From: a virus
Reading direction: 5' to 3' (one strand)
Virus record (IMG/VR): IMGVR_UViG_3300031372_000018
Coordinates: 1-42,774 of that record
DNA length: 42,774 bases
Shown here: positions 1 through 42,774 of the stretch, one piece after another
Layout: each line of letters starts with the position of its first letter
Numbering within the stretch: position 1 is the stretch's first letter
Made by a program: the position numbers and the translations under genes
Notes under the pieces: model-generated
What the model was told of the DNA's origin: nothing
Database searches by the model: none
The model's input: only the letters and a program-made list of their open reading frames with translations

Positions 1-127
1 CGCTCGCGATCCTTGTGATCCTTTATGCCCAGATGAACCGACTGCAGCGCAAAGCGCATGTCCTCCGCCTCGTCGATGTCCTTCTGCTTCTCGTTCCTGA
101 AAAGCGCCTGCAGATGGTTTGGCCGCG
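1..127. repeat. Window-end duplication (identical to 42648-42774)
   Basis: Base-for-base comparison of both ends shows 127 identical nt. This implies a circular or circularly permuted molecule with 42,647 bp of unique sequence. Confidence 0.95.
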
Positions 128-935
128 TAACGACAAAGACAAAATCACATGCTGCCTTGAGTGCGGAACTTCCTCGAATGCCGCGCTGCACGTCCTTACC
201 GGCGTGCGCCACGATCAGCACCGTGCAGTCATCAAGTTTAGATCGCCATGTAGAGCACGAGTTGATGAACGCTCCGGTATCCTGCGAGCTGTTCTCGTCG
301 CCATTAAAGCTTCGAGCCATGGTATCTATGACCACCATCTGAAAAGGCTTGCCGACCTTCTCCTGGGCTTTCATGCATGCCTCGATAAACCACTGAACCA
401 TGATCGGATCGTCCAGCATGACCGCGACCGGCAAGATCACCAATGGACCGTAATCGCGACCGTAGTGCCTGGACCATGCAACCGCGCGCTCCTTGAGTCC
501 CTGTGCGCCCTCTGCTGCTACATAAAGGACTGGGCCTTGGCCATCTACGTCGAAGCCATGCCATTGCTGTCCAGTGGCTACAGCAGCTGCCAGGTCCAGT
601 GCCATGAAGCTCTTGTAGCTACCTGATGGTCCATACAGGATGCCAAACCCATCGGCGGGAATGATCCCGTCAACGATCCATTTCTGGCTGGCCGAGTCGA
701 TCAGGCTCTGCTCGGCATCAAAGATCATGCGATCAAAAAACACATCACTTGGCTCTTTCGGGAAAAGCTCGGTATCGCTGTAGCCTTTCTCCTTTTCTGA
801 TTTCACCCCCTTGCGGATATCAACAACGTTGGACCTGTCGATCTCGTTTTGCGTCTCGGCGTACTGCTCCCATTGCCGATGCAGCTCGCCCGGATCGATC
901 TCTTCTTCTGTGCCTGGATTCATGTCATCAATCAT
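1..935 (-). CDS. RecA-fold replicative helicase / AAA_25 (RepA-like) ATPase, N-terminal part; continues across the junction into 42335-42647
   Basis: ATG at 935 is preceded by AAGAGG. My own translation gives Walker A YGPSGSYKS and Walker B-like QMVVIDTMARSF. The frame is continuous with track ORF 42335..42706 once the 127-nt duplication is collapsed (1248 nt in total, 415 aa). Confidence 0.8.
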   Translation of the reverse strand, partial: MIDDMNPGTEEEIDPGELHRQWEQYAETQNEIDRSNVVDIRKGVKSEKEKGYSDTELFPKEPSDVFFDRMIFDAEQSLIDSASQKWIVDGIIPADGFGILYGPSGSYKSFMALDLAAAVATGQQWHGFDVDGQGPVLYVAAEGAQGLKERAVAWSRHYGRDYGPLVILPVAVMLDDPIMVQWFIEACMKAQEKVGKPFQMVVIDTMARSFNGDENSSQDTGAFINSCSTWRSKLDDCTVLIVAHAGKDVQRGIRGSSALKAACDFVFVVTRPNHLQALFRNEKQKDIDEAEDMRFALQSVHLGIKDHKDRE

Positions 936-1293
936 CCTTGCCTCTTGATTCGATTATTCTGGTCAGCGCCAGGATGTAACGGTCAATCGACTGCTCATCC
1001 ATGGTCTGCCCGTTAGCAAACATTCCATCGCCCACGGCAACTATCGATGTCTCTTTGTCGAGCGCCTTGCCACGCAACTTGGCAGGCGTATAAGCATTAT
1101 CAATCTGCCGACATTTATTGCCATCCCATTCAAAAAACTGAGACTTGCTCCAATTCCCGAAAGCGCCACAATCCTCGAACCTTATTGCGAAGCCTTCATC
1201 TCTACCGATATTGAATCGGCGCAAGACTCCATCGCAAGGTATGGGGCGAAACTGCAAGCCTATGGCGGAATGGATGGATTTTTCGAAGTCCAT
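928..1293 (-). CDS. Hypothetical protein, possible primase-associated domain
   Basis: 121-aa track ORF whose stop overlaps the helicase start (ATGATTGATGA). The segment DGVLRRFNIGRDEGFAIRFEDCGAFGNWSKSQFFEW resembles the DGxxHRF...GxxGxW stretch I recall next to zinc-ribbon/Toprim primases of the P4/TraC type. This is memory only, not searched. Confidence 0.6.
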   Translation of the reverse strand: MDFEKSIHSAIGLQFRPIPCDGVLRRFNIGRDEGFAIRFEDCGAFGNWSKSQFFEWDGNKCRQIDNAYTPAKLRGKALDKETSIVAVGDGMFANGQTMDEQSIDRYILALTRIIESRGKDD

Positions 1294-1295
1294 GA

Positions 1296-1505
1296 TTAGG
1301 AGATCCGGGTGATGGTAATCCCACCGACTTTCTTTCTGGACTCGATAACACGGCCAGATCTGCGCCCAAAACCTAGGGCTGCTCCCCTTATCCTTTCGAC
1401 CTCGACCGTTGAGATGTCATCGAACTGCATGGACTGCCCTACCTCTATTAGCTCGAATTTGTACACCGAAGGACGTCCAGGCTTGCGCAAAATCGACTCA
1501 TTCAT
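1296..1505 (-). CDS. Small basic hypothetical protein, first gene of the leftward early operon
   Basis: 69-aa track ORF immediately downstream of the predicted leftward promoter. It has an AT-hook-like RKPGRPS segment and sits next to the CCGGACA repeat array. Function unknown. Confidence 0.6.
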   Translation of the reverse strand: MNESILRKPGRPSVYKFELIEVGQSMQFDDISTVEVERIRGAALGFGRRSGRVIESRKKVGGITITRIS

Positions 1506-1537
1506 ACAAAAAATCTCATTAGTGGGGTTTGCGAGAT

Positions 1538-1565
1538 TCTATACACCCTCAAGGCCACGTGTCAA
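1538..1565 (-). promoter_or_regulatory. Sigma70-like leftward early promoter
   Basis: On the minus strand: TTGACA (1560-1565), 16-nt spacer, TATAGA (1538-1543). It lies about 35 nt upstream of the ATG at 1505. Confidence 0.6.
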
Positions 1566-1635
1566 GCGGACTTAGCTATTTGTAGAGATAATATGTGGAT
1601 CGAAGATTTTCGCCTATACGATATCTATTATCTAT

Positions 1636-1873
1636 ACGGACAACCGTGTCCGGACCGGACATATTTCCGGACATCGTTAGCTTGCTATTGTCCGAAAATC
1701 CCGGACATGTGTCCGGTAGAAAAAATCCAGCAAATTCAATGGGATGAGAGAAATCCGGACAAGTCCGGACAAACGTGTCCGGGACAAAATAGGCCTCGAC
1801 ATAAGCCCGGACACACCCCCTTTCCCACTAAAGGGGAAGGGGGTTGTCCGGATGTCCGGCGCTTTTTGTCCGA
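1636..1873. repeat. Iteron-like array of CCGGACA / TGTCCGG motifs
   Basis: There are 11 perfect and 4 one-mismatch copies in about 240 nt. Perfect CCGGACA starts at 1655, 1667, 1701, 1755, 1765 and 1807. Perfect TGTCCGG starts at 1647, 1710, 1776, 1845 and 1853. One-mismatch copies start at 1636, 1689, 1780 and 1867. Confidence 0.9.
1816..1843. other. G/C-rich hairpin inside the repeat array
   Basis: CCCCCTTTCCC (1816-1826) pairs with GGGGAAGGGGG (1833-1843) across the loop ACTAAA. That gives 10 Watson-Crick pairs plus one T:G. No T-run follows, so it is not a classic terminator. Confidence 0.5.
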
Positions 1874-1888
1874 GAAGCAGGAAAATGC

Positions 1889-1917
1889 TTGACCTTCAGC
1901 ATGGGTGTATCTATAGT
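1889..1917 (+). promoter_or_regulatory. Sigma70-like rightward promoter upstream of the packaging operon
   Basis: TTGACC (1889-1894), 17-nt spacer, TATAGT (1912-1917). Confidence 0.65.
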
Positions 1918-1978
1918 CATCTCATCGGGTTCGATCCTTCGATCCCAACCGCAGTACCAACCGCCAGAGAGGGCATCC

Positions 1979-2215
1979 ATGATGGGCATAAAGCAGAACT
2001 ACAAAACCGTGCGCAACTTCACCTGGGTCTACTATGTGATTGCGTTTGTGTTCTTTGTCCTGGCAATACAGGCGTTTCCAACTTCGCGCAATCCAGATGG
2101 CTCTTACATGATGTTCGTGTTCTGGGTCGCGATTGCAACTGGTACTGCTTTTGGGGCTGGGCGTAATAAGCGGGCAGATGCAGATAAAACTGCTCAACAG
2201 CATCGGGCGGGTTGA
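1979..2215 (+). CDS. Small membrane protein (two predicted TM segments)
   Basis: ATG at 1979 is preceded by AGAGAGGG; 78 aa. Hydrophobic segments are WVYYVIAFVFFVLAIQAF and MMFVFWVAIATGTAFGA. The upstream part of the 123-aa track ORF lies in the repeat array and is not used. Confidence 0.6.
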   Translation: MMGIKQNYKTVRNFTWVYYVIAFVFFVLAIQAFPTSRNPDGSYMMFVFWVAIATGTAFGAGRNKRADADKTAQQHRAG

Positions 2216-2217
2216 TT

Positions 2218-2814
2218 ATGAATATTGAACAGAAAGCATTGTTTGATCGGCTAACTCAGCTACAGCAAAGAGTTGCCGTAAACGTGCTTTCTGGTATGAC
2301 GCAGAGGCAGGCTTATTATGAAGCTGGAGGGACAGCAGAAAACGAGAAAGCCGCCGATGCAATTGCTTCAAGAATGCTAAGCGACGCTAGGGTAATTGCT
2401 TTCATGGACGCCATGAAGCTGGAGGCCGTTTCCAATGCCGTCATGAGCCGCCAGGAGGCGCTGGAGAAGCTTTCCAATCTTGCGCGCACCGACCTCAAGG
2501 ATCTGGTCGAATTCGGCTCATACGACCTAGGAGAGGACGCAGACGGAAATCCGATTGTGCAGGCTTCCTGGAAGATCAAGGATTCGGCATTGCAGGACCC
2601 GGCGAAGATGTCCGCCATCTCCGAGCTGACAGCTGGCAAGGAAGGCATCAAGATCAAGACGCACTCGCCGATAACTGCTATCCAGCAACTCGCCAAGATG
2701 CAGGGCTGGGAGTCGGCCAGCAAGCATGAGATCAGCGGACCCAATGGCGGCCCAGTGCTTACCCGCGACGTCAGCGACATGACCGATGATGAGCTAGCTG
2801 CATTCCTGCCATGA
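2218..2814 (+). CDS. terS: Terminase small subunit
   Basis: 198 aa from ATG 2218 (the track ORF starts at TTG 2212). The stop overlaps the terL start (ATGA at 2811). The N-terminal segment LTQLQQRVAVNVLSGMTQRQAYYEAG is HTH-like, as I recall for Terminase_2-type small subunits. Confidence 0.75.
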   Translation: MNIEQKALFDRLTQLQQRVAVNVLSGMTQRQAYYEAGGTAENEKAADAIASRMLSDARVIAFMDAMKLEAVSNAVMSRQEALEKLSNLARTDLKDLVEFGSYDLGEDADGNPIVQASWKIKDSALQDPAKMSAISELTAGKEGIKIKTHSPITAIQQLAKMQGWESASKHEISGPNGGPVLTRDVSDMTDDELAAFLP

Positions 2815-4202
2815 TCAGTAGCGCCGATGCCGCCAAGGAGCTTCTGAGGCGTCGGCAGGCGCGCAAGTCCCTTCTGTCATTCATCTGCTACATCAACCCC
2901 GAATACATCGTCAGCGACTTCTCGATCATGGTCTGCTCGGCCCTGGAGAAGTTCATAGCCGATTGCATGGAGGGAGTGCGTCCCGTCCTGATCCTTCAAG
3001 CACCGCCACAGCACGGCAAGTCGGACATCGTCTCGCGCTACCTGCCAGCGTTCGTGTTTGGTCACTACCAGGATCTGCGCATTGCTGGCCTGTCCTACTC
3101 CAAGGACTTGGCCACCGACATGAACCGTGATGTGCAGCGGATCATGATGTCGCCTGAGTATCACAAGCTATTCCCGGACTCTTCGCTCAATGCTAAGCGA
3201 GCCGTGCACGTCGACATCGAGGCCAAGCGCAACAGCGAGACATTCGAATTGGTTGGGCACAAGGGCACTTACGTCGGCCAGGGCGTTGGCGGCCCACTGA
3301 CTGGTAAGCGTGTCGACTTCGGCATCATCGATGATCCCATCAAAAACTCCAAGGAAGCGCTGAGCCCCGCCATCAAGGATTCGATCTGGAAGTGGTACGG
3401 TTCGACCTTCCTGACCCGCCTGAGCAAGAATGCAGGCCACATCATCATGGCTACTCGTTGGGCCACTGACGACCTTTCAGGCCGAGTGCTGGCTGCCAAC
3501 GCTAAGGCAAGGCTACTGAGCTTTCCTGCCATCGATGTCGCTGGCAATGCGCTTATTCCCGAGCTGCATCCTGCCGATAAGCTGCTAGAGACCAAAGAGG
3601 TCATTGGTGATTACTTCTGGTCGGCCATGTACCAGCAGTCGCCTAAGACCATTGGTGGCGCGATCTTCAAGGATGAGGGTGTCAGGTACTACCTGCCCAA
3701 AGATCTACCGACCAAATTCGACAAGATCATCCAATCCTGGGACATGACCTTTAAGGACTCGGAAGGCACAGACTATGTTGCGGGCCAGGTTTGGGCAAAA
3801 CTTGGGTCGAACGTCTACCTTATCGATCGCAAGAAGGAGCGCATGTCGTTCACCAAGTCCAAGCAGGCAGTAGTTGATATGACGGCCAGGCATCCCCAGG
3901 CAATGCGCAAGCTGATCGAAGACAAGGCCAATGGCCCTGCTATCATTGACTCGCTCAAGAATGAGATCCACGGCATAATCCCGGTAGAGCCAGATGGCAG
4001 CAAGATAGCTCGCGCGCACGCTGTGACAGCTGTGTGGGAGGCTGGCAACGTATGGCTACCACATCCTGACATCGCGCCATGGGTTAAGGAATTCGTCGAC
4101 GAAGTGACAACCTTCCCCGCAGGCGCGCACGATGACGAGGTTGATGCCATGACGCAGGCGCTGCGAGACCTGTATAGTGCCAAGCGTGGATTCTTCGGTT
4201 AA
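2811..4202 (+). CDS. terL: Terminase large subunit
   Basis: 463 aa. Walker A-like QAPPQHGKS, Walker B-like VDFGIIDDP, and the C-terminal nuclease acidic motif AGAHDDEVDAMTQAL. Confidence 0.9.
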   Translation: MISSADAAKELLRRRQARKSLLSFICYINPEYIVSDFSIMVCSALEKFIADCMEGVRPVLILQAPPQHGKSDIVSRYLPAFVFGHYQDLRIAGLSYSKDLATDMNRDVQRIMMSPEYHKLFPDSSLNAKRAVHVDIEAKRNSETFELVGHKGTYVGQGVGGPLTGKRVDFGIIDDPIKNSKEALSPAIKDSIWKWYGSTFLTRLSKNAGHIIMATRWATDDLSGRVLAANAKARLLSFPAIDVAGNALIPELHPADKLLETKEVIGDYFWSAMYQQSPKTIGGAIFKDEGVRYYLPKDLPTKFDKIIQSWDMTFKDSEGTDYVAGQVWAKLGSNVYLIDRKKERMSFTKSKQAVVDMTARHPQAMRKLIEDKANGPAIIDSLKNEIHGIIPVEPDGSKIARAHAVTAVWEAGNVWLPHPDIAPWVKEFVDEVTTFPAGAHDDEVDAMTQALRDLYSAKRGFFG

Positions 4203-4222
4203 ACAGATCAACAGGAGCGCCT

Positions 4223-5725
4223 ATGTGGCCGTTCAGCAAGAAACAGACTCCGGCCAGCGATGTGGCTGCTCCGACTGCAAAGGGCGTGTTCAGCACTGAC
4301 GTTGGCGTGCTGGGCGCGCTCGTCAAGAAGCAGGAGCGGGCTGATATCTATTATCCGCAGCCTGCTGGTGCATTCGCCCAGGATGAGCATTTCAGCCCGA
4401 CTGCTGGCTATCCGCTCAAGGGGCCAAGCTTTGGTGGTGTGCCTGAATCGCAGTTGATGTGGTATGCGAGCCAGTCCTTCATCGGCTACCAGGCGTGCGC
4501 GGTCATCGGTACGCACTGGCTCGTGGACAAGGCCTGCACTACGCCCGCCGAGGATGCTCTGCGGATGGGCTACCAGATCGATTGCGACAGCGCCGAGGCC
4601 GTTGACCTTCTGAACGATGTCGACGAGAAGTACCAGATCGATGCCCACATGAAGGAGTACATCGCCTTCGGTCGCGTGTTCGGTGTTCGCGTTGCACTGT
4701 TCGTGGTTGAGTCGACCGATCCTGAGTACTACATCAAGCCGTTCAATCCAGACGGCGTCGCGCCTGGATCTTATCGCGGCATTAGCCAGGTAGACCCGCA
4801 GTGGATTACCCCCGTGTTGACGCATGCGAACCTAAGCAACCCTGCTGGCAAGGATTTCTATCTGCCGCTGTTCTATCGCATCGGTAGCCAGCTCTATCAT
4901 CGTTCGCACCTGTCGATCTACATCCCCTATCCGGTCACAGACACGCTGAAGCCGATGTATCAGTTCGGCGGCGTCTCTGTGCCCCAGCGGATCTATGAGC
5001 GCGTTTATGCGGCTGAGCGTTCGGCGAATGAGGTGCCGCAGTTGCTGATGACCAAGCGGCTGACTAACCTGAAGGTCAGTGAGGCAGCCATGGCCAGCCC
5101 TGAAGCCCTGGCTGCCAACCTGGAGCAATGGACGCTGCTGCGTGATAACCATGGGGTGCGCGTAGGAGCTGGCGAGGAAGAGGTTAGCCAGATCGACACT
5201 TCCCTTGCTGACCTGCCATCAAGCACCATGCTCAGCTATCAGCTGGTCGCGGCCTGCGCTGGCATCCCCGCCACCAAGCTGATCGAGACCACTCCGATTG
5301 GCTTCGCATCGAGCGGCGAGTACGAGTCCGAGAGCTATCGTCAGGTGCTTGAGTCGGTGCAGAAGCATCTTGATCCGATGCTAAAGGGTCACTATCTGCG
5401 CATGATGCGATCCGATGTAGCGCCATCGCTTGGAGTTGACCCGATGAAGGTTGGAATAAAGTGGGCGCCACTGGATAGCCCGACTGCTGCCGAGGCTGCA
5501 GACGTGGCGCTGAAGAAAGCGCAGACCGATCAGATCTACGTCGCCATCCAGGCCATTGACGGCCAGGACGTGCGCACCAAGCTCAAGGATGATGAGGATA
5601 GCCAGTATCAGAACCTGGCTGACATTGAGGATCCGCTCAATGTGCCTCAGGGCAACGTTGACCCATTGACGGGCGAGCCTGTAGCTGAGACTATAGAGCC
5701 TCAAGTAAATGAGGGGGTTTTGTGA
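4223..5725 (+). CDS. Portal protein (DUF1073-like)
   Basis: 500 aa directly after terL, with an AGGAG RBS. Size and position are typical of portals. The family assignment is recalled, not searched. Confidence 0.8.
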   Translation: MWPFSKKQTPASDVAAPTAKGVFSTDVGVLGALVKKQERADIYYPQPAGAFAQDEHFSPTAGYPLKGPSFGGVPESQLMWYASQSFIGYQACAVIGTHWLVDKACTTPAEDALRMGYQIDCDSAEAVDLLNDVDEKYQIDAHMKEYIAFGRVFGVRVALFVVESTDPEYYIKPFNPDGVAPGSYRGISQVDPQWITPVLTHANLSNPAGKDFYLPLFYRIGSQLYHRSHLSIYIPYPVTDTLKPMYQFGGVSVPQRIYERVYAAERSANEVPQLLMTKRLTNLKVSEAAMASPEALAANLEQWTLLRDNHGVRVGAGEEEVSQIDTSLADLPSSTMLSYQLVAACAGIPATKLIETTPIGFASSGEYESESYRQVLESVQKHLDPMLKGHYLRMMRSDVAPSLGVDPMKVGIKWAPLDSPTAAEAADVALKKAQTDQIYVAIQAIDGQDVRTKLKDDEDSQYQNLADIEDPLNVPQGNVDPLTGEPVAETIEPQVNEGVL

Positions 5726-5940
5726 TGTCGAAGATTAATGATGGTGGTTGTGCATTTCCGTGTGAAACCTCGATGTATGCATCGTCAGGCAGGGGCATGT
5801 CTCTGTGGGATTACTTTGCGGGCAAGGCGATGCAGGGCATCTGTGCTCACGCTGACACCTGGGGTTTGAGCACCAACGAAAATATTGCGACAGCTTCTTA
5901 CGATCTGGCCGACGCCATGCTTGCGGAGCGCGCAAAATGA
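5725..5940 (+). CDS. Conserved small phage protein, function unknown
   Basis: ATG 5725 overlaps the portal stop (GTGATG), with a GAGGGGG RBS. The GGCAFP and GMSLWDYFAGKAM motifs recur in small phage proteins I recall. Confidence 0.7.
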   Translation: MSKINDGGCAFPCETSMYASSGRGMSLWDYFAGKAMQGICAHADTWGLSTNENIATASYDLADAMLAERAK

Positions 5941-6197
5941 AATATCTAAATATCGAGTCCGATAGGTTTTCATGCGCGAGCAGTTCGCATACTCGCGAAG
6001 ATCACCATATAGAGCTTGTAGTTGAGGTTGATCAGAGCGCGGTCATCAATCAATTCACAGCCAAGGAGATCGTATCTTCTTTTGACATCGGTTCCCTGCT
6101 CGATGAGATCGGCATGTCGATTGCTCTTGAGCATTATGCGGGTCTTGGCAATATCACCATGGAAGACTTCCGCAGTATTCTGGAGCGTGCGAAATGA
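5937..6197 (+). CDS. Hypothetical protein
   Basis: 86-aa track ORF with ATGA overlaps to both neighbours. Confidence 0.65.
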   Translation: MKYLNIESDRFSCASSSHTREDHHIELVVEVDQSAVINQFTAKEIVSSFDIGSLLDEIGMSIALEHYAGLGNITMEDFRSILERAK

Positions 6198-6457
6198 TCG
6201 CGCACACGCCTGGTTCTTGGTACTGGGACTTTGACCGTGACGGGTTGGCAAGCCTTAGATCGGATGCTGGCGATGGAGAGCCCATCATGATTGATATTGG
6301 CCTCTGCCCTGGAGTTGAGGATCGAGCGCTGATCGCCGCCGCGCCGGATCTGCTGGAGGCTTTGGAGAATCTTGAAAATGATGCCGGTCAGATCCCTGAC
6401 GATGCATGGAAGATCGTCAAGGATGCCATCGCCCGCGCAAAAGGAGAGCAACCATGA
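6194..6457 (+). CDS. Conserved small phage protein, function unknown
   Basis: 87 aa. The HTPGSW and LIAAAPDLLEALE motifs are common in phage proteins of unknown function (recalled). Confidence 0.7.
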   Translation: MIAHTPGSWYWDFDRDGLASLRSDAGDGEPIMIDIGLCPGVEDRALIAAAPDLLEALENLENDAGQIPDDAWKIVKDAIARAKGEQP

Positions 6458-6615
6458 TCGACCTAACCCCATACGCCACCTATACAGGCCTTGCACTGGA
6501 CAAGCTAGGCGCCGACCTTGAGTTGCCAAGGCACTTCGGCGAGTGCGATGGAAGCTATCGAGGCCGGATGATCGCCAGGCTTGTGCGGAATATCCAGGCG
6601 AGCACTGATGCCTAA
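6454..6615 (+). CDS. Hypothetical protein (53 aa)
   Basis: ATG 6454 overlaps the upstream stop (ATGA), in frame with track ORF 6406..6615. Confidence 0.5.
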   Translation: MIDLTPYATYTGLALDKLGADLELPRHFGECDGSYRGRMIARLVRNIQASTDA

Positions 6616-7486
6616 GAAAATCCGCCTAACCCGCAAGCGACTTCAGTGGGCAGAACCCCGGGCGGCAACGCTCAGGGGTTCGCCATTGGTCGCTCCTGCA
6701 GCCACCGCAGCGAAGTACTCAGCCGAACTTGAGCGCATGGTCCAGGCTATGCGCAAAGAGTACGACAGTGAGCTGCGTGGGCTGTTTAAGCAGTTGGGCT
6801 CGCAGATTGGTCCAGATACCCTGGCGCAGGATGCTAGCCTTGCGAGTCAGGCGCGGATCTTGTTCTCGTGGTTGTCGACCAAGTACGCAAAGCTGTTTGC
6901 GTCCAGGGCGTCGACCATCACCGAGCGCATGATCAGTGGCGCCTCCAAGGCAAGCCAGGTGCAGCTTGGCGAATCGCTCAAGAAGATCAGTGGTGGGCTG
7001 ACCATCAAGGTTGCGGACATGCCAGGTGATCTTGCAGATCGGCTGACTGCATCGACCGCCGAGAATGTCGGGCTGATCAAGTCCATCCAGGCGCAGTACC
7101 ACGAGAAAATCTCGCAAACGGTTCTTCGATCGATCCAGGCGGGCGGCAATGGTTCGCAGGACATCTTTGAGCAGATCCGGCACATAGATGGCGTCACCGA
7201 AAATCGGGCGAAGTTAATTGCTATCGACCAGACTCGCAAGGTCACGACAGCGATGAATGTCGAGCGCGCGGCTTCGGCGGGAATCAAGAAGTTTGAGTGG
7301 CTGCACTCAGGCGGCGGTGCTGATCCGCGAAGGCTACATCTCGACTACGATGGGCAGATCTTCGACTACGACAAGCCGCCTGTGATCGATGAGCGGACTG
7401 GTGAGCGTGGGTATCCAGGGCAGCTACCCAATTGCAGATGCGCCATGATTCCGGTTATCTCTTTTGGAGAAGAAGAGAATGGCTAG
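6608..7486 (+). CDS. Head morphogenesis protein, Mu gpF / SPP1 gp7-like
   Basis: 292 aa from ATG 6608. The C-terminal GYPGQLPNCRCAMIPV is typical of Phage_Mu_F minor head proteins. The gene lies in the portal-proximal position. Confidence 0.8.
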   Translation: MPKKIRLTRKRLQWAEPRAATLRGSPLVAPAATAAKYSAELERMVQAMRKEYDSELRGLFKQLGSQIGPDTLAQDASLASQARILFSWLSTKYAKLFASRASTITERMISGASKASQVQLGESLKKISGGLTIKVADMPGDLADRLTASTAENVGLIKSIQAQYHEKISQTVLRSIQAGGNGSQDIFEQIRHIDGVTENRAKLIAIDQTRKVTTAMNVERAASAGIKKFEWLHSGGGADPRRLHLDYDGQIFDYDKPPVIDERTGERGYPGQLPNCRCAMIPVISFGEEENG

Positions 7487-7673
7487 CAAACAGACGCTGA
7501 AGATGCAGCAAGAGATCCTTGCCAAGGTTTATGAGCTTATTGGCAGGGAATTCCCCGATCCGGCAAAGCTGGTTTGCAATGCCGTGACGATCACTATCGA
7601 GGCTGATGAGCGCGGTCTATTTGTAGACGTGAAAGAACGACTGATGCCTATTGAGCCTGCTACTGATGAGTGA
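7479..7673 (+). CDS. Hypothetical protein (64 aa)
   Basis: ATG 7479 follows GAAGAAGAG and overlaps the Mu-F-like stop. It is the last ORF before the ORF-free region. Confidence 0.6.
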   Translation: MASKQTLKMQQEILAKVYELIGREFPDPAKLVCNAVTITIEADERGLFVDVKERLMPIEPATDE

Positions 7674-8162
7674 TAGTATCAAAGCCATGCTTCTGGCATA
7701 TGAGCCAACTTCGTAAAGTTTGCCCGGTGTAGACCTCCTGCACCACTCGCCAAGGGCGCGATACGATGAATATGCAAGCCTGGGCCAAGTCATGCTGGTA
7801 TCCTCGCCAGTGGCGAAAGAGGGGAAAAGATCAGGGCCCGCAGACGCGGATCGTCTTTATCGGAAAGCCCCGAGTACCGGAGTACAGCGGCTAAACCCAA
7901 CGGACTAACCAAACGTCATGCGGGGCTTTACCGATGCAGATGTAGCGAAAGCCAGATAGACTGACGAGCTTAGTCGTTCCAATGGACGATGCAGGATGAT
8001 GGGCGGTTCAACACCTCCAGCTATGACTCAGATCTCAATCCTGTGCATTTGTGTCAACGGTGAATAGTTCAACTCGCATTGCGCAGAGTCAGCGCCAACC
8101 AGGTATTGGCGAGCTAACCTGATCTGGCACAGGCACCGTGTAGGACTGTCGAAAGGCAGTAG
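7674..8162 (+). ncRNA. Candidate structured non-coding RNA or leader of unknown class
   Basis: About 490 nt with only one track ORF of 60 aa or more (7720..7908, TTG start, no RBS). Local hairpins sit at 7804-7816 and 8093-8111, and a GAAA-loop hairpin at 8145-8160. A 12-14 bp long-range helix pairs 7859-7872 with 7921-7935. The stretch ends at a strong intrinsic terminator. Confidence 0.3.
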
Positions 8163-8190
8163 GCCCAGCCCTAAACCAGCTGGGCTTTTT
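8163..8190 (+). terminator. Rho-independent terminator
   Basis: GCCCAGC (8163-8169) pairs with GCTGGGC (8179-8185) around a 9-nt loop, followed by TTTTT (8186-8190). Confidence 0.8.
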
Positions 8191-8209
8191 CATGCCCACC
8201 GAAAACCAT

Positions 8210-8238
8210 TTGACACCCGATAGTTACTATCCTATAGT
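8210..8238 (+). promoter_or_regulatory. Sigma70-like promoter with palindromic operator (cassette 1)
   Basis: TTGACA (8210-8215), 17-nt spacer, TATAGT (8233-8238). The spacer contains the perfect inverted repeat GATAGT-T-ACTATC (8219-8231). Confidence 0.75.
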
Positions 8239-8265
8239 CCTCCTACCACCAGAGAGGACACCATC

Positions 8266-8484
8266 ATGCAATACAATCAGCTCGATCAAGACAGGCGCAC
8301 TGAGAAGGCTAATCTGACCATTGCTCAATGCATCCAGCGCTCCAGCAATCCCATCCAGGCATCGATCGCGAGCTTCGTTCGCCGAGAGATCAACCTGCAC
8401 GAAAAGACCTTCTTCTTCGAAGACGGCAGCTTCATCAAATTCAATGTGACCTATACGGTTTCGGGTACGGGGGTGGCGAAATGA
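8266..8484 (+). CDS. Hypothetical protein (72 aa)
   Basis: First ORF after the promoter, with RBS AGAGAGGA. Confidence 0.65.
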   Translation: MQYNQLDQDRRTEKANLTIAQCIQRSSNPIQASIASFVRREINLHEKTFFFEDGSFIKFNVTYTVSGTGVAK

Positions 8485-8524
8485 CTATGCGCGTCGGTGG
8501 GCTTTGGGAATGCGAGGTGGCGGT

Positions 8525-8707
8525 ATGACCGGCAAGAAGTGGTTCTATTGGCTGGGCAAGCTTCACGCAACGCGCGACCTTGGCCGGTACCCCCATTGCA
8601 GCTGGCCCGATTGGGCTTGTGAGGCATACGTCGAGGGCTGGGTAGAAGGTTTCTACATGGACGCCTCGCAGCGTCTGGCGTTTTGCAGAGCAGGAGAAGG
8701 GAAATGA
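8525..8707 (+). CDS. Hypothetical Trp/Cys-rich protein (60 aa)
   Basis: ATG 8525 with a GAGGTGG RBS, in frame with track ORF 8504..8707. Confidence 0.55.
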   Translation: MTGKKWFYWLGKLHATRDLGRYPHCSWPDWACEAYVEGWVEGFYMDASQRLAFCRAGEGK

Positions 8708-9099
8708 GTTTATCTGACGAGATTCAGCTGCCACGACTTGATAGCCTGGCTGATATCCCATACGCCCAGGAAGCCCCAGCCAGCTGGGACCCGGACTATC
8801 GGAAAATATGGCAAGAGCTTCAGGTGGCGAACCGCAATAAGACCCAGCTCGGCGGACACATCCGGGAGCTTCGATCAAGGCTTTCCCAATCGATCGCCCA
8901 GCGCGATGAAGGGTTGGCGCGGGAGGCGGAGTTGGTCGAGGCTCTGCGACAGGCGAAATGCCACATCGCCAACGCCCAGTTCGCACTGAGCAAGGGAAAT
9001 CCAAGCCATGGCTGGCTGCCACATATTCGCCAAGGCCTGTACGAAGCAAAGGCATCGCTGGCTAAACACGGCTGCGCGGATGGGGAGAAGGCGGAATGA
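8704..9099 (+). CDS. Hypothetical coiled-coil protein (131 aa)
   Basis: ATG 8704 (ATGA overlap) with RBS GGAGAAGGG. Heptad-like helical sequence. Confidence 0.65.
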   Translation: MSLSDEIQLPRLDSLADIPYAQEAPASWDPDYRKIWQELQVANRNKTQLGGHIRELRSRLSQSIAQRDEGLAREAELVEALRQAKCHIANAQFALSKGNPSHGWLPHIRQGLYEAKASLAKHGCADGEKAE

Positions 9100-9374
9100 A
9101 AATAGCGATATTGGGGATGGGTAATCCTAGCGTTAGGGTCTCGGCAATCATCGAAGAGCTAAATAAACAGTGGCCTGGCGCTGAAATTGTTTTTGTCGAC
9201 GAGACGGACGAAGTAAGCATGGCCGACATCAAGGGCGACGCATTTGATGCGATTGCGCTGCATGAAGCGCCCATTATCCCACCCTACCTGGGCCAGTTCG
9301 ATCACAACTACGATGGGATTAGGCGTAAAGGTAGGGGCGAACGCAAACGCAATAAATCTAACAGGTGGCGATAA
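9096..9374 (+). CDS. Hypothetical protein with basic C-terminal tail (92 aa)
   Basis: ATGA coupling at the start. The N-terminal MKIAILGMG looks like a beta-alpha-beta start. The tail is RRKGRGERKRNKSNRWR. Confidence 0.65.
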   Translation: MKIAILGMGNPSVRVSAIIEELNKQWPGAEIVFVDETDEVSMADIKGDAFDAIALHEAPIIPPYLGQFDHNYDGIRRKGRGERKRNKSNRWR

Positions 9375-9469
9375 TGACCATCCCACGCAAAACCCTTATC
9401 GGCGCCACACTGGCAAGTCTGTGCATGTGGGCCGTCGGCTACGCAGCCTGGCAGGCGGTGTTCTCATGA
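9374..9469 (+). CDS. Micro-ORF, single-pass membrane peptide (31 aa)
   Basis: My own translation is MTIPRKTLIGATLASLCMWAVGYAAWQAVFS. It has a TAATG overlap upstream and an ATGA overlap downstream. It is below the ORF-track length cutoff. Confidence 0.45.
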   Translation: MTIPRKTLIGATLASLCMWAVGYAAWQAVFS

Positions 9470-9789
9470 GCGAGCTGACCATTATAGGCCTGCAGTCCTT
9501 GGTAGCCTCTCTGCGACACGAGCTGAAGCTTGTGAAGGCTCAGCGCGATCGGCTGATGGATGCTAAACCAAGACCAAAAATTAAGCCTCTAATTGAGGTC
9601 GGCACCAAGAGAGATGGCGCAGTTATCACTGCGCACAATTGCGGCCTTCATGTGCTCAAGTGCCGCTGTGGCGCCATATTCCGCAGGGGACGAGAGGCGC
9701 TCATAAAGGATCAACCCTGGCGCTGTAAGACCTGCGTCAACGACAACCACAGGGCAAACACGCTAGAAACAATGGCGGAAATGAAATGA
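9466..9789 (+). CDS. Hypothetical protein with C-terminal Cys cluster (107 aa)
   Basis: ATG 9466, in frame with track ORF 9244..9789. It has a coiled-coil N-terminus followed by HNCGLHVLKCRCG...WRCKTC, which may be a zinc ribbon. Confidence 0.6.
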   Translation: MSELTIIGLQSLVASLRHELKLVKAQRDRLMDAKPRPKIKPLIEVGTKRDGAVITAHNCGLHVLKCRCGAIFRRGREALIKDQPWRCKTCVNDNHRANTLETMAEMK

Positions 9790-9974
9790 CATACGATCAT
9801 TGGAACACTGCCGACATCCTTCCGCCGGTCGGATGCCCGATAGTTGTTATGCGCGCCGATGGGCCCGCGAAAGCCGAGCGAGTGGCGCACATCTCGAAGA
9901 AGGATCGACTGATGGAGTATCGGATGGAGGATGGTGAAGTGGTGCTGGGGCGATTACCTTGGACCTATCCATAA
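9786..9974 (+). CDS. Hypothetical protein (62 aa), DUF551-like by recall
   Basis: ATGA coupling. The WNTADILPPVGCPIVVM segment resembles a small phage domain I recall as DUF551. Confidence 0.55.
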   Translation: MTYDHWNTADILPPVGCPIVVMRADGPAKAERVAHISKKDRLMEYRMEDGEVVLGRLPWTYP

Positions 9975-9976
9975 GA

Positions 9977-10006
9977 GAGGGCGCCATTGCGGCGCCCTTC
10001 TTGCTT
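9977..10006. terminator. Bidirectional intrinsic terminator between convergent genes
   Basis: GGGCGCC (9979-9985) pairs with GGCGCCC (9991-9997), with T-rich runs on both strands. It sits between the stops at 9974 (+) and 10007 (-). Confidence 0.7.
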
Positions 10007-11044
10007 CTACCACAGGACCTCTTGGCCTCCGCTGTAGGCGAATGTTGGGGAGCCTGCAGTGTTCACCGTTCGGATCCTGACGTACTTGCCTGCAGGAATG
10101 AATGCGTTCAGCGGCACCGTCTGCACTGTGTTCGCATTGAGCACCCCGCCCACTCCGCTCGTGCCCGAGAACGCCTGCACAAGGTTTGTAGTCATGGCTG
10201 CGTTGTCAGCGTATTCGAGGATGACTGTGCCGCGTGATCCTGCGACCAGCAGCGCGGTTACCGTCACGTCTACGCCATAGTAGACCGTTGCGGGTCTTGT
10301 GGCGCTGAGCTGGAAGGCCGTGTTCAGTGGGCGGGTTGCTGGCGATGCAGACGGTGATATTGCAGGACCCTGCGGCCCGATTGCGCCTGTTGCGCCTGTG
10401 TCGCCCTTATCGCCTTTCGGGCCAGTAGCGCCTTGAGGTCCTGCAACAGTGCTTGCAGGACCCATAGCTCCGGTTGCGCCCGTATCACCTTTCGGTCCAG
10501 GGATTCCTTGCGGACCCATCGCGCCCGTCTCGCCCCTTGCTCCAGGGTCTCCCGTAAACCCTCTAGGTCCGACCTGGCCATCTGGGCCTACAGGACCAGC
10601 TGCGCCCGTGCTACCAGTTGGGCCTACTGCGCCTTGCGGTCCAGTATCGCCCCTGTCACCCTTGGGTCCGGTATCCCCTTGAGGCCCTTGAGGCCCCGCA
10701 ACGCCTTGCGCCCCATTCGAACCGTTTGAGCCTGGATCTCCCTTAGGGCCTTGCGCTCCAGTGTCACCTTTAGGTCCTGCCTCACCCTGCTGGCCTGGAT
10801 CGCCATTCATCCCGGTAGGTCCGCGCGGGCCAGCCATGCCGTCGTTGCCGGGGTCCCCTTTGTCACCTTTTGCGCCACGATCTCCCTTTTCACCTTGTGG
10901 TCCAGCTGGCCCGGTATCACCCTTCGGACCTGCTGGCCCGACATTCTCAGCGGTATCAGTCCGCTCTTCGAGGATTGCGATTCGCTCACTAAGATCCGAC
11001 ATCTCATCCTGGGAAACGCCAGGGTCGTGAATTGTGCCGGTCAT
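10007..11044 (-). CDS. Collagen-like triple-helix repeat protein with globular C-terminal domain
   Basis: 345 aa. A short N-terminal coiled coil (LSERIAILEERT) is followed by about 54 uninterrupted G-X-Y triplets, a 4-residue break, and about 9 more triplets (hand count). A beta-rich C-terminal domain of about 115 aa follows. Confidence 0.85.
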   Translation of the reverse strand: MTGTIHDPGVSQDEMSDLSERIAILEERTDTAENVGPAGPKGDTGPAGPQGEKGDRGAKGDKGDPGNDGMAGPRGPTGMNGDPGQQGEAGPKGDTGAQGPKGDPGSNGSNGAQGVAGPQGPQGDTGPKGDRGDTGPQGAVGPTGSTGAAGPVGPDGQVGPRGFTGDPGARGETGAMGPQGIPGPKGDTGATGAMGPASTVAGPQGATGPKGDKGDTGATGAIGPQGPAISPSASPATRPLNTAFQLSATRPATVYYGVDVTVTALLVAGSRGTVILEYADNAAMTTNLVQAFSGTSGVGGVLNANTVQTVPLNAFIPAGKYVRIRTVNTAGSPTFAYSGGQEVLW

Positions 11045-11316
11045 GATGGAGTGTCCGCCTGGATGTAGAGTCGAAGGCCCATTGAGCAGCGGATGAAGCA
11101 GCCAGGCACCCCTTCGTCGACAATGAATTCCGAATCAGCCTTTGTGCGCCTGCCGAAGGTTTCGGATGCTGGTGGTTTCTGTGCAGTCCTTCGCGTCAGC
11201 ACCAGCCCGCTGGATTGGTTCTGGCACTGTAGCCTGGTGCCAACCGGAACCTTGGCTAGCTCGTATAGATCCTGCCAGCCGGTGATCTGGTTAATGATTA
11301 TGTGCTCGCTGGACAT
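11041..11316 (-). CDS. Hypothetical protein co-transcribed with the collagen-like gene (91 aa)
   Basis: Track ORF whose stop overlaps the collagen-like start (ATGA). Confidence 0.6.
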   Translation of the reverse strand: MSSEHIIINQITGWQDLYELAKVPVGTRLQCQNQSSGLVLTRRTAQKPPASETFGRRTKADSEFIVDEGVPGCFIRCSMGLRLYIQADTPS

Positions 11317-11387
11317 GGCGTCCCTTCCGATGGTGTGGGTTCTGGCGAAGTATAAATTCTGAGCAGTCGACCGTCTATCGAAAGGGG

Positions 11388-11416
11388 TTGCGGTGCGATA
11401 GTTATTATCTTATAGT
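11388..11416 (+). promoter_or_regulatory. Sigma70-like promoter with operator-like near-palindrome (cassette 2)
   Basis: TTGCGG (11388-11393), 17-nt spacer, TATAGT (11411-11416). The spacer contains GATAGTTATTATC (11397-11409), which is one mismatch from the 8219-8231 palindrome. Confidence 0.7.
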
Positions 11417-11451
11417 CTGATCATCGAAACGAACCGTAGAGGGCTCAACCG

Positions 11452-11649
11452 ATGAACGCAGCATCCTTCGCAAGCAAAGAAGTAACCCGCCGCGCAGTGC
11501 AGATGTGCTACGACCTGGCCCATGCAGACTTCAAGTGGTATCGCGAATTCCGCAAGATGGGCGACCTGCGCTATGCAGAATTGAGCCTACGTTCCGGCAT
11601 GGAGTATCGCGCCAAGGGCAAGCAGGTCATGCGCGAGGCTCAGCGGTGA
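11452..11649 (+). CDS. Hypothetical protein (65 aa)
   Basis: First ORF after the promoter, with RBS GAGGG. Confidence 0.65.
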   Translation: MNAASFASKEVTRRAVQMCYDLAHADFKWYREFRKMGDLRYAELSLRSGMEYRAKGKQVMREAQR

Positions 11650-11969
11650 AGCGCATCCCGGCAGAGATTGCTAGCCTCATGGCTGATCAATACAGGTCGG
11701 GGCGAACGGCGGCGCAGATTTCAGCGTCAACCGGATTCTCTCCGGATGCAGTCCGCTATCATCTGCGCAAATCGGGATGTTTCGTCTACGGCAGAGATCG
11801 AGCAAGCAGGATCACGCCAGAGTTTGCGGCTGCAGCGCTAAAGATGCATCGAGGCGGCATATGCTGGAAGAGTGTCGCTCGTCTGCTGGGGTTCAATACT
11901 CAGGTGTTACAGGTCGAGGCCTGGAAATATAGAGACTCACAAATCAATCAAGAGAGGGAAAGGAAATGA
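11646..11969 (+). CDS. DNA-binding protein with two HTH-like segments (107 aa)
   Basis: GTG 11646 overlaps the upstream stop (GTGA). The HTH-like segments are SGRTAAQISASTGFSPDAVRYHLRKSG and GGICWKSVARLLGFNTQVLQVE. Confidence 0.55.
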   Translation: MKRIPAEIASLMADQYRSGRTAAQISASTGFSPDAVRYHLRKSGCFVYGRDRASRITPEFAAAALKMHRGGICWKSVARLLGFNTQVLQVEAWKYRDSQINQERERK

Positions 11970-12514
11970 AACTAATAGACATTTTGGCGCGCGAGTTGAA
12001 GGAGTGGCCGAAAGGTTTTGATGATGTTGGTCAGGCAGATAGCGGAGCTTTACATCTACCCGGAATAGGTATGCATGAGAAGCATACAGATGAAACCTAC
12101 ACTCATGCCGATGATTGGTTTACATCCATCGTCACCCGCGCCCAATGGCAAGCCGCAGTCGATGCGCTGAAGGCGGATGAGCAGCCAGCATTTATTCGGG
12201 AGGGGCTGCCTAATATCGGAACGACCTGCGAAGGCCGTGTAAAGAATGGCGGCGATTGGCGCACCTACACGGTCAAGGCAATGTCCACTGAATATCTTAT
12301 TGTCTGGTGTGAAGAAGACCTGGCTGAAACTCCTATTCGCCACTCTTACTGGGAATTTCGCCCCATCCGCACCGCCGAGCAGATCGCGGCGGAAGAGCGC
12401 AGCAAGGCTATTAGCACGATGGTGGATGCTTGCAGCAATCCTGAGTGGGTAACCACGTACGAGACGTGCGCGGCCATCTACGACGCTGGCTACCGCAAGC
12501 AGGTGCAGCCATGA
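11966..12514 (+). CDS. Conserved phage protein, function unknown (182 aa)
   Basis: ATGA coupling. The N-terminal MKLIDILARELKEWP and C-terminal IYDAGYRK motifs recur in Pseudomonas-type phage proteins I recall. Confidence 0.7.
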   Translation: MKLIDILARELKEWPKGFDDVGQADSGALHLPGIGMHEKHTDETYTHADDWFTSIVTRAQWQAAVDALKADEQPAFIREGLPNIGTTCEGRVKNGGDWRTYTVKAMSTEYLIVWCEEDLAETPIRHSYWEFRPIRTAEQIAAEERSKAISTMVDACSNPEWVTTYETCAAIYDAGYRKQVQP

Positions 12515-12846
12515 GATTGACGCGCAATCAGCAGGCGGTGCTAAATGAGCTTCGCAAGATCGGTCGCGAGAACTTCTACCGCTATCGAGAGAGCAGTTCG
12601 CACCTGTACGAGGAGAATCGGCTGCGTATTGCCAAGGGCGATCAGTTTTGCGCGCATGGCTTGGGTGGCTTGTCATATCAGGTTGGATATCGCCTGAATA
12701 TGACAGCCGGTGCGGTGCTAAGCATCTTTAAGGCACTTGAGCTCAAAGGGTTGGTGCTTCGCGAAACTTATAATCCTGGCTATCAACGCCCACTCTATTG
12801 GTGGCCGGTTGGCCTGGCCGAAGAATTGAGTGAGGTGCAGCCATGA
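12511..12846 (+). CDS. Possible winged-helix protein (111 aa)
   Basis: ATG 12511 (ATGA overlap). The segment AGAVLSIFKALELKGLVLRE is winged-helix-like. Confidence 0.55.
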   Translation: MRLTRNQQAVLNELRKIGRENFYRYRESSSHLYEENRLRIAKGDQFCAHGLGGLSYQVGYRLNMTAGAVLSIFKALELKGLVLRETYNPGYQRPLYWWPVGLAEELSEVQP

Positions 12847-12998
12847 CCTGGCTCCTCGTCCTGGCTATAAACTACGGCTCAGCTACCCTAGGCCCGACCG
12901 AATTCCCAACCGAGCGCTCCTGCATTGCTGCGGGCGAGTCTCGGCGGTATATGGGTAAGCCGGTTCAGTTTGTCTGTAAGGAGATTCGCAATGTATGA
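12843..12998 (+). CDS. Micro-ORF with hydrophobic N-terminus (51 aa)
   Basis: My own translation is MTWLLVLAINYGSATLGPTEFPTERSCIAAGESRRYMGKPVQFVCKEIRNV. ATGA overlap upstream and ATGTATGA overlap downstream. Confidence 0.45.
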   Translation: MTWLLVLAINYGSATLGPTEFPTERSCIAAGESRRYMGKPVQFVCKEIRNV

Positions 12999-13176
12999 CA
13001 TCGGGTATAAGATTCTTCTGACAAGCGCATTATTCTTCGTGATTTTTCTTTTGGTGGGATTGCTGGCGACAAGCAAGCCAAGGCAGCCAAAGGTGGTAGA
13101 TACGTGTGCATCAGTGGTTACGGTTTGCTTTTTTGGGATTATTGCCGGATTCCTTATGATGATATGGGGCAGATAA
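12991..13176 (+). CDS. Small membrane protein, two TM segments (61 aa)
   Basis: ATG 12991 with an AAGGAG RBS. Hydrophobic segments are ILLTSALFFVIFLLVGLLA and VVTVCFFGIIAGFLMMIW. Confidence 0.6.
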   Translation: MYDIGYKILLTSALFFVIFLLVGLLATSKPRQPKVVDTCASVVTVCFFGIIAGFLMMIWGR

Positions 13177-13412
13177 TGGCTATCAACTTCCACCTAACCC
13201 CAGTCATCGGCATCTTCAAGGTGCCCAAGCGAGCCAGCCAGGAGCGCATCGAGACTGACGCCCAGCGCAAGATCTCTGAGCTGAGCGAGAACAGCGTCAA
13301 GGCTGGCGGGAATGGGTATCGATTCGTGCGCATGGACGACGGGTATGCTATCGCCGAAGAGGTTGGGTCGACGCGGACGGTGGCGTATCAGGTTCACTAT
13401 GGGATGAGTTGA
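13176..13412 (+). CDS. Hypothetical protein (78 aa)
   Basis: ATG 13176 (TAATG overlap), in frame with track ORF 13104..13412. Confidence 0.6.
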   Translation: MAINFHLTPVIGIFKVPKRASQERIETDAQRKISELSENSVKAGGNGYRFVRMDDGYAIAEEVGSTRTVAYQVHYGMS

Positions 13413-13413
13413 G

Positions 13414-13605
13414 ATGGAAACGATATCTGGAGCGGGCAGGTCGGACGCCTATATTTTGGGATTCAATACCCCGCTATGTAGTGAGGACGACAACCCTTGG
13501 ACGCTTTGCAGTGAGAGCGGACATGACTGGCTTGAAGGCCAAATGGATAGGGAGAGAGCTTGCGATCAATTGGGATGGGATAGCGTCCCGGTAATGGTTA
13601 AGTAG
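13414..13605 (+). CDS. Hypothetical acidic protein (63 aa)
   Basis: ATG start. Preferred over the overlapping TTG-started frame at 13409. It ends inside the terminator stem. Confidence 0.45.
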   Translation: METISGAGRSDAYILGFNTPLCSEDDNPWTLCSESGHDWLEGQMDRERACDQLGWDSVPVMVK

Positions 13606-13627
13606 CCCGCGCATTGCGGGCTTTTTC
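13604..13627 (+). terminator. Rho-independent terminator
   Basis: AGCCCGC (13604-13610) pairs with GCGGGCT (13616-13622), followed by a TTTT run. Confidence 0.8.
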
Positions 13628-13656
13628 TTGCCCCCTGAAAATCACAGTGATAGACT
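13628..13656 (+). promoter_or_regulatory. Possible promoter for the capsid/tail operon
   Basis: TTGCCC (13628-13633), 17-nt spacer, TAGACT (13651-13656). Confidence 0.4.
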
Positions 13657-13687
13657 CAATGCATTGACAATCAAGGCTCAATGCAAA

Positions 13688-15016
13688 ATGCCTAAAGAAT
13701 CGACTCGCTCGATTGACCATAACGGCTTCATGCTGATTCGGGATAACCCTATCTCGAAGATCGGCGTATACCCGTACTTGGGCAGCGAGATCCCGGTTCC
13801 AGGCCTTGAGCCGAACAAGATCTATGGCGTTTACCGTTCCGCCGAGGAGCTTGGCGATCAGGCAGCAATCGACTCATTCAAGCTGCAGCCCTTTATCGAT
13901 GACCATGAGGTGCTAGGCCAGGGCGGCACTCCAGCCGAGCGCAAAGGCATTCAAGGCTACATGGGCGAGCAGATCCACTTCGATGGCACCTACCTGCGCG
14001 GCAACATCAAGATCCCATCGAGCGCGGCTCAGTCGCTGATCAGCGCAGGCAAAACCGAGCTATCCCCCGCATACCGCTGCAAGTGGGTGCCGGAAGAAGG
14101 ATCGTTTGGCGGTAAGCCCTACCAATTTACGCAGCGTCAAATACGCGGAAACCACTTGGCCTTGGTAGATGAGGGCCGAACCGGTCCAGATGTTGCCATC
14201 CAAGACAGTGCTGTAATGCTTAACGACCCACACATGTCCATGACCCTAGATAGCGCGGAGCTAATCAATATGGAATTCACCCCAGAGCAACTGGCACAGA
14301 TCGAGGCGATGCTCGCTAAGATGATGGCCGCCAAGACTACCGGGGATGAAGACCCGGCAGAACAACCAAGCGAAGATGCAGACTCCGTGGTGGAGCCGAT
14401 GGTCGAGGTCACTCCTGAGCAGGAAGATGCAGCTCAAGAGACCGTCGCTGCTGCCTCCGAGGCTGAGAGCGCGCTGGAAGCTGCAAGCGAAGCCCTGGCT
14501 GAAGTTGCCGCCGCTGCCGAGCAGGTGGTTGCCACCGACTCGAAGGATAAGGTCAAGCAGCAGGCTGCCAAAACCAAGTTGGCGACCGCCAAGGCTAAGC
14601 ACGCCAAGCTCCAAAAGGTAGCCACCGACTCGGTCGCCAAGCTGCGCACCGTGAACGACAAGTCCGGCGTCGCCGCAGACCGAGCCATCATCAAGCAACT
14701 GCAAGCCCAGATCGCCGAGCTGAGCAAGCCTCCTGTCGCCCTGGACTCCAGTAAGCTGATGGCCGAGATCGCCGATCGTGATGCCCTGGCAGGCCAACTC
14801 TCCAAGTTCGTCGGCTCGTTTGACCACTCGCGCATGACCTGCGATGCAGTGGCTCAGTACGGCGTCGAAAAGCTGGGTCTGAAGACCGCCAAAGGTACCG
14901 AGCGCATCGCTCTGAACGCCTGGATGCATGGCCGCAAGCCTGACCACGAAACCATCCACATTGCTTCCGATTCCAAGAAGACCGGCAGCGCATTGCAAGC
15001 ATGGGGTAAAAAATAA
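13688..15016 (+). CDS. Scaffolding protein (DUF2213-like N-terminal domain; possible protease role)
   Basis: 442 aa from ATG 13688. The N-terminal half is globular. The second half is Ala/Glu/Lys-rich and helical (AAQETVAAASEAESALEAASEALAEVAAAAEQ...). It lies immediately upstream of the capsid genes. Confidence 0.65.
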   Translation: MPKESTRSIDHNGFMLIRDNPISKIGVYPYLGSEIPVPGLEPNKIYGVYRSAEELGDQAAIDSFKLQPFIDDHEVLGQGGTPAERKGIQGYMGEQIHFDGTYLRGNIKIPSSAAQSLISAGKTELSPAYRCKWVPEEGSFGGKPYQFTQRQIRGNHLALVDEGRTGPDVAIQDSAVMLNDPHMSMTLDSAELINMEFTPEQLAQIEAMLAKMMAAKTTGDEDPAEQPSEDADSVVEPMVEVTPEQEDAAQETVAAASEAESALEAASEALAEVAAAAEQVVATDSKDKVKQQAAKTKLATAKAKHAKLQKVATDSVAKLRTVNDKSGVAADRAIIKQLQAQIAELSKPPVALDSSKLMAEIADRDALAGQLSKFVGSFDHSRMTCDAVAQYGVEKLGLKTAKGTERIALNAWMHGRKPDHETIHIASDSKKTGSALQAWGKK

Positions 15017-15483
15017 TGCCTATTCCAAATAGCGTTGCCAACGAGATCGTCTCGGGCATTCCTGGCGAACTGGCGTTCGACGGTCCTACCCGCGCCCTGG
15101 CTGCTCTGATCGTGTCCGGCACCGAAGCCAACAACGTGTTCGGTCGAGCCTTCACCTATGCCGACGAAGCTGTCGAGACCGTGCAGGCTGGCGGCACAGG
15201 CGGTTTCGCGGGTATCATGATCAACCCCAAGGCCTATGCCCTGGAAACCGACTACGCCCGCAACAGCACTGCTGGCGAGTTCCTGTTCATGGGTGAGGTC
15301 TACGTCGAGCTGGCCACGACCGGCGCAACCATCGGCGACCTGGTGTACTTCACCAACGCCACTGGCGCACTGGGTCACGGCACTGCGGGCGCAGGCCAAA
15401 CTCAGATCCCGAACGCGGTCGTGTCTCGCCACAACGTCTCGCCGCAAACCCCAACCCTCGCCGTCATTAAATTGACCAACTAA
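15016..15483 (+). CDS. Head decoration / cement-like protein (by position)
   Basis: 155 aa, TAATG coupling, located between the scaffold and major capsid genes. The call rests on position and composition only. Confidence 0.45.
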   Translation: MPIPNSVANEIVSGIPGELAFDGPTRALAALIVSGTEANNVFGRAFTYADEAVETVQAGGTGGFAGIMINPKAYALETDYARNSTAGEFLFMGEVYVELATTGATIGDLVYFTNATGALGHGTAGAGQTQIPNAVVSRHNVSPQTPTLAVIKLTN

Positions 15484-15494
15484 GGACCGCTCCC

Positions 15495-16556
15495 ATGCAA
15501 TCTAAAGAGCATTTCTACCTGAGCGGTCGCGAAGCCCTGGCGCGCGGTCCACTCGCACTGGATAGCAATTCCGAGATCAGCATGCGCGATCTCCAGACCA
15601 TCGGTATCAACCTGGTGGCAATGGATACCGCGCTGACTGGTCCCGCTGCTACTGGCGGCAACATCCGTGGTCATTTCCTCGAAGCGGTACTGCCTGGCAT
15701 GGTTCGCCTGCTGACCCGCGTGCGCACCATCGACGAAATCACCGGCATGATGAACATCGGCAACTGGTACGACGACCAGATTCTGCAGAACGTTGCGGAT
15801 TCGGTCGGCAAGGCCGAGCTGTACGGTGACACCACCAACATCCCGCTGGCCAGCTACAAGCAGACCCTGGAGCGTCGCAACATCCAGCGCTTCGAACAAG
15901 GCTTCATGGTCGGCAAGCTGGAAGAGGCACGCCAGTCTGCAGGCGGCTACGATGCCACCGCAGAGAAGCGCCGCTCGGCCATCGAGTCGCTGGAGATCAG
16001 CCGGAACCGCATCGGCTTCTACGGCTTCGGCGCACCGAACAGCCGGACCTATGGTCTGCTGAACGATCCTTCGCTGGCTGCCTACGAGACCGCTACCACC
16101 TCTTGGCTGGGTGCCGCATTCTCGGTAATCACTGGCGACATTCAGGCGATGTTCGATGACCTCGAACTGCGCTCGGGCGGCAACATCAAGGACGATACTC
16201 AGCTGGTGATGGTTCTGCCTACCGGCTACCGTGGTGTCTTGGCTACCGCCAACACCTCGGCGCGCGGCGAGACCGTTCGCCAGTGGATCGAAGAGAACTT
16301 CCCGAACGTTCGCTTCGTGTTCGCCCCAGAGTTCGTCGGCGCAAACGGTGGTGCCAACGTGGCTTACCTGTTCGCCGAGAGCGTTGATGGCGGTGACGGT
16401 GAAGGTGGTCGCACCCTGGTGCAACTGGTGCCCACCAAGTATCAAGTACTGGGCAGCGAGAACCGCATCAAGGGCTACATCGAAGACGCCACCAACGCCA
16501 CTGCAGGCGTGATGGTCCTCCGTCCTTGGGCCGTGACCCGCATCACTGGCATCTAA
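15495..16556 (+). CDS. Major capsid protein (DUF2184 / HK97-fold type by recall)
   Basis: 353 aa with an AAGGA RBS. Position after the scaffold and size are typical. Confidence 0.75.
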   Translation: MQSKEHFYLSGREALARGPLALDSNSEISMRDLQTIGINLVAMDTALTGPAATGGNIRGHFLEAVLPGMVRLLTRVRTIDEITGMMNIGNWYDDQILQNVADSVGKAELYGDTTNIPLASYKQTLERRNIQRFEQGFMVGKLEEARQSAGGYDATAEKRRSAIESLEISRNRIGFYGFGAPNSRTYGLLNDPSLAAYETATTSWLGAAFSVITGDIQAMFDDLELRSGGNIKDDTQLVMVLPTGYRGVLATANTSARGETVRQWIEENFPNVRFVFAPEFVGANGGANVAYLFAESVDGGDGEGGRTLVQLVPTKYQVLGSENRIKGYIEDATNATAGVMVLRPWAVTRITGI

Positions 16557-16607
16557 CCGTGAGGGCGTCCAGCTGTTATAGTGGGCGCCTAACCACTGGA
16601 GCGCATC

Positions 16608-16964
16608 ATGTCCAAAGATCTGTACATCTATTCGACCCTGAGCAACGATAACAACTACCGCGTAGTTGGCGGCAAGGTGCTCGTTGCTGGCAAAGCAAAC
16701 GTGACCAATCAAAACTTCCTCACGCCTCGCGGCGCGGTGACCAAGGTTACGCCTGAACAGCTTGCTGCTCTGGAGGCGAATCCTGTATTCGCCCTGCACA
16801 AGGCTAACGGCTTCGTGACCGTCGAGACTGCCAAGGTTGATCCCGAAAAGGTCGCCGCCGACATGACCGGTCGTGATCTGTCTGCGCCTGATACCGCCGA
16901 GAGCCTGGAGGCTGAAGGCGCTGCTGTTCCGGTCGACGAAAAGACCACCAAGAAGGGCAAGTAA
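16608..16964 (+). CDS. Hypothetical head-associated protein (118 aa)
   Basis: GGAG RBS; directly after the capsid gene. Confidence 0.65.
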   Translation: MSKDLYIYSTLSNDNNYRVVGGKVLVAGKANVTNQNFLTPRGAVTKVTPEQLAALEANPVFALHKANGFVTVETAKVDPEKVAADMTGRDLSAPDTAESLEAEGAAVPVDEKTTKKGK

Positions 16965-16965
16965 G

Positions 16966-17397
16966 ATGCCAGAATTCCCGCTCGCTAAATTCCGGCTGCT
17001 TTACCCGCAGTTCGATGCCGTCACGGATGAAACCGTGCATGCAGTTGCCGAGCAGGGATTGTGCTTCACTTCTGCCAGGGGCTGCACATGCTCCGAGCAG
17101 ATGTGGATGCTGATGGTAGCCCACCTGTTGCAGCTGGCAGCCAATGCAGCTGCTGGCGGCAATACAGGCGGTGGTCAGCTGGCCAGCGCTACCATCGACA
17201 AGGTGTCGGTTTCATTCGTGGCGCCACCCTCGACCAGTTCATGGGCTTACTGGCTCAACGGTTCGCCGTATGGCCAGCAGTTCGCCGCATTGCTAGCGGC
17301 TTGTTCGAGTGGTGGCTTCTACGTCGGCGGCCTGCCGGAGCGCTCGGCGTTTCGGTCAGTCGGTGGCATCTTTCCAGGGCGCGGGAGGTTCAGGTAG
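16966..17397 (+). CDS. Head-tail adaptor (DUF4054-like by recall)
   Basis: 143 aa from ATG 16966, with a CSEQMWMLMVAHLLQL segment. Position is in the connector block. Confidence 0.5.
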   Translation: MPEFPLAKFRLLYPQFDAVTDETVHAVAEQGLCFTSARGCTCSEQMWMLMVAHLLQLAANAAAGGNTGGGQLASATIDKVSVSFVAPPSTSSWAYWLNGSPYGQQFAALLAACSSGGFYVGGLPERSAFRSVGGIFPGRGRFR

Positions 17398-17864
17398 TGG
17401 AAATCAAGCGCTCAGTCAGATCCCCAGCGATCAAGAAGGCCCTCGCCGAACTCAACTCCAAAGAGATCCGCGTGGGCTTTTTTGATACTGCCAAGTATCC
17501 AGACGGCACTCCGATTGCTTATGTGGCTGCCATTCAAGAATTCGGGCATGGGCATATTCCTCCACGCCCATTTCTTCGCCCGGCAGAGAATGCCAATGCG
17601 AGCAAGTGGCAGGCAGGCTTGGCGGCAGGCATCAAGGCTGCGCTTGCTGGCGGCATCACGATCAGCCAGGCCATGGAGCAAGTGGGTATGCTGGCCGCTG
17701 GCGATGTGCGCAAGGCGATTCGTGCAGTGACTGCGCCACCGCTCAAGCAATCTACGATCAATGCGCGCGCCCGCCGCAAGAAGAACCGCAAGGCCAGCAC
17801 CAAACCGCTGGTCGATACCGGCCAGATGATCCAGGCAGTGACCTCTGCAGTGGTGGAAAAATGA
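17397..17864 (+). CDS. HK97 gp10-like head-tail joining protein
   Basis: 155 aa from GTG 17397 (TAGTG overlap). It carries the FGHGHIPPRPFLRPA motif recalled from the gp10 family. Confidence 0.6.
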   Translation: MEIKRSVRSPAIKKALAELNSKEIRVGFFDTAKYPDGTPIAYVAAIQEFGHGHIPPRPFLRPAENANASKWQAGLAAGIKAALAGGITISQAMEQVGMLAAGDVRKAIRAVTAPPLKQSTINARARRKKNRKASTKPLVDTGQMIQAVTSAVVEK

Positions 17865-17998
17865 TCAAGCCAGAACCCCCTAAGCCGCCACCAATGCGCG
17901 TCATTAAAGACGACGGACTAGGCCTAATGGTCGGCGCAGTTATGATGCTGATCCCAGTCTGCATAATCGGCATGCTCGCCGCCAAGGTGCTCGCATGA
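17861..17998 (+). CDS. Micro-ORF, Pro-rich N-terminus plus one TM (45 aa)
   Basis: Sequence MIKPEPPKPPPMRVIKDDGLGLMVGAVMMLIPVCIIGMLAAKVLA, with ATGA overlaps at both ends. Confidence 0.45.
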   Translation: MIKPEPPKPPPMRVIKDDGLGLMVGAVMMLIPVCIIGMLAAKVLA

Positions 17999-18363
17999 TC
18001 CCTGGACTAAACATCCTCAACATTGCCCTCGGCGCCATCCAGCCTCAGTCGCTGATGTGGCACGCTTGGGCGGGCAACACTACCAATCCGCTTGGCCAGG
18101 ACATTCCATCCTATGCAGCGCCAGTGCCGATCATTGGTAGCTTTCAGCCGGTCGATGCGCGCACCATGCAGGCGATGGGTCTCGACATGACCAAGCGCTA
18201 TCGCAACCTCTACACCTCCAATCCTCTTGAAGGCGTCAGCCGTGGTGAAGCGCCAGACTATGCCACCTTTGATGGTCGGCGCTACGAGGTCGCGGGTGAC
18301 ACTGATTGGACTCGCCAGGATGGCTGGAAGGGCATTCTATTCGTAGACGTGGGGCCAGAATGA
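17995..18363 (+). CDS. Hypothetical connector/tail protein (122 aa)
   Basis: Track ORF with ATGA coupling, in the connector block. Confidence 0.65.
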   Translation: MIPGLNILNIALGAIQPQSLMWHAWAGNTTNPLGQDIPSYAAPVPIIGSFQPVDARTMQAMGLDMTKRYRNLYTSNPLEGVSRGEAPDYATFDGRRYEVAGDTDWTRQDGWKGILFVDVGPE

Positions 18364-18896
18364 ACGAGAAAGCGCTAGGCATCTTGATCCGCCGAGAGCT
18401 ACTTGCTGGCTTTGTCCGGTATGGTGTCGAAGGGCTGCAGGTGAAGCATGGCTACCAGCCAACCACCCAGGGTCGCCTTGACCGCTGCGTCTATTTCTGG
18501 GAAGCAGACGAAACCCCCATCGGCTGGCAGCACCGCACTCGCTCGCTGGATCCGCAAAGCCTCCAGTTGCGCACGTCCGAGACCCAGATCCAGTCGACCA
18601 TGTTTCAGGTTCAAGCCTTCAGCCCTGACAACATCAATGACATGGCTCAGCTTACCGCTAAGGATCTTGTGCGTATGGCGCGCCAGATCGTCCAGTCGCA
18701 ACCCTTCGTGATTGCGCTGACCGCTCAGAATGTCGGTATGACGCAGCCTTCGAGCCTGCGCAATCCCTACTTTGTGAACGAGCAGGATCAGTTCGAGGCA
18801 AACCCATCGTTTGACTTTACCGTTACGCATAAGCAAGTCATAATCCAATTGACAGATTCTATCGATTCACTCGAATTCAATTTACGCAGAGTATGA
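18360..18896 (+). CDS. Hypothetical tail-proximal protein (178 aa)
   Basis: ATG 18360 (ATGA overlap), immediately upstream of the sheath gene. Confidence 0.65.
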   Translation: MNEKALGILIRRELLAGFVRYGVEGLQVKHGYQPTTQGRLDRCVYFWEADETPIGWQHRTRSLDPQSLQLRTSETQIQSTMFQVQAFSPDNINDMAQLTAKDLVRMARQIVQSQPFVIALTAQNVGMTQPSSLRNPYFVNEQDQFEANPSFDFTVTHKQVIIQLTDSIDSLEFNLRRV

Positions 18897-18905
18897 GGCG
18901 CAGAA

Positions 18906-20417
18906 ATGCCAATCAAGAGCACTCGATACGTTAACATCACCAGCGGCGTAGTCGGCGCTTCCTCTGTGGCCATCCAAGCGCTAACCGGTCGACGCTTTAC
19001 GGATAACCCACTGGTGCCGGTCGACCGCATTGTCACCGTGCTGAACAATGGCGCAGGCGACTACTTTGGGCCTGATGCGCCCGAGACCGATTTCGCAAGC
19101 CAGTACTTCAGCTACATTTCCCCCGCCCCAGCATCCCAGGCGAGCGAACTGCAGTTCGCTGCATACGCGCCATCTGGTCGTGCGCCAACCTTGTTCGGAG
19201 CGCGCAATACGACTCCGCTGGCAACGCTGCAGGCCGTCACTGATGGCTCGCTGTCTGTGACGCTGGGCAACACTGTAGGCAGCATCACGGCCTTGAGCCT
19301 GGCAGCCGCAACCAGCTATGCGGATGTCGCAAGCGCCATTCAGTCGGCCCTTCGTGCCGCCTACACCGGCGATCCTCAGTTCGGCTCCGTACTTGTCAGC
19401 TACGACGCCGTCAGTGGCGAGTTCCGCATCACTGGCGCCGCAACCTCTGCCGCCGCTGCAAGCGTGAACGCTTCAGGCGCAGGTACTGACCTCGGCAGAC
19501 TGCTTAACCTCAATGGCGCAGGTTCTGTGGCCTCTCCAGGCGTCAGCGCTCAGACTCCGCTGGCGGCGTTCCTGGCTGCTGAACAGATCAGTGATTCCTT
19601 CGGCAGTGCCACCTTCAGCGATGAGACTGTCACTCTAGAGCAGATCGTTGATCTGGCTGCATACGTCGCCGCTCAGAACGTCAAATATCAACTATACGTC
19701 TCGGTAAGCCGCGCCAATTACGAATCGTGGGCTGCCGCGCTGCTGTCGACTGCCTCGGTGGGTCTGATCCTGAATGCTACCACTGGCGAGTACAAAGAAG
19801 CTCTGCCGATGGCGATCATGGCCGCAACCGACTACAGCCGCCGCAATGCGACCGTCAACTTCATGTTCCGCCAAGGCGCGCTGACCGGCGATGTCGTCAA
19901 CGACGCAGAGAGCCGAGTGCTTGACGCTGCACGCGTGAACTACTACGGCGTGACTGCATCGGCAGGCCAGCGTATCAGCTTCTTCCAGCGCGGCTATTTG
20001 ATGGGTGGCGCAACTGCACCTCTCGACATGAACGTACATGCTAACGAGCAATGGTTCAAAGCATTCCTGTCGTCCGCCCTGCTCAGCCTGGAAATCTCCA
20101 GCGGCAGCATTCCAGCAAACAACGACGGTCGCGGCCTGATCCTGGCTCAGCTATCCGAAGGCATCACGCGCGCCAAGTTCAATGGCACCATTCGCGCAGG
20201 CAAGACCCTGACCGCAGCACAGAAGATCGCCGTCACCCAACTGACTGGCGATGAACTGGCCTGGCAGGACGTACAGACCAACGGCTACTGGGCCGATGTC
20301 GCAATCGTCGAAGAAGTCGGCCCGAGCGGCATCGCCGAATATGTAGCCAAGTACACAATCGCCTACGGCAAGAACGATGTCGTGCGCAAGATCGATGGCT
20401 CTCATAACCTCGTGTAA
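18906..20417 (+). CDS. Tail sheath protein (DUF3383-like by recall)
   Basis: 503 aa with a GAGG RBS. It is followed by tube-sized and chaperone-sized genes and the tape measure gene. Confidence 0.65.
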   Translation: MPIKSTRYVNITSGVVGASSVAIQALTGRRFTDNPLVPVDRIVTVLNNGAGDYFGPDAPETDFASQYFSYISPAPASQASELQFAAYAPSGRAPTLFGARNTTPLATLQAVTDGSLSVTLGNTVGSITALSLAAATSYADVASAIQSALRAAYTGDPQFGSVLVSYDAVSGEFRITGAATSAAAASVNASGAGTDLGRLLNLNGAGSVASPGVSAQTPLAAFLAAEQISDSFGSATFSDETVTLEQIVDLAAYVAAQNVKYQLYVSVSRANYESWAAALLSTASVGLILNATTGEYKEALPMAIMAATDYSRRNATVNFMFRQGALTGDVVNDAESRVLDAARVNYYGVTASAGQRISFFQRGYLMGGATAPLDMNVHANEQWFKAFLSSALLSLEISSGSIPANNDGRGLILAQLSEGITRAKFNGTIRAGKTLTAAQKIAVTQLTGDELAWQDVQTNGYWADVAIVEEVGPSGIAEYVAKYTIAYGKNDVVRKIDGSHNLV

Positions 20418-20428
20418 GGATCAAAACC

Positions 20429-20899
20429 ATGTCTTATGACGTTTCCGCTATTGGCATGAGCCTTACCATCAAGGCGAGTGTCACCTTTCCTCAAGGCTTC
20501 ACGTTTACCGAGTTTGCAGATGATGCGGACGGCTGGGATGCGCCAGCGATCGACATCGCGACCACTGCGATGAACGTCAATGGCAACATGGTCGTGTTCA
20601 CCGCTCCCGTAGCGATGACGCGCACCATCAACGCCATTCCAGGCAGTGATGGTCAGCGAAACCTCGCGATCATCTTCGAAGCCAACCGCGTCGGCAACGG
20701 CAAGCGCTCCGCTCGTGACAAGATCACCATCGTGGCTAACTACCCTGATGGTTCGACCGAGACCCTGAGCGAAGGCGTAATGACTAACGGCATGCCTGGC
20801 AAGTCGATCGCCTCGGCTGGTCGCATCAAGTCGCAAGCCTACACCTTCGCATTCGAGAGCCTGGCCGCAACCGCTGCCACCACTCGCACAAACTTCTAA
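20429..20899 (+). CDS. Tail tube protein
   Basis: 156 aa with an AAGGA RBS, directly after the sheath gene. Confidence 0.55.
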   Translation: MSYDVSAIGMSLTIKASVTFPQGFTFTEFADDADGWDAPAIDIATTAMNVNGNMVVFTAPVAMTRTINAIPGSDGQRNLAIIFEANRVGNGKRSARDKITIVANYPDGSTETLSEGVMTNGMPGKSIASAGRIKSQAYTFAFESLAATAATTRTNF

Positions 20900-20919
20900 C
20901 CGCGCCGAGAGAGGGCTAA

Positions 20920-21378
20920 ATGGATCTTATTGATGCAACCGAAGTGACGCTGACGGATATGAAGGGGGCTGAGCACAAGTACCTCCTTTCTATCCTGCCA
21001 TACAAGACTGGCCGCAAAGTGGCGGCTGTATACCCTGTATCCAACATGCCCAAGGTCGGCAACTATGCCGCCTCTGAAGAGGTCATGATGGAGATGTTCC
21101 GGTTCATAGCCAAGGTGAACGAGAACGGCGATCCGATTCGCCTGACCACTTCGGCATTGATCGACAATCACATTCCCGACACGCCAACCGGCCTGAAGCT
21201 GGAGGCGGCAATGCTGGCGAAGAACTTCGATTTTTTCGGACAAGGCGGGCTTTCCGTGTTCCTCAAGCGCTTTTCGGAAACGCACCTACCGTCGATTATC
21301 AAAACGCTGACCCCATTGCTGCCGCCGTCACTAGTGCAGGACTTTGCAGCTGGACTGAACTCCAAAAAGTCGGACTAG
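20920..21378 (+). CDS. Tail assembly chaperone
   Basis: 152 aa, between the tube and tape measure genes. The 3' end carries an A-run slippery site. Confidence 0.6.
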   Translation: MDLIDATEVTLTDMKGAEHKYLLSILPYKTGRKVAAVYPVSNMPKVGNYAASEEVMMEMFRFIAKVNENGDPIRLTTSALIDNHIPDTPTGLKLEAAMLAKNFDFFGQGGLSVFLKRFSETHLPSIIKTLTPLLPPSLVQDFAAGLNSKKSD

Positions 21379-21461
21379 AGGAAGTCCTTGATATGTGGGA
21401 GTCCGTCATGGTCTCCCGCATAAACGAAGCCCTGGCAGTCAAGCACGCCAACAAGAAATAG
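21364..21461 (+). other. Putative -1 programmed frameshift site and extension of the chaperone
   Basis: Zero-frame codons AAA AAG (21364-21369) sit 3 codons before the stop. The -1 frame is open from 21369 to the TAG at 21459-21461, adding about 30 aa (VGLEEVLDMWESVMVSRINEALAVKHANKK). Confidence 0.45.
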
Positions 21462-21469
21462 GAATCCGC

Positions 21470-23425
21470 ATGGCCTTGCTAGACGAGCTAGTAATAAGGG
21501 TTATTGTAGACGCCAGCGGCGCCCAGCGATCCATAGACGCGACCACGAAGAAAACTGATGATCTAGCAGAAGCGGCTGCAAATGCTGCCAAATCTATTGA
21601 TGAACAAGTAAAAGCTCTTGAATTGCAAGCCAATACGTTAGGGCTGTCTAGAAAAGAGGCCACTCTATACAAATTAGCTCAAGAGGGTGCTACTAAATCA
21701 GATCTAGATAGGGCGAGGGCAGCCCTTGAGACAGCCGAGGCATTTGACGATCAGACATCATCTCTAAAGAAAGTCGGAGAAGAGTCTGTATCAACTGGAA
21801 ACGCTTTCGCTGGATTTGCTGCAAAGGCCCTGGGCGCCCTCACCGCCGCCCTGTCCGTGGGCAACGCCATATCTGGAGCCGTAGAAAGGGCTGCGAATAT
21901 CACAGCCCTAGCGCAGACCTCTGAAGCTCTGGATGTTGCCATTGAGGACTTGGACGCATTCGGCAGAGCAGCCGTTGCTTCTGGTGGTGATGCGCAAGGC
22001 GCAATGGATACCCTGTTCGACGTTTCCGAAAAGGTCGGCGAGGCATTTGCGGATACTGAGTCGCAAGCTTACAAGTCATTCAAAGCCATAGGCGTGGCTG
22101 TCAAGGATGCCAATGGCAACGCTAGGACTTCCCTGGATACGTTTTTAGAGTTATCTAAAGCATTCGAGGGCATGTCTAGGTCAGAAGCAGTCTTCAAAAT
22201 CAAAGAGTTAGGGATCACAGACAATAAAAGTGTTGAGATGATCCTGAAGGGCCGTAAAGAAGTTGAGCGTCTGATCTCAGTTCAGAAGGAGCAGGGAGTC
22301 GTCACGAAGGAATCTGCCGAGCGTGCGGTGGCGTTTCATGACGCCATGATCGCTTTGCGCGGATCCGTCAGTAACGCATCAAATTCATTTTTTGACTCGA
22401 TCATTCCCGCACTCACCAAGGTAGTCGAGTGGCTGACCAAGGTTGTCGACTGGGCCGGAGAGCACAAGGACTTCATCGTGGGGTTCTTCGTCGCCATCGC
22501 AAGCGTTGTTGCTGGTGTCTACCTTCCAGCAATGATTGCCGCTGCTACAGCCACCATTGCTGCGACTTGGCCGCTGATCGCCATGGGCGTTGCAATTGCC
22601 GCAGCCGCCGCTGCATTCGCGCTCATCTATGAAGACGTCATGAACTTCATTGACGGGAATGACTCGCTCATCGGCCAGATATTCGAAAAGTATCCGCTGA
22701 TTGAGCAAATCGTAATGTCGCTGGCTAACATCTTCCGCGACACCTTTCAGACAATCATGACGGGCGCCTCGCAGGCTGGCGACTTCATATCGACCGCGTT
22801 CAGTCATATCGTCCAGGCAATCAAGTTCTGCATTGAGTATCTGGTAGAGGCATACGGATCGGTTTCGGCTTTCGTCAGCGGATCAATGGGCTCCTTTGAG
22901 AGTTTGCGAGAGGGGGTGAAATCCATCTTCGCCGTGATAGTTGCTACCATTCGCGGCGCGCTTTCCTCGGTCACCGGAGCGATCGACAGTATTGGGTCGG
23001 CGATCAAGAGCGCTGCGGGCGTGGTAGGGATCAAGATTGGAGTGGATGACCCTGCACCGCAGAAGCCTCGCGTGATGCCTCCGGGTAGCGGTCAGACGGC
23101 CAGTGACGTGCCAATGATAGATGCTGCAGGTCAGCCGTATGCGCCAAATGCTCAATCTATTCAGTCGCCAGCGGCCACTATAGCCGCCATGGAGTCCGGA
23201 AACAGACAGCTGACTGCCGCCCAGGCATCCCCACTCAACGCAGTCACAAGCAGCGCAATCAGCAACACCACCAACCGGACGAGCGAGACCAGCGTCAACG
23301 TCGAGCGAGTCGAAGTGAACACCCAGGCAACTGATGCGCCCGCCATCAGCCGCGACATCGGCAGCAGCCTGAGCGACCAGCTGCGCAACCTGAACCATGA
23401 ATCAGCCACGGGAGTTGAGCGCTGA
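21470..23425 (+). CDS. Tape measure protein
   Basis: 651 aa from ATG 21470 (the track ORF starts earlier). It is long and helical, with a central hydrophobic block (FIVGFFVAIASVVAGVYLPAMIAAATATIAATWPLIAMGVAIAAAAAAFALIY). Confidence 0.85.
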   Translation: MALLDELVIRVIVDASGAQRSIDATTKKTDDLAEAAANAAKSIDEQVKALELQANTLGLSRKEATLYKLAQEGATKSDLDRARAALETAEAFDDQTSSLKKVGEESVSTGNAFAGFAAKALGALTAALSVGNAISGAVERAANITALAQTSEALDVAIEDLDAFGRAAVASGGDAQGAMDTLFDVSEKVGEAFADTESQAYKSFKAIGVAVKDANGNARTSLDTFLELSKAFEGMSRSEAVFKIKELGITDNKSVEMILKGRKEVERLISVQKEQGVVTKESAERAVAFHDAMIALRGSVSNASNSFFDSIIPALTKVVEWLTKVVDWAGEHKDFIVGFFVAIASVVAGVYLPAMIAAATATIAATWPLIAMGVAIAAAAAAFALIYEDVMNFIDGNDSLIGQIFEKYPLIEQIVMSLANIFRDTFQTIMTGASQAGDFISTAFSHIVQAIKFCIEYLVEAYGSVSAFVSGSMGSFESLREGVKSIFAVIVATIRGALSSVTGAIDSIGSAIKSAAGVVGIKIGVDDPAPQKPRVMPPGSGQTASDVPMIDAAGQPYAPNAQSIQSPAATIAAMESGNRQLTAAQASPLNAVTSSAISNTTNRTSETSVNVERVEVNTQATDAPAISRDIGSSLSDQLRNLNHESATGVER

Positions 23426-23961
23426 TGGAATACTTCGTCCCGGTCAATATTCTTGATAGCGGCAATTTCAAGATCCTGTTCGCCTCGATTCAGCCGATGC
23501 GGATTTCTGTCAGAGAGGAGAAAAAGGCGACCAGCTTTCAAGTCGAGGATGGCAGCGAGCGAAGCGACCATATCGTTGAGTCTGCCAAAGAAATTGCCAT
23601 GGACTTGGTTATGGAGGGACCAGATGCCCGGTTGATGTACAGCCAAATCCTGCAGGCCTGGAAAGACAATACCCTAGTAATCGTTCAGACCAAGGTCAAC
23701 AGCTATCAAAGCATGCTCATTGAGTCTATTCCCCACGATGAGGCGCCTGAGTTCGGTGGTGGTATATCGATGCCGATCCGACTCAAGGAGTGGCGGTCTG
23801 TTACGCCCCAGTATGGAAGCCTGCCGCCGAACAAGGTCAAGACCGCAAAGCAGACTGACACCGTGAAGTCAGGCCAGAAGCAAAGCGCCAAGACTTCCTC
23901 GACCGGCAGCACGGCGCCAACGCAGCGCAAGGCCAGTATCCTCTACGGAGTATTCAACTGA
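23425..23961 (+). CDS. Tail/baseplate assembly protein, function unknown (178 aa)
   Basis: TGATG coupling to the tape measure gene. Confidence 0.6.
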   Translation: MEYFVPVNILDSGNFKILFASIQPMRISVREEKKATSFQVEDGSERSDHIVESAKEIAMDLVMEGPDARLMYSQILQAWKDNTLVIVQTKVNSYQSMLIESIPHDEAPEFGGGISMPIRLKEWRSVTPQYGSLPPNKVKTAKQTDTVKSGQKQSAKTSSTGSTAPTQRKASILYGVFN

Positions 23962-24353
23962 TGGACCTGATCGAACTGGCGCAGGTGCCCAACCAGTCGT
24001 TCAGCGTTACGCTTGAGGGTGTGCGCTGGGATATCACTATAAAGCAAGCTCGCGAGGTAATGGTTGTCGACTTGGTTCGCGACTCGATAGAGATCCTTCG
24101 AGGACAGCGGATTGTCGCTGGTACGCCAATAATCCCCTACCGCCATTTACAGGGTGACGGAAACTTTCTTCTGCTCACAGATGGCGATGAGTTACCCAAT
24201 TGGGAGCGATTTGAGGTTGACCAACAGTTGATCTACGCCACCGCCGCAGAGATAGCCGCGATACCTGCCGAGGCGCTACAATGGCCCATCCTTGCCGCCT
24301 ACCAATCTAATCAGTTGGTGATCAACAATCTGATCATCAGCCTGGGGAATTAA
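23961..24353 (+). CDS. Tail/baseplate protein, function unknown (130 aa)
   Basis: TGATG coupling. Confidence 0.6.
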   Translation: MDLIELAQVPNQSFSVTLEGVRWDITIKQAREVMVVDLVRDSIEILRGQRIVAGTPIIPYRHLQGDGNFLLLTDGDELPNWERFEVDQQLIYATAAEIAAIPAEALQWPILAAYQSNQLVINNLIISLGN

Positions 24354-26372
24354 ATGGAAGTCAAAAATTATTTTGCCACAGATGCCAGCGGTAACATCCT
24401 TGGTGGCGCGCAGGTTTTCCTATACCTGGCAGGCACCGCGACGCTTGCTACCGGAATTCAGAACATCAGTGGCGCGGCGCTTAGTAACCCATTCACCGCA
24501 CAATCCAATGGGCTTGTCCAGTTCCAGGCGCCAGATAATAATTATGACATGCGCGTAGTCAAGCTTGGACGTGACTTCACCATTCGCATCCAATGTTTTG
24601 ATGGCATCGCGTTCCTGTCCGGCCAGCCTGATCGCTTGGCGGCCCTTGAGCGTGTCAGCAACGTCTATCAGTTCTCGGACTTCCAGGTACTCCAAGATGG
24701 CAAGCTGAAGAAGGCAAATATCTCCGACGTGGCCGAGACTGCTAGCCTTCGCAGATTTGGTGCGATCGGGGACGGCGCCAGCCACCCTCTAAGCGAACGC
24801 TTTAGCACACTGGCAGCAGCTCAAGCTGTCTACCCTCGCGCAACCGCACTGACTGACGAGATCGACTGGTGTGCCACCTGGGCTGCCATCGACAGTGGCA
24901 TCAAGGTTATTCAGCCTGGCGAAGGCAAGTTCTTCATGGGCTCCAAGGGCGGACACCTTGTTAAAAACAAGAGCAAGGCGTTTTACGGCAATGGCGGCCA
25001 ACTTACGGAGTTCATTTATGGTGGCCAGGGTGATGGGCTAAGGTTTGAACAGAATGCGGCATATGACTCTCACTGTGTTGGCGTTTTCATTTCTACGACA
25101 TTACTAAACACCGGTCGAGGTTTGAGCGCCAGTTATGCAGGCTTCCAGGGAATTTATGAGCGCAACAAACGCTACCAGGTTTTCGCGATGGGTCGGTGCT
25201 CCGGCCAAGACTACTTCCAGCACGGCTGGAAAATTAACATGGAGCTTGATGAGGTAACGCTCCCGCTATTGAAAGACTTCGTTCTTATAGGGCGGAGAGA
25301 CCTGTCTCAGGCGGCATCAACTGCGGCTCATTGGTGGCCATGGACGCTTCATAATTTCAACTACACATCATCTACAGGCTTGGAGCCCACCGATGGTCTG
25401 TTTGACAACGTGCTGAGCAACTACAGCCAGTACTCATTCAATGTTCGCGGCACGCTTGAAGGGATGCGGTTCCACAAGGTGATCAGTGTTGCCTGCCAGT
25501 GGGGCATCTACAACGATATGCGTGCGGTCACGGGCGATCCCACTATCAATCCGTGGCTAAACGTAACAAATAGTCATTTCAACTGCTCGGCTGGCGGAAT
25601 CTATTCAACCTACTGCTACGAAGGGTGGATCAACAAAAACCTCCTGTACAAGTTCGATCAGGTCGACGAAAACTATGTCGGCATAACTACCAGCTTCGGC
25701 AACAACTGGAAAGTTAGCGGCAACCATGTCAACGGCATTGCTGGCAGCACCGGTACGGCCCGCTTCATGACCTGCCGACAAAACAACGACTCCAAGATCC
25801 ATGACAACCACGGGAACTTCCTTGATGAGGGCGTAGTAGTTGATGGCACTGGCGGTATCATTGGCGTAGAGATCTACAACAACAAGTTCAAGGGCCGTGA
25901 CGGTAAAGAGATCACGCAAGCTAAATATATCAACGGCGCCGACAAGCTCAAGAATCCAGCAACGATTCAGGGCGGCATCATCGCCGAGGGTTCGAATACG
26001 GAAACCGTTGCCATCGCCTCTGGCGGAATCGCTACTGTGGCAAGCTTCGGCTTGGACGACTACCCGGTCGGTTCAGTGTTCCGATTCTACGGTAACTGCC
26101 AGGTCATGAAGGGCGGCACTGCTGGCACCACCAAGCTTTATCTTGAAAAGACGGCAGGCGCGGGCAACGTTGTTTATATGGCGTCGGCAACCGGCATAGG
26201 CGTGCAAAATGACTCGCATACGCCAGGCGTTAACTGGCAGGCGAATCTCGTCGCGATCATCAAGAAGACTGTAGCGGGTCCGATCAATATCAAGTTCGCG
26301 GTATCAAGCGGAGGTTCCAACGCATCCGTAGCGATCGGTGATGGTCAGTTTGTAGTCGAGAGGATGGGCTGA
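24354..26372 (+). CDS. Beta-helix tailspike / depolymerase-like protein
   Basis: 672 aa. FGAIGDGASHPLSERFSTLAAAQAVYP resembles the pectate-lyase-3 type motif FGAxGDG. Asn/Gly-rich short repeats follow. Confidence 0.6.
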   Translation: MEVKNYFATDASGNILGGAQVFLYLAGTATLATGIQNISGAALSNPFTAQSNGLVQFQAPDNNYDMRVVKLGRDFTIRIQCFDGIAFLSGQPDRLAALERVSNVYQFSDFQVLQDGKLKKANISDVAETASLRRFGAIGDGASHPLSERFSTLAAAQAVYPRATALTDEIDWCATWAAIDSGIKVIQPGEGKFFMGSKGGHLVKNKSKAFYGNGGQLTEFIYGGQGDGLRFEQNAAYDSHCVGVFISTTLLNTGRGLSASYAGFQGIYERNKRYQVFAMGRCSGQDYFQHGWKINMELDEVTLPLLKDFVLIGRRDLSQAASTAAHWWPWTLHNFNYTSSTGLEPTDGLFDNVLSNYSQYSFNVRGTLEGMRFHKVISVACQWGIYNDMRAVTGDPTINPWLNVTNSHFNCSAGGIYSTYCYEGWINKNLLYKFDQVDENYVGITTSFGNNWKVSGNHVNGIAGSTGTARFMTCRQNNDSKIHDNHGNFLDEGVVVDGTGGIIGVEIYNNKFKGRDGKEITQAKYINGADKLKNPATIQGGIIAEGSNTETVAIASGGIATVASFGLDDYPVGSVFRFYGNCQVMKGGTAGTTKLYLEKTAGAGNVVYMASATGIGVQNDSHTPGVNWQANLVAIIKKTVAGPINIKFAVSSGGSNASVAIGDGQFVVERMG

Positions 26373-27226
26373 TGACAGCCCCTGACCTGCGCCGCATCCG
26401 CATAGGCATCGAGGTCTCCGGCCAAATCAGTTGGTACGAGGGACTTCGCGTGCGAGCGACCGGCACCAAGTACGCCAATCCTCTGCAGAACGAATGCCAG
26501 GTTACCATCAGCGGCCTTAAGGCTGCTGTGCGCGATTACATCCTGACGGAGACCAGTCCCTACAATGAAAACCGTACACCTAAGCGGCTGATTGTGGAGG
26601 CTGGCAGGGTGTCGACTGGCCTATTCCGCCTGTTCATTGGCGACATTGTGAGTGCGGATCCGTCCAGCCCTCCCGACGTAGAGATAACCATCAAGGCAAA
26701 AACCCAAAGCGTTCAGTCTGGCAATATAGTTGCTATCGGCGCGGGCGCGCTATCGAAGCTTTCCGGAATTTCGCAGCGCGTAGCAGACGAGATCGGCATT
26801 GGGCTAGCGTTCCAGGCAATGGATAAGAACATCGCCAACTTCGCTTTTTCAGGTGCCGCGATCAAGCTGGTCAACAAGCTGCAGGAGATGGGCGGAGTCA
26901 GAGCATTTATCGATGATGACTCACTGATAGTAAAAGACTATGATAAGGCATTCACAGGCCGCACAAAGATCGTCAGCCAGGAAACCGGCATGGTCGGCGT
27001 GCCGAAAGCCACAGAGAAGGGTGTAGACGTCACCTTCCTGATCGACACGGAGTCACTGCTGGGTGGCACCCTGACTCTGCGTAGCAAGTTCAACAAAGCG
27101 CTGAGCGGCGACTATGTGATCGATCAGCTCAAGTTCGACATAGCAAGCCACGACGACCCCTTCTTCTATACGGCGACTTGCACACGATATGGTTACCCGA
27201 AGCTCACTCCAAAGACCAAACAGTGA
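26372..27226 (+). CDS. Baseplate hub-like protein (by position)
   Basis: 284 aa, TGATG coupling, upstream of the spike gene. Confidence 0.45.
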   Translation: MTAPDLRRIRIGIEVSGQISWYEGLRVRATGTKYANPLQNECQVTISGLKAAVRDYILTETSPYNENRTPKRLIVEAGRVSTGLFRLFIGDIVSADPSSPPDVEITIKAKTQSVQSGNIVAIGAGALSKLSGISQRVADEIGIGLAFQAMDKNIANFAFSGAAIKLVNKLQEMGGVRAFIDDDSLIVKDYDKAFTGRTKIVSQETGMVGVPKATEKGVDVTFLIDTESLLGGTLTLRSKFNKALSGDYVIDQLKFDIASHDDPFFYTATCTRYGYPKLTPKTKQ

Positions 27227-27875
27227 CACCGCCAACGAAGACTCGTTGCCAGGCGGCATAAGCGCGGCTATCCGATCATTCCTGCTCAACGAATTCGAGG
27301 GGATGCTTCCTGCGACCGTTGTTAGCTATGACGATGCAACGAATCGTGCGGTTCTAAAGCCGCTCGTGATGATGGGCACTACTGACGGCACGAAGATATC
27401 CCGAGCCCAAGTGGCCAATATTCCGGTCTACAGATTTGGCGGCGGCGGTTTCTTCATGCGCTTCCCGATCAAGCCTGGCGACTTCGGCTGGATCAAGGCG
27501 AACGACCGCGATATCTCTCTTGTGTTTCAGCGCGGAGGCCTTGAGGATTGGCCGAACACCACTCGTCTTCATCAGTTCAGCGATGCCATGTTCTTTCCGG
27601 ATACCTTCAAACAATGGGTCATCAATGGAGAGAATGCTGACAAAGCTGTCTGGCAGTCCATGGATGGCAGCAAATGCATTGCGCTCGGCGATGATGGCAT
27701 CAAGCTGTCCGTTGGGGATGTGAGCATCGAGCTAACCGCTGCTGGCGTAGACATCGTCAGCCCGCCAGGAACGCTGCGTCACAACGGCATCAACGTAGGC
27801 GATACTCACCAGCACGAAGGACCTCCTACTGCGCCGCTAGGCCCAATCAGCCCAACAGGATTCCCACTGCCATGA
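27189..27875 (+). CDS. Baseplate central spike (Mu gp45 / Gp138 N-terminal domain-like)
   Basis: 228 aa, with VVSYDDATNRAVLKPLV ... IPVYRFGGGGFFMRFPIKPGDFGWI as recalled for gpV/gp45-type spikes. The start is uncertain: ATG 27189 overlaps the upstream gene by 38 nt. Confidence 0.55.
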   Translation: MVTRSSLQRPNSDTANEDSLPGGISAAIRSFLLNEFEGMLPATVVSYDDATNRAVLKPLVMMGTTDGTKISRAQVANIPVYRFGGGGFFMRFPIKPGDFGWIKANDRDISLVFQRGGLEDWPNTTRLHQFSDAMFFPDTFKQWVINGENADKAVWQSMDGSKCIALGDDGIKLSVGDVSIELTAAGVDIVSPPGTLRHNGINVGDTHQHEGPPTAPLGPISPTGFPLP

Positions 27876-28216
27876 AAACGCTAGGCACCGATATCGACAA
27901 TGACATCTACCTGGGTGCGGATGGCAATATAGCCATCATCTCGGCGCTGCCTGCAGCGAGCCAGACCGCTGAGCATTATGGCAAGACCTTGCGCATGGAG
28001 ATGATTCAGGAGTACGACCTAGGTATACCCTTTTTCATCACTGCCTTCGGCGCCGAAGCCTCCATTCCGCAGTTTGAAGCAGCCATGCGCGAACGCATCC
28101 TACAAACGCCGGAAGTGCTCAGCATTACGTCATTCGAGACCACACAAGACGGCGAAGTTTTGAGGTACACTGCAACCATAGAAACTAGCTATGGGCAGAC
28201 CACTATCAATGGTTGA
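27872..28216 (+). CDS. Baseplate wedge protein (gp25/W-like)
   Basis: 114 aa, ATGA coupling, located between the spike and the J-like gene. Confidence 0.5.
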   Translation: MKTLGTDIDNDIYLGADGNIAIISALPAASQTAEHYGKTLRMEMIQEYDLGIPFFITAFGAEASIPQFEAAMRERILQTPEVLSITSFETTQDGEVLRYTATIETSYGQTTING

Positions 28217-29399
28217 CTTCAATTACATCGTCCCGACAGGCGTTATCGTACCTGACACGTCAGAGCTTCGCGCCGATGTTGAGGGTGAGTGGAAGTCAGC
28301 TTTCGGCCAAGATCTCGTCGTCACATCAGAAACGCCTCAGGGTGTGATGATCACTGCAGAGGTCGAATCCCGCGATGCTACGGTCAGGAACAATGCCGAG
28401 CTTGCGAACCAGATCAACCCGGACATCGCAGGCGGGATTTTCCTTGACGCCATCTGGCGCTTGACTATAGGCAACCGTCGCCCGGCTACGCGATCTACGA
28501 TGACCGGCGTGGAGTTTCGCGGCATTCCTAGCACCATCATCCCGGCTGGCTCTTATGCAACGGTAGAGGCCACTGGAGCGCAGTTTCAGACGCTAATCGA
28601 TCTGGTCATAGGCAGTGATGGCCTGGTGATCGGGGATATGCTCTCCGAGGATGCAGGGCCCATTGCTGCGCCTATAGGCGGACTCAATCAGGTCGCATCC
28701 AGCGTGCTTGGCTGGGAGCAGGTTTACAACCCAATCGCCGCTGTCCCTGGCTCCCTGGTTGAGTCTGACGTCGCCTCTCGCCGCAGACGCAGGCAGACGC
28801 TCGCACTGCAGTCAGTCTCTCTGCCAGAGGCGATCACCTCCAGACTCTACAACATCGACGGTGTTCGATCGCTGTCCTTTCGCGAGAACAGGACCAGTGA
28901 CAACATGGTGATTGACGGCATAACCCTGTTACCGCACAGCATCTATGTATGTATCGAAGGCGGGACCGACACTGAGGTGGCCACTGCACTTCTGAACTCG
29001 AAAGGTGGTGGCGCGAACTGGAACGGCTCCATTGCTGTCGGGATCATAGAGCCCTTCAGTAAGCAGTCATACACGGTAAGGTTTGATCGCCCCATAGAGC
29101 GCCAGTACTTTGCCCGCATCACTGTACGCAGCACGAGCCTGGACGCACAGACGATCATTCCGGCTGCCATTGCGGCCTATACGGCAGGGGAGCTTGATGG
29201 TGACACTGGGCTAGTTATCGGCGCCGATGTGTCGCCATTCGAGCTATCCGGCGCTATCAACGAGGTCGAGCCGCGCATCTTCGTGGCCAAGGTCGAGATA
29301 TCGACTGATGGCGTGAGCTGGTCTAGCAACGTCTCGCCAGTAGCCATAAACGAGGTTTCCAGGCTGCCAGAGAGCGCGATTCAGGTAGTCATTATATGA
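28209..29399 (+). CDS. Baseplate J-like protein
   Basis: 396 aa from ATG 28209. Size and position are typical of gpJ/gp47. Confidence 0.65.
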   Translation: MVDFNYIVPTGVIVPDTSELRADVEGEWKSAFGQDLVVTSETPQGVMITAEVESRDATVRNNAELANQINPDIAGGIFLDAIWRLTIGNRRPATRSTMTGVEFRGIPSTIIPAGSYATVEATGAQFQTLIDLVIGSDGLVIGDMLSEDAGPIAAPIGGLNQVASSVLGWEQVYNPIAAVPGSLVESDVASRRRRRQTLALQSVSLPEAITSRLYNIDGVRSLSFRENRTSDNMVIDGITLLPHSIYVCIEGGTDTEVATALLNSKGGGANWNGSIAVGIIEPFSKQSYTVRFDRPIERQYFARITVRSTSLDAQTIIPAAIAAYTAGELDGDTGLVIGADVSPFELSGAINEVEPRIFVAKVEISTDGVSWSSNVSPVAINEVSRLPESAIQVVII

Positions 29400-30049
29400 G
29401 TACTGTCCAACAGATAGACTCAAGCGTCGACCTGCTCGCAGCCATCCTGTGGCAATACGAGGAGTCCGGCAAGCTTAAGTCGATCATCCAGCAAAAGCAG
29501 GACTGGTACACAGCAAACCATTCCGCATTCTGGAGCGCATGGTATCGAGACGTTTTCAATATCGACACAGCCAATCGCTTTGGCCTATCGATCTGGGGGC
29601 GCATCCTCAACATTTCGCTCGGCGTCGAGACCACTCCGCAGGCGAACAAGGTGCCATTTGGTTTCGGCGCCAATAACCGGAATTTCAACAACGGGAACTT
29701 CGGCAGGAATCGGCAGGCCACTCAATCGCTAAGCCTTGAGCAGCAACGCCTTGTGATCAGGATGCGATATTTTCAACTCACCACGCGCGCTACGGTGCCT
29801 GAGATCAACGAATTCCTGGCTGCCATGTTTTCCGATCAGGGCCCGGCTTATGTCGTCGACAATCTCGACATGACCATGACCTACATTTTCGGCTTTGCTC
29901 CTTCGAGCGAACTGCAGTTCATTTTCGAGAACTACGATCTGCTGCCAAGGCCTGCCACGGTTGGCGTATCCTGGCAGTCATTCGATAGAGATTCGTTCGG
30001 GTTCGGCATCGAGAACCTAAACTTCAACAATGGTAATTTCGGAGCCTGA
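29396..30049 (+). CDS. Baseplate/tail protein (DUF2612-like by recall)
   Basis: 217 aa, ATGA coupling, located between the J-like and fibre genes. Confidence 0.5.
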   Translation: MSTVQQIDSSVDLLAAILWQYEESGKLKSIIQQKQDWYTANHSAFWSAWYRDVFNIDTANRFGLSIWGRILNISLGVETTPQANKVPFGFGANNRNFNNGNFGRNRQATQSLSLEQQRLVIRMRYFQLTTRATVPEINEFLAAMFSDQGPAYVVDNLDMTMTYIFGFAPSSELQFIFENYDLLPRPATVGVSWQSFDRDSFGFGIENLNFNNGNFGA

Positions 30050-30050
30050 A

Positions 30051-31049
30051 ATGCCAAGACGCGACTTCAACATTCCCTTCGCGGTTTCCGGTGATACGGC
30101 TTCCGTGCCTACCAACATCCAGTCAGACGGATCGGTCAGCCTAATCCAGGGTTACGGCTTCGACTATGAGCGCCCCACTGATGGCACCGATCCGCTGGCG
30201 AAGGTATTCCCGCGCGACGTGCATAACGGCCTGCTCAATGAGATCACTGCCTCTCTCGGCGAGATCCAACTAAACGGTCGTGCGATCTGGTCTGCGGGCA
30301 TGGCGCCCTACCCTGTAAACGCAGAGGTAAGGCATCAGGACCTGATTTGGCGCAATATCATTGCCAATAACTCTGCCTCTCCAGATTCCAGCAATTCTGG
30401 TTGGGTCGCGACCGGCAGCAAGGGTCAAGCCAGATATACAGCTACCGGATCGTTTAGCTTTACAGTGCCAGCAGGTGTCACGTCTATTTATGTCGATGCT
30501 GCAGCAGGTGGTGGTGGCGGTGGCGGTGGCGCAACCTTCGCGTCCAGTCTCGGTGGTGGTGGTGGCGGTGGCGGCGGCGCAGGCCAATCACTCGTGCGCA
30601 CTCGATACACCGTCACGCCCGGCCAAGTGATCTCCGGCAGCGTCGGCGCTGGTGGTGCAGGTGGCACTCAAAGCTCGGGCGATGGCGCAAATGGATCTGC
30701 TGGCGGTAATACCGTGATCGGATCGCTTGCCACCCTTAACGGAGGGACCGGAGGCCGTGGTGGTATTCGTGCAGGAGGCGGTGCAGGTGGTATCGGCGGA
30801 TCACCTGGCGGGTCTGACGGCGGAGATTCGCGCGGATATGCTGGCGATGGCGGCAGCGGCGGCGGCGGTCCTTTTGGCACAGCTGGCGGTGCAGGCCGCG
30901 CTGGCGGCGGTACAGGCAAGGCCGGATCCGGCTCGGCAGCCTATGGCTACGGTGTTGGCGGGGGCGGTGGCGGCGGCACCTATGCAACCGGCACGATTGG
31001 CGCCAACGGCACCAATGGCATGCCTGGCATCGTGATCATCGAATGGTAA
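30051..31049 (+). CDS. Tail fibre with glycine-rich C-terminal domain
   Basis: 332 aa from ATG 30051. The N-terminal FNIPFAVSGDTASVPTNIQSDGSVSLIQGYGFDY is fibre-like. The C-terminal half is more than 50% Gly and includes G8 and G9 runs. Confidence 0.7.
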   Translation: MPRRDFNIPFAVSGDTASVPTNIQSDGSVSLIQGYGFDYERPTDGTDPLAKVFPRDVHNGLLNEITASLGEIQLNGRAIWSAGMAPYPVNAEVRHQDLIWRNIIANNSASPDSSNSGWVATGSKGQARYTATGSFSFTVPAGVTSIYVDAAAGGGGGGGGATFASSLGGGGGGGGGAGQSLVRTRYTVTPGQVISGSVGAGGAGGTQSSGDGANGSAGGNTVIGSLATLNGGTGGRGGIRAGGGAGGIGGSPGGSDGGDSRGYAGDGGSGGGGPFGTAGGAGRAGGGTGKAGSGSAAYGYGVGGGGGGGTYATGTIGANGTNGMPGIVIIEW

Positions 31050-31051
31050 GC

Positions 31052-31312
31052 ATGAGCCGATCCAACTGCATGAGCATGCTCTGCGTCTCTGTCGCGATCT
31101 GGAATTTCGTCCAGCATCGCGACATCAGCGCGAACATGTACGTCGCTGCGTTCTTCATCATCCAGGGGGCCAGCTATATCCCGAATGAGCCAAGAACGCA
31201 GAATTGGGACCGGATCACTTTAATGTGTACAATCCTGAGTGTGGCAATATGCCTCTTTTCAGCCGTAGGGTTCTTTTCAGGAACCCAGTGGATCAAGCCC
31301 AAGTCATGGTAG
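31052..31312 (+). CDS. Membrane protein, holin candidate (86 aa, about 3 TM)
   Basis: Hydrophobic segments are MLCVSVAIWNFV, MYVAAFFIIQGASYI and LMCTILSVAICLFSAVGFFSG. It is the first gene of the lysis block. Confidence 0.4.
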   Translation: MSRSNCMSMLCVSVAIWNFVQHRDISANMYVAAFFIIQGASYIPNEPRTQNWDRITLMCTILSVAICLFSAVGFFSGTQWIKPKSW

Positions 31313-31320
31313 GAGATAGC

Positions 31321-31707
31321 ATGGCCGATGGAATCACCACCGCCAGCGCTTCATTGCTAGTCGGCGGAACTGGAGTAGGCATCGCCGCGCTATTTCCTGG
31401 AATTGACTTGCAGTCAGTGATAGGGGCGTTCGGCGGTGCCTTTTTCTTCGTGCTCTTCGCCAAGGACATAAGCGCCTGGCAGAGGGTCGGATACCTTGTC
31501 GTCGGCTGGATCGGCGGATACTTCGCCGCAGCCGAGATGATGTCTCAGGCCTGGACAAAAACCTCGGGACTGTCTTCATTCATTGGCGGTCTACTGTGCG
31601 TTGTTGTCTGCATCAGCCTCGTGGAAGCCGTGCAGACCGGCAAGCCGCCAAAGTGGCTGACCTGGATTTTCAGCCGCTTCACGGGCCGAGGAGAAAAAGA
31701 AGCATGA
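31321..31707 (+). CDS. Membrane protein, holin candidate (128 aa, multi-TM)
   Basis: ATG 31321 with a GGAG RBS. There are at least three hydrophobic segments. Confidence 0.45.
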   Translation: MADGITTASASLLVGGTGVGIAALFPGIDLQSVIGAFGGAFFFVLFAKDISAWQRVGYLVVGWIGGYFAAAEMMSQAWTKTSGLSSFIGGLLCVVVCISLVEAVQTGKPPKWLTWIFSRFTGRGEKEA

Positions 31708-32066
31708 GCGAACCACTAGGATTTCTGGACTGGATCTGGCTGATGGTCGATACCCACTGGATACCGATCGTTGCGCTATTCCAGGCTACTTTCTGCGGCG
31801 GCATTGCTTTCACAATCGGCTTCAAGTACCAGCGGCGCGGATCCAAATATCGATTATTGCCATCGATTTGTGCTGCAGGCCTAGCAAGCTTGTTCGCTCA
31901 ACAATGGCTAAGCATTGTCGGACGCATCCTGATGTATTCGGAGTGGCCGGTGGTTTCGGTGTACAACACGCTCATATTCGGGATTCTGTTCCTGCTCATA
32001 GCCAGGTCGAGCGGCAACGTGGCCCAAATGTTCAATTTTGAAGATAAGAAGGAAATGCACGCATGA
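31704..32066 (+). CDS. Membrane protein, holin/antiholin candidate (120 aa)
   Basis: ATG 31704 (ATGA overlap). Multiple hydrophobic segments. Confidence 0.4.
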   Translation: MSEPLGFLDWIWLMVDTHWIPIVALFQATFCGGIAFTIGFKYQRRGSKYRLLPSICAAGLASLFAQQWLSIVGRILMYSEWPVVSVYNTLIFGILFLLIARSSGNVAQMFNFEDKKEMHA

Positions 32067-32527
32067 CGCTGATTTCAGATATCCGACAGGGCCTGGCACT
32101 GCTACCGCCTCAGATGGGCACCAGGCCTGCGCGCATCATGCTGATCGCCATCAATGGACAGGAGAACCCTCGCCGACTTGAGCAGCAGGTAGGCGGTCCA
32201 GCGCGAGGCGACTACCAGTTTGAGAAGGGCGGGGGCGTAAAAGGCGTGATGACGCATGCCGCCTCCAAAGAGCATTGCAAAACGGTATGCAAGGCTCGCG
32301 GCGTTCAATTCGACGCAGACGCTATCTACGAGGCCATTGGAACCGATCCAATCCTTGCGGCAGCCTTGGCGCGCCTACTGCTCTGGACTGATCCAAAGCC
32401 CATGCCTGCAGCAGGAGACGATAAGGGCGGATGGGCTCTGTATGAGCGCGTATGGCGACCAGGCAAGCCACACCCTGACAGGTGGGCTGCCAACTATGCA
32501 AAAGGCATGAAAGAGGCTGACGCGTAA
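32063..32527 (+). CDS. Putative endolysin (transglycosylase-like)
   Basis: 154 aa, between the membrane proteins and Rz. The segment QENPRRLEQQVGGPARGDYQFE loosely resembles SLT-type motifs. The call rests mainly on position. Confidence 0.4.
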   Translation: MTLISDIRQGLALLPPQMGTRPARIMLIAINGQENPRRLEQQVGGPARGDYQFEKGGGVKGVMTHAASKEHCKTVCKARGVQFDADAIYEAIGTDPILAAALARLLLWTDPKPMPAAGDDKGGWALYERVWRPGKPHPDRWAANYAKGMKEADA

Positions 32528-32985
32528 TGTACGGCTATGTCCTTGCTGCCGCGATCGGCTTCGCCTCGGCCTGGGGCATCCAGTCGCTTCGCTGGAGCGA
32601 GGATATAGCCCAGGCTGCCCGCTCTAACTCGGAAAGCATTGCCGCCAACGTGAACGCAGTGAATGACGCGCTCATCGAGTCCAGGCATGAGACCGAGTCA
32701 ATCCGCCAAACCTTCATCGATTTCAAAGCAGGTGCCAGCCGTGAGATTAACAGCCTTGAGTCTGATGTTGCTGCTGGTAAGCGCCTGCGCATCGGCGCCA
32801 AGTGTCCAGCAGTGTCCGCAACCGGAGCCAATGCCAGCGGAACTAGTACCGGAACCGCAGAGCTTGACGCCACTGCTACGCGCGCTTATTTCCAGCTCGA
32901 ACGCGGACTTGCCGAGCAGTACGGACTCCTCCAATTCTGCCGACAAGAATTGATCAAGCGCAGCGCAAAAGAAAAGGCCCGCTAG
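32527..32985 (+). CDS. Rz: i-spanin (Rz-like)
   Basis: 152 aa, with an N-terminal TM (YVLAAAIGFASAWGI), a coiled coil, and the DVAAGKRLRIGAKC motif recalled from Rz proteins. Confidence 0.75.
   Translation: MYGYVLAAAIGFASAWGIQSLRWSEDIAQAARSNSESIAANVNAVNDALIESRHETESIRQTFIDFKAGASREINSLESDVAAGKRLRIGAKCPAVSATGANASGTSTGTAELDATATRAYFQLERGLAEQYGLLQFCRQELIKRSAKEKAR
32741..32953 (+). CDS. Rz1: o-spanin lipoprotein (Rz1-like), nested in the +1 frame of Rz
   Basis: GTG 32741 gives MRLTALSLMLLLVSAC with the lipobox LVSAC, followed by a Pro-rich mature part. It lies wholly inside Rz. Confidence 0.6.
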   Translation: MRLTALSLMLLLVSACASAPSVQQCPQPEPMPAELVPEPQSLTPLLRALISSSNADLPSSTDSSNSADKN

Positions 32986-32997
32986 GGCCTTTGTCTT
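32974..32997. terminator. Bidirectional intrinsic terminator between late and early arms
   Basis: AAGGCCC (32974-32980) pairs with GGGCCTT (32985-32991) around the loop GCTA, with T-rich flanks on both strands. Confidence 0.7.
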
Positions 32998-32998
32998 A

Positions 32999-33643
32999 TC
33001 AAGCGAATGGGTCATCCCCTTCTTCAAGCGGTGGCGGCTCATCGGCAATTGGCTCCGGATCTGCAGCCACTGGAGCGGCAGCGCGCCTCAGCCTGGCCTT
33101 CTGTCCTTCCAACAGAAGCGCCTTCTTCTCCAGGGCAACGATCACAGATTCGGCATCCGTCTCGCCAGGGCGAACCTTGGCTACCTGCTTCTCGAATGCT
33201 TCGTCTGGCCAGTAAGTAGGTTCGGCCACAGCTTGAGAGTGCTGAGGATAGTATGGCTCTACAGTCTGCACACCCTTTTTGCCTTTCTTGATGTTGACTG
33301 CAACCTTCTTAGTGCCATCTATGTGGCTTAGGTGACTGGCGCGGATACCGCCAATGGCCTCGCCACCCCAGGTAACTGTTTCATCGCAGTAGAGCACAGC
33401 ATAGCGGCCGATCCATTGCGATGGGTCATTGCCCCAGCACGCGCAGAGGACGCGCAGGGATGTCTTGGAAGGCTTCCATGGCTGAGGCCATGAGTCGATC
33501 ACGATGGCGACAGGCTGGTCAGCGCTGCCAGCCTTTACGTCGACGATCTTGGATACCAGCGAGCCGCCCATAATGTCGCAGCTGTTGAGCTGGTCTGACT
33601 TCGCCTGGGTGGCGCGCTGTAGTTGTTCGGCTGTGAGTGTCAT
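32999..33643 (-). CDS. Hypothetical protein, candidate ssDNA-binding/annealing partner of the exonuclease
   Basis: 214 aa, ATGA-coupled to the upstream exonuclease gene. It has a flexible Pro/Ala-rich linker and the acidic C-terminal tip EEGDDPFA, reminiscent of SSB-type tails. Confidence 0.4.
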   Translation of the reverse strand: MTLTAEQLQRATQAKSDQLNSCDIMGGSLVSKIVDVKAGSADQPVAIVIDSWPQPWKPSKTSLRVLCACWGNDPSQWIGRYAVLYCDETVTWGGEAIGGIRASHLSHIDGTKKVAVNIKKGKKGVQTVEPYYPQHSQAVAEPTYWPDEAFEKQVAKVRPGETDAESVIVALEKKALLLEGQKARLRRAAAPVAADPEPIADEPPPLEEGDDPFA

Positions 33644-34452
33644 TGTTCCAGTTCCATATCTTCCATCAGTTCATTTGCGGCCCAGCTAGTAACACTGGAC
33701 AACTCCGACTCATCCTCATACCCAGGCCAAATGCCTGAGTCCATGCAGCGCGCATACTGATCCAACGCCTCGCGATAATGCTTACGGCCCAGGATCAAGG
33801 CGATCTCGTCGAGGTCATGCAAGACCACACCGTGCGGCGACTTCTCCTCGATGGCGACCAAGGGGAAGTCCTTGATATCCTCGCCGGTCTCGCACTTCCA
33901 GACGTGCTGATACCAAGCCACGCCCATGTAATAGCCGTAGTTCGTGATCGCTTTAGTGAACTCCGAGCCGCGCGCATCCTGGCACTTCTTCAGATCAAAC
34001 GCCGAGAAACCATCACCCTTACGATCGAACCGGCACTTGATTGGCACCCCGGTCTCGGGATCAACCGAGAACACAGACAACTCATTGCGCCCAGGTTGAG
34101 CCATGATGCGCTTGAAGCGACCGTTGGCATAGGCGGCATTCTGCATGCCGATGATGCGGCGATGCTCGGGGCGTGTCAGTACGCGATGACCACCAACATC
34201 CTTGGCAAGGCCCTTGTACTCAGCCTTGACGCGATCGTCTGACTCGGCGACCAAGTAGTAGCTAGCGAAGCGGTCCGGCTCCAGCAACGCACAGTGAATC
34301 GCAGAGCCGATCTCTTTGGCACGACTGTCGTGCGCTGTCTCTTCGCGATATTTGAAGTGCGCAGGGCTTTGGCGGATCAGCTTGAGACCGGAGTTACTGG
34401 CCGCTTCGAAGGCGAAGTAGTCATCGGATAGCATGTTTTCGATGATAGGCAT
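33640..34452 (-). CDS. PD-(D/E)XK exonuclease (RecE C-terminal / PDDEXK_1-like)
   Basis: 270 aa. Motifs: GSAIHCALLE, then ELSVF...KCRFD, then FDLKKC, then YYMGVAWYQ. This is the order I recall for the H...E...D...DxK...Y..Q signature. Confidence 0.65.
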   Translation of the reverse strand: MPIIENMLSDDYFAFEAASNSGLKLIRQSPAHFKYREETAHDSRAKEIGSAIHCALLEPDRFASYYLVAESDDRVKAEYKGLAKDVGGHRVLTRPEHRRIIGMQNAAYANGRFKRIMAQPGRNELSVFSVDPETGVPIKCRFDRKGDGFSAFDLKKCQDARGSEFTKAITNYGYYMGVAWYQHVWKCETGEDIKDFPLVAIEEKSPHGVVLHDLDEIALILGRKHYREALDQYARCMDSGIWPGYEDESELSSVTSWAANELMEDMELEQ

Positions 34453-34742
34453 TAGAGCGGCACTCCGTCTGCGTCAACCTTGAGCAGCAAGTGAAGCTCT
34501 CGCTCGGTACGATCCAAATCGTTGTAGGGTCCGCCGGATAATTCACCGCTCAGGTATGATTGATGCTCACGAGTGCCCCATCCACACATTGGTGATGGGA
34601 TGCCCTTAAAGTTAGCCCACACCTGCAACTCATCGGTATGCCCCCAGTACTGCACATGAACATCAATCTTGCCTTGCGCACTGATCTGCATCGCAAGCCG
34701 CTGAATGCGCGAGCACTGATCAATTTGTTCCTTAGTAGCCAT
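34452..34742 (-). CDS. Hypothetical protein (96 aa)
   Basis: GAGAGGGG RBS; TAATG overlap with the downstream gene. Confidence 0.65.
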   Translation of the reverse strand: MATKEQIDQCSRIQRLAMQISAQGKIDVHVQYWGHTDELQVWANFKGIPSPMCGWGTREHQSYLSGELSGGPYNDLDRTERELHLLLKVDADGVPL

Positions 34743-34754
34743 TTCAAACCCCTC

Positions 34755-35168
34755 TCAATTCGCCGCTTTAGTAGCAGCTATAGACGCACAATAAACCTGA
34801 TAATCACTATAGGCAAGCTTGAACTGCTCGACGCCGTAGCAGATGGCCGCGAACCCTCCTGAGGCGTCGACAGCCTCAAGGAAGGCGATCTGCTCGGGGC
34901 TAACCCTTGACTTTGATTTCACCTGACGTTTCATCTCAAATGCGCCAACTGGCGACCTGGCGATGATCCAGTCAGATGGGCCGGACTTCACGCCCATCTT
35001 CCTGCGCTTGGCCATGTACTGCGGCGAGGCCTTGATCTCGTTAGGTACATGAAATGCAAGCGCCCAGTCGTCCGGATGGTGAAGCTCAAGCCATCCCGCC
35101 GAATTGATCTGCTCAACCGCTTCGCTTGGACAATCACCCTTGAGATTGCCGTCGTAGATGCGAATCAA
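34755..35168 (-). CDS. VRR-NUC domain nuclease
   Basis: 137 aa from TTG 35168, which overlaps the helicase stop (TTGA), with GGAG 9 nt upstream. The pattern PSDWIIARSPVGAFEMKR...SPEQIAFL is VRR-NUC-like (D..ExK). Confidence 0.6.
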   Translation of the reverse strand: MIRIYDGNLKGDCPSEAVEQINSAGWLELHHPDDWALAFHVPNEIKASPQYMAKRRKMGVKSGPSDWIIARSPVGAFEMKRQVKSKSRVSPEQIAFLEAVDASGGFAAICYGVEQFKLAYSDYQVYCASIAATKAAN

Positions 35169-37048
35169 GCTGATTGCTCCTGCTCGGTGGCGAAGTAACG
35201 CCTGCCCACGGACCACTTACCCTTCGCGTTCTGCCTGGCGATGATGTGAGTAGGCACCCGGAAGATGGAAGACATTGCCACGACCTGATTGCTCGTCATC
35301 CGCCTAGCTATGGCCTGGCCCTTTGGCGTATCGACGTGCTCCTTGACCAGATTGTTGTAGTAGATCCGCGTGTTAATCACCGCCTTCGCGCCAGCATTTG
35401 GATAGTAAATCTCTATTGGCTCCCTACCGTCTGATAGTTTCCATTTAACGTAGAGCGCACCTCCAGGCCCGGTAGCGAGATTCATACTGACCACAGGTAT
35501 CGCCTCGGCGTCCTTGAAGTGCGTCTTGCTCAGCTTCTCATTGGGGTCGATCAATTCGGCTTGGCATTTGGCATTTCGGCATTGCCTGGCGACTACATCA
35601 TTCTGCGTCTGGCAGTGAGGGCAAAGCCTGAACGACCAGAAGTGATCGCAGCGCAGTTTCGTGCTCTTATCCACCTGAATGCAGCGGCGTGCATGCATCG
35701 AGTTCTCAGCCTTGCACTTGGGGCACTGGATCGTCTCATGCTCCTTCTTGGCCCGCTCAAGCTCAGCCTGCTCAAGCACTGGGTTTTCATACAGCTTGCC
35801 CAAGCGGTCCATTACGCTGGCATAGTCAAGGATCAACGCATTAGGCTTATCGCTGGCCGCAATCAGGTCTTTGCGCTCATCTGCTGTCAGTGGATCTCGC
35901 TCGATCATCGGCACGTCATCGGCGCCGATTAAGAGGCGCAGGACACGCCCTATCGCCTGAGTGAGCAAGGTCAGCGTACCGATAGGCCGCATGAATACCA
36001 GCGTGTCCCACCAGGGCACGTTGACGCCCGTAGTCAGCACGCCGACGTTCACCGTGTACTTGATCTCGCCTGACTGCGCAGCCTTGAGCAGCCGAGTCTT
36101 GTCCTTCTCCGGTGTAGAGTCCACGATCAGCCCTATCGATGCCGGATCAACCCCCAAGCGCTCCAGCATCTTGACGATGTTGCGAGCATGCTTCTTGGTC
36201 GAAGCGAAGATCAGAACGCCCTTGCGAGGCGCGGCGATAGTGATTACTTCGGCCAGGATCTCCGCCATCAACTGTTCTGATTCGGTGAGCTTATTCAGTT
36301 CTTTCTCATCGTCGCGATCCCAGTCCGCGAGCGAAAAGTCATAGCCCTGGACCGAATGCGCACCAAACTGAGGCGGCACCACCCAGCCTTCCTCAATCAT
36401 GAACTCAGTAGAAACCAATCCATTACCAACGCCGCCCTCTGGGTAAAATGGATCGCCAGGCTCGATAGACGCGAAGCCTGACCAGAATGGACCAATGATC
36501 GAATCCAGTGATCGGAAGGGTGAGCCGGTGAACCCAACCAGGCGCAGATGAGGCTTCAGTCGATAGAAGTGCAGAATCGTCTTCATGAATTGACTTTCAC
36601 TATCATCCCATCCGACCTGATGGCATTCATCTATCAGAATAAGGTCAGGATGCCAGGATTTATCAGGCCCGAACCTTTTCTCTAGCGCACGCGCAATGGT
36701 GCCTTCCGTGGCATAGACCACGTCGTAGTAGAGCGATTTTCTGCCGCCGAATGCAGAAGCGGAGTAGACGCTGCTCTTGAGATCAATTGACCAGGCGGCC
36801 TCCGAATTTTGCTCACAAAGGATGCCGCTTCGCTGTATGACAAGCACACGCACGCGATTACCTTTGGAAGCTCCAGACTCGTAAACCGTCTTTGATAGCT
36901 CGCATAGCATTACGGATTTGCCGGAAGAAACTGATGCGTTCACTACTACAGGAGGATGGATTTTTAATCCGGCGAATTCAATGCTGGCCTTGGTACGCAT
37001 GTGTTTCAAGCAGGCCGCATGAACAGGTTTCTGAAAAGCTAATAACAT
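35165..37048 (-). CDS. Superfamily 2 (DEAD/DEAH-type) helicase with two zinc-ribbon-like Cys clusters
   Basis: 627 aa from ATG 37048 (RBS GAGGGGGGG). Motif I is SVSSGKSV and motif II is LILIDECHQV. The C-terminal Cys clusters are CPKC...C...C and CPHC...C...C. Confidence 0.8.
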   Translation of the reverse strand: MLLAFQKPVHAACLKHMRTKASIEFAGLKIHPPVVVNASVSSGKSVMLCELSKTVYESGASKGNRVRVLVIQRSGILCEQNSEAAWSIDLKSSVYSASAFGGRKSLYYDVVYATEGTIARALEKRFGPDKSWHPDLILIDECHQVGWDDSESQFMKTILHFYRLKPHLRLVGFTGSPFRSLDSIIGPFWSGFASIEPGDPFYPEGGVGNGLVSTEFMIEEGWVVPPQFGAHSVQGYDFSLADWDRDDEKELNKLTESEQLMAEILAEVITIAAPRKGVLIFASTKKHARNIVKMLERLGVDPASIGLIVDSTPEKDKTRLLKAAQSGEIKYTVNVGVLTTGVNVPWWDTLVFMRPIGTLTLLTQAIGRVLRLLIGADDVPMIERDPLTADERKDLIAASDKPNALILDYASVMDRLGKLYENPVLEQAELERAKKEHETIQCPKCKAENSMHARRCIQVDKSTKLRCDHFWSFRLCPHCQTQNDVVARQCRNAKCQAELIDPNEKLSKTHFKDAEAIPVVSMNLATGPGGALYVKWKLSDGREPIEIYYPNAGAKAVINTRIYYNNLVKEHVDTPKGQAIARRMTSNQVVAMSSIFRVPTHIIARQNAKGKWSVGRRYFATEQEQSA

Positions 37049-37059
37049 GAACCCCCCCC

Positions 37060-37743
37060 TCAAGGCATTTCAGGCCAAAACCTGTTGCCCTTCTTAATGT
37101 TTTCCAGCTTTGAAATTATTTGTAGATTCGCTTCGCAGTGAAGCCCACAGACAAGCTTAGAGTTAAGCGGGACTATATGGTCTACTTGGTAATCTTTTCC
37201 CGATATGCGCGAGGCCAGATAAGCTCTCCTGTAAATCTTATCTATTGCCTGATGGTCAGCCCATCCAGGTACTGCCCGGATCTTAGCAGACCTCCTTTTT
37301 GCATTTATTCTACGAATAACGAATCTGTTATTTTTACGATAATTCCGATCAAATTCAGAAATCTTCTTTTTATTTTTTGCTCGGTACTTAAGCTTGGATA
37401 TTAAAATTGATTTTTGCTGATCATGATCAATATTTCTTCTGAGACTAAGAACATAATCTCGGTTACTCCAATACCAATATTTGCTTCTAAGGGCTACCAA
37501 GCGCCTGTTTATCCTGGAATATTCTGCCCTTTGCTCGGATATCTGGTCTGCATTCTTTACCCTATACGCCTCCATCCTTTCTTTTATCGCGATCTTGTTA
37601 GCCAATGCGTAAGATTTGTATTTTTCAGCCGCGCAAGATTTGCAGTAGGACTGAACACCGCTAGCCCTCCGCTTACATTTGCTGAAACTTTCTAAAGTCT
37701 TGAACGTGTCGCACGATACACAAAGGCTAAAGGTTGACATCAT
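37060..37743 (-). CDS. HNH endonuclease (free-standing, homing-type), AT-rich
   Basis: About 227 aa. HNH core is VDHIVPLNSKLVCGLHCEANLQIISKLENIKKGN, with N-terminal CxxC...CxxC. A hand count gives 29 G+C in 100 nt at 37301-37400, against 57 in 100 at 36101-36200. The exact start is uncertain (ATG 37743 or 37740). Confidence 0.8.
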   Translation of the reverse strand: MMSTFSLCVSCDTFKTLESFSKCKRRASGVQSYCKSCAAEKYKSYALANKIAIKERMEAYRVKNADQISEQRAEYSRINRRLVALRSKYWYWSNRDYVLSLRRNIDHDQQKSILISKLKYRAKNKKKISEFDRNYRKNNRFVIRRINAKRRSAKIRAVPGWADHQAIDKIYRRAYLASRISGKDYQVDHIVPLNSKLVCGLHCEANLQIISKLENIKKGNRFWPEMP

Positions 37744-38626
37744 CAGCCTCCGGCACATCAGCGATCGCCATCAGCAACTCAGCCAGGATTCCCGCATCAA
37801 CCTCGACACGCTCAGCGCTGTTGCCGAGAATTATAGACTCCAAGAGCGACGGCTCAATGGACTTGTAGACAGCCCTGGCAGCCCATTCCAGCGCATCGGG
37901 CATCTTTGCCTTGACCTTCTTGACCTTTGGCTCTTTCGTAGCGGCAGCGGCTGTTACACGGTCTTTACCAAGCTCTGCAGCTACATCCTTGCGGCGCTCG
38001 ATCTCGGCTGGAGCATCCGCCTTGAATTCACGAATGATCTTGACAGCTTCGGTTGGCGAAACCACGCCAGCGCTGACAGCCTGGTGCACCTCTTCGCCGC
38101 CATCTGCGAGCAGTAACATCTGGTCGACGTGCGCACGCGAGCGATTCACCATCTTGGCGATCTCGGCAGCGCTGAGCGAATCCATGTCGCGCATGTCGCG
38201 GTAGACCTTGGCCTCACCTACCTTGCTCAAGGGGAGCTGGTTGTTGCTGGTCACGATGCGCGCGCGACGCTCGGCCATGGTGCCTTTGAATGCGGTGGCG
38301 CTGATGTATTCCAGCGGCTCACCGTCGACCTGAGCGCCTTCAAGCAGCAGTTCGCGGTAGCAGGCAGTGCGGCAGTGACCCTCAACCACCTCGGTGGCGC
38401 CCGTCTCAGGATTGATGGCCACTTCGATCGGAGGCAGCTTGCCGCCAGAGAGAACAAAGGTCTTCATGGCGTCGATGTGCGCGCGCAGCTCTGCAGGATC
38501 GTTGAAGCGGCGACTGTCATTGAAACCCTCAACGATGACCAGGCCGTCGATCTTGACGCGGAACAGGTCGCCACGTTTGACGATCTTGTCGCTGACCAGC
38601 TTGTTCATGGTGATTGGTGCGTTCAT
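37727..38626 (-). CDS. ParB/Srx N-terminal domain protein
   Basis: 299 aa from ATG 38626 (RBS GAGAGG). The track start at 38683 lies upstream of the predicted -10. Motifs are PPIEVAINPETGATEVVEGHCRTACY and the HTH-like SAAEIAKMVNRSRAHVDQML. Confidence 0.65.
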   Translation of the reverse strand: MNAPITMNKLVSDKIVKRGDLFRVKIDGLVIVEGFNDSRRFNDPAELRAHIDAMKTFVLSGGKLPPIEVAINPETGATEVVEGHCRTACYRELLLEGAQVDGEPLEYISATAFKGTMAERRARIVTSNNQLPLSKVGEAKVYRDMRDMDSLSAAEIAKMVNRSRAHVDQMLLLADGGEEVHQAVSAGVVSPTEAVKIIREFKADAPAEIERRKDVAAELGKDRVTAAAATKEPKVKKVKAKMPDALEWAARAVYKSIEPSLLESIILGNSAERVEVDAGILAELLMAIADVPEADDVNL

Positions 38627-38643
38627 TAACTTACCTCTCTGAT

Positions 38644-38672
38644 TTACATTCATCCCGCTATAGGCCATACTA
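38644..38672 (+). promoter_or_regulatory. Possible rightward promoter of the regulator/primase operon
   Basis: TTTACA (38644-38649), 17-nt spacer, CATACT (38667-38672). Its -10 overlaps the -10 of the leftward promoter. Confidence 0.4.
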
Positions 38673-38697
38673 TAAGCCAGCAATTAATAACTATCAA
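38669..38697 (-). promoter_or_regulatory. Sigma70-like leftward promoter of the ParB-helicase-recombination operon
   Basis: On the minus strand: TTGATA (38692-38697), 17-nt spacer, TATAGT (38669-38674). The spacer begins with GTTATTAAT, which gives GATAGTTATTAAT when joined to the -35. Confidence 0.6.
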
Positions 38698-38707
38698 GGG
38701 CGCTATC

Positions 38708-39226
38708 GTGAATCAACGAAAAAAACTGGACGACAAGCTCGACGCAACCGAGGCAGGCCGCTCGCTCAAGCTGGCGCTGGAGAAGGCAGGAGGGCCCAAG
38801 GGTCTGCGTGATCTGCTATCTATCCCCAAACAAACCGTCGACAACTGGATATACATACAGAGCCGCGTCAGCCGTCGCGGCGCCATCGCCATCGACGCCC
38901 TAAACATCGGCGTCACTAAAGAACAACTGCGCCCGGATGTGAAGGACTGGACCGCTGCAGGCATGCCGCAGAAATGCCATGCCGACGAGGCTGCCAAAAC
39001 TCCACGAGGTCGCGCCTTACTCAAGCTGCTCGAGACCACCAATGGTAGCGCAAAGGCATTTGCCAGGCTCATCGGCGTCCGCTCGATTGCCATGTGGGTT
39101 GAGCGTGGCTATGTACCGCAGCGGCATGTGGATCGCATCATTGCGCTGCCTGAATTCAATGGCCTGACGCGAGCAGATGTGCGGCCTGACTTGCACGAGT
39201 TGGATTACGAGGAGAGCGCGGCATGA
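38708..39226 (+). CDS. Transcriptional regulator with two tandem Cro/YdaS-like HTH domains
   Basis: 172 aa from GTG 38708 (RBS AAGGG). An internal duplication is visible: GGPKGLRDLLSIPKQTVDNWIYIQSRVSRRGAIAIDALNIGVTKEQLRPDV versus NGSAKAFARLIGVRSIAMWVERGYVPQRHVDRIIALPEFNGLTRADVRPDL. Confidence 0.6.
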   Translation: MNQRKKLDDKLDATEAGRSLKLALEKAGGPKGLRDLLSIPKQTVDNWIYIQSRVSRRGAIAIDALNIGVTKEQLRPDVKDWTAAGMPQKCHADEAAKTPRGRALLKLLETTNGSAKAFARLIGVRSIAMWVERGYVPQRHVDRIIALPEFNGLTRADVRPDLHELDYEESAA

Positions 39227-39486
39227 AATCGAATCACAGCCATTACTTCAAGGATGTTGCAGGTCTTGAGCAGATCGATGTATATCGGGTCTTGGCGCTA
39301 TTTAAGGTGAGCGACCCATGCATTCAGCACGCCATCAAAAAACTGCTTTGCGCTGGCCAACGAGGATCTAAGTGCGTGGCCAAAGATGTTCAGGAGGCCA
39401 TAGACGCGCTTGAACGGTCGCTTGATATGCGCACAGAGGACATCCTTTCTGCCAGGCCTACTATTGAGCCAGTCATCAATGGCTAA
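39223..39486 (+). CDS. Conserved small phage protein, function unknown (87 aa)
   Basis: ATGA coupling. The HYFKDV...IDVYRVL...HAIKKLLCAGQRG pattern recurs in phage proteins I recall. Confidence 0.65.
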   Translation: MKSNHSHYFKDVAGLEQIDVYRVLALFKVSDPCIQHAIKKLLCAGQRGSKCVAKDVQEAIDALERSLDMRTEDILSARPTIEPVING

Positions 39487-40351
39487 CTACGACTACAAGG
39501 ACGTATCCAGCGCCGCAACAGGCTTATGGGATGCTATCCTGCCCGCCATGGGCGTAGAGCTACGCAAGCTCGACAAGAACGGCCCTTGCGTGCTGTGCGG
39601 AGGAAATGACCGCGCACACTTCTTCGAGCGCCAGGGCCGCATCATGAATTACTGCCGCCACGGCTGCGGTAACTCTGGCCCTGGCAACGAGGTCAGCACT
39701 CCCGAGCATCTACTCATGGAGGTCAATCGTTGGTCATTTCCCGAGATGGTTGCGGCGGTTGCCGAATTCCTCAATGTCACGCCACGCGAACAGCTTGACC
39801 AATATCGCGTCATCGCCGCCACCCGAGTGCAAAAACAGCTGGTGCGACCAGACACTCACATCGAAAATCCCGAGCGCGCCAAGTCGCTGCTCGCCCAATG
39901 CACAGATATCGAAACCCACATGTACCTGCTTTCCAACAACACCGCCGCATTCACAACTCAGAGATCTCTCAAGGACACGCTGGTCGTACAGCTGCACAAC
40001 CAAGCGGGCGAACTGGTAAACCTTGCCGCCATCAAGGCCAATGGCGATATCCGCTATTGCGCCCAAGGTATCAGCTATGGCGCCATAGCCACCCTTGAGC
40101 CCGCGCACGAGCCGGATGGCGCAACGCTTCTGACCATCGACTATGCCGAGGCCTGGCGGATATGGTGGATGATGAAGGGCAAGTCCAAGGTCATCTGCGC
40201 CATGAGTTGGGAGAATGCCAAGTGGATTGCAGACAAGCAGCGCGAACGATTCACGCACGTCGCATGCGGATCCGAGCACGCCGAATACTTCGAGGACTAT
40301 GGCCACGAGGTGATCTTGATTCCGGCGCCATACGCTGCTAAGGTGGCCTGA
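39479..40351 (+). CDS. Primase-like protein: P4-type zinc ribbon plus degenerate Toprim-like region
   Basis: 290 aa from ATG 39479. GPCVLCGGNDRAHFFERQGRIMNYCRHGCG matches the Prim_Zn_Ribbon pattern CPxCGGxDRF...C..CG. In the C-terminal region I could not find a clear Toprim E or DxD. Confidence 0.6.
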   Translation: MANYDYKDVSSAATGLWDAILPAMGVELRKLDKNGPCVLCGGNDRAHFFERQGRIMNYCRHGCGNSGPGNEVSTPEHLLMEVNRWSFPEMVAAVAEFLNVTPREQLDQYRVIAATRVQKQLVRPDTHIENPERAKSLLAQCTDIETHMYLLSNNTAAFTTQRSLKDTLVVQLHNQAGELVNLAAIKANGDIRYCAQGISYGAIATLEPAHEPDGATLLTIDYAEAWRIWWMMKGKSKVICAMSWENAKWIADKQRERFTHVACGSEHAEYFEDYGHEVILIPAPYAAKVA

Positions 40352-40384
40352 GCGAGCGCCATCACCCTCTCTGGTTAGCTCGCG

Positions 40385-40408
40385 GCCTCACTTCGGTGGG
40401 GCTTTTTT
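40385..40408 (+). terminator. Rho-independent terminator
   Basis: GCCTCAC (40385-40391) pairs with GTGGGGC (40396-40402) around a TTCG loop, followed by TTTTTT (40403-40408). Confidence 0.85.
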
Positions 40409-40411
40409 ATG

Positions 40412-40440
40412 GGCGAAAGAAAGCCCGCGCATGGCGGGCT
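40412..40440 (-). terminator. Rho-independent terminator for the leftward operon
   Basis: AGCCCGC (40422-40428) pairs with GCGGGCT (40434-40440). On the minus strand it is followed by TTTCTTTC. The stem is nearly identical to the terminator at 13604-13622. Confidence 0.75.
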
Positions 40441-40457
40441 GAGTGACAATCCTGAAT

Positions 40458-40670
40458 CTATTTGGCGAGCAATTCCTTGGCCTTCTCCGGAGTGGCGCAG
40501 AAGTAATGGTCCTGGGTTTCTACTGGCTGGGAGTTGATAGCCTCTGCGGTGCCATCGCAGAAAGCTACGCCGACATGATCATTGCCGAAGCGGGCGATCT
40601 CAACGACCTGAGAGTCGCCGAAGTTGCCGTAGATGGTGGCCAGGAGCACAGCGGATGTGACGAATGACAT
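40458..40670 (-). CDS. Small protein with signal-peptide-like N-terminus (70 aa), stand-alone transcription unit
   Basis: GAGAGGG RBS; N-terminus MSFVTSAVLLATIYG. It has its own promoter upstream and its own terminator downstream. Confidence 0.65.
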   Translation of the reverse strand: MSFVTSAVLLATIYGNFGDSQVVEIARFGNDHVGVAFCDGTAEAINSQPVETQDHYFCATPEKAKELLAK

Positions 40671-40699
40671 TGTGAATCCCTCTCTGTTTGTGTGCGCTG

Positions 40700-40728
40700 A
40701 CTATAGCGCCTTGACTATCGGATAGCAA
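40700..40728 (-). promoter_or_regulatory. Sigma70-like promoter with operator-like palindrome
   Basis: On the minus strand: TTGCTA (40723-40728), 17-nt spacer starting TCCGATAGT, TATAGT (40700-40705). The palindrome GGATAG-TTG-CTATCC (40720-40734) overlaps the -35. Confidence 0.6.
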
Positions 40729-40896
40729 CTATCCAAGAATTCTTTTGATCTCAACCTTCACTGCATCCTGATCCGCGCACCTCGCAGGATCACCACCATC
40801 CACCGAAAGCCAGTACGCAGGCTCAGGCGTCAGTGACTTATACAGCCTGAAGCGGCCCTGAACCCAGGTGTTAGGGCCTATTGATTGCCAGGACAT
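40729..40896 (-). CDS. Hypothetical protein (55 aa)
   Basis: My own translation is MSWQSIGPNTWVQGRFRLYKSLTPEPAYWLSVDGGDPARCADQDAVKVEIKRILG. The ATG lies 2 nt after the upstream stop. It is below the track cutoff. Confidence 0.45.
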   Translation of the reverse strand: MSWQSIGPNTWVQGRFRLYKSLTPEPAYWLSVDGGDPARCADQDAVKVEIKRILG

Positions 40897-40898
40897 GG

Positions 40899-41117
40899 CT
40901 AGTCCTCGGGGTAGGGGTTGGGTTCGGCTGGGTCACTGGCCTCAATAGATCCGCTTCCACCACAATCAGGGCAAGAATCCATGTTAGGTTCCGGAGGCTG
41001 CCATTCGCCGAAATATTGATAACCTCCTACGAATACCTCTCCTGAACCGCCGCAAGTCTCGCACTCATCATCCTCTGGCGGGTCTAGTGGGCGGTCGCCG
41101 ATGTAGATGCGGTTCAT
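40899..41117 (-). CDS. Mini zinc-finger protein with two DnaJ-type CxxCxGxG motifs (72 aa)
   Basis: CETCGGSG and CPDCGGSG motifs in an acidic, Pro-rich context. ATGA overlap with the HNH stop. Confidence 0.65.
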   Translation of the reverse strand: MNRIYIGDRPLDPPEDDECETCGGSGEVFVGGYQYFGEWQPPEPNMDSCPDCGGSGSIEASDPAEPNPYPED

Positions 41118-41707
41118 TGGTCATTCCCTCTGACTTTTAGATTCTTTGGAAGTGCCGCCCAACTAGCTGGATGCATAGCGCCCTTGCTGGTATTGCATGC
41201 AGGACAAAGCAGCATGAGGTTAGATGGCCAGTTGGTACCGCCCAACTTTATTGGGACTATATGATCAACATGATAGCGCTTAGATATATTCGTGGAACAC
41301 CAGAAGCATCTGCTGAATTGAGACCGCATCATATTAACTATATCTTGCTTCGAAAAAAATCCCTCAAGTTTTGACCTTCTTTTTACTCTAGCTATCATCT
41401 CATCCCTATTGGCTTGATAATGTTTCCTCTGAGACTCCCTTGTCTTCTCAGGAAAATTTGTTCTATACCTAGCCATATATTCGCGCTTTTTCTGTAGATG
41501 CTTTTGGCTGTTTATCCTACTAATTTCAGCATGAAACAAAGGATCTGAAGCATACCTATCTCTCATTTTTATCCTATGACAAGATACACAATTTCCATTT
41601 TTTGAATACCTTATATCTATATGTTTTCTGCAGCAAGGCAGCCCAGTAAAATAATGAGAAAGCCCAAACTCTATTGCCACCCTTCTTGATATTAAATGAG
41701 CAATCAT
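41114..41707 (-). CDS. HNH endonuclease (second copy, AT-rich)
   Basis: 197 aa from ATG 41707 (the track ORF extends to 41860 across the upstream gene end). HNH core is VDHIVPIKLGGTNWPSNLMLLCPACNTSKG. A hand count gives 40 G+C in 100 nt at 41401-41500. Confidence 0.75.
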   Translation of the reverse strand: MIAHLISRRVAIEFGLSHYFTGLPCCRKHIDIRYSKNGNCVSCHRIKMRDRYASDPLFHAEISRINSQKHLQKKREYMARYRTNFPEKTRESQRKHYQANRDEMIARVKRRSKLEGFFSKQDIVNMMRSQFSRCFWCSTNISKRYHVDHIVPIKLGGTNWPSNLMLLCPACNTSKGAMHPASWAALPKNLKVRGNDQ

Positions 41708-41744
41708 GGTCGGTAGCCTGGGGTTTTTATGGTCCAGATGCGTT

Positions 41745-42035
41745 TCATTGCTCCAGCCTCTTATGGAATGATTCCAAAGCCTGCTTGCGGCGGTTGATAA
41801 AGTCCTTCTCGACCTTAGCGTACTTGGAGCCCTTACCCGCTCGATCGCTAAAATATTCAAGCCAGAGCTTTGGTGAAAATCTGCAGAACTCCTCGATCTG
41901 CATACGAAGGAATTTGCATTTCATTTGCAGTGCAAATTCCTCTTTTTGCATGTCCAGCATTTCCGAGCGCAGAGTCTCAAGCTCATTCTTGAGAGCATTG
42001 ATGGTTGCGTCCTTTGACCGTGATGAAAATATCAT
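41745..42035 (-). CDS. Hypothetical coiled-coil protein (96 aa)
   Basis: Track ORF with ATGA coupling. Sequence is heptad-like. Confidence 0.6.
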   Translation of the reverse strand: MIFSSRSKDATINALKNELETLRSEMLDMQKEEFALQMKCKFLRMQIEEFCRFSPKLWLEYFSDRAGKGSKYAKVEKDFINRRKQALESFHKRLEQ

Positions 42036-42319
42036 GGCTTCACCTTCAAGCCTGCGGCTTCAATGGCTTTGCGCGCCTGATCCAAACCCCGCTCAACTCC
42101 ATCGGCAAGGCCTTCTCTGTAGCTGCTTGAATTTCGAGGTGCCGCCTCCGCCTCCGGGAGCTCAAACACCACGGCGGCGCGCGAGGCTTGCCATGCTTGA
42201 TGAGCCAGATGAGCGGGGAATTCTTTGAAGCAATTACGCTCAGCCTGCCACTCTGCTTCGAGTCCATGCTCTTCGAGAAGCCAGACCTCGAACTCTTCGC
42301 GCATCTTATCGATACTCAT
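42032..42319 (-). CDS. Hypothetical protein (95 aa)
   Basis: ATG 42319 is preceded by GGAGAGGGAAATA. The track start at 42334 has no RBS. Confidence 0.6.
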   Translation of the reverse strand: MSIDKMREEFEVWLLEEHGLEAEWQAERNCFKEFPAHLAHQAWQASRAAVVFELPEAEAAPRNSSSYREGLADGVERGLDQARKAIEAAGLKVKP

Positions 42320-42334
42320 TATTTCCCTCTCCAT

Positions 42335-42774
42335 TCAGATTTGCACATCGCCCACGGAAATAAATTTCCCGTGCTTCATGAGATAGCCCTTGTCTTTGCT
42401 CTTGGCCAGATTGCGTGAAAATGACTTCCGCGCACTGTCCGGCTTGGTGCCCTCGGAGATCTTCTTGCCCATGAACTCCTTCTTGAGGTCGTCCTCGGTC
42501 ATAGACTTACCGCTGGCCGTGTTTGCCTTGACGATGCGGACCAGGTCTTTCAGATCGCCAACCTCGAACACGGTCATTTCCTCGTCATCTTCCTTGTCCG
42601 GATCCGCCATTGAGCCCTTCGACTCAAGGATGGGCACCAGGCTTTTGCGCTCGCGATCCTTGTGATCCTTTATGCCCAGATGAACCGACTGCAGCGCAAA
42701 GCGCATGTCCTCCGCCTCGTCGATGTCCTTCTGCTTCTCGTTCCTGAAAAGCGCCTGCAGATGGTTTGGCCGCG
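42335..42774 (-). CDS. C-terminal part of the RecA-fold helicase that starts at 935 (wraps the junction)
   Basis: The stop is at 42335-42337. Bases 42648-42774 duplicate 1-127. Same reading frame as the 1-935 segment. Confidence 0.8.
   Translation of the reverse strand, partial: RPNHLQALFRNEKQKDIDEAEDMRFALQSVHLGIKDHKDRERKSLVPILESKGSMADPDKEDDEEMTVFEVGDLKDLVRIVKANTASGKSMTEDDLKKEFMGKKISEGTKPDSARKSFSRNLAKSKDKGYLMKHGKFISVGDVQI
42648..42774. repeat. Window-end duplication (identical to 1-127)
   Basis: See the feature at 1-127. Confidence 0.95.

Follow-up and report, generated by a model that had tools for sequence, protein, structure and literature searches.

The stretch analysed here (hereafter the window; 42,774 nucleotides of the viral record IMGVR_UViG_3300031372_000018) has a 127-bp terminal overlap between its ends and is a circular phage genome of 42,647 bp. 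A dense array of the heptamer CCGGACA, in both orientations, occupies positions 1636-1873, within a 473-bp intergenic gap (1506-1978). The features of the region, and the more distant genes with a likely bearing on it, are as follows:

1-935, minus strand: 5' part of the helicase gene (AAA_25, RepA-like), with its start codon at 923 or 935; the gene runs on across the circular junction
42335-42647, minus strand: 3' part of the helicase gene, coding for the C-terminal domain, a predicted winged helix (about 42338-42571)
928-1293, minus strand: p121, a conserved partner of the helicase
1296-1505, minus strand: p69, a small basic protein of 69 aa that carries a GRP motif; its gene opens the leftward operon
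1536-1565, minus strand: leftward sigma-70-like promoter of the operon p69 - p121 - helicase (TTGACA-18-TAGAAT, 11/12 matches; consensus match only)
1571-1640: outer AT-rich tract, 23 G+C in 70 nt (33% GC), with tandem TATCTAT at 1622-1635
1636-1716: left iteron set, with copies at 1636 (+, one mismatch), 1647 (-), 1655 (+), 1667 (+), 1689 (-, one mismatch), 1701 (+) and 1710 (-)
1717-1754: central AT-rich spacer inside the array, 38 bp, 32% GC, the proposed unwinding element
1755-1873: right iteron set, with copies at 1755 (+), 1765 (+), 1776 (-), 1780 (+, one mismatch), 1807 (+), 1845 (-), 1853 (-) and 1867 (-, one mismatch)
1807-1851: palindrome, iteron - CCCCCTTTCCC - loop ACTAAA - GGGGAAGGGGG - inverted iteron, with its core stem at 1816-1843
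1889-1917, plus strand: rightward sigma-70-like promoter (TTGACC-17-TATAGT, 10/12 matches)
1979-2215, 2218-2814 and 2811-4202, plus strand: genes of the rightward promoter, namely a 78-aa membrane ORF, terS and terL (the latter two assigned by Pfam and PHROGs)
39410-40351, plus strand: DNA primase (phrog_510, E = 1.4e-24)

Eleven perfect copies of CCGGACA lie within 1647-1859, six on the plus and five on the minus strand, and four one-mismatch copies that do not coincide with a perfect one are found at 1636-1642, 1689-1695, 1780-1786 (overlapping the perfect copy at 1776-1782 by 3 nt) and 1867-1873. This recount agrees with a preliminary description of the locus, made from the sequence alone, as does the excess over chance: the composition-aware expectation for the 213 bp is 0.035 perfect copies (Poisson tail of about 1e-16), and the earlier estimate was about 0.03. 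In the whole window CCGGACA occurs 17 times against 4.75 expected, a number reached in 0 of 100 shuffles; the six copies outside the array are scattered, at chance level, and form no second cluster. The copies at 42436 and 42595, which fall in the helicase ORF and encode P-D-S and P-D-K, were treated as coding coincidences. The 15 copies of the array, seven in the left and eight in the right set, flank the AT-rich spacer; the two sets are roughly symmetrical and the composite CGGACAA(A/C)CGTGTCCGG is present in each. The inverted pairs (1647-1661 and 1701-1716) and tandem pairs (1755/1765 and 1845/1853) pointed out previously were all recovered.

The preliminary description had assigned the unwinding element to the outer tract 1571-1640, whose base composition and tandem TATCTAT are exactly as it reported. 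The presence of an AT-rich tract beside the iterons stands, but this particular tract lies outside the array and directly upstream of the leftward -35 element, and so could equally be promoter-upstream DNA. An AT-rich tract is also central in the arrays of the relatives described below, and the spacer 1717-1754, with iterons on either side, fits their layout better. The G/C hairpin of 11 positions noted earlier at 1816-1843 is likewise present, its arms (1816-1826 and 1833-1843) forming 10 Watson-Crick pairs and one G.T pair; the flanking inverted iterons lengthen the stem to 1807-1851, and the palindrome, folded as single-stranded DNA, reaches -19.7 kcal/mol (z = -4.55). The same layout, with differing stem and iteron sequences, is seen at 7 of the 7 p69-type loci displayed (the window and six relatives), in L070 and, by reading of the listed stems, at no fewer than 12 of 28 primase-helicase loci. 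The hairpin was considered as an intrinsic terminator and rejected, being unflagged by a terminator scan, lacking a following T-run and lying upstream of both predicted promoters. A search of the window and of one relative (L202) against Rfam matched no family. GC skew changes sign near 2 kb; gene orientation also switches there, and the skew is therefore unusable as evidence. The sigma-70-like matches on both sides of the array agree with its previously reported position between a leftward promoter for the helicase operon and a rightward promoter for terS-terL.

The last gene of the leftward operon encodes a protein matching PF13481 (AAA_25; E = 1.5e-40), for which AlphaFold2 gave a model with a mean pLDDT of 87.8, composed of a RecA-like core and a C-terminal three-helix/beta-hairpin domain. 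The best structural matches were RadA/Rad51, DnaB and RSF1010 RepA; for the latter (Foldseek; 1G8Y, 1NLF and 1OLO) the core gave TM-scores of 0.68-0.72, normalised to the target. The C-terminal domain comprises helices 338-356, 363-376 and 381-398 and strands 401-404 and 407-410, with a pLDDT of about 90-97 (means per 10-residue block) over most of its length, and from this topology it is, with high confidence, predicted to form a winged helix, which we propose as the reader of the iterons. A winged-helix profile found nothing significant in the PDB or in Pfam. The domain contains a conserved D[ST]xx[KR]x[FA]xR segment and evolves faster than the ATPase core in 28 of 28 pairs compared. A residue-level recognition code could not be derived by comparing winged helices with repeats: the helicase P0025 retains 'PDT' and its repeat is nevertheless GGTTCA, and P0022 and P0023, with 51% winged-helix identity, go with CCGGACA and TCAGACA, respectively.

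A scan of viral contigs for the pattern CCGGACA..CCGGACA..TGTCCGG returned at least 119 loci, 85 of which have at least five copies in 350 bp. In this set, which was chosen by the motif itself, only one of all the ORFs of the window recurs, the helicase, at 23 loci (E < 1e-5) against at most four for any other. An AAA_25 protein, in part fused to Prim-Pol/PriCT_2, is encoded at 28 loci, and in all 28 the array starts between -253 and +36 bp from the 3' end of the gene. In the window the array belongs to the same module, but it precedes the helicase gene by about 0.7 kb and lies between two promoters rather than at the 3' end. The order array - p69 - p121 - helicase is kept, with the same internal layout, in a sub-lineage with a stand-alone helicase, and p69 - p121 - helicase are syntenic in L202, L203, L204, L206, L207 and L208. 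The repeats are nonetheless lineage-specific: CCGGACA itself is found in L202, L207 and L208 and is replaced by TCAGACA in L204, GAGGACA in L203 and GGTTCA in L206. The closest phages, L001 and L002, carry an analogous array of GAGCACA, still beside p69, and a DUF3987 protein takes the place of the AAA_25 helicase. Conversely, 53 of the 85 CCGGACA-array loci show no helicase of this family (in 30 of them less than 2.2 kb separates the array from a locus end, and GC is at least 0.65 in 33), and some arrays sit within unrelated ORFs; thus, CCGGACA is not exclusive to this helicase family.

Other routes to relatives were less productive. Megablast of positions 1-6000 against the INPHARED phages gave no match, and a single-sequence scan of viral contigs with the helicase found nothing, whereas the motif scan succeeded. 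In Proteus RS51pmB and Stenotrophomonas B2, the known phages with the closest TerL, the genes of the window's replication module are absent around the terminase genes. In many loci with a related TerL, TGCGCA repeats precede the gene. They seemed comparable initially, but are located about 100-280 bp beyond an ATG near 5014, apparently in an ORF upstream of terL, and were judged to be probably another feature.

An alignment-based scan of genomes yielded 80 bacterial loci with homologues of the helicase, many of them closely related to each other. Around the stop codon of the helicase gene, from -120 to +330 bp, a 6-mer is repeated at least five times at 48 of the 80 loci, against 7.6% of control windows, and at least seven times at 30 of the 80, against 0.6% of control windows. 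The repeat follows the lineage of the C-terminal domain: NVKNFSRWLTKLEQD goes with TCCTCA(C), KKF[AST]RWLDKLEKD with AAGTGG and KVRKSF.RWLDKLESE with GCGGCA. Repeat and helicase show a clear correspondence at the level of lineages in these bacterial loci, many of which are not independent, and the repeat varies among the phage relatives.

The preliminary description had left four options for the array (origin, ParB centromere, TerS site or operator), and had listed as candidate binders the 69-aa protein, ParB, TerS and the HTH regulator; the helicase, which is the protein that co-occurs with the array, was missing from that list. The comparative evidence supports the first option and argues against the other three; the motif is tracked by none of TerS, TerL, ParB, the Cro-like regulator or the 69-aa protein. 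That the array could be a multi-site operator, through which a phage regulator or the helicase itself would control the divergent early and late promoters with replication starting elsewhere, is suggested by the two strong promoter-like sites that bracket it exactly, with 15 nt between the final copy (1867-1873) and the rightward -35, and by the Cro/YdaS-like regulator encoded at 38708-39226. We regard this as improbable, because no heptamer copy overlaps the -35 or -10 hexamers of either promoter, the equivalent array is found at the 3' end of the helicase gene and not between promoters at 28 viral and 48 bacterial loci, and the motif-selected loci lack the Cro-like regulator; that the array works as an operator, either solely or besides being an origin, is still conceivable. 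A packaging recognition site (pac or cosB-like) for TerS, encoded 350 bp downstream, would agree with a position upstream of the terS-terL operon, and some small terminases do use arrays of short repeats (lambda cosB, P1 pac). Yet the array neither co-occurs nor co-varies with TerS. It is found at 0 of 80 loci with a 66-83% identical TerL, and phages with 80-83% identical TerL have different motifs; CCGGACA arrays accompany TerS of the Terminase_2 type as well as a GP3_package-type TerS in L202, and have no terminase nearby in L208 and in the 28 fusion loci, and L206, with an 81% identical TerL, and L001, with a 56% identical TerS, have repeats of GGTTCA and GAGCACA, respectively, all of which makes a packaging site very unlikely. 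Heptamer boxes are also used by P1 parS, and the phage has a gene for a ParB-like protein (37727-38683; PF17762, phrog_1033), but we give hardly any credence to a parS-like centromere: a ParB homologue is found at 1 of the 119 motif-selected loci, among the relatives with the helicase module only L206 has one (50% identical), with GGTTCA as its repeat, and the gene is 5.6 kb from the array across the circle. Thus, the site neither co-occurs nor co-varies with ParB.

A further alternative is that p69 binds the heptamers, as an origin-specific initiator or as a repressor of the divergent promoters, with the helicase being recruited by protein-protein contact. The p69 gene adjoins the array in every relative with a stand-alone helicase, and also in L001 and L002, where the helicase has been replaced, and its sequence is divergent, as that of a specificity factor might be. 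The profile of p69, however, has no member at the 119 motif-selected viral loci, and none was seen at the 28 CCGGACA loci with a fusion helicase. Moreover, the alignment shows p69 of L204 to be visibly close to that of L208, but their arrays differ (TCAGACA and CCGGACA, respectively), whereas p69 differs greatly between the window and L207, both of which have CCGGACA. The protein has no recognisable DNA-binding fold, its AlphaFold2 model being unusable (pLDDT 45.8); it matched nothing in Pfam, PHROGs or the PDB, and has only three homologues in the databases. We therefore consider binding by p69 unlikely. For p121, no match was found in Pfam or PHROGs, or to the primase part of the fusion homologues, and no separate or O-like initiator was recognised among the annotated ORFs of the replication region.

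Taken together, we think it likely that 1636-1873 is an iteron-type origin of replication, the heptamers of which are bound by the phage's own RepA-like helicase through its C-terminal winged helix, the helicase being a self-loading initiator. This reading starts from the repeat array, its co-inheritance with the helicase family, the winged helix predicted by modelling and the lineage-specific change of the repeat; from these we infer heptamer binding, melting, loading of the helicase and any link to transcription. The 15 CCGGACA-type heptamers would be the binding sites of the AAA_25 protein, a RecA-fold hexameric helicase which, by reading them through the winged helix, would act as its own initiator. 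Subunits would gather on both iteron sets, and opening would take place at the spacer 1717-1754 and/or at the palindrome (1807-1851) with its C-run/G-run stem and flanking iterons; hexamers would then be loaded, replication would proceed in both directions, and the separate phage primase (39410-40351) would then prime at the opened origin. As such an origin would lie between the divergent promoters of early and late genes, its firing could also be coupled to transcription.

Elements of this arrangement are known from other replicons. The origin of lambda combines iterons and an AT-rich region inside gene O; the window has the same two elements and some viral CCGGACA arrays also lie inside an ORF (as in L142 and L197), but in the window the array is intergenic and not within an initiator ORF. 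The alpha protein of P4 is a multifunctional primase-helicase whose C-terminal winged helix binds octamer iterons (TGTTCACC) in both orientations; its helicase is of the SF3 type, as is that of ORF904 of pRN1, and P4 needs a second repeat region, crr, whereas the helicase here is AAA_25 and the window has a single CCGGACA cluster. The closest structural relative of the helicase core with a role in replication is RepA of RSF1010, a plasmid whose oriV has iterons together with an AT-rich stretch and the hairpins ssiA and ssiB. RepA, however, relies for initiation on another protein, RepC, whose binding sites are direct iterons of 20 bp, and has no DNA-binding domain (242-254 residues resolved); in the window, the helicase has a predicted winged helix, the 7-mer repeats occur in both orientations, and the neighbouring ORFs include no recognised separate initiator.

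The same layout is known from an experimentally studied system, that of the SaPIs (staphylococcal pathogenicity islands). Their Rep helicases, classed with the AAA+ SF3/MCM-like helicases, bind iterons of 5-6 nt through a C-terminal winged helix, and the SaPI ori, just downstream of rep, has an AT-rich region flanked on either side by iterons, 6-12 in all and in opposite orientations (PMC9371898). Here too a helicase would double as initiator through a C-terminal winged helix, here predicted; multiple short repeats in both orientations flank an AT-rich region, and the array is linked to the helicase gene, immediately downstream in most relatives, with the primase fused or separate. Unlike SaPI Rep, the helicase of the window adopts the RecA fold seen in RSF1010 RepA and DnaB, and not an AAA+ SF3/MCM-like one; given PF13481 and this fold, it would work like the SaPI Rep/P4 alpha family without being a homologue of SaPI Rep. 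The iterons, moreover, are of 7 nt, the proposed origin is in the window shifted upstream of the operon and between divergent promoters, and a conserved iteron-flanked C-run/G-run palindrome is added. ORF904 of pRN1 combines a Prim-Pol and a helicase, and its origin lies just downstream of the gene and requires the integrity of a stem-loop for replication; the authors noted the stem-loop in several bacteriophages as well (PMC4234260). The type of replication protein and an origin just downstream of its gene are thus shared, but pRN1 is an archaeal plasmid, its stem-loop is of about 100 nt, and the abstract of PMC4234260 does not mention iterons.

More tentatively, and as a joint reading that we hold to be possible rather than probable, helicases with an AAA_25/RepA fold and a C-terminal winged helix might form a large class of initiator-helicases that load themselves, found in phages and satellites as well as in integrated elements of the Proteobacteria and beyond. 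Their origins would follow a fixed grammar, in which short iterons specific to each lineage are combined with an AT-rich core and a C-run/G-run palindrome flanked by iterons, the palindrome serving as loading or priming site through extrusion of a cruciform or hairpin, and the module would be exchanged. Under the same tentative reading, swapping of the CCGGACA-reading module between unrelated initiator families would explain the occurrence of the array in more than 100 viral contigs, the GC of which ranges from about 0.4 to 0.74.

A literature search for CCGGACA/TGTCCGG and iteron returned irrelevant papers only, and one combining AAA_25 with iterons and origin turned up no account of such an origin. 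An iteron-array origin is in itself ordinary; in this helicase family it is apparently undescribed. With it, a conspicuous non-coding block gains a predicted function and a likely binding protein, and the iteron-flanked palindrome becomes a concrete candidate for the loading site of a RecA-fold self-loading helicase, of which we know of no solved example. The natural variants of the repeat (CCGGACA, TCAGACA, GAGGACA, GGTTCA, TCCTCAC, AAGTGG and GCGGCA) offer material for studies of winged-helix specificity and for orthogonal replicons. The arrangement also suggests a simple rule for finding origins, namely to search the 3' end and the operon head of an AAA_25 helicase with a C-terminal winged helix for arrays of short repeats; the rule would apply to many uncharacterised phages, satellites and prophage-like islands.

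The 11 perfect heptamer copies counted between 1647 and 1859 in the preliminary description (six CCGGACA on the plus strand, five on the minus strand) were confirmed, against a composition-aware expectation of 0.035 in these 213 bp; in the whole window the motif occurs 17 times when 4.75 are expected, and none of 100 shuffles reached 17. Also borne out were four one-mismatch copies (at 1636, 1689, 1780 and 1867), an AT-rich tract at 1571-1640 (23 G+C in 70 nt) with a TATCTAT tandem at 1622-1635, and divergent promoter-like sites, leftward at 1565-1536 and rightward at 1889-1917. The G/C hairpin described at 1816-1843 is likewise present; with its flanking inverted iterons included, its folding energy as single-stranded DNA is -19.7 kcal/mol (z -4.55). 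An additional AT-rich tract, at 1717-1754 (32% GC), divides the array into two iteron sets, each holding one composite CGGACAA(A/C)CGTGTCCGG. Two extra copies inside the helicase ORF (42436-42442 and 42595-42601) encode P-D-S, where a putative recognition helix (KPDSARK) begins, and P-D-K, probably by coincidence of the coding sequence.

Bases 1-127 of the window are identical to 42648-42774, and the window is thus a circular or circularly permuted phage genome of 42,647 bp, in which the array sits within a 473-bp intergenic region (1506-1978). The flanking genes and the helicase are as follows:

1505 to 1296, leftward: 69-aa ORF (p69), left flank of the intergenic region
1979-2215, rightward: 78-aa membrane ORF, right flank, followed by terS and terL
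spanning the circular junction, leftward: AAA_25 helicase, 411/415 aa (PF13481, E = 1.5e-40)

The leftward operon runs p69, p121 (928-1293) and the helicase, followed by small ORFs and an HNH endonuclease. Other genes of the replication region encode a ParB-like protein, a Cro/YdaS-like regulator, a primase and an SF2 helicase. Two HNH/endonuclease VII-like genes of this region (37060-37758 and 41114-41860) lie in the two kilobases where GC is lowest (0.46 and 0.44 vs 0.55 for the whole genome), which suggests inserted homing-endonuclease genes. Elsewhere, a 345-aa ORF (10007-11044, minus strand) runs opposite to the surrounding rightward structural module, in a kilobase of 62% GC with strongly negative AT skew, and is a possible moron or foreign insert.

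A scan of the viral collection requiring three spaced CCGGACA copies returned at least 119 loci (GC about 0.4-0.74), 85 of them with at least five copies in 350 bp. When every window ORF was compared with this set, which is biased by its own construction, the helicase alone recurred (23 loci); TerL was found in four loci and every other ORF in two at most. ORF clustering placed a (Prim-Pol/PriCT_2-)AAA_25 protein in 28 motif-selected loci (the fusion-helicase loci), and in all 28 the array starts close to the 3′-end of the AAA_25 gene, from 253 bp before it to 36 bp past it; in several relatives it overlaps the final 100-250 bp of that gene. A helicase-family HMM raised the positives to 32 of the 85 array loci. 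No helicase of the window's family was found in the other 53, indicating that the heptamer is used in other contexts too; the array lies near the locus end in 30 of these, and GC is high in 33. Some helicase-negative arrays lie inside ORFs of 329-380 aa without a Pfam match, and many have a regular 17-bp palindromic form, CCGGACA-N3-TGTCCGG or the reverse order (examples of helicase-negative arrays are L142:5852-6035, L197:6316-6454, L153:927-1240 and L130:3822-4168). Such arrays may serve as origins for other initiator families that use the same heptamer.

Among 80 viral loci sampled by TerL (66-83% identity), none had more than two CCGGACA copies in 300 bp. Other repeats were sought in these loci by a de novo k-mer density scan. 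In the two closest, L001 and L002, GAGCACA repeats form an equivalent array at the same position, and a DUF3987 protein takes the place of the AAA_25 helicase; in L070 and L071 a homologue of the window helicase is followed directly by a GCGCAAC array, and L011 has a GGTTGCA array. Thus, the type of element is conserved while its repeat sequence changes. In L011 (1089-1350), some 5 kb upstream of terL, a GGTTGCAG array in both orientations surrounds a core that is very AT-rich. L024 (5150-5290) and about 30 similar TerL-related loci contain five to eight copies of (C)TGCGCA(A), the first about 130 bp past an ATG at about 5014, apparently within an ORF upstream of terL; they may represent a pac site or repetitive coding sequence, and look like a different feature from the CCGGACA array.

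A protein search with the window helicase gave about 370 homologues; in one source the protein is named 'helicase RepA family'. The contigs of seven share an [array]-p69-p121-helicase module, beside terminase genes of unrelated types (Terminase_2, GP3_package, Sf6_terminase) or none.

Contigs of close helicase homologues: helicase identity to that of the window, and array repeat
L202: 72%, CCGGACA
L207: 48%, CCGGACA
L208: 53%, CCGGACA
L204: 58%, TCAGACA
L203: 48%, GAGGACA
L206: 49%, GGTTCA
L209: 42%, GAAACA/GGAACA, downstream of the helicase gene

In L202, the closest helicase relative, about 0.9 kb without a called gene (3353-4250) separates the terminase-side genes from the array; an Rfam search of this stretch found no family. 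A conserved AAAACCTGACTTTTGGGTAAGGTTTAA-like sequence lies between array and p69 in L202 (4520-4560), L204 (4050-4080), L208 (about 290-320) and L001 (about 4220-4245) and is absent from the window; it may be the p69 promoter of these relatives or another protein's binding site.

The AF2 model of the helicase (55 homologues) is confident (pLDDT 87.8) and consists of a RecA-like core followed, at residues 338-410, by three helices and a beta-hairpin, a predicted winged-helix topology. In Foldseek the core matches RadA/Rad51, DnaB and RSF1010 RepA (TM-score 0.68-0.72 normalised to RepA); RSF1010 RepA lacks the extra C-terminal domain, whose sequence had no match in Pfam or PDB. This domain diverges more than the ATPase core in every comparison. 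Within its third helix, D[ST]xx[KR]x[FA]xR is conserved among CCGGACA-associated proteins, and the GCGCAAC-associated L070 protein differs at this segment; no residue-to-base recognition code could be extracted from the comparison.

An alignment-based scan of bacterial genomes gave 80 loci (e.g. Xenorhabdus, Photorhabdus, Serratia, Pectobacterium and Halomonas). Around the helicase stop codon (-120 to +330 bp), 48 of the 80 contain a 6-mer in five or more copies and 30 contain one in seven or more, compared with 7.6% and 0.6% of control windows from the same loci (n=1071).

C-terminal segments of bacterial helicases and the associated repeats
NVKNFSRWLTKLEQD: TCCTCA(C), about 20 loci
KKF[AST]RWLDKLEKD: AAGTGG, 12-13 loci
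KVRKSF.RWLDKLESE: GCGGCA, 4 loci
NTKHFTRWLQKLTDDD: TCCCCA, 2 loci
Halomonas type: ACCCGG, 3 loci

Judged from these sequences, the repeat appears to track the C-terminal-domain lineage; many loci are close kin, so this is a lineage-level match and not a set of independent events.

When the loci are oriented with p69 on the right, one layout is common to the window and six relatives: first two or three direct iterons, then a palindrome of a pyrimidine run and a purine run between inverted iterons, then two iteron clusters separated by an AT-rich tract, and finally the p69 promoter region. The palindrome stem varies in sequence from locus to locus with pairing kept, and its flanks change along with the iteron (e.g. 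GGTTCA/TGAACC in L206). L070 also has the iteron-CCCC-loop-GGGG-iteron form and, judging by inspection of the listed stems, so do at least 12 of the 28 fusion-helicase loci. Because the palindrome has no T-run and, in the window phage, lies upstream of both predicted promoters, it is unlikely to act as a terminator; we infer a loading or priming site.

Other binders and functions were weighed against a helicase-read origin. p69 adjoins the array in all stand-alone-helicase relatives, and its N-terminal G-R-P-x-x-Y-x-F segment, common to p69 and its relatives, resembles an AT-hook core. However, p69 is missing from all fusion-helicase loci bearing the same motif, its profile matches being confined to the stand-alone sub-lineage (zero among the 119 motif-selected loci), within which its similarity also fails to track the motif; p69 is thus an unlikely array binder. 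The position between divergent promoters makes a regulatory role possible, alone or in addition, but a pure operator is quite improbable, since the relatives' arrays lie at gene 3′-ends and no heptamer copy overlaps the promoter hexamers. Two further options of the preliminary description invoke proteins that the phage encodes, a TerS-recognized pac site and a ParB centromere. In the shared-protein table, none of TerS, TerL, ParB, the Cro-like protein or the primase tracks the motif; the array co-occurs neither with TerS, leaving a pac site very improbable, nor with ParB, and a centromere is scarcely credible.

In SaPI Reps, which act as both helicase and initiator, the C-terminal winged helix binds 5-6-nt iterons that flank an AT-rich region immediately downstream of rep (PMC9371898). 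By analogy, we propose that the winged helices of the window helicase, which co-occurs with the array, would bind both iteron sets, that the AT-rich spacer and/or the palindrome would open, and that helicase hexamers would then be loaded for replication in both directions, with the separate primase priming. In a literature search of limited extent, we found no description of an AAA_25-helicase iteron origin of this type. Iteron origins read by the helicase's own winged helix are known from P4. They are also already known from SaPI (PMC9371898). The window helicase, however, has a RecA fold of the RSF1010 RepA type, whereas the SaPI/P4 kind is AAA+/SF3. Set against the SaPI description, the candidate origin further differs from that kind in its conserved iteron-flanked palindrome and, in the window phage, would have moved to the operon head, between promoters, whereas SaPI iterons lie just downstream of rep.

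Follow-up and report, generated by a model that had tools for sequence, protein, structure and literature searches.

Positions 7674-8190 of a 42,774-nt viral genome, IMG/VR record IMGVR_UViG_3300031372_000018 (hereafter the window, meaning this whole stretch of DNA), harbor a member of a new RNA family that matches no family in Rfam 15. Judged from the comparison with its relatives, the element is a real, conserved and folded RNA. The stretch is best described from these alignments as a string of separable conserved RNA modules, and not as one fold, which corrects the first-pass annotation of this DNA. The same annotation had proposed a structured RNA of unknown class ending in a terminator, and this proposal is upheld by the existence of relatives, by compensatory changes among them, by the lack of any sign of a decayed gene and by the lack of an Rfam match. 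The features of the window are as follows, with loci of the family designated by L numbers.

2811-4202: terminase gene
4223-5725: portal gene
6608-7486: Mu F-like head protein gene
ending at 7673: 64-aa ORF
7674-7695, + strand: linker after the stop codon of the 64-aa ORF, read from the sequence
7696-7849, + strand: 5′ domain, homologous to L017, L075, L086 and L087
7696-7701/7770-7775, + strand: predicted helix H1 of the 5′ domain
7711-7715/7762-7766, + strand: predicted helix H2
7718-7725/7754-7759, + strand: predicted helix H3
7793-7799/7806-7812, + strand: predicted helix H4
7806-7821, + strand: conserved block GCCAGTGGCGAAAGAG within the 5′ domain
7838-7841/7846-7849, + strand: predicted hairpin H5
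7859-7872/7921-7935, + strand: helix Pa, 14 bp with A7930 bulged, family-wide and covarying
7874-7885, + strand: GTAC-CGGA-GTAC hairpin inside the variable insert of Pa, read from the sequence
7933-7942 (GATGCAGATG) with 8046-8055 (CATTTGTGTC), + strand: helix Pb, 10 bp with three G.U pairs
8056-8141, + strand: 86-nt core, 108 bits with the covariance model
8058-8062/8134-8138, + strand: core helix P1, closing a three-way junction
8065-8070/8111-8116, + strand: core helix P2, carrying the hairpins P3 and P4
8072-8077/8083-8089, + strand: core helix P3
8094-8098/8106-8110, + strand: core helix P4
8118-8121/8130-8133, + strand: core helix P5, abutting the 3′ strand of P1
8145-8160, + strand: 6-bp stem with a GAAA tetraloop and one U.G pair, from sequence and fold
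8163-8190, + strand: intrinsic terminator with a 7-bp GC-rich stem (8163-8169/8179-8185), a 9-nt loop and T5 (8186-8190)
8210-8238, + strand: sigma-70-type promoter (TTGACA, 17-nt spacer, TATAGT) with 11/12 consensus matches
13628-15016: head protease gene

Coding potential and genomic setting of the stretch

The window is a phage genome. Downstream of the element it carries tail genes in addition to the head protease gene, and its replication module encodes ParB, a helicase, a primase and an exonuclease VIII-like protein. The interval 7674-8265 is non-coding. Stop codons are present in all six frames and no gene was called in this gap by the gene callers on three identical public contigs, in line with the earlier view that it contains no convincing ORF. 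The longest ORF in the interval, 7720-7908 with a TTG start, had already been doubted as a gene and has no protein relative in tblastn against phages (best E = 0.8). The first-pass annotation had also named a decayed protein gene as the observation that would speak against an RNA. No sign of one was found by tblastn, and the alignment with the homologous stretch of L017 contains indels of 8, 19, 2, 2, 3 and 4 nt and substitutions distributed evenly across the codon phases (23/21/25). A protein-coding or decayed gene was thus rejected on the grounds of stops in all frames, absence of homology and the distribution of substitutions. ARAGORN detected no tRNA or tmRNA in the window. The linker that follows the 64-aa ORF may form a small hairpin, GCCA-TGCTTC-TGGC.

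We compared this arrangement with five phages encoding Mu F-like proteins 41-50% identical to that of the window. In these phages the next long ORF follows directly and the element is absent. Because these relatives of the Mu F-like gene lack the element, window 7479-13600 appears to be an accessory insertion whose upstream edge is occupied by the RNA.

A search with Rfam 15, whose 4227 models include GOLLD, ROOL, C4 antisense RNA, tRNA, tmRNA, riboswitches and self-cleaving ribozymes, gave no match in the whole window at gathering thresholds, and a relaxed search (E ≤ 10) of 7400-8500 returned only noise (E ≥ 2.3). Across 13 family loci the same models found only tRNAs and an unrelated RT-15 RNA elsewhere, and at E ≤ 1 nothing overlapped the element in eight family loci. 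These searches had been recommended in the first-pass annotation, which had recognized no known RNA family by eye, and they bear out that impression. A literature search found no description of the RNA family, which is not proof that none exists.

Covariation in the core, the 5′ domain and the long-range helices

The folding energy of the stretch was compared with that of shuffled sequence. The whole stretch gave z = -1.16 on the + strand and -0.18 on the - strand, and its parts gave -0.8 (core), -1.9 (5′ domain), -3.0 (Pa) and -3.1 (GAAA hairpin and terminator folded together, -22.6 kcal/mol). Folding energy by itself thus appears ordinary or marginal and would be too weak as evidence, so that the case for more-than-chance structure is drawn from the comparison with relatives and not from energy. 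Covariation in relatives, which the annotation had suggested looking for, was found as compensatory changes in the core, the 5′ domain and helix Pa.

The core alignment (A2) comprises 17 distinct sequences from 56 loci and was folded by RNAalifold. The mean column identity is 95%, and no locus has a core less than 85% identical to that of the window. Base pairing is retained in 98.4% of the cells, and six pairs in four of the five helices have changed on both sides; the alignment is shallow, and these compensatory changes may reflect only a few events. None of 500 shuffles reached this level of pairing and compensation, and slid partners gave only 27-38% paired. The copy in the window is the most divergent and carries compensatory changes in P1 (GGTG/CACC for GGCG/CGCC), P3 (CTC/GAG for CCC/GGG) and P5 (CCTG/CAGG for CTTG/CAAG). 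Helix P4 corresponds to the inverted repeat CGCCAA-(7 nt)-TTGGCG that had been picked out at 8093-8111. The junction and loop bases are near-invariant. When the family covariance model was run against the window, the core was the sole real match, the other being an 18-nt fragment with E = 1.9. We also considered that the core loops might form kissing loops or recognize target sites, and searched upstream for the complements of the three loops; no consistent site was obtained, and the GCCAGAT at window 7951-7957, which matches the P5 loop, is not conserved as a match.

For the 5′ domain, five sequences were aligned and analyzed by RNAalifold and pair counts. The homology between the window (7713-7945) and L017 (5300-5555) extends beyond the domain itself, whose counterpart in L017 spans 5300-5480, and is also seen in L075, L086 and L087. 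The predicted fold contains 35 pairs with 98.2% pairing across the alignment, and ten of these pairs show a compensatory change, a result reached by none of 500 shuffles; several conserved U.G pairs work only on the + strand. The TCGCC-AGT-GGCGA hairpin proposed at 7804-7816 is indeed present in the sequence, but covariation favors other pairings and the simple hairpin is probably not the native one. Helix H4 is backed by three compensatory positions, and a second alternative places an outer helix (7801-7805/7821-7825) around GCC-AGT-GGC; both H4 and the outer helix remain as candidates. Most 16-mer matches to GCCAGTGGCGAAAGAG in a 16-mer scan were chance matches in coding sequence and were discarded.

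The weak promoter that had been suggested at 7691-7719 overlaps H1 to H3, helices that show conservation and covariation at the RNA level, and in L017 the bases matching it lie directly after a tRNA. This site is therefore unlikely to be a start site, which makes read-through from the upstream operon the likelier source of the transcript. A consensus scan of the + strand found no promoter-like site in 6500-8200.

Helix Pa contains, exactly as it had been drawn, the 12-bp helix 7861-7872/7921-7933 with one bulge, and extends it to 14 bp. In the family it consists of a conserved base, ATCGG(AAAG)/(CTTTA)CCGAT, and a variable extension, of which we found 38 distinct versions with complementary arms. 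The variable positions are 90.8% paired versus 56.6% (maximum 64%) when the arms are shuffled between loci. Pa encloses a 48-nt variable insert in the window, and the inserts of the different loci are unrelated to one another. In L023 the insert holds a tRNA according to Rfam (34 bits versus a gathering score of 29) although ARAGORN calls none, and a tRNA-like T-arm lies inside Pa in L006, L012, L014, L026 and L028.

The first 3 nt of helix Pb are common to Pa, and its own part is 7936-7942/8046-8052. The pairing of GATGCAGATG with CATCTGCATC closes a second variable domain, which in the window is about 100 nt long and specific to it; no relative of its interior was found. The family form of Pb is GATGC(A/G)G(ATG) with (CAT)CTGCATC, compensatory variants occur in L083 (GATAC/GTATC) and L039, and its G.U pairs work only on the + strand. 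The idea that the variable inserts of Pa and Pb act as guide RNAs was dropped, as they have no significant match elsewhere in the window (best E = 0.7).

The GAAA-capped 6-bp stem and the terminator that had been described at the 3′ end are both present in the sequence. Most family members carry a positional counterpart of the GAAA hairpin, GCCGG-GAAAGA-CCGGC, with a compensatory variant GTCGG/CCGAC, and a homologous terminator occupies the same position in L015 and L047. Our consensus terminator scan missed the terminator of the window since the loop limit of the scan is 8 nt. The promoter at 8210-8238 lies 20 nt past the terminator and is the only such site in 6500-9500; we assign it to the next gene block, and it marks a boundary of the transcription unit outside the RNA. 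As a terminator is followed 20 nt on by a strong promoter, the RNA would close one unit rather than lead into the following one.

The strand was assigned from several lines of evidence. Wobble counts are informative only in Pb and the 5′ domain, and do not discriminate in the core and Pa, where one-sided changes produce A.C about as often as G.U. The element shares its strand with the terminators, with all adjacent tRNAs and with the promoters that immediately precede the core in L017 and L044. Taken with the wobble pairs of Pb and the 5′ domain, these neighbors place the RNA on the + strand.

Relatives, genomic contexts and order of the modules

Among cultured phages, only Pseudomonas phage Medea1 carries the core: blastn aligned window 8054-8140 at 88.6% identity with intergenic sequence of this phage that has no annotation, and the other matches were to tRNA-Trp alone. 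Further copies were gathered by exact-pattern scans of IMG/VR, genomes and metagenomes, which yielded the core on 35 IMG/VR contigs, 17 metagenome contigs and four genome records, the last being three Pseudomonas species representatives and one gammaproteobacterial MAG. The core is thus found in 56 loci (Pseudomonas prophages, viral contigs and Medea1), corresponding to 48 distinct sequences when the flanks are included. Eight further loci carry only the 5′ modules. The modules are seen in about 60 Pseudomonas phage and prophage sequences, frequently adjoining tRNA genes. Two Paenibacillus matches of the genome scan were set aside as chance, since they are inside coding sequence, and the plasmid collection contained no match to the element. 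Each genome stretch seen has one core copy.

The core-bearing phages share almost no neighboring protein clusters with the window, and the element occurs in three unrelated contexts: the early-left operon in lambdoid prophages, a late-operon leader, and, in the window, the position after the Mu F-like gene. In the lambdoid prophages it follows a cI-type repressor (HTH and S24 peptidase) on the same strand, and RecT and a YqaJ exonuclease are among the genes beyond it; wherever a lambdoid locus was inspected, the element began at the stop codon of the ORF before it, whatever that ORF was. In L017 the element stands at the head of the late operon, with terminase downstream. An intrinsic terminator is located 46-310 nt past the core in about half of the loci, or 150-310 nt by one of the counts, in many cases with same-strand genes beyond, and about half have no terminator after the core. 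In L017, L009 and L044 a promoter (TTGACA, 17-nt spacer, GATTAT) is located directly in front of the core. Downstream of the core, L017 and L009 have about 340 nt and then tRNA-Trp, the 5′ domain including Pa and Pb, and small ORFs; in L017 the next ORF is about 900 nt from the core and terminase comes after the small ORFs. No tRNA was called by ARAGORN in L044.

The order in L017 (core, tRNA-Trp, 5′ domain) is permuted relative to the window. Pa-type modules are located both before and after the core in L033 and L039, and L081, L083 and L085-L089 have Pa/Pb (5′) modules without the core, which in L081 and L083 lie between the tRNA genes of one array. By this comparison of loci, the modules can be permuted, repeated or absent. 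A tRNA is present near or within the element in L001, L009, L015, L017, L023, L047, L075, L081, L083 and L085, and in neither the window nor most lambdoid loci. The tRNAs of family loci called by ARAGORN or Rfam adjoin the element or lie inside it on the same strand, with one exception, a tRNA-Ser at a contig end.

Possible roles of the RNA

We put the chance near even that the element is a tRNA-island type of phage RNA resembling GOLLD and ROOL, one that is stable, acts in trans and is probably processed. The stretch 7674-8190 would then be a composite non-coding transcript of the + strand, an 'RNA island' of at least two separable modules: the 5′ domain with Pa and Pb, and the 86-nt three-way-junction core followed by the GAAA hairpin. 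Transcription would most likely come from read-through of the upstream packaging/head-morphogenesis operon and would end at the intrinsic terminator 8163-8190. The RNA, whole or processed into its modules, would probably be stable and act in trans, and the near-invariant loops and junctions of the core would probably contact a conserved Pseudomonas factor in the host. The near-identical core amid unrelated neighbors and contexts, the free order of the modules and the co-location with tRNAs argue for a self-contained RNA gene rather than an operon signal. The ordinary folding energy, the shallow core alignment and the uninformative wobble counts of the core and Pa count against this proposal. 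Most lambdoid loci also have no nearby tRNA, and the intrinsic terminator and same-strand genes that come after the element in many loci would be equally expected of a cis-acting antiterminator. No partner or target of the element emerged from the complementary sites sought near it and within the window.

GOLLD and ROOL are phage and prophage RNAs found near tRNA islands, and GOLLD has a conserved 3′ part and a variable 5′ part, sometimes with tRNAs in the linker (bioRxiv 10.1101/2024.12.08.627333). The element shares with both that it is non-coding, elaborately folded and borne by phages or prophages. A place near or within tRNA islands, common for GOLLD and ROOL, is seen for the element in the tRNA-bearing loci listed above, and in neither the window nor most lambdoid loci. 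It also resembles GOLLD in its conserved 3′ core and variable 5′ modules, in the Rfam-called tRNA inside Pa of L023 and in the modules between tRNAs of L081 and L083. In contrast, it matches neither Rfam model even at E ≤ 10, is about 0.33-0.5 kb compared with 0.58 to >0.8 kb, has Pseudomonas hosts, and consists of modules that are permuted, repeated or dropped.

T4 and other phages produce stable RNAs, species 1 and 2, from within tRNA gene clusters. These are structured RNAs other than tRNAs that lie together with phage tRNAs and are presumably transcribed with them, and the element may be a similar case. The element differs in being larger and modular and in having no tRNA in most loci including the window, and we know of no homology between it and the T4 RNAs.

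The main rival to a trans-acting RNA is a cis-acting processive antiterminator RNA like HK022 put, which we regard as clearly less probable though still a serious candidate. The put RNA is about 70 nt long, consists of two tandem stem-loops, occurs in both early operons of HK022 and is an RNA-only processive antiterminator. By analogy, the nascent core would bind RNA polymerase, carry it through downstream terminators and shield the untranslated stretch, which includes tRNAs in some loci, from Rho. In the lambdoid loci the element occupies the sense strand of the early-left operon, with the immunity region on one side and the recombination genes on the other, after the cI-type repressor and before RecT and the exonuclease, a position that we take to be that of PL-nutL-N in lambda and putL in HK022. 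In about half of the family an intrinsic terminator follows the core at 46-310 nt, with same-strand genes beyond, and in L022 no promoter-like site is present between the terminator and the next gene. In L017 and L044 transcription from a promoter would enter the core at once and then run through about 1 kb of untranslated RNA to the late genes; a put-like place between a promoter and the terminators of the same operon would fit these two and about half of the lambdoid loci. The invariant loops would also suit binding to an invariant host enzyme.

The structure and the remaining contexts fit a put-like element less well. Instead of two tandem stem-loops, the consensus has P1 closing a three-way junction and P2 enclosing another junction, and it is accompanied by extra large modules. 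The element has one copy per genome stretch, versus put sites in both HK022 early operons. Half of the loci have no terminator after the core, and the genes beyond the terminator of the window would not need read-through, as they have a strong promoter dedicated to them. The permutation of modules and their position inside tRNA arrays would be unexpected of an operon-specific signal.

The lambda nut site offers a related comparison. In addition to the lambdoid genomic position, the post-core hairpin GCCGG-GAAAGA-CCGGC resembles a boxB stem with a purine-rich loop. However, no boxA-like sequence was noticed in the loci read, no N-like gene consistently adjoins the element, the 86-nt core has no counterpart in nut, and the loop in the window is a plain GAAA tetraloop.

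We consider it improbable that the core, hairpin and terminator are released together as a 3′UTR-derived small RNA of about 135 nt, which would base-pair with host or phage mRNAs, possibly with Hfq. A terminator hairpin with a U-tail and a position at the end of an operon are typical of such RNAs, and the invariant loops could serve as seeds, but the core does not adjoin a terminator in most family members, and neither the surroundings of the element nor the rest of the window yielded a recurrent site complementary to the core loops or the inserts.

Still less probable is that the core is the aptamer of a new riboswitch, sensing a host metabolite or signal and controlling the terminator or the next short ORF. 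A compact junction fold of this sort, in which the stems covary and the junction and loop bases are invariant, would be suitable for an aptamer, and a terminator, or a Shine-Dalgarno sequence and a tiny ORF, often comes after the core. An expression platform with mutually exclusive pairings was not seen, however: there is no alternative pairing between the 3′ strand of P1 and the terminator, and a stable independent hairpin lies between them. Furthermore, the terminator is 46 to >300 nt away or absent, the next ORF in L017 is about 900 nt away, and the window has nothing downstream to regulate before the next promoter.

Conservation at the level of DNA, as a recombination linker, an array of protein-binding sites or the inverted repeats of a small mobile element, ranks lowest and is very unlikely: the element does lie at mosaic junctions, starting at the stop codon in the lambdoid loci inspected, the Pa arms are inverted repeats around variable inserts and A.C is as frequent as G.U in Pa, but compensatory changes occur in short local hairpins and nested junction helices, conserved G.U pairs in Pb and the 5′ domain work on one strand only, the element is co-oriented with tRNAs, promoters and terminators, and the Pa inserts are mutually unrelated, unlike copies of a mobile element.

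To our knowledge, large structured phage RNAs without a known role are few, and GOLLD and ROOL each showed an unexpected architecture. The family described here adds a Pseudomonas example with a cultured representative, Medea1 on P. syringae pv. tomato, and its small, highly conserved core suits biochemistry and structure work. Modules that can be permuted, repeated or dropped and can host an Rfam-called tRNA are unusual, and make the role of tRNA-island RNAs more tractable.

More speculatively, the core may represent a new phage RNA class acting on a central host machine, either as an RNA-only antiterminator or anti-Rho device or, together with Pa and Pb, as a ROOL/GOLLD-like scaffold presenting tRNAs; we hold this possibility tentatively. 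The first version would be a second RNA-only system after HK022 put, one that moves freely between unrelated phages, and the second would be a self-assembling RNA that carries or presents tRNAs. Either would amount to an RNA 'toolkit' of modules that are shuffled in the manner of protein domains. If the core is an RNA-only antiterminator or a decoy for a host factor, it would bear on early-gene control in temperate Pseudomonas phages.

Hairpins and a recurrent mismatch in the long-range helices

The domain enclosed by Pb, the second long-range helix of the element, contains a hairpin with an invariant GGCTGA loop in most family members (for example at 5565-5580 of locus L017). The stem of this hairpin covaries, and its versions number at least four (GCGCA/TGCGC, GCCCG/CGGGC, GCCCA/TGGGC and GAGCA/TGCTC). 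Immediately 5′ of the Pb 3′ strand lies a second hairpin, GCCGG-AGATCAGCA-CCGGC. The Pb domain of the window carries neither hairpin.

Pa, the long-range helix around the variable insert, has an A.C mismatch at position 6 in 11 of its 38 versions, including those of L001, L005, L025, L037, L039, L040 and L042. The 5′ arm GGAGTGTG here faces the 3′ arm CACACCCC, and the mismatch is kept in loci with different inserts. Shared ancestry could explain it, as could a role in recognition or protonation of the pair to A+.C.

A recurrent 3′ add-on downstream of the core

About 60-170 nt past the conserved three-way junction core, a 3′ add-on recurs in L006, L010, L011, L013, L022, L030, L031, L033 and other loci; it is not present in the window. 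Its parts are a CACTG...CAGTG hairpin, a strong Shine-Dalgarno-like AGGAG and a very short start-stop frame, after which comes an intrinsic terminator. The ATG is followed by a stop codon immediately or one codon later, as in ATGTAA, ATGGACTAG and ATGAAATAG. The add-on recalls the lambda bar minigenes, which belong to the PL operon. It could act as a regulatory element of the start-stop type or be a small RNA in its own right.

Other RNA matches in the family loci

The following matches to Rfam families lie in loci carrying the element's modules:

L023 7362-7552, RT-15 RNA (RF03018), 172 bits
L009 1412-1524, Trp operon leader, sub-threshold, 34.7 bits (gathering score 41)
L032 1542-1613, Trp operon leader, sub-threshold, 27.5 bits (gathering score 41)

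The RT-15 RNA lies ~7 kb away from the element on the same viral contig and appears to be unrelated to it. Of the sub-threshold Trp operon leader matches, the one in L009 lies downstream of the core at a distance of ~1.2 kb, and the one in L032 lies ~0.9 kb upstream.

Genomic surroundings of the element in the window

The following features were located outside the element:

8210-8238, + strand, near-consensus sigma-70 promoter (TTGACA, 17-nt spacer, TATAGT)
10007-11316, − strand, 345-aa tail-fibre-like collagen-repeat protein and its 91-aa partner
37060-37758 and 41114-41860, − strand, two HNH/endonuclease VII-like genes

The latter two genes belong to the replication module and may encode homing endonucleases. 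The collagen-repeat gene pair runs opposite to the + strand block around it and is distant from the tail genes. This 5-kb block (8266-13600) is headed by the sigma-70 promoter, consists mostly of small genes without known function, and lies in the interval from the Mu F-like gene to the head protease. Because no such block accompanies the relatives of the Mu F-like gene, it appears to be an accessory insertion inside the head module.

Follow-up and report, generated by a model that had tools for sequence, protein, structure and literature searches.

A multi-unit accessory island at the Mu-F/DUF2213 junction of a myophage head module

Mu-like Pseudomonas phages have their acr region flanked by the Mu G homologue on one side and the protease/scaffold gene on the other (PMC3993853). 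In every Aca family, the acr-aca operons have consensus-like promoters whose core contains an inverted repeat (PMC9410906). A moron has been defined as a group of genes with its own expression that, by comparison with relatives, has been inserted into an operon (PMC2629481). We analyzed a viral record of 42,774 nucleotides (hereafter, the window), which represents a ~42.6 kb myophage with E217/Pam3-type head and tail genes, probably of Pseudomonas. At the junction of its Mu-F-like head morphogenesis gene and its DUF2213 protease/scaffold gene we found an island of ~6.2 kb, containing ~18 small genes together with a gene for a collagen-like fibre and an RNA of conserved structure (Table 1). The initial annotation had equated this position with that of the acr region, and the description of the Mu-like phages bears this out.

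Table 1. Features of the island, its flanks and the related site in the early region.
Feature	Position	Strand	Basis or match
Mu-F-like head morphogenesis gene, 292 aa (left flank)	6608-7486	+	collection gene call; PF04233 1.7e-13; phrog_324 1.3e-75
g01, 64 aa, no homologues found	7479-7673	+	coding score 0.447 vs -0.108 in best other frame
ORF-free spacer	7674-8057	+	negative coding score, all frames
Conserved structured RNA motif, ~105 nt	8058-8160	+	covariation, covariance model
Predicted intrinsic terminator of Mu-F/g01/RNA transcript, 9-bp stem then U-run	8161-8192	+	fold
27-nt direct repeat, left copy GGGCTTTTTCATGCCCACCGAAAACCA	8182-8208	+	repeat family D7
Cassette 1 promoter, TTGACA-17-TATAGT; perfect palindrome GATAGTTACTATC (8219-8231) fills spacer	8210-8238	+	11/12 consensus matches
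Cassette 1, seven coupled small genes	8266-9974	+	collection gene calls; called frame best-scoring in every case
g02	8266-8484	+	
g03	8525-8707	+	
g04	8704-9099	+	
g05	9096-9374	+	
g06, probable membrane peptide	9374-9469	+	hydrophobic sequence
g07, probable coiled coil and Cys-rich C-terminus	9466-9789	+	sequence
g08	9786-9974	+	
Bidirectional terminator hairpin between converging cassette 1 and reverse operon	9977-9999	.	fold
g09, 345 aa	10007-11044	-	collagen PF01391 1.4e-30
g10, 91 aa, first gene of reverse operon	11041-11316	-	phrog_4770 (unknown function) 2.4e-7
Candidate reverse-operon promoter, TAGACG-17-TATACT	11349-11377	-	weak consensus match, 9/12
Cassette 2 promoter, TTGCGG-17-TATAGT; operator GATAGTTATTATC (11397-11409) in spacer	11388-11416	+	
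Cassette 2, eight coupled small genes	11452-13605	+	collection gene calls, coding scores
g11	11452-11649	+	
g12, two HTH-like repeats; start called by us	11646-11969	+	weak HTH matches
g13	11966-12514	+	phrog_3483 4.6e-26
g14, probable winged helix	12511-12846	+	family profile
g15	12843-12998	+	
g16, probable membrane protein	12991-13176	+	hydrophobic sequence
g17	13176-13412	+	
g18	13414-13605	+	weak coding signal
Predicted intrinsic terminator of cassette 2	13604-13622	+	-13.7 kcal/mol, z = -3.1, then U-run
27-nt direct repeat, right copy GGGCTTTTTCTTGCCCCCTGAAAATCA	13618-13644	+	repeat family D7
DUF2213 head-maturation protease/scaffold (right flank; head module resumes)	13688-15016	+	PF09979 1.4e-44; phrog_3778 1e-98
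Third operator/promoter copy GATAGTTGCTATCCGATAGT, early region, outside island	40714-40733	-	upstream of 70-aa ORF 40670-40458

The gap between the Mu-F and DUF2213 genes (7487-13687) measures 6,201 bp, whereas the same pair lies 0-200 bp apart in ~20 distant relatives, confirming the earlier claim that the two are normally adjacent and are split here. The spacing is 63 bp in Lbo-JY16 and 85 bp in KLEP17-4, it is <100 bp or the genes overlap in the Bordetella IFTN phages, Stenotrophomonas B2 and Vibrio V039C, and it is 3-210 bp in 12 of the 17 relatives from IMG/VR and metagenomes. The exceptions are L050, with a ~470 bp (~0.5 kb) insert holding one 129-aa ORF, and L005, L006 and L049, with a ~1.5 kb insert holding one 499-aa ORF. 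Because these smaller inserts occupy the same junction in two other lineages, the junction is a recurrent insertion point. The island itself is a true insertion, with no counterpart in any of the relatives examined. Downstream of the DUF2213 gene follow those for a cement protein and the major capsid protein.

The island comprises five units, namely g01 with the ORF-free and RNA stretch, cassette 1, a reverse operon (11316-10007, - strand), cassette 2, and the terminators insulating each unit. All four elements named in the initial annotation (the ORF-free stretch, the two cassettes and the reverse collagen operon) are present, as are the promoters it gave at 8210 and 11388, the terminators near 9980 and 13604 and the eight coupled ORFs of cassette 2; its seven or eight ORFs of cassette 1 proved to be seven. 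Promoters and terminators were called as consensus matches, and these support the view that each unit would be autonomous, with its own sigma-70-type promoter and terminator. A scan of the region returned 4 promoter-like sites against 4.1 expected, so that the argument depends on two sites being of high quality and duplicated. The cassette 2 promoter is identical to that of cassette 1 at 20 of 22 positions (repeat family D10), and the core promoters of both cassettes contain a 13-bp palindromic operator, GATAGTnACTATC, of which a third copy lies in the early region. Allowing at most one mismatch, the palindrome occurs only at these three promoter sites, and the 20-nt promoter motif GATAGTTAYTATCYTATAGT occurs three times against 0.00 expected. 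The earlier proposal that the cassettes share the TATAGT hexamer and the operator with the early replication promoters holds for the hexamer, but the operator matches at only 10 of 13 positions at the replication promoter near 38674 (-), and the third copy, in the early region, precedes a 70-aa ORF, not the replication operon. The related suggestion, that the cassettes may be early accessory genes embedded in the late region, is supported.

One reading of this arrangement, which we consider unlikely, is that the cassettes encode inhibitors of CRISPR-Cas or other defences, with strong promoters driving them early until an Aca-like HTH protein (g12 or g14) binds the palindrome and represses them. 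The position of the island, its small, fast-evolving orphan genes, the HTH-like proteins of cassette 2 and the near-consensus promoters, whose core holds an inverted repeat as it does in every Aca family (PMC9410906), are consistent with such a locus, and an operon of phage D3 joins a g13 relative to a Lar-like anti-restriction gene. However, apart from the collagen match of g09 (PF01391), no island protein matched Pfam, NCBIfam, PADLOC or any PDB sequence, the last including solved Acr, Aca and other anti-defence proteins; in these collections no product matches a known anti-defence protein, and no known Aca family is found among the products. In addition, neither g12 nor g14 reaches the threshold as an HTH protein (the g14 family profile matches the winged helices of IclR, MarR and SlyA with E-values of 0.01-0.4, each time in one and the same stretch). 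In other genomes, homologues of g14 do not take the promoter-proximal place of an autoregulator and come without the operator. No HTH gene is present in cassette 1, and 18 genes are far above the size of a typical acr operon. An anti-defence role of the island remains an analogy with the acr region.

Several of the island genes, and the RNA motif, belong to a wider accessory gene pool. The g13 protein has 843 homologues and no Pfam domain, and its predicted model (pLDDT 91.9) contains a central beta-barrel weakly resembling SH3/Tudor/KOW-type folds, with no PDB match better than E = 2e-3 or TM 0.3. In phage D3, a member of this family (orf65) lies in the cI-adjacent leftward operon that contains the Lar-like restriction-alleviation gene, and g14 homologues are found in accessory operons of phage contigs and of a prophage in L066. 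In cassette 1, the first 68 residues of g04 align at 70% identity with the central portion of Pseudomonas DUF4406 proteins, g08 has homologues in the P. putida phages Dolphis and Jeremy and in Marinobacter phage PS6, and the other genes have no detectable homologues.

Upstream of cassette 1, g01 overlaps the Mu-F stop by 8 nt and is therefore translationally coupled to Mu-F and presumably expressed late; it has no match in Pfam or PHROG. The following stretch (7674-8265) scores negative for coding in every frame. Its previous description as ORF-free and structured applies fully in the first respect, while structure is confined to the 3' part, the whole being no more stable than shuffles (z = -1.16). 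The spacer contains no tRNA and no Rfam match, but a 41-nt block (7828-7868) is 90% identical to part of a 945-bp ORF-free region of Pseudomonas phage Touem01. The RNA motif that follows is built of helix P1 (8058-8062 with 8134-8138), P1a, hairpins P2, P3 and P4, and a 3' GAAA-loop hairpin (8145-8160). A 27-mer from it was found in 28 IMG/VR contigs, Medea1 and three genomes, giving 32 sequences in which 98.1% of alignment cells are paired (~30% in slid controls). Six pairs changed in a compensatory way, whereas shuffles averaged 1.0 +/- 0.9 such pairs and none of 500 reached the observed value, and G.U wobbles are seen on the + strand only. The covariance model detects a single copy at 105.7 bits, and Rfam 15 contains nothing like it. 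The terminator and GAAA hairpins together (8146-8196) fold at -20.4 kcal/mol (z = -2.47), and a homologous terminator lies 3' of the motif in L021. Several loci have a cI-like gene ~2.5 kb upstream of the motif, four (L011, L025, L030 and L035) have g13 homologues 1-2 kb downstream of it, and in Medea1 a g13 homologue, the motif and a tRNA share one operon near cI; in Touem01 (L012), the g13 homologue is upstream of the ORF-free region. The g13 and g14 families, and likewise the RNA motif, sit in the kind of accessory operon, early or close to the immunity genes, that temperate Pseudomonas phages carry.

We therefore favour, as a reasonably probable account, a mosaic moron-type accessory region that accumulated at the recurrent insertion point. 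Late transcription would enter from upstream and pass through Mu-F and g01, the non-coding tail, the RNA motif and the terminator, so that the transcript end might yield a 3'-UTR-type or free small RNA. Given near-consensus sigma-70 promoters, host RNA polymerase should fire the cassettes as infection begins or while the phage is in a carrier state, and one phage DNA-binding protein, acting on the shared palindrome, should shut off both cassettes together with the early-region promoter. Candidate repressors are the KorB/ParB-like and YdaS/Cro-like early proteins or g12 and g14 of cassette 2; the operator was linked to no specific protein and was not found beside g14 homologues elsewhere. The cassette products may be host-interaction proteins, as in the accessory operons of temperate Pseudomonas phages, with possible roles in takeover, exclusion or counter-defence; most have no homologues at all, and this is therefore argued from context. 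The hairpins would insulate the units (the one at 9977-9999 folds at -20.5 kcal/mol with z = -4.3 on the + strand, and at -19.8 kcal/mol with z = -4.1 on the - strand). Late transcription could get to the protease/scaffold and capsid genes only by passing these hairpins or by starting anew, and no late promoter or antiterminator was identified that would explain expression of the capsid genes, which lie 3' of three terminators.

Alternatively, the island could be a lysogenic-conversion cluster, expressed from a prophage or plasmid prophage and benefiting the host by superinfection exclusion, surface change or adhesion and not in the lytic cycle, to which we attach a low probability. It fits the moron definition (PMC2629481) with a promoter and terminator for each unit, the small predicted membrane proteins g06 and g16 look like exclusion factors, the collagen protein with its TNF/C1q-like part has similarities to bacterial surface proteins such as BclA and BxpB, and the ParB/KorB-like gene could serve a plasmid prophage. 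Against this, the gene calls include no integrase or obvious lysogeny module, making a prophage-expressed role uncertain; the operator shared with an early lytic-type promoter suggests repression rather than constitutive expression; and the RNA motif, which was the sole query here, not the phage, was found only three times among genome representatives of 185,579 species.

The reverse operon tempers the earlier statement that none of ~17 products matches a family with a nameable function: most others lack homologues, but g09 is a recognisable fibre protein. The stop of g10, which has a homologue in Pseudomonas phage MR14, overlaps the g09 start (ATGA). A short N-terminal segment of g09 is followed by Gly-X-Y collagen repeats over ~190 aa and, at the C-terminus, by a knob of 110 aa with a TNF/C1q-like jelly-roll fold. 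The AlphaFold2 model of this knob (pLDDT 90.4, pTM 0.82) matches TL1A, TNF, the C1q head, BxpB and a TNF-like lectin in Foldseek (probability 1.0, TM 0.5-0.6). The protein matches tail-fibre PHROGs, and its knob phrog_28908/31472; the same knob forms the end of two further proteins, one of 742 aa from the tail-fibre cluster of Erwinia phage Bue1 and one of 306 aa from the Orisa phages. The g09 product is probably a trimeric fibre, a collagen stalk with a TNF/C1q-like knob, which would most likely serve as an accessory virion fibre or adhesin. Tail-fibre proteins of other phages carry this knob as their distal domain, so this part of the island probably has a structural or adhesive function and not one in anti-defence. 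It also lends something to the quite improbable idea that all island genes are lineage-specific morphogenesis or virion components (head decoration, fibres, assembly chaperones), made late with the head operon and with only fortuitous promoter-like sites, as do the homologous knob proteins in structural modules of other phages, the location inside the head module and the coupling of g01 to Mu-F. Yet no relative that builds the same head has these genes, the duplicated 22-nt promoter-operator is not fortuitous, the units are bracketed by terminators, the operons in which g13, g14 and the RNA motif are found in other genomes are accessory and non-structural, and the fibre operon lies on the opposite strand.

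That the island is an assembly chimera or decaying, non-functional DNA is highly improbable even though it is known from metagenomes alone, most of its ORFs are orphans and g12, g16 and g18 score weakly for coding, because it was assembled independently in four sample sets (two ENA assemblies, one JGI metagenome and one Logan run) at 99.91-100% identity with junctions included, which rejects an assembly artefact, 19 of the 22 ORFs score positive and best in the called frame, many with a visible Shine-Dalgarno-like sequence and start/stop codon overlap, and the regulatory signals are intact. The 5.4 kb block of cassettes is flanked by the two copies of the 27-nt direct repeat, identical at 23 of 27 positions; this is the best non-collagen repeat of the region, and none of 60 Markov simulations reached 23 (maxima 19-21).

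The first and last 127 bp of the window (1-127 and 42648-42774) are identical, as expected of a circular assembly built with k = 127, and the true genome length is thus 42,647 bp, in a circular assembly. A gene for an AAA_25 helicase-like protein spans the junction of the two ends. The window is identical to the ENA contig ERZ23216721 NODE_862 and is matched at 99.91-100% identity by partial independent assemblies (ERZ23140466, JGI 3300026472, and Logan SRR8490882). Because the same sequence was assembled in separate sample sets, the window is not a chimera. No close relative was found in IMG/VR and the JGI metagenomes, where the best proteins had ≤ 52% identity, and none of 50,697 phage records matched the region in a megablast search.

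We compared the head module with those of the nearest relatives, whose proteins are merely 40-53% identical: Leptolyngbya phage Lbo-JY16, the Bordetella vB_BaM-IFTN phages, Pseudomonas phage KLEP17-4, Stenotrophomonas B2, Vibrio V039C, and 17 environmental loci from IMG/VR or metagenomes. The portal, Mu-F, DUF2213 (protease/scaffold), cement, and capsid genes are contiguous in the relatives, apart from the Mu-F/DUF2213 junction of the environmental loci L050, L005, L006, and L049. The distance across this junction is 63 bp in Lbo-JY16, 85 bp in KLEP17-4, and < 100 bp or an overlap in the remaining cultured phages; for 12 of the 17 environmental loci it is 3-210 bp. The same two genes lie 6,201 bp apart in the window, which bears out the proposal of the initial annotation that an accessory island splits them. 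The exceptions carry other cargo: L050 has an insert of ~470 bp with one 129-aa ORF, and L005, L006, and L049 have ~1.5 kb with a single 499-aa ORF containing TPR-like repeats (at 10890-12389 in L049, where its C-terminal region looks glycosyltransferase-like, by eye only). That other lineages have different cargo here implies repeated uptake of foreign DNA at this junction, and suggests that the boundary between Mu-F and protease/scaffold serves generally as a landing site and deserves to be mined. A smaller insert, of 882 bp (5725-6608), also separates the portal from the Mu-F gene, two genes that overlap or abut in relatives. Homologues of its first ORF occur in L025, L030, and L033, three loci with the RNA motif described below, and its third ORF, 6194-6457, carries the annotation PF27050, Phage_P22_Y8K6.

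We took the gene calls that accompany the public contig, added a codon-usage score that had been trained on the core genes, and arrived at 18 island genes: g01 next to the Mu-F gene, g02-g08 in cassette 1, g10 and g09 in a reverse-strand operon, and g11-g18 in cassette 2. The island thus comprises 6.2 kb, ~18 genes, and roughly 15% of the genome. Among the 22 small ORFs scored (these 18 and the four in the portal/Mu-F gap), 19 score positive and best in the called frame; the weak scores are those of g12, g16, and g18.

Features of the island, the head module, and the early control region
Feature	Coordinates	Strand	Remark
Terminase large subunit	2811-4202		
Portal	4223-5725		
Portal/Mu-F insert, four coupled small ORFs	5725-5940, 5937-6197, 6194-6457, 6454-6615		
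Mu-F-like gene	6608-7486		
g01	7479-7673	+	overlaps the Mu-F stop
Non-coding tail	7674-8265		between g01 and cassette 1
Structured RNA motif	8058-8160	+	
Cassette 1 promoter, TTGACA-17-TATAGT	8210-8238	+	consensus 11/12
Cassette 1, seven genes	8266-9974	+	
Strong hairpin	9977-9999		folds equally well on both strands
Reverse operon	g10 11316-11041, g09 11044-10007	-	
Reverse-operon promoter	11377-11349	-	weak candidate
Cassette 2 promoter, TTGCGG-17-TATAGT	11388-11416	+	
Cassette 2, eight genes	11452-13605	+	
Cassette 2 terminator	13604-13622	+	
DUF2213 protease/scaffold	13688-15016		
Cement protein, E217/Pam3-type	15016-15483		
Major capsid protein	15495-16556		
ParB/KorB-like HTH gene	37727-38626	-	
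YdaS/Cro-like gene	38708-39226		divergent from the ParB/KorB-like gene

The edges of the island are cleanly marked by synteny, by terminators, and by a bracketing direct repeat. The top non-collagen direct repeat of the region is a 27-mer (8182-8208 and 13618-13644, 23/27 identical) that covers the 3' half of a terminator stem, continues through the U-run, and takes in the next 16 nt; none of 60 simulated sequences exceeded 21/27. What the pair encloses is precisely the two cassettes and the reverse operon between them, with a period of 5,436 bp. In the simplest reading of this repeat, the ancestral order would have been Mu-F, g01, RNA, terminator, leader, and protease, and a 5.4 kb block would then have entered via recombination at the terminator/leader sequence. 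As now arranged, three predicted terminators separate the upstream late genes from the protease/scaffold and capsid genes, whose expression may depend either on a terminator-resistant late RNA polymerase or on an unrecognised promoter in 13623-13687. Two copies of CTCAATGCA (13655-13663 and 13677-13685) abut the protease start codon, and a GATAG half-site lies at 13649-13653; together they could form an operator, regulatory or translational, for the head genes that resume here.

The two cassettes appear to share one control element. The spacer of the cassette 1 promoter holds the inverted repeat GATAGTTACTATC, with a second copy at 11388-11416, and the palindrome GATAGTnACTATC lies in the spacer of both cassette promoters, which are identical at 20 of 22 positions. 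The genome contains the 20-nt promoter motif three times (0.00 expected), with the third site in the early region (40714-40733, minus strand), upstream of a 70-aa ORF. The claim that both the operator and the TATAGT hexamer are common to the early replication promoters was right in spirit and over-stated: the hexamer is indeed shared and the third full site belongs to the early region, but the leftward replication-operon promoter (TTGATA-17-TATAGT, near 38674) carries only a 10/13 version of the operator, placed over the -35 element. The surrounding 38600-38730 is a divergent early control region with several GATAG half-sites related to the island operator. Candidate operator-binding proteins are the ParB/KorB-like HTH and YdaS/Cro-like proteins encoded there and the island proteins g12 and g14, none of which could be linked to the operator. 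All 65 other loci that were fetched, those with g14 homologues among them, lack it. A single 13-bp palindrome in two near-consensus promoters offers a simple regulatory handle and makes the cassettes easy to test.

The stretch upstream of cassette 1 had been described as ORF-free and structured. The first part holds, as the coding score of 7674-8195 is negative in every frame; the second holds for a conserved 3' motif with compensatory pairs, but the stretch as a whole is no better than shuffled sequence (z = -1.16 on the plus strand and -0.18 on the minus strand). Rfam scans of the window in gathering and E-value modes and tRNA/tmRNA scans returned nothing, and Rfam 15 at the gathering threshold gave 0 hits in the window, Medea1, and Touem01, the best sub-threshold match scoring 16.6 bits against a gathering score of 50. 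Two patches are conserved elsewhere, 8054-8140 (88.6% identical to Medea1) and 7828-7868 (90% identical to Touem01), and both fall in long ORF-free regions of these unrelated Pseudomonas syringae phages. Those regions, at 2277-3044 in Medea1 and 2237-3180 in Touem01 (770-945 bp), are unannotated, and may hold further undescribed RNAs. The 7828-7868 block has no exact match in IMG/VR, and a 27-mer from the 8054-8140 patch is present in 28 IMG/VR contigs. The ~100-nt core was rejected as a host gene fragment or an attP/attB core: only 3 of 185,579 species genomes, namely two of Pseudomonas and a gammaproteobacterial MAG, contain the patch 27-mer, and full tRNAs are adjacent in just 2 of the 29 motif-bearing loci scanned.

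We aligned 31 distinct copies of the motif (~100 nt, 92% mean column identity). RNAalifold and pair counts give a closing helix P1, an inner helix P1a enclosing the hairpins P2 and P3, a further hairpin P4, and a GAAA-type hairpin at the 3' end. Across the 31 pairs of this structure, 98.1% of the alignment cells are paired, compared with 29-34% in slid controls. Compensatory double changes occur at six pairs, a count that 0 of 500 shuffles reached, though at 92% column identity they represent few independent events. The alignment therewith argues for a structured non-coding RNA with compensatory support. One-sided changes give G.U pairs on the plus strand and would be A.C mismatches on the other, implying that the RNA is transcribed the same way as the genes on either side. 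With a covariance model, the window yielded one copy, and Touem01, D3, and the head-module relatives yielded none. Directly 3' of the motif, both the window and L021 have a homologous terminator; in most other motif-bearing phages an ORF begins 25-60 nt 3' of it. Elsewhere the motif sits in runs of small genes, at several loci with a cI-like gene ~2.5 kb upstream. It may be a regulatory RNA derived from a 3' UTR, an element for processing or stability, or one for read-through; a literature search on the motif gave nothing relevant. The motif is thus well conserved, has no Rfam family, and is present in at least 32 phage or prophage sequences. In five loci (L014, L019, L020, L031, and L033), a T-arm/acceptor-like tRNA fragment, GGGTTCGAATCCCTACCAAA, lies ~60-80 nt upstream of the motif; ARAGORN found no complete tRNA at these fragments, and only L021 and Medea1 have a full tRNA nearby.

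The island proteins matched nothing in Pfam, NCBIfam, PADLOC, or the PDB sequences except collagen repeats, and beyond collagen their PHROGs matches are to families of unknown function only. One of them, g13 (182 aa), belongs to a large, unnamed family (phrog_3483) with at least 843 homologues, mainly in Pseudomonas phages and prophages. Its model is confident, with a pLDDT of 91.9, but the fold search gave nothing informative: the PDB hits were weak, to barrels of the SH3/Tudor/KOW type, and those in BFVD were uncharacterised proteins. The D3 homologue, orf65, lies in a leftward operon 2.4 kb beyond cI together with a Lar-like restriction-alleviation gene; Medea1 has a g13 homologue and the RNA motif in one operon, and a homologue is near in four motif-bearing loci and in Touem01. 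The g14 family is small (17 representatives among 1.84 billion proteins), is found in accessory operons of phage contigs and one prophage, and has a profile with consistent but weak matches to IclR, MarR, and SlyA winged helices. g12 contains two HTH-like repeats, with weak matches only. In cassette 1, g04 has a 68-aa module common to Pseudomonas DUF4406 proteins and g08 has homologues in P. putida and Marinobacter phages; for the remaining proteins of this cassette, neither the cultured-phage records nor 5.8 billion proteins searched with a word filter gave a homologue. The ~15 orphan proteins form a short list to screen against Pseudomonas defence systems.

The collagen protein of the reverse operon, g09, matches PF01391 at 1.4e-30, with ~190 residues of Gly-X-Y (roughly residues 35-225), and ends in a 110-residue domain modeled as a TNF/C1q-type jelly roll (pLDDT 90.4, pTM 0.82). 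With this knob, Foldseek retrieved TL1A, TNF, the C1q head, B. anthracis BxpB, and a Photorhabdus TNF-like lectin (probability 1.0, TM 0.5-0.6, E ~1e-3). The knob family is small and unnamed, with 27 homologues at E ≤ 0.001 (counted as 90%-identity cluster representatives). It also ends a 742-aa protein of the tail-fibre cluster of Erwinia phage Bue1 and a 306-aa protein of the P. syringae Orisa phages, and ~206-aa knob proteins occur in structural modules of uncultured phages, in one case on the opposite strand. The modeled fold, together with the same knob at the end of the Bue1 and Orisa proteins, suggests that g09 is most probably a trimeric fibre with a binding knob, placed either on this virion or on the cell surface. 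The N-terminus of g09 has no attachment domain in common with other virion proteins. A Gly-X-Y stalk followed by a C-terminal jelly-roll knob is also the arrangement of C1q, Bacillus BclA/BxpB, and collagen-like phage tail fibres; one difference is that the g09 gene is on the reverse strand within the head module, at a distance from the tail-fibre genes that this phage has near 30 kb. Its lectin-like knob may affect host range.

One group of known systems that the island resembles is the moron clusters of lambdoid phages. The island sits between genes that are adjacent in relatives, has its own promoter and terminator, and must be crossed by late transcription, and judged by its sequence it would be a moron cluster as defined (PMC2629481). 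In P22, the ant moron/immI is a variable, independently expressed group in the late operon with promoters, repressors, a small RNA, and exclusion-type genes (PMC2629481), and the island likewise holds promoters, candidate regulators, and an RNA within a late operon. It differs in lacking homologues of ant, mnt, arc, and sieA, in lying in the head-assembly cluster rather than upstream of the tailspike gene, and in having a multi-helix structured RNA rather than a short antisense one. The phage also has the g13 and g14 families, the family of the first portal/Mu-F insert ORF (p5725), and the RNA motif in common with early or immunity-adjacent accessory operons, which are runs of small genes near cI, in temperate Pseudomonas siphophages (D3 and Medea1) and related prophages; in this unrelated myophage they have been moved into the head module and put under another promoter-operator pair. 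This distribution suggests that the island took part of its content from the gene pool of such early or immunity-adjacent operons in temperate Pseudomonas phages, and that a fibre gene was added to it.

It was in accessory regions wedged into conserved virion-gene clusters that anti-CRISPRs and other counter-defence genes first came to light. In Mu-like Pseudomonas phages, the acr region lies between the Mu G homologue and the protease/scaffold gene (PMC3993853), and the analogy of position drawn by the initial annotation stands, since by synteny the island is placed between conserved head-morphogenesis genes, directly 5' of the protease/scaffold gene. As in the acr region of the JBD30, DMS3, and D3112 group, the genes next to protease/scaffold are small and diverse. 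The promoters of acr-aca operons are strong, match the consensus, and have an inverted repeat within their core (PMC9410906), a design comparable with TTGACA-17-TATAGT and its spacer repeat. Unlike the Mu-like acr region, however, the island has Mu-F and the coupled g01 rather than a Mu G homologue as its left neighbour, is ~ten times larger with five units on both strands, and has an operator that is not private to one operon and is also found at a promoter elsewhere in the genome; the phage itself, which lacks a transposase and has E217/Pam3-type virion genes, is not Mu-like. No island protein matches a PDB sequence at E ≤ 1 or, collagen repeats aside, anything in Pfam, NCBIfam, or PADLOC, and the search for an Aca gave sub-threshold HTH/winged-helix matches for g12 and g14 and no match to a solved Aca structure or to a Pfam or NCBIfam family. 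With no known Acr and no recognised Aca, we filed the island as an accessory moron-type region.

By analogy, counter-defence activity of some cassette genes is plausible but unproven. We consider it rather unlikely that the whole is an undescribed, regulon-like counter-defence or takeover module in which two orphan-gene cassettes under one operator are coupled to a new class of phage structured RNA, the multi-helix motif of ~105 nt. If true, the module would be novel, with an operator used in the early region too and an RNA spread through Pseudomonas phage accessory operons. The RNA motif could itself be the active element, either in late read-through of the island terminators or as a decoy or regulator against a host system. 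In the early region, a 72-aa protein (40899-41117, minus strand) has weak matches (E = 2e-4 to 1e-2), under the curated cut-offs, to families of the zinc-ribbon type and of the DnaJ-CXXCXGXG/anti-TRAP-like type.
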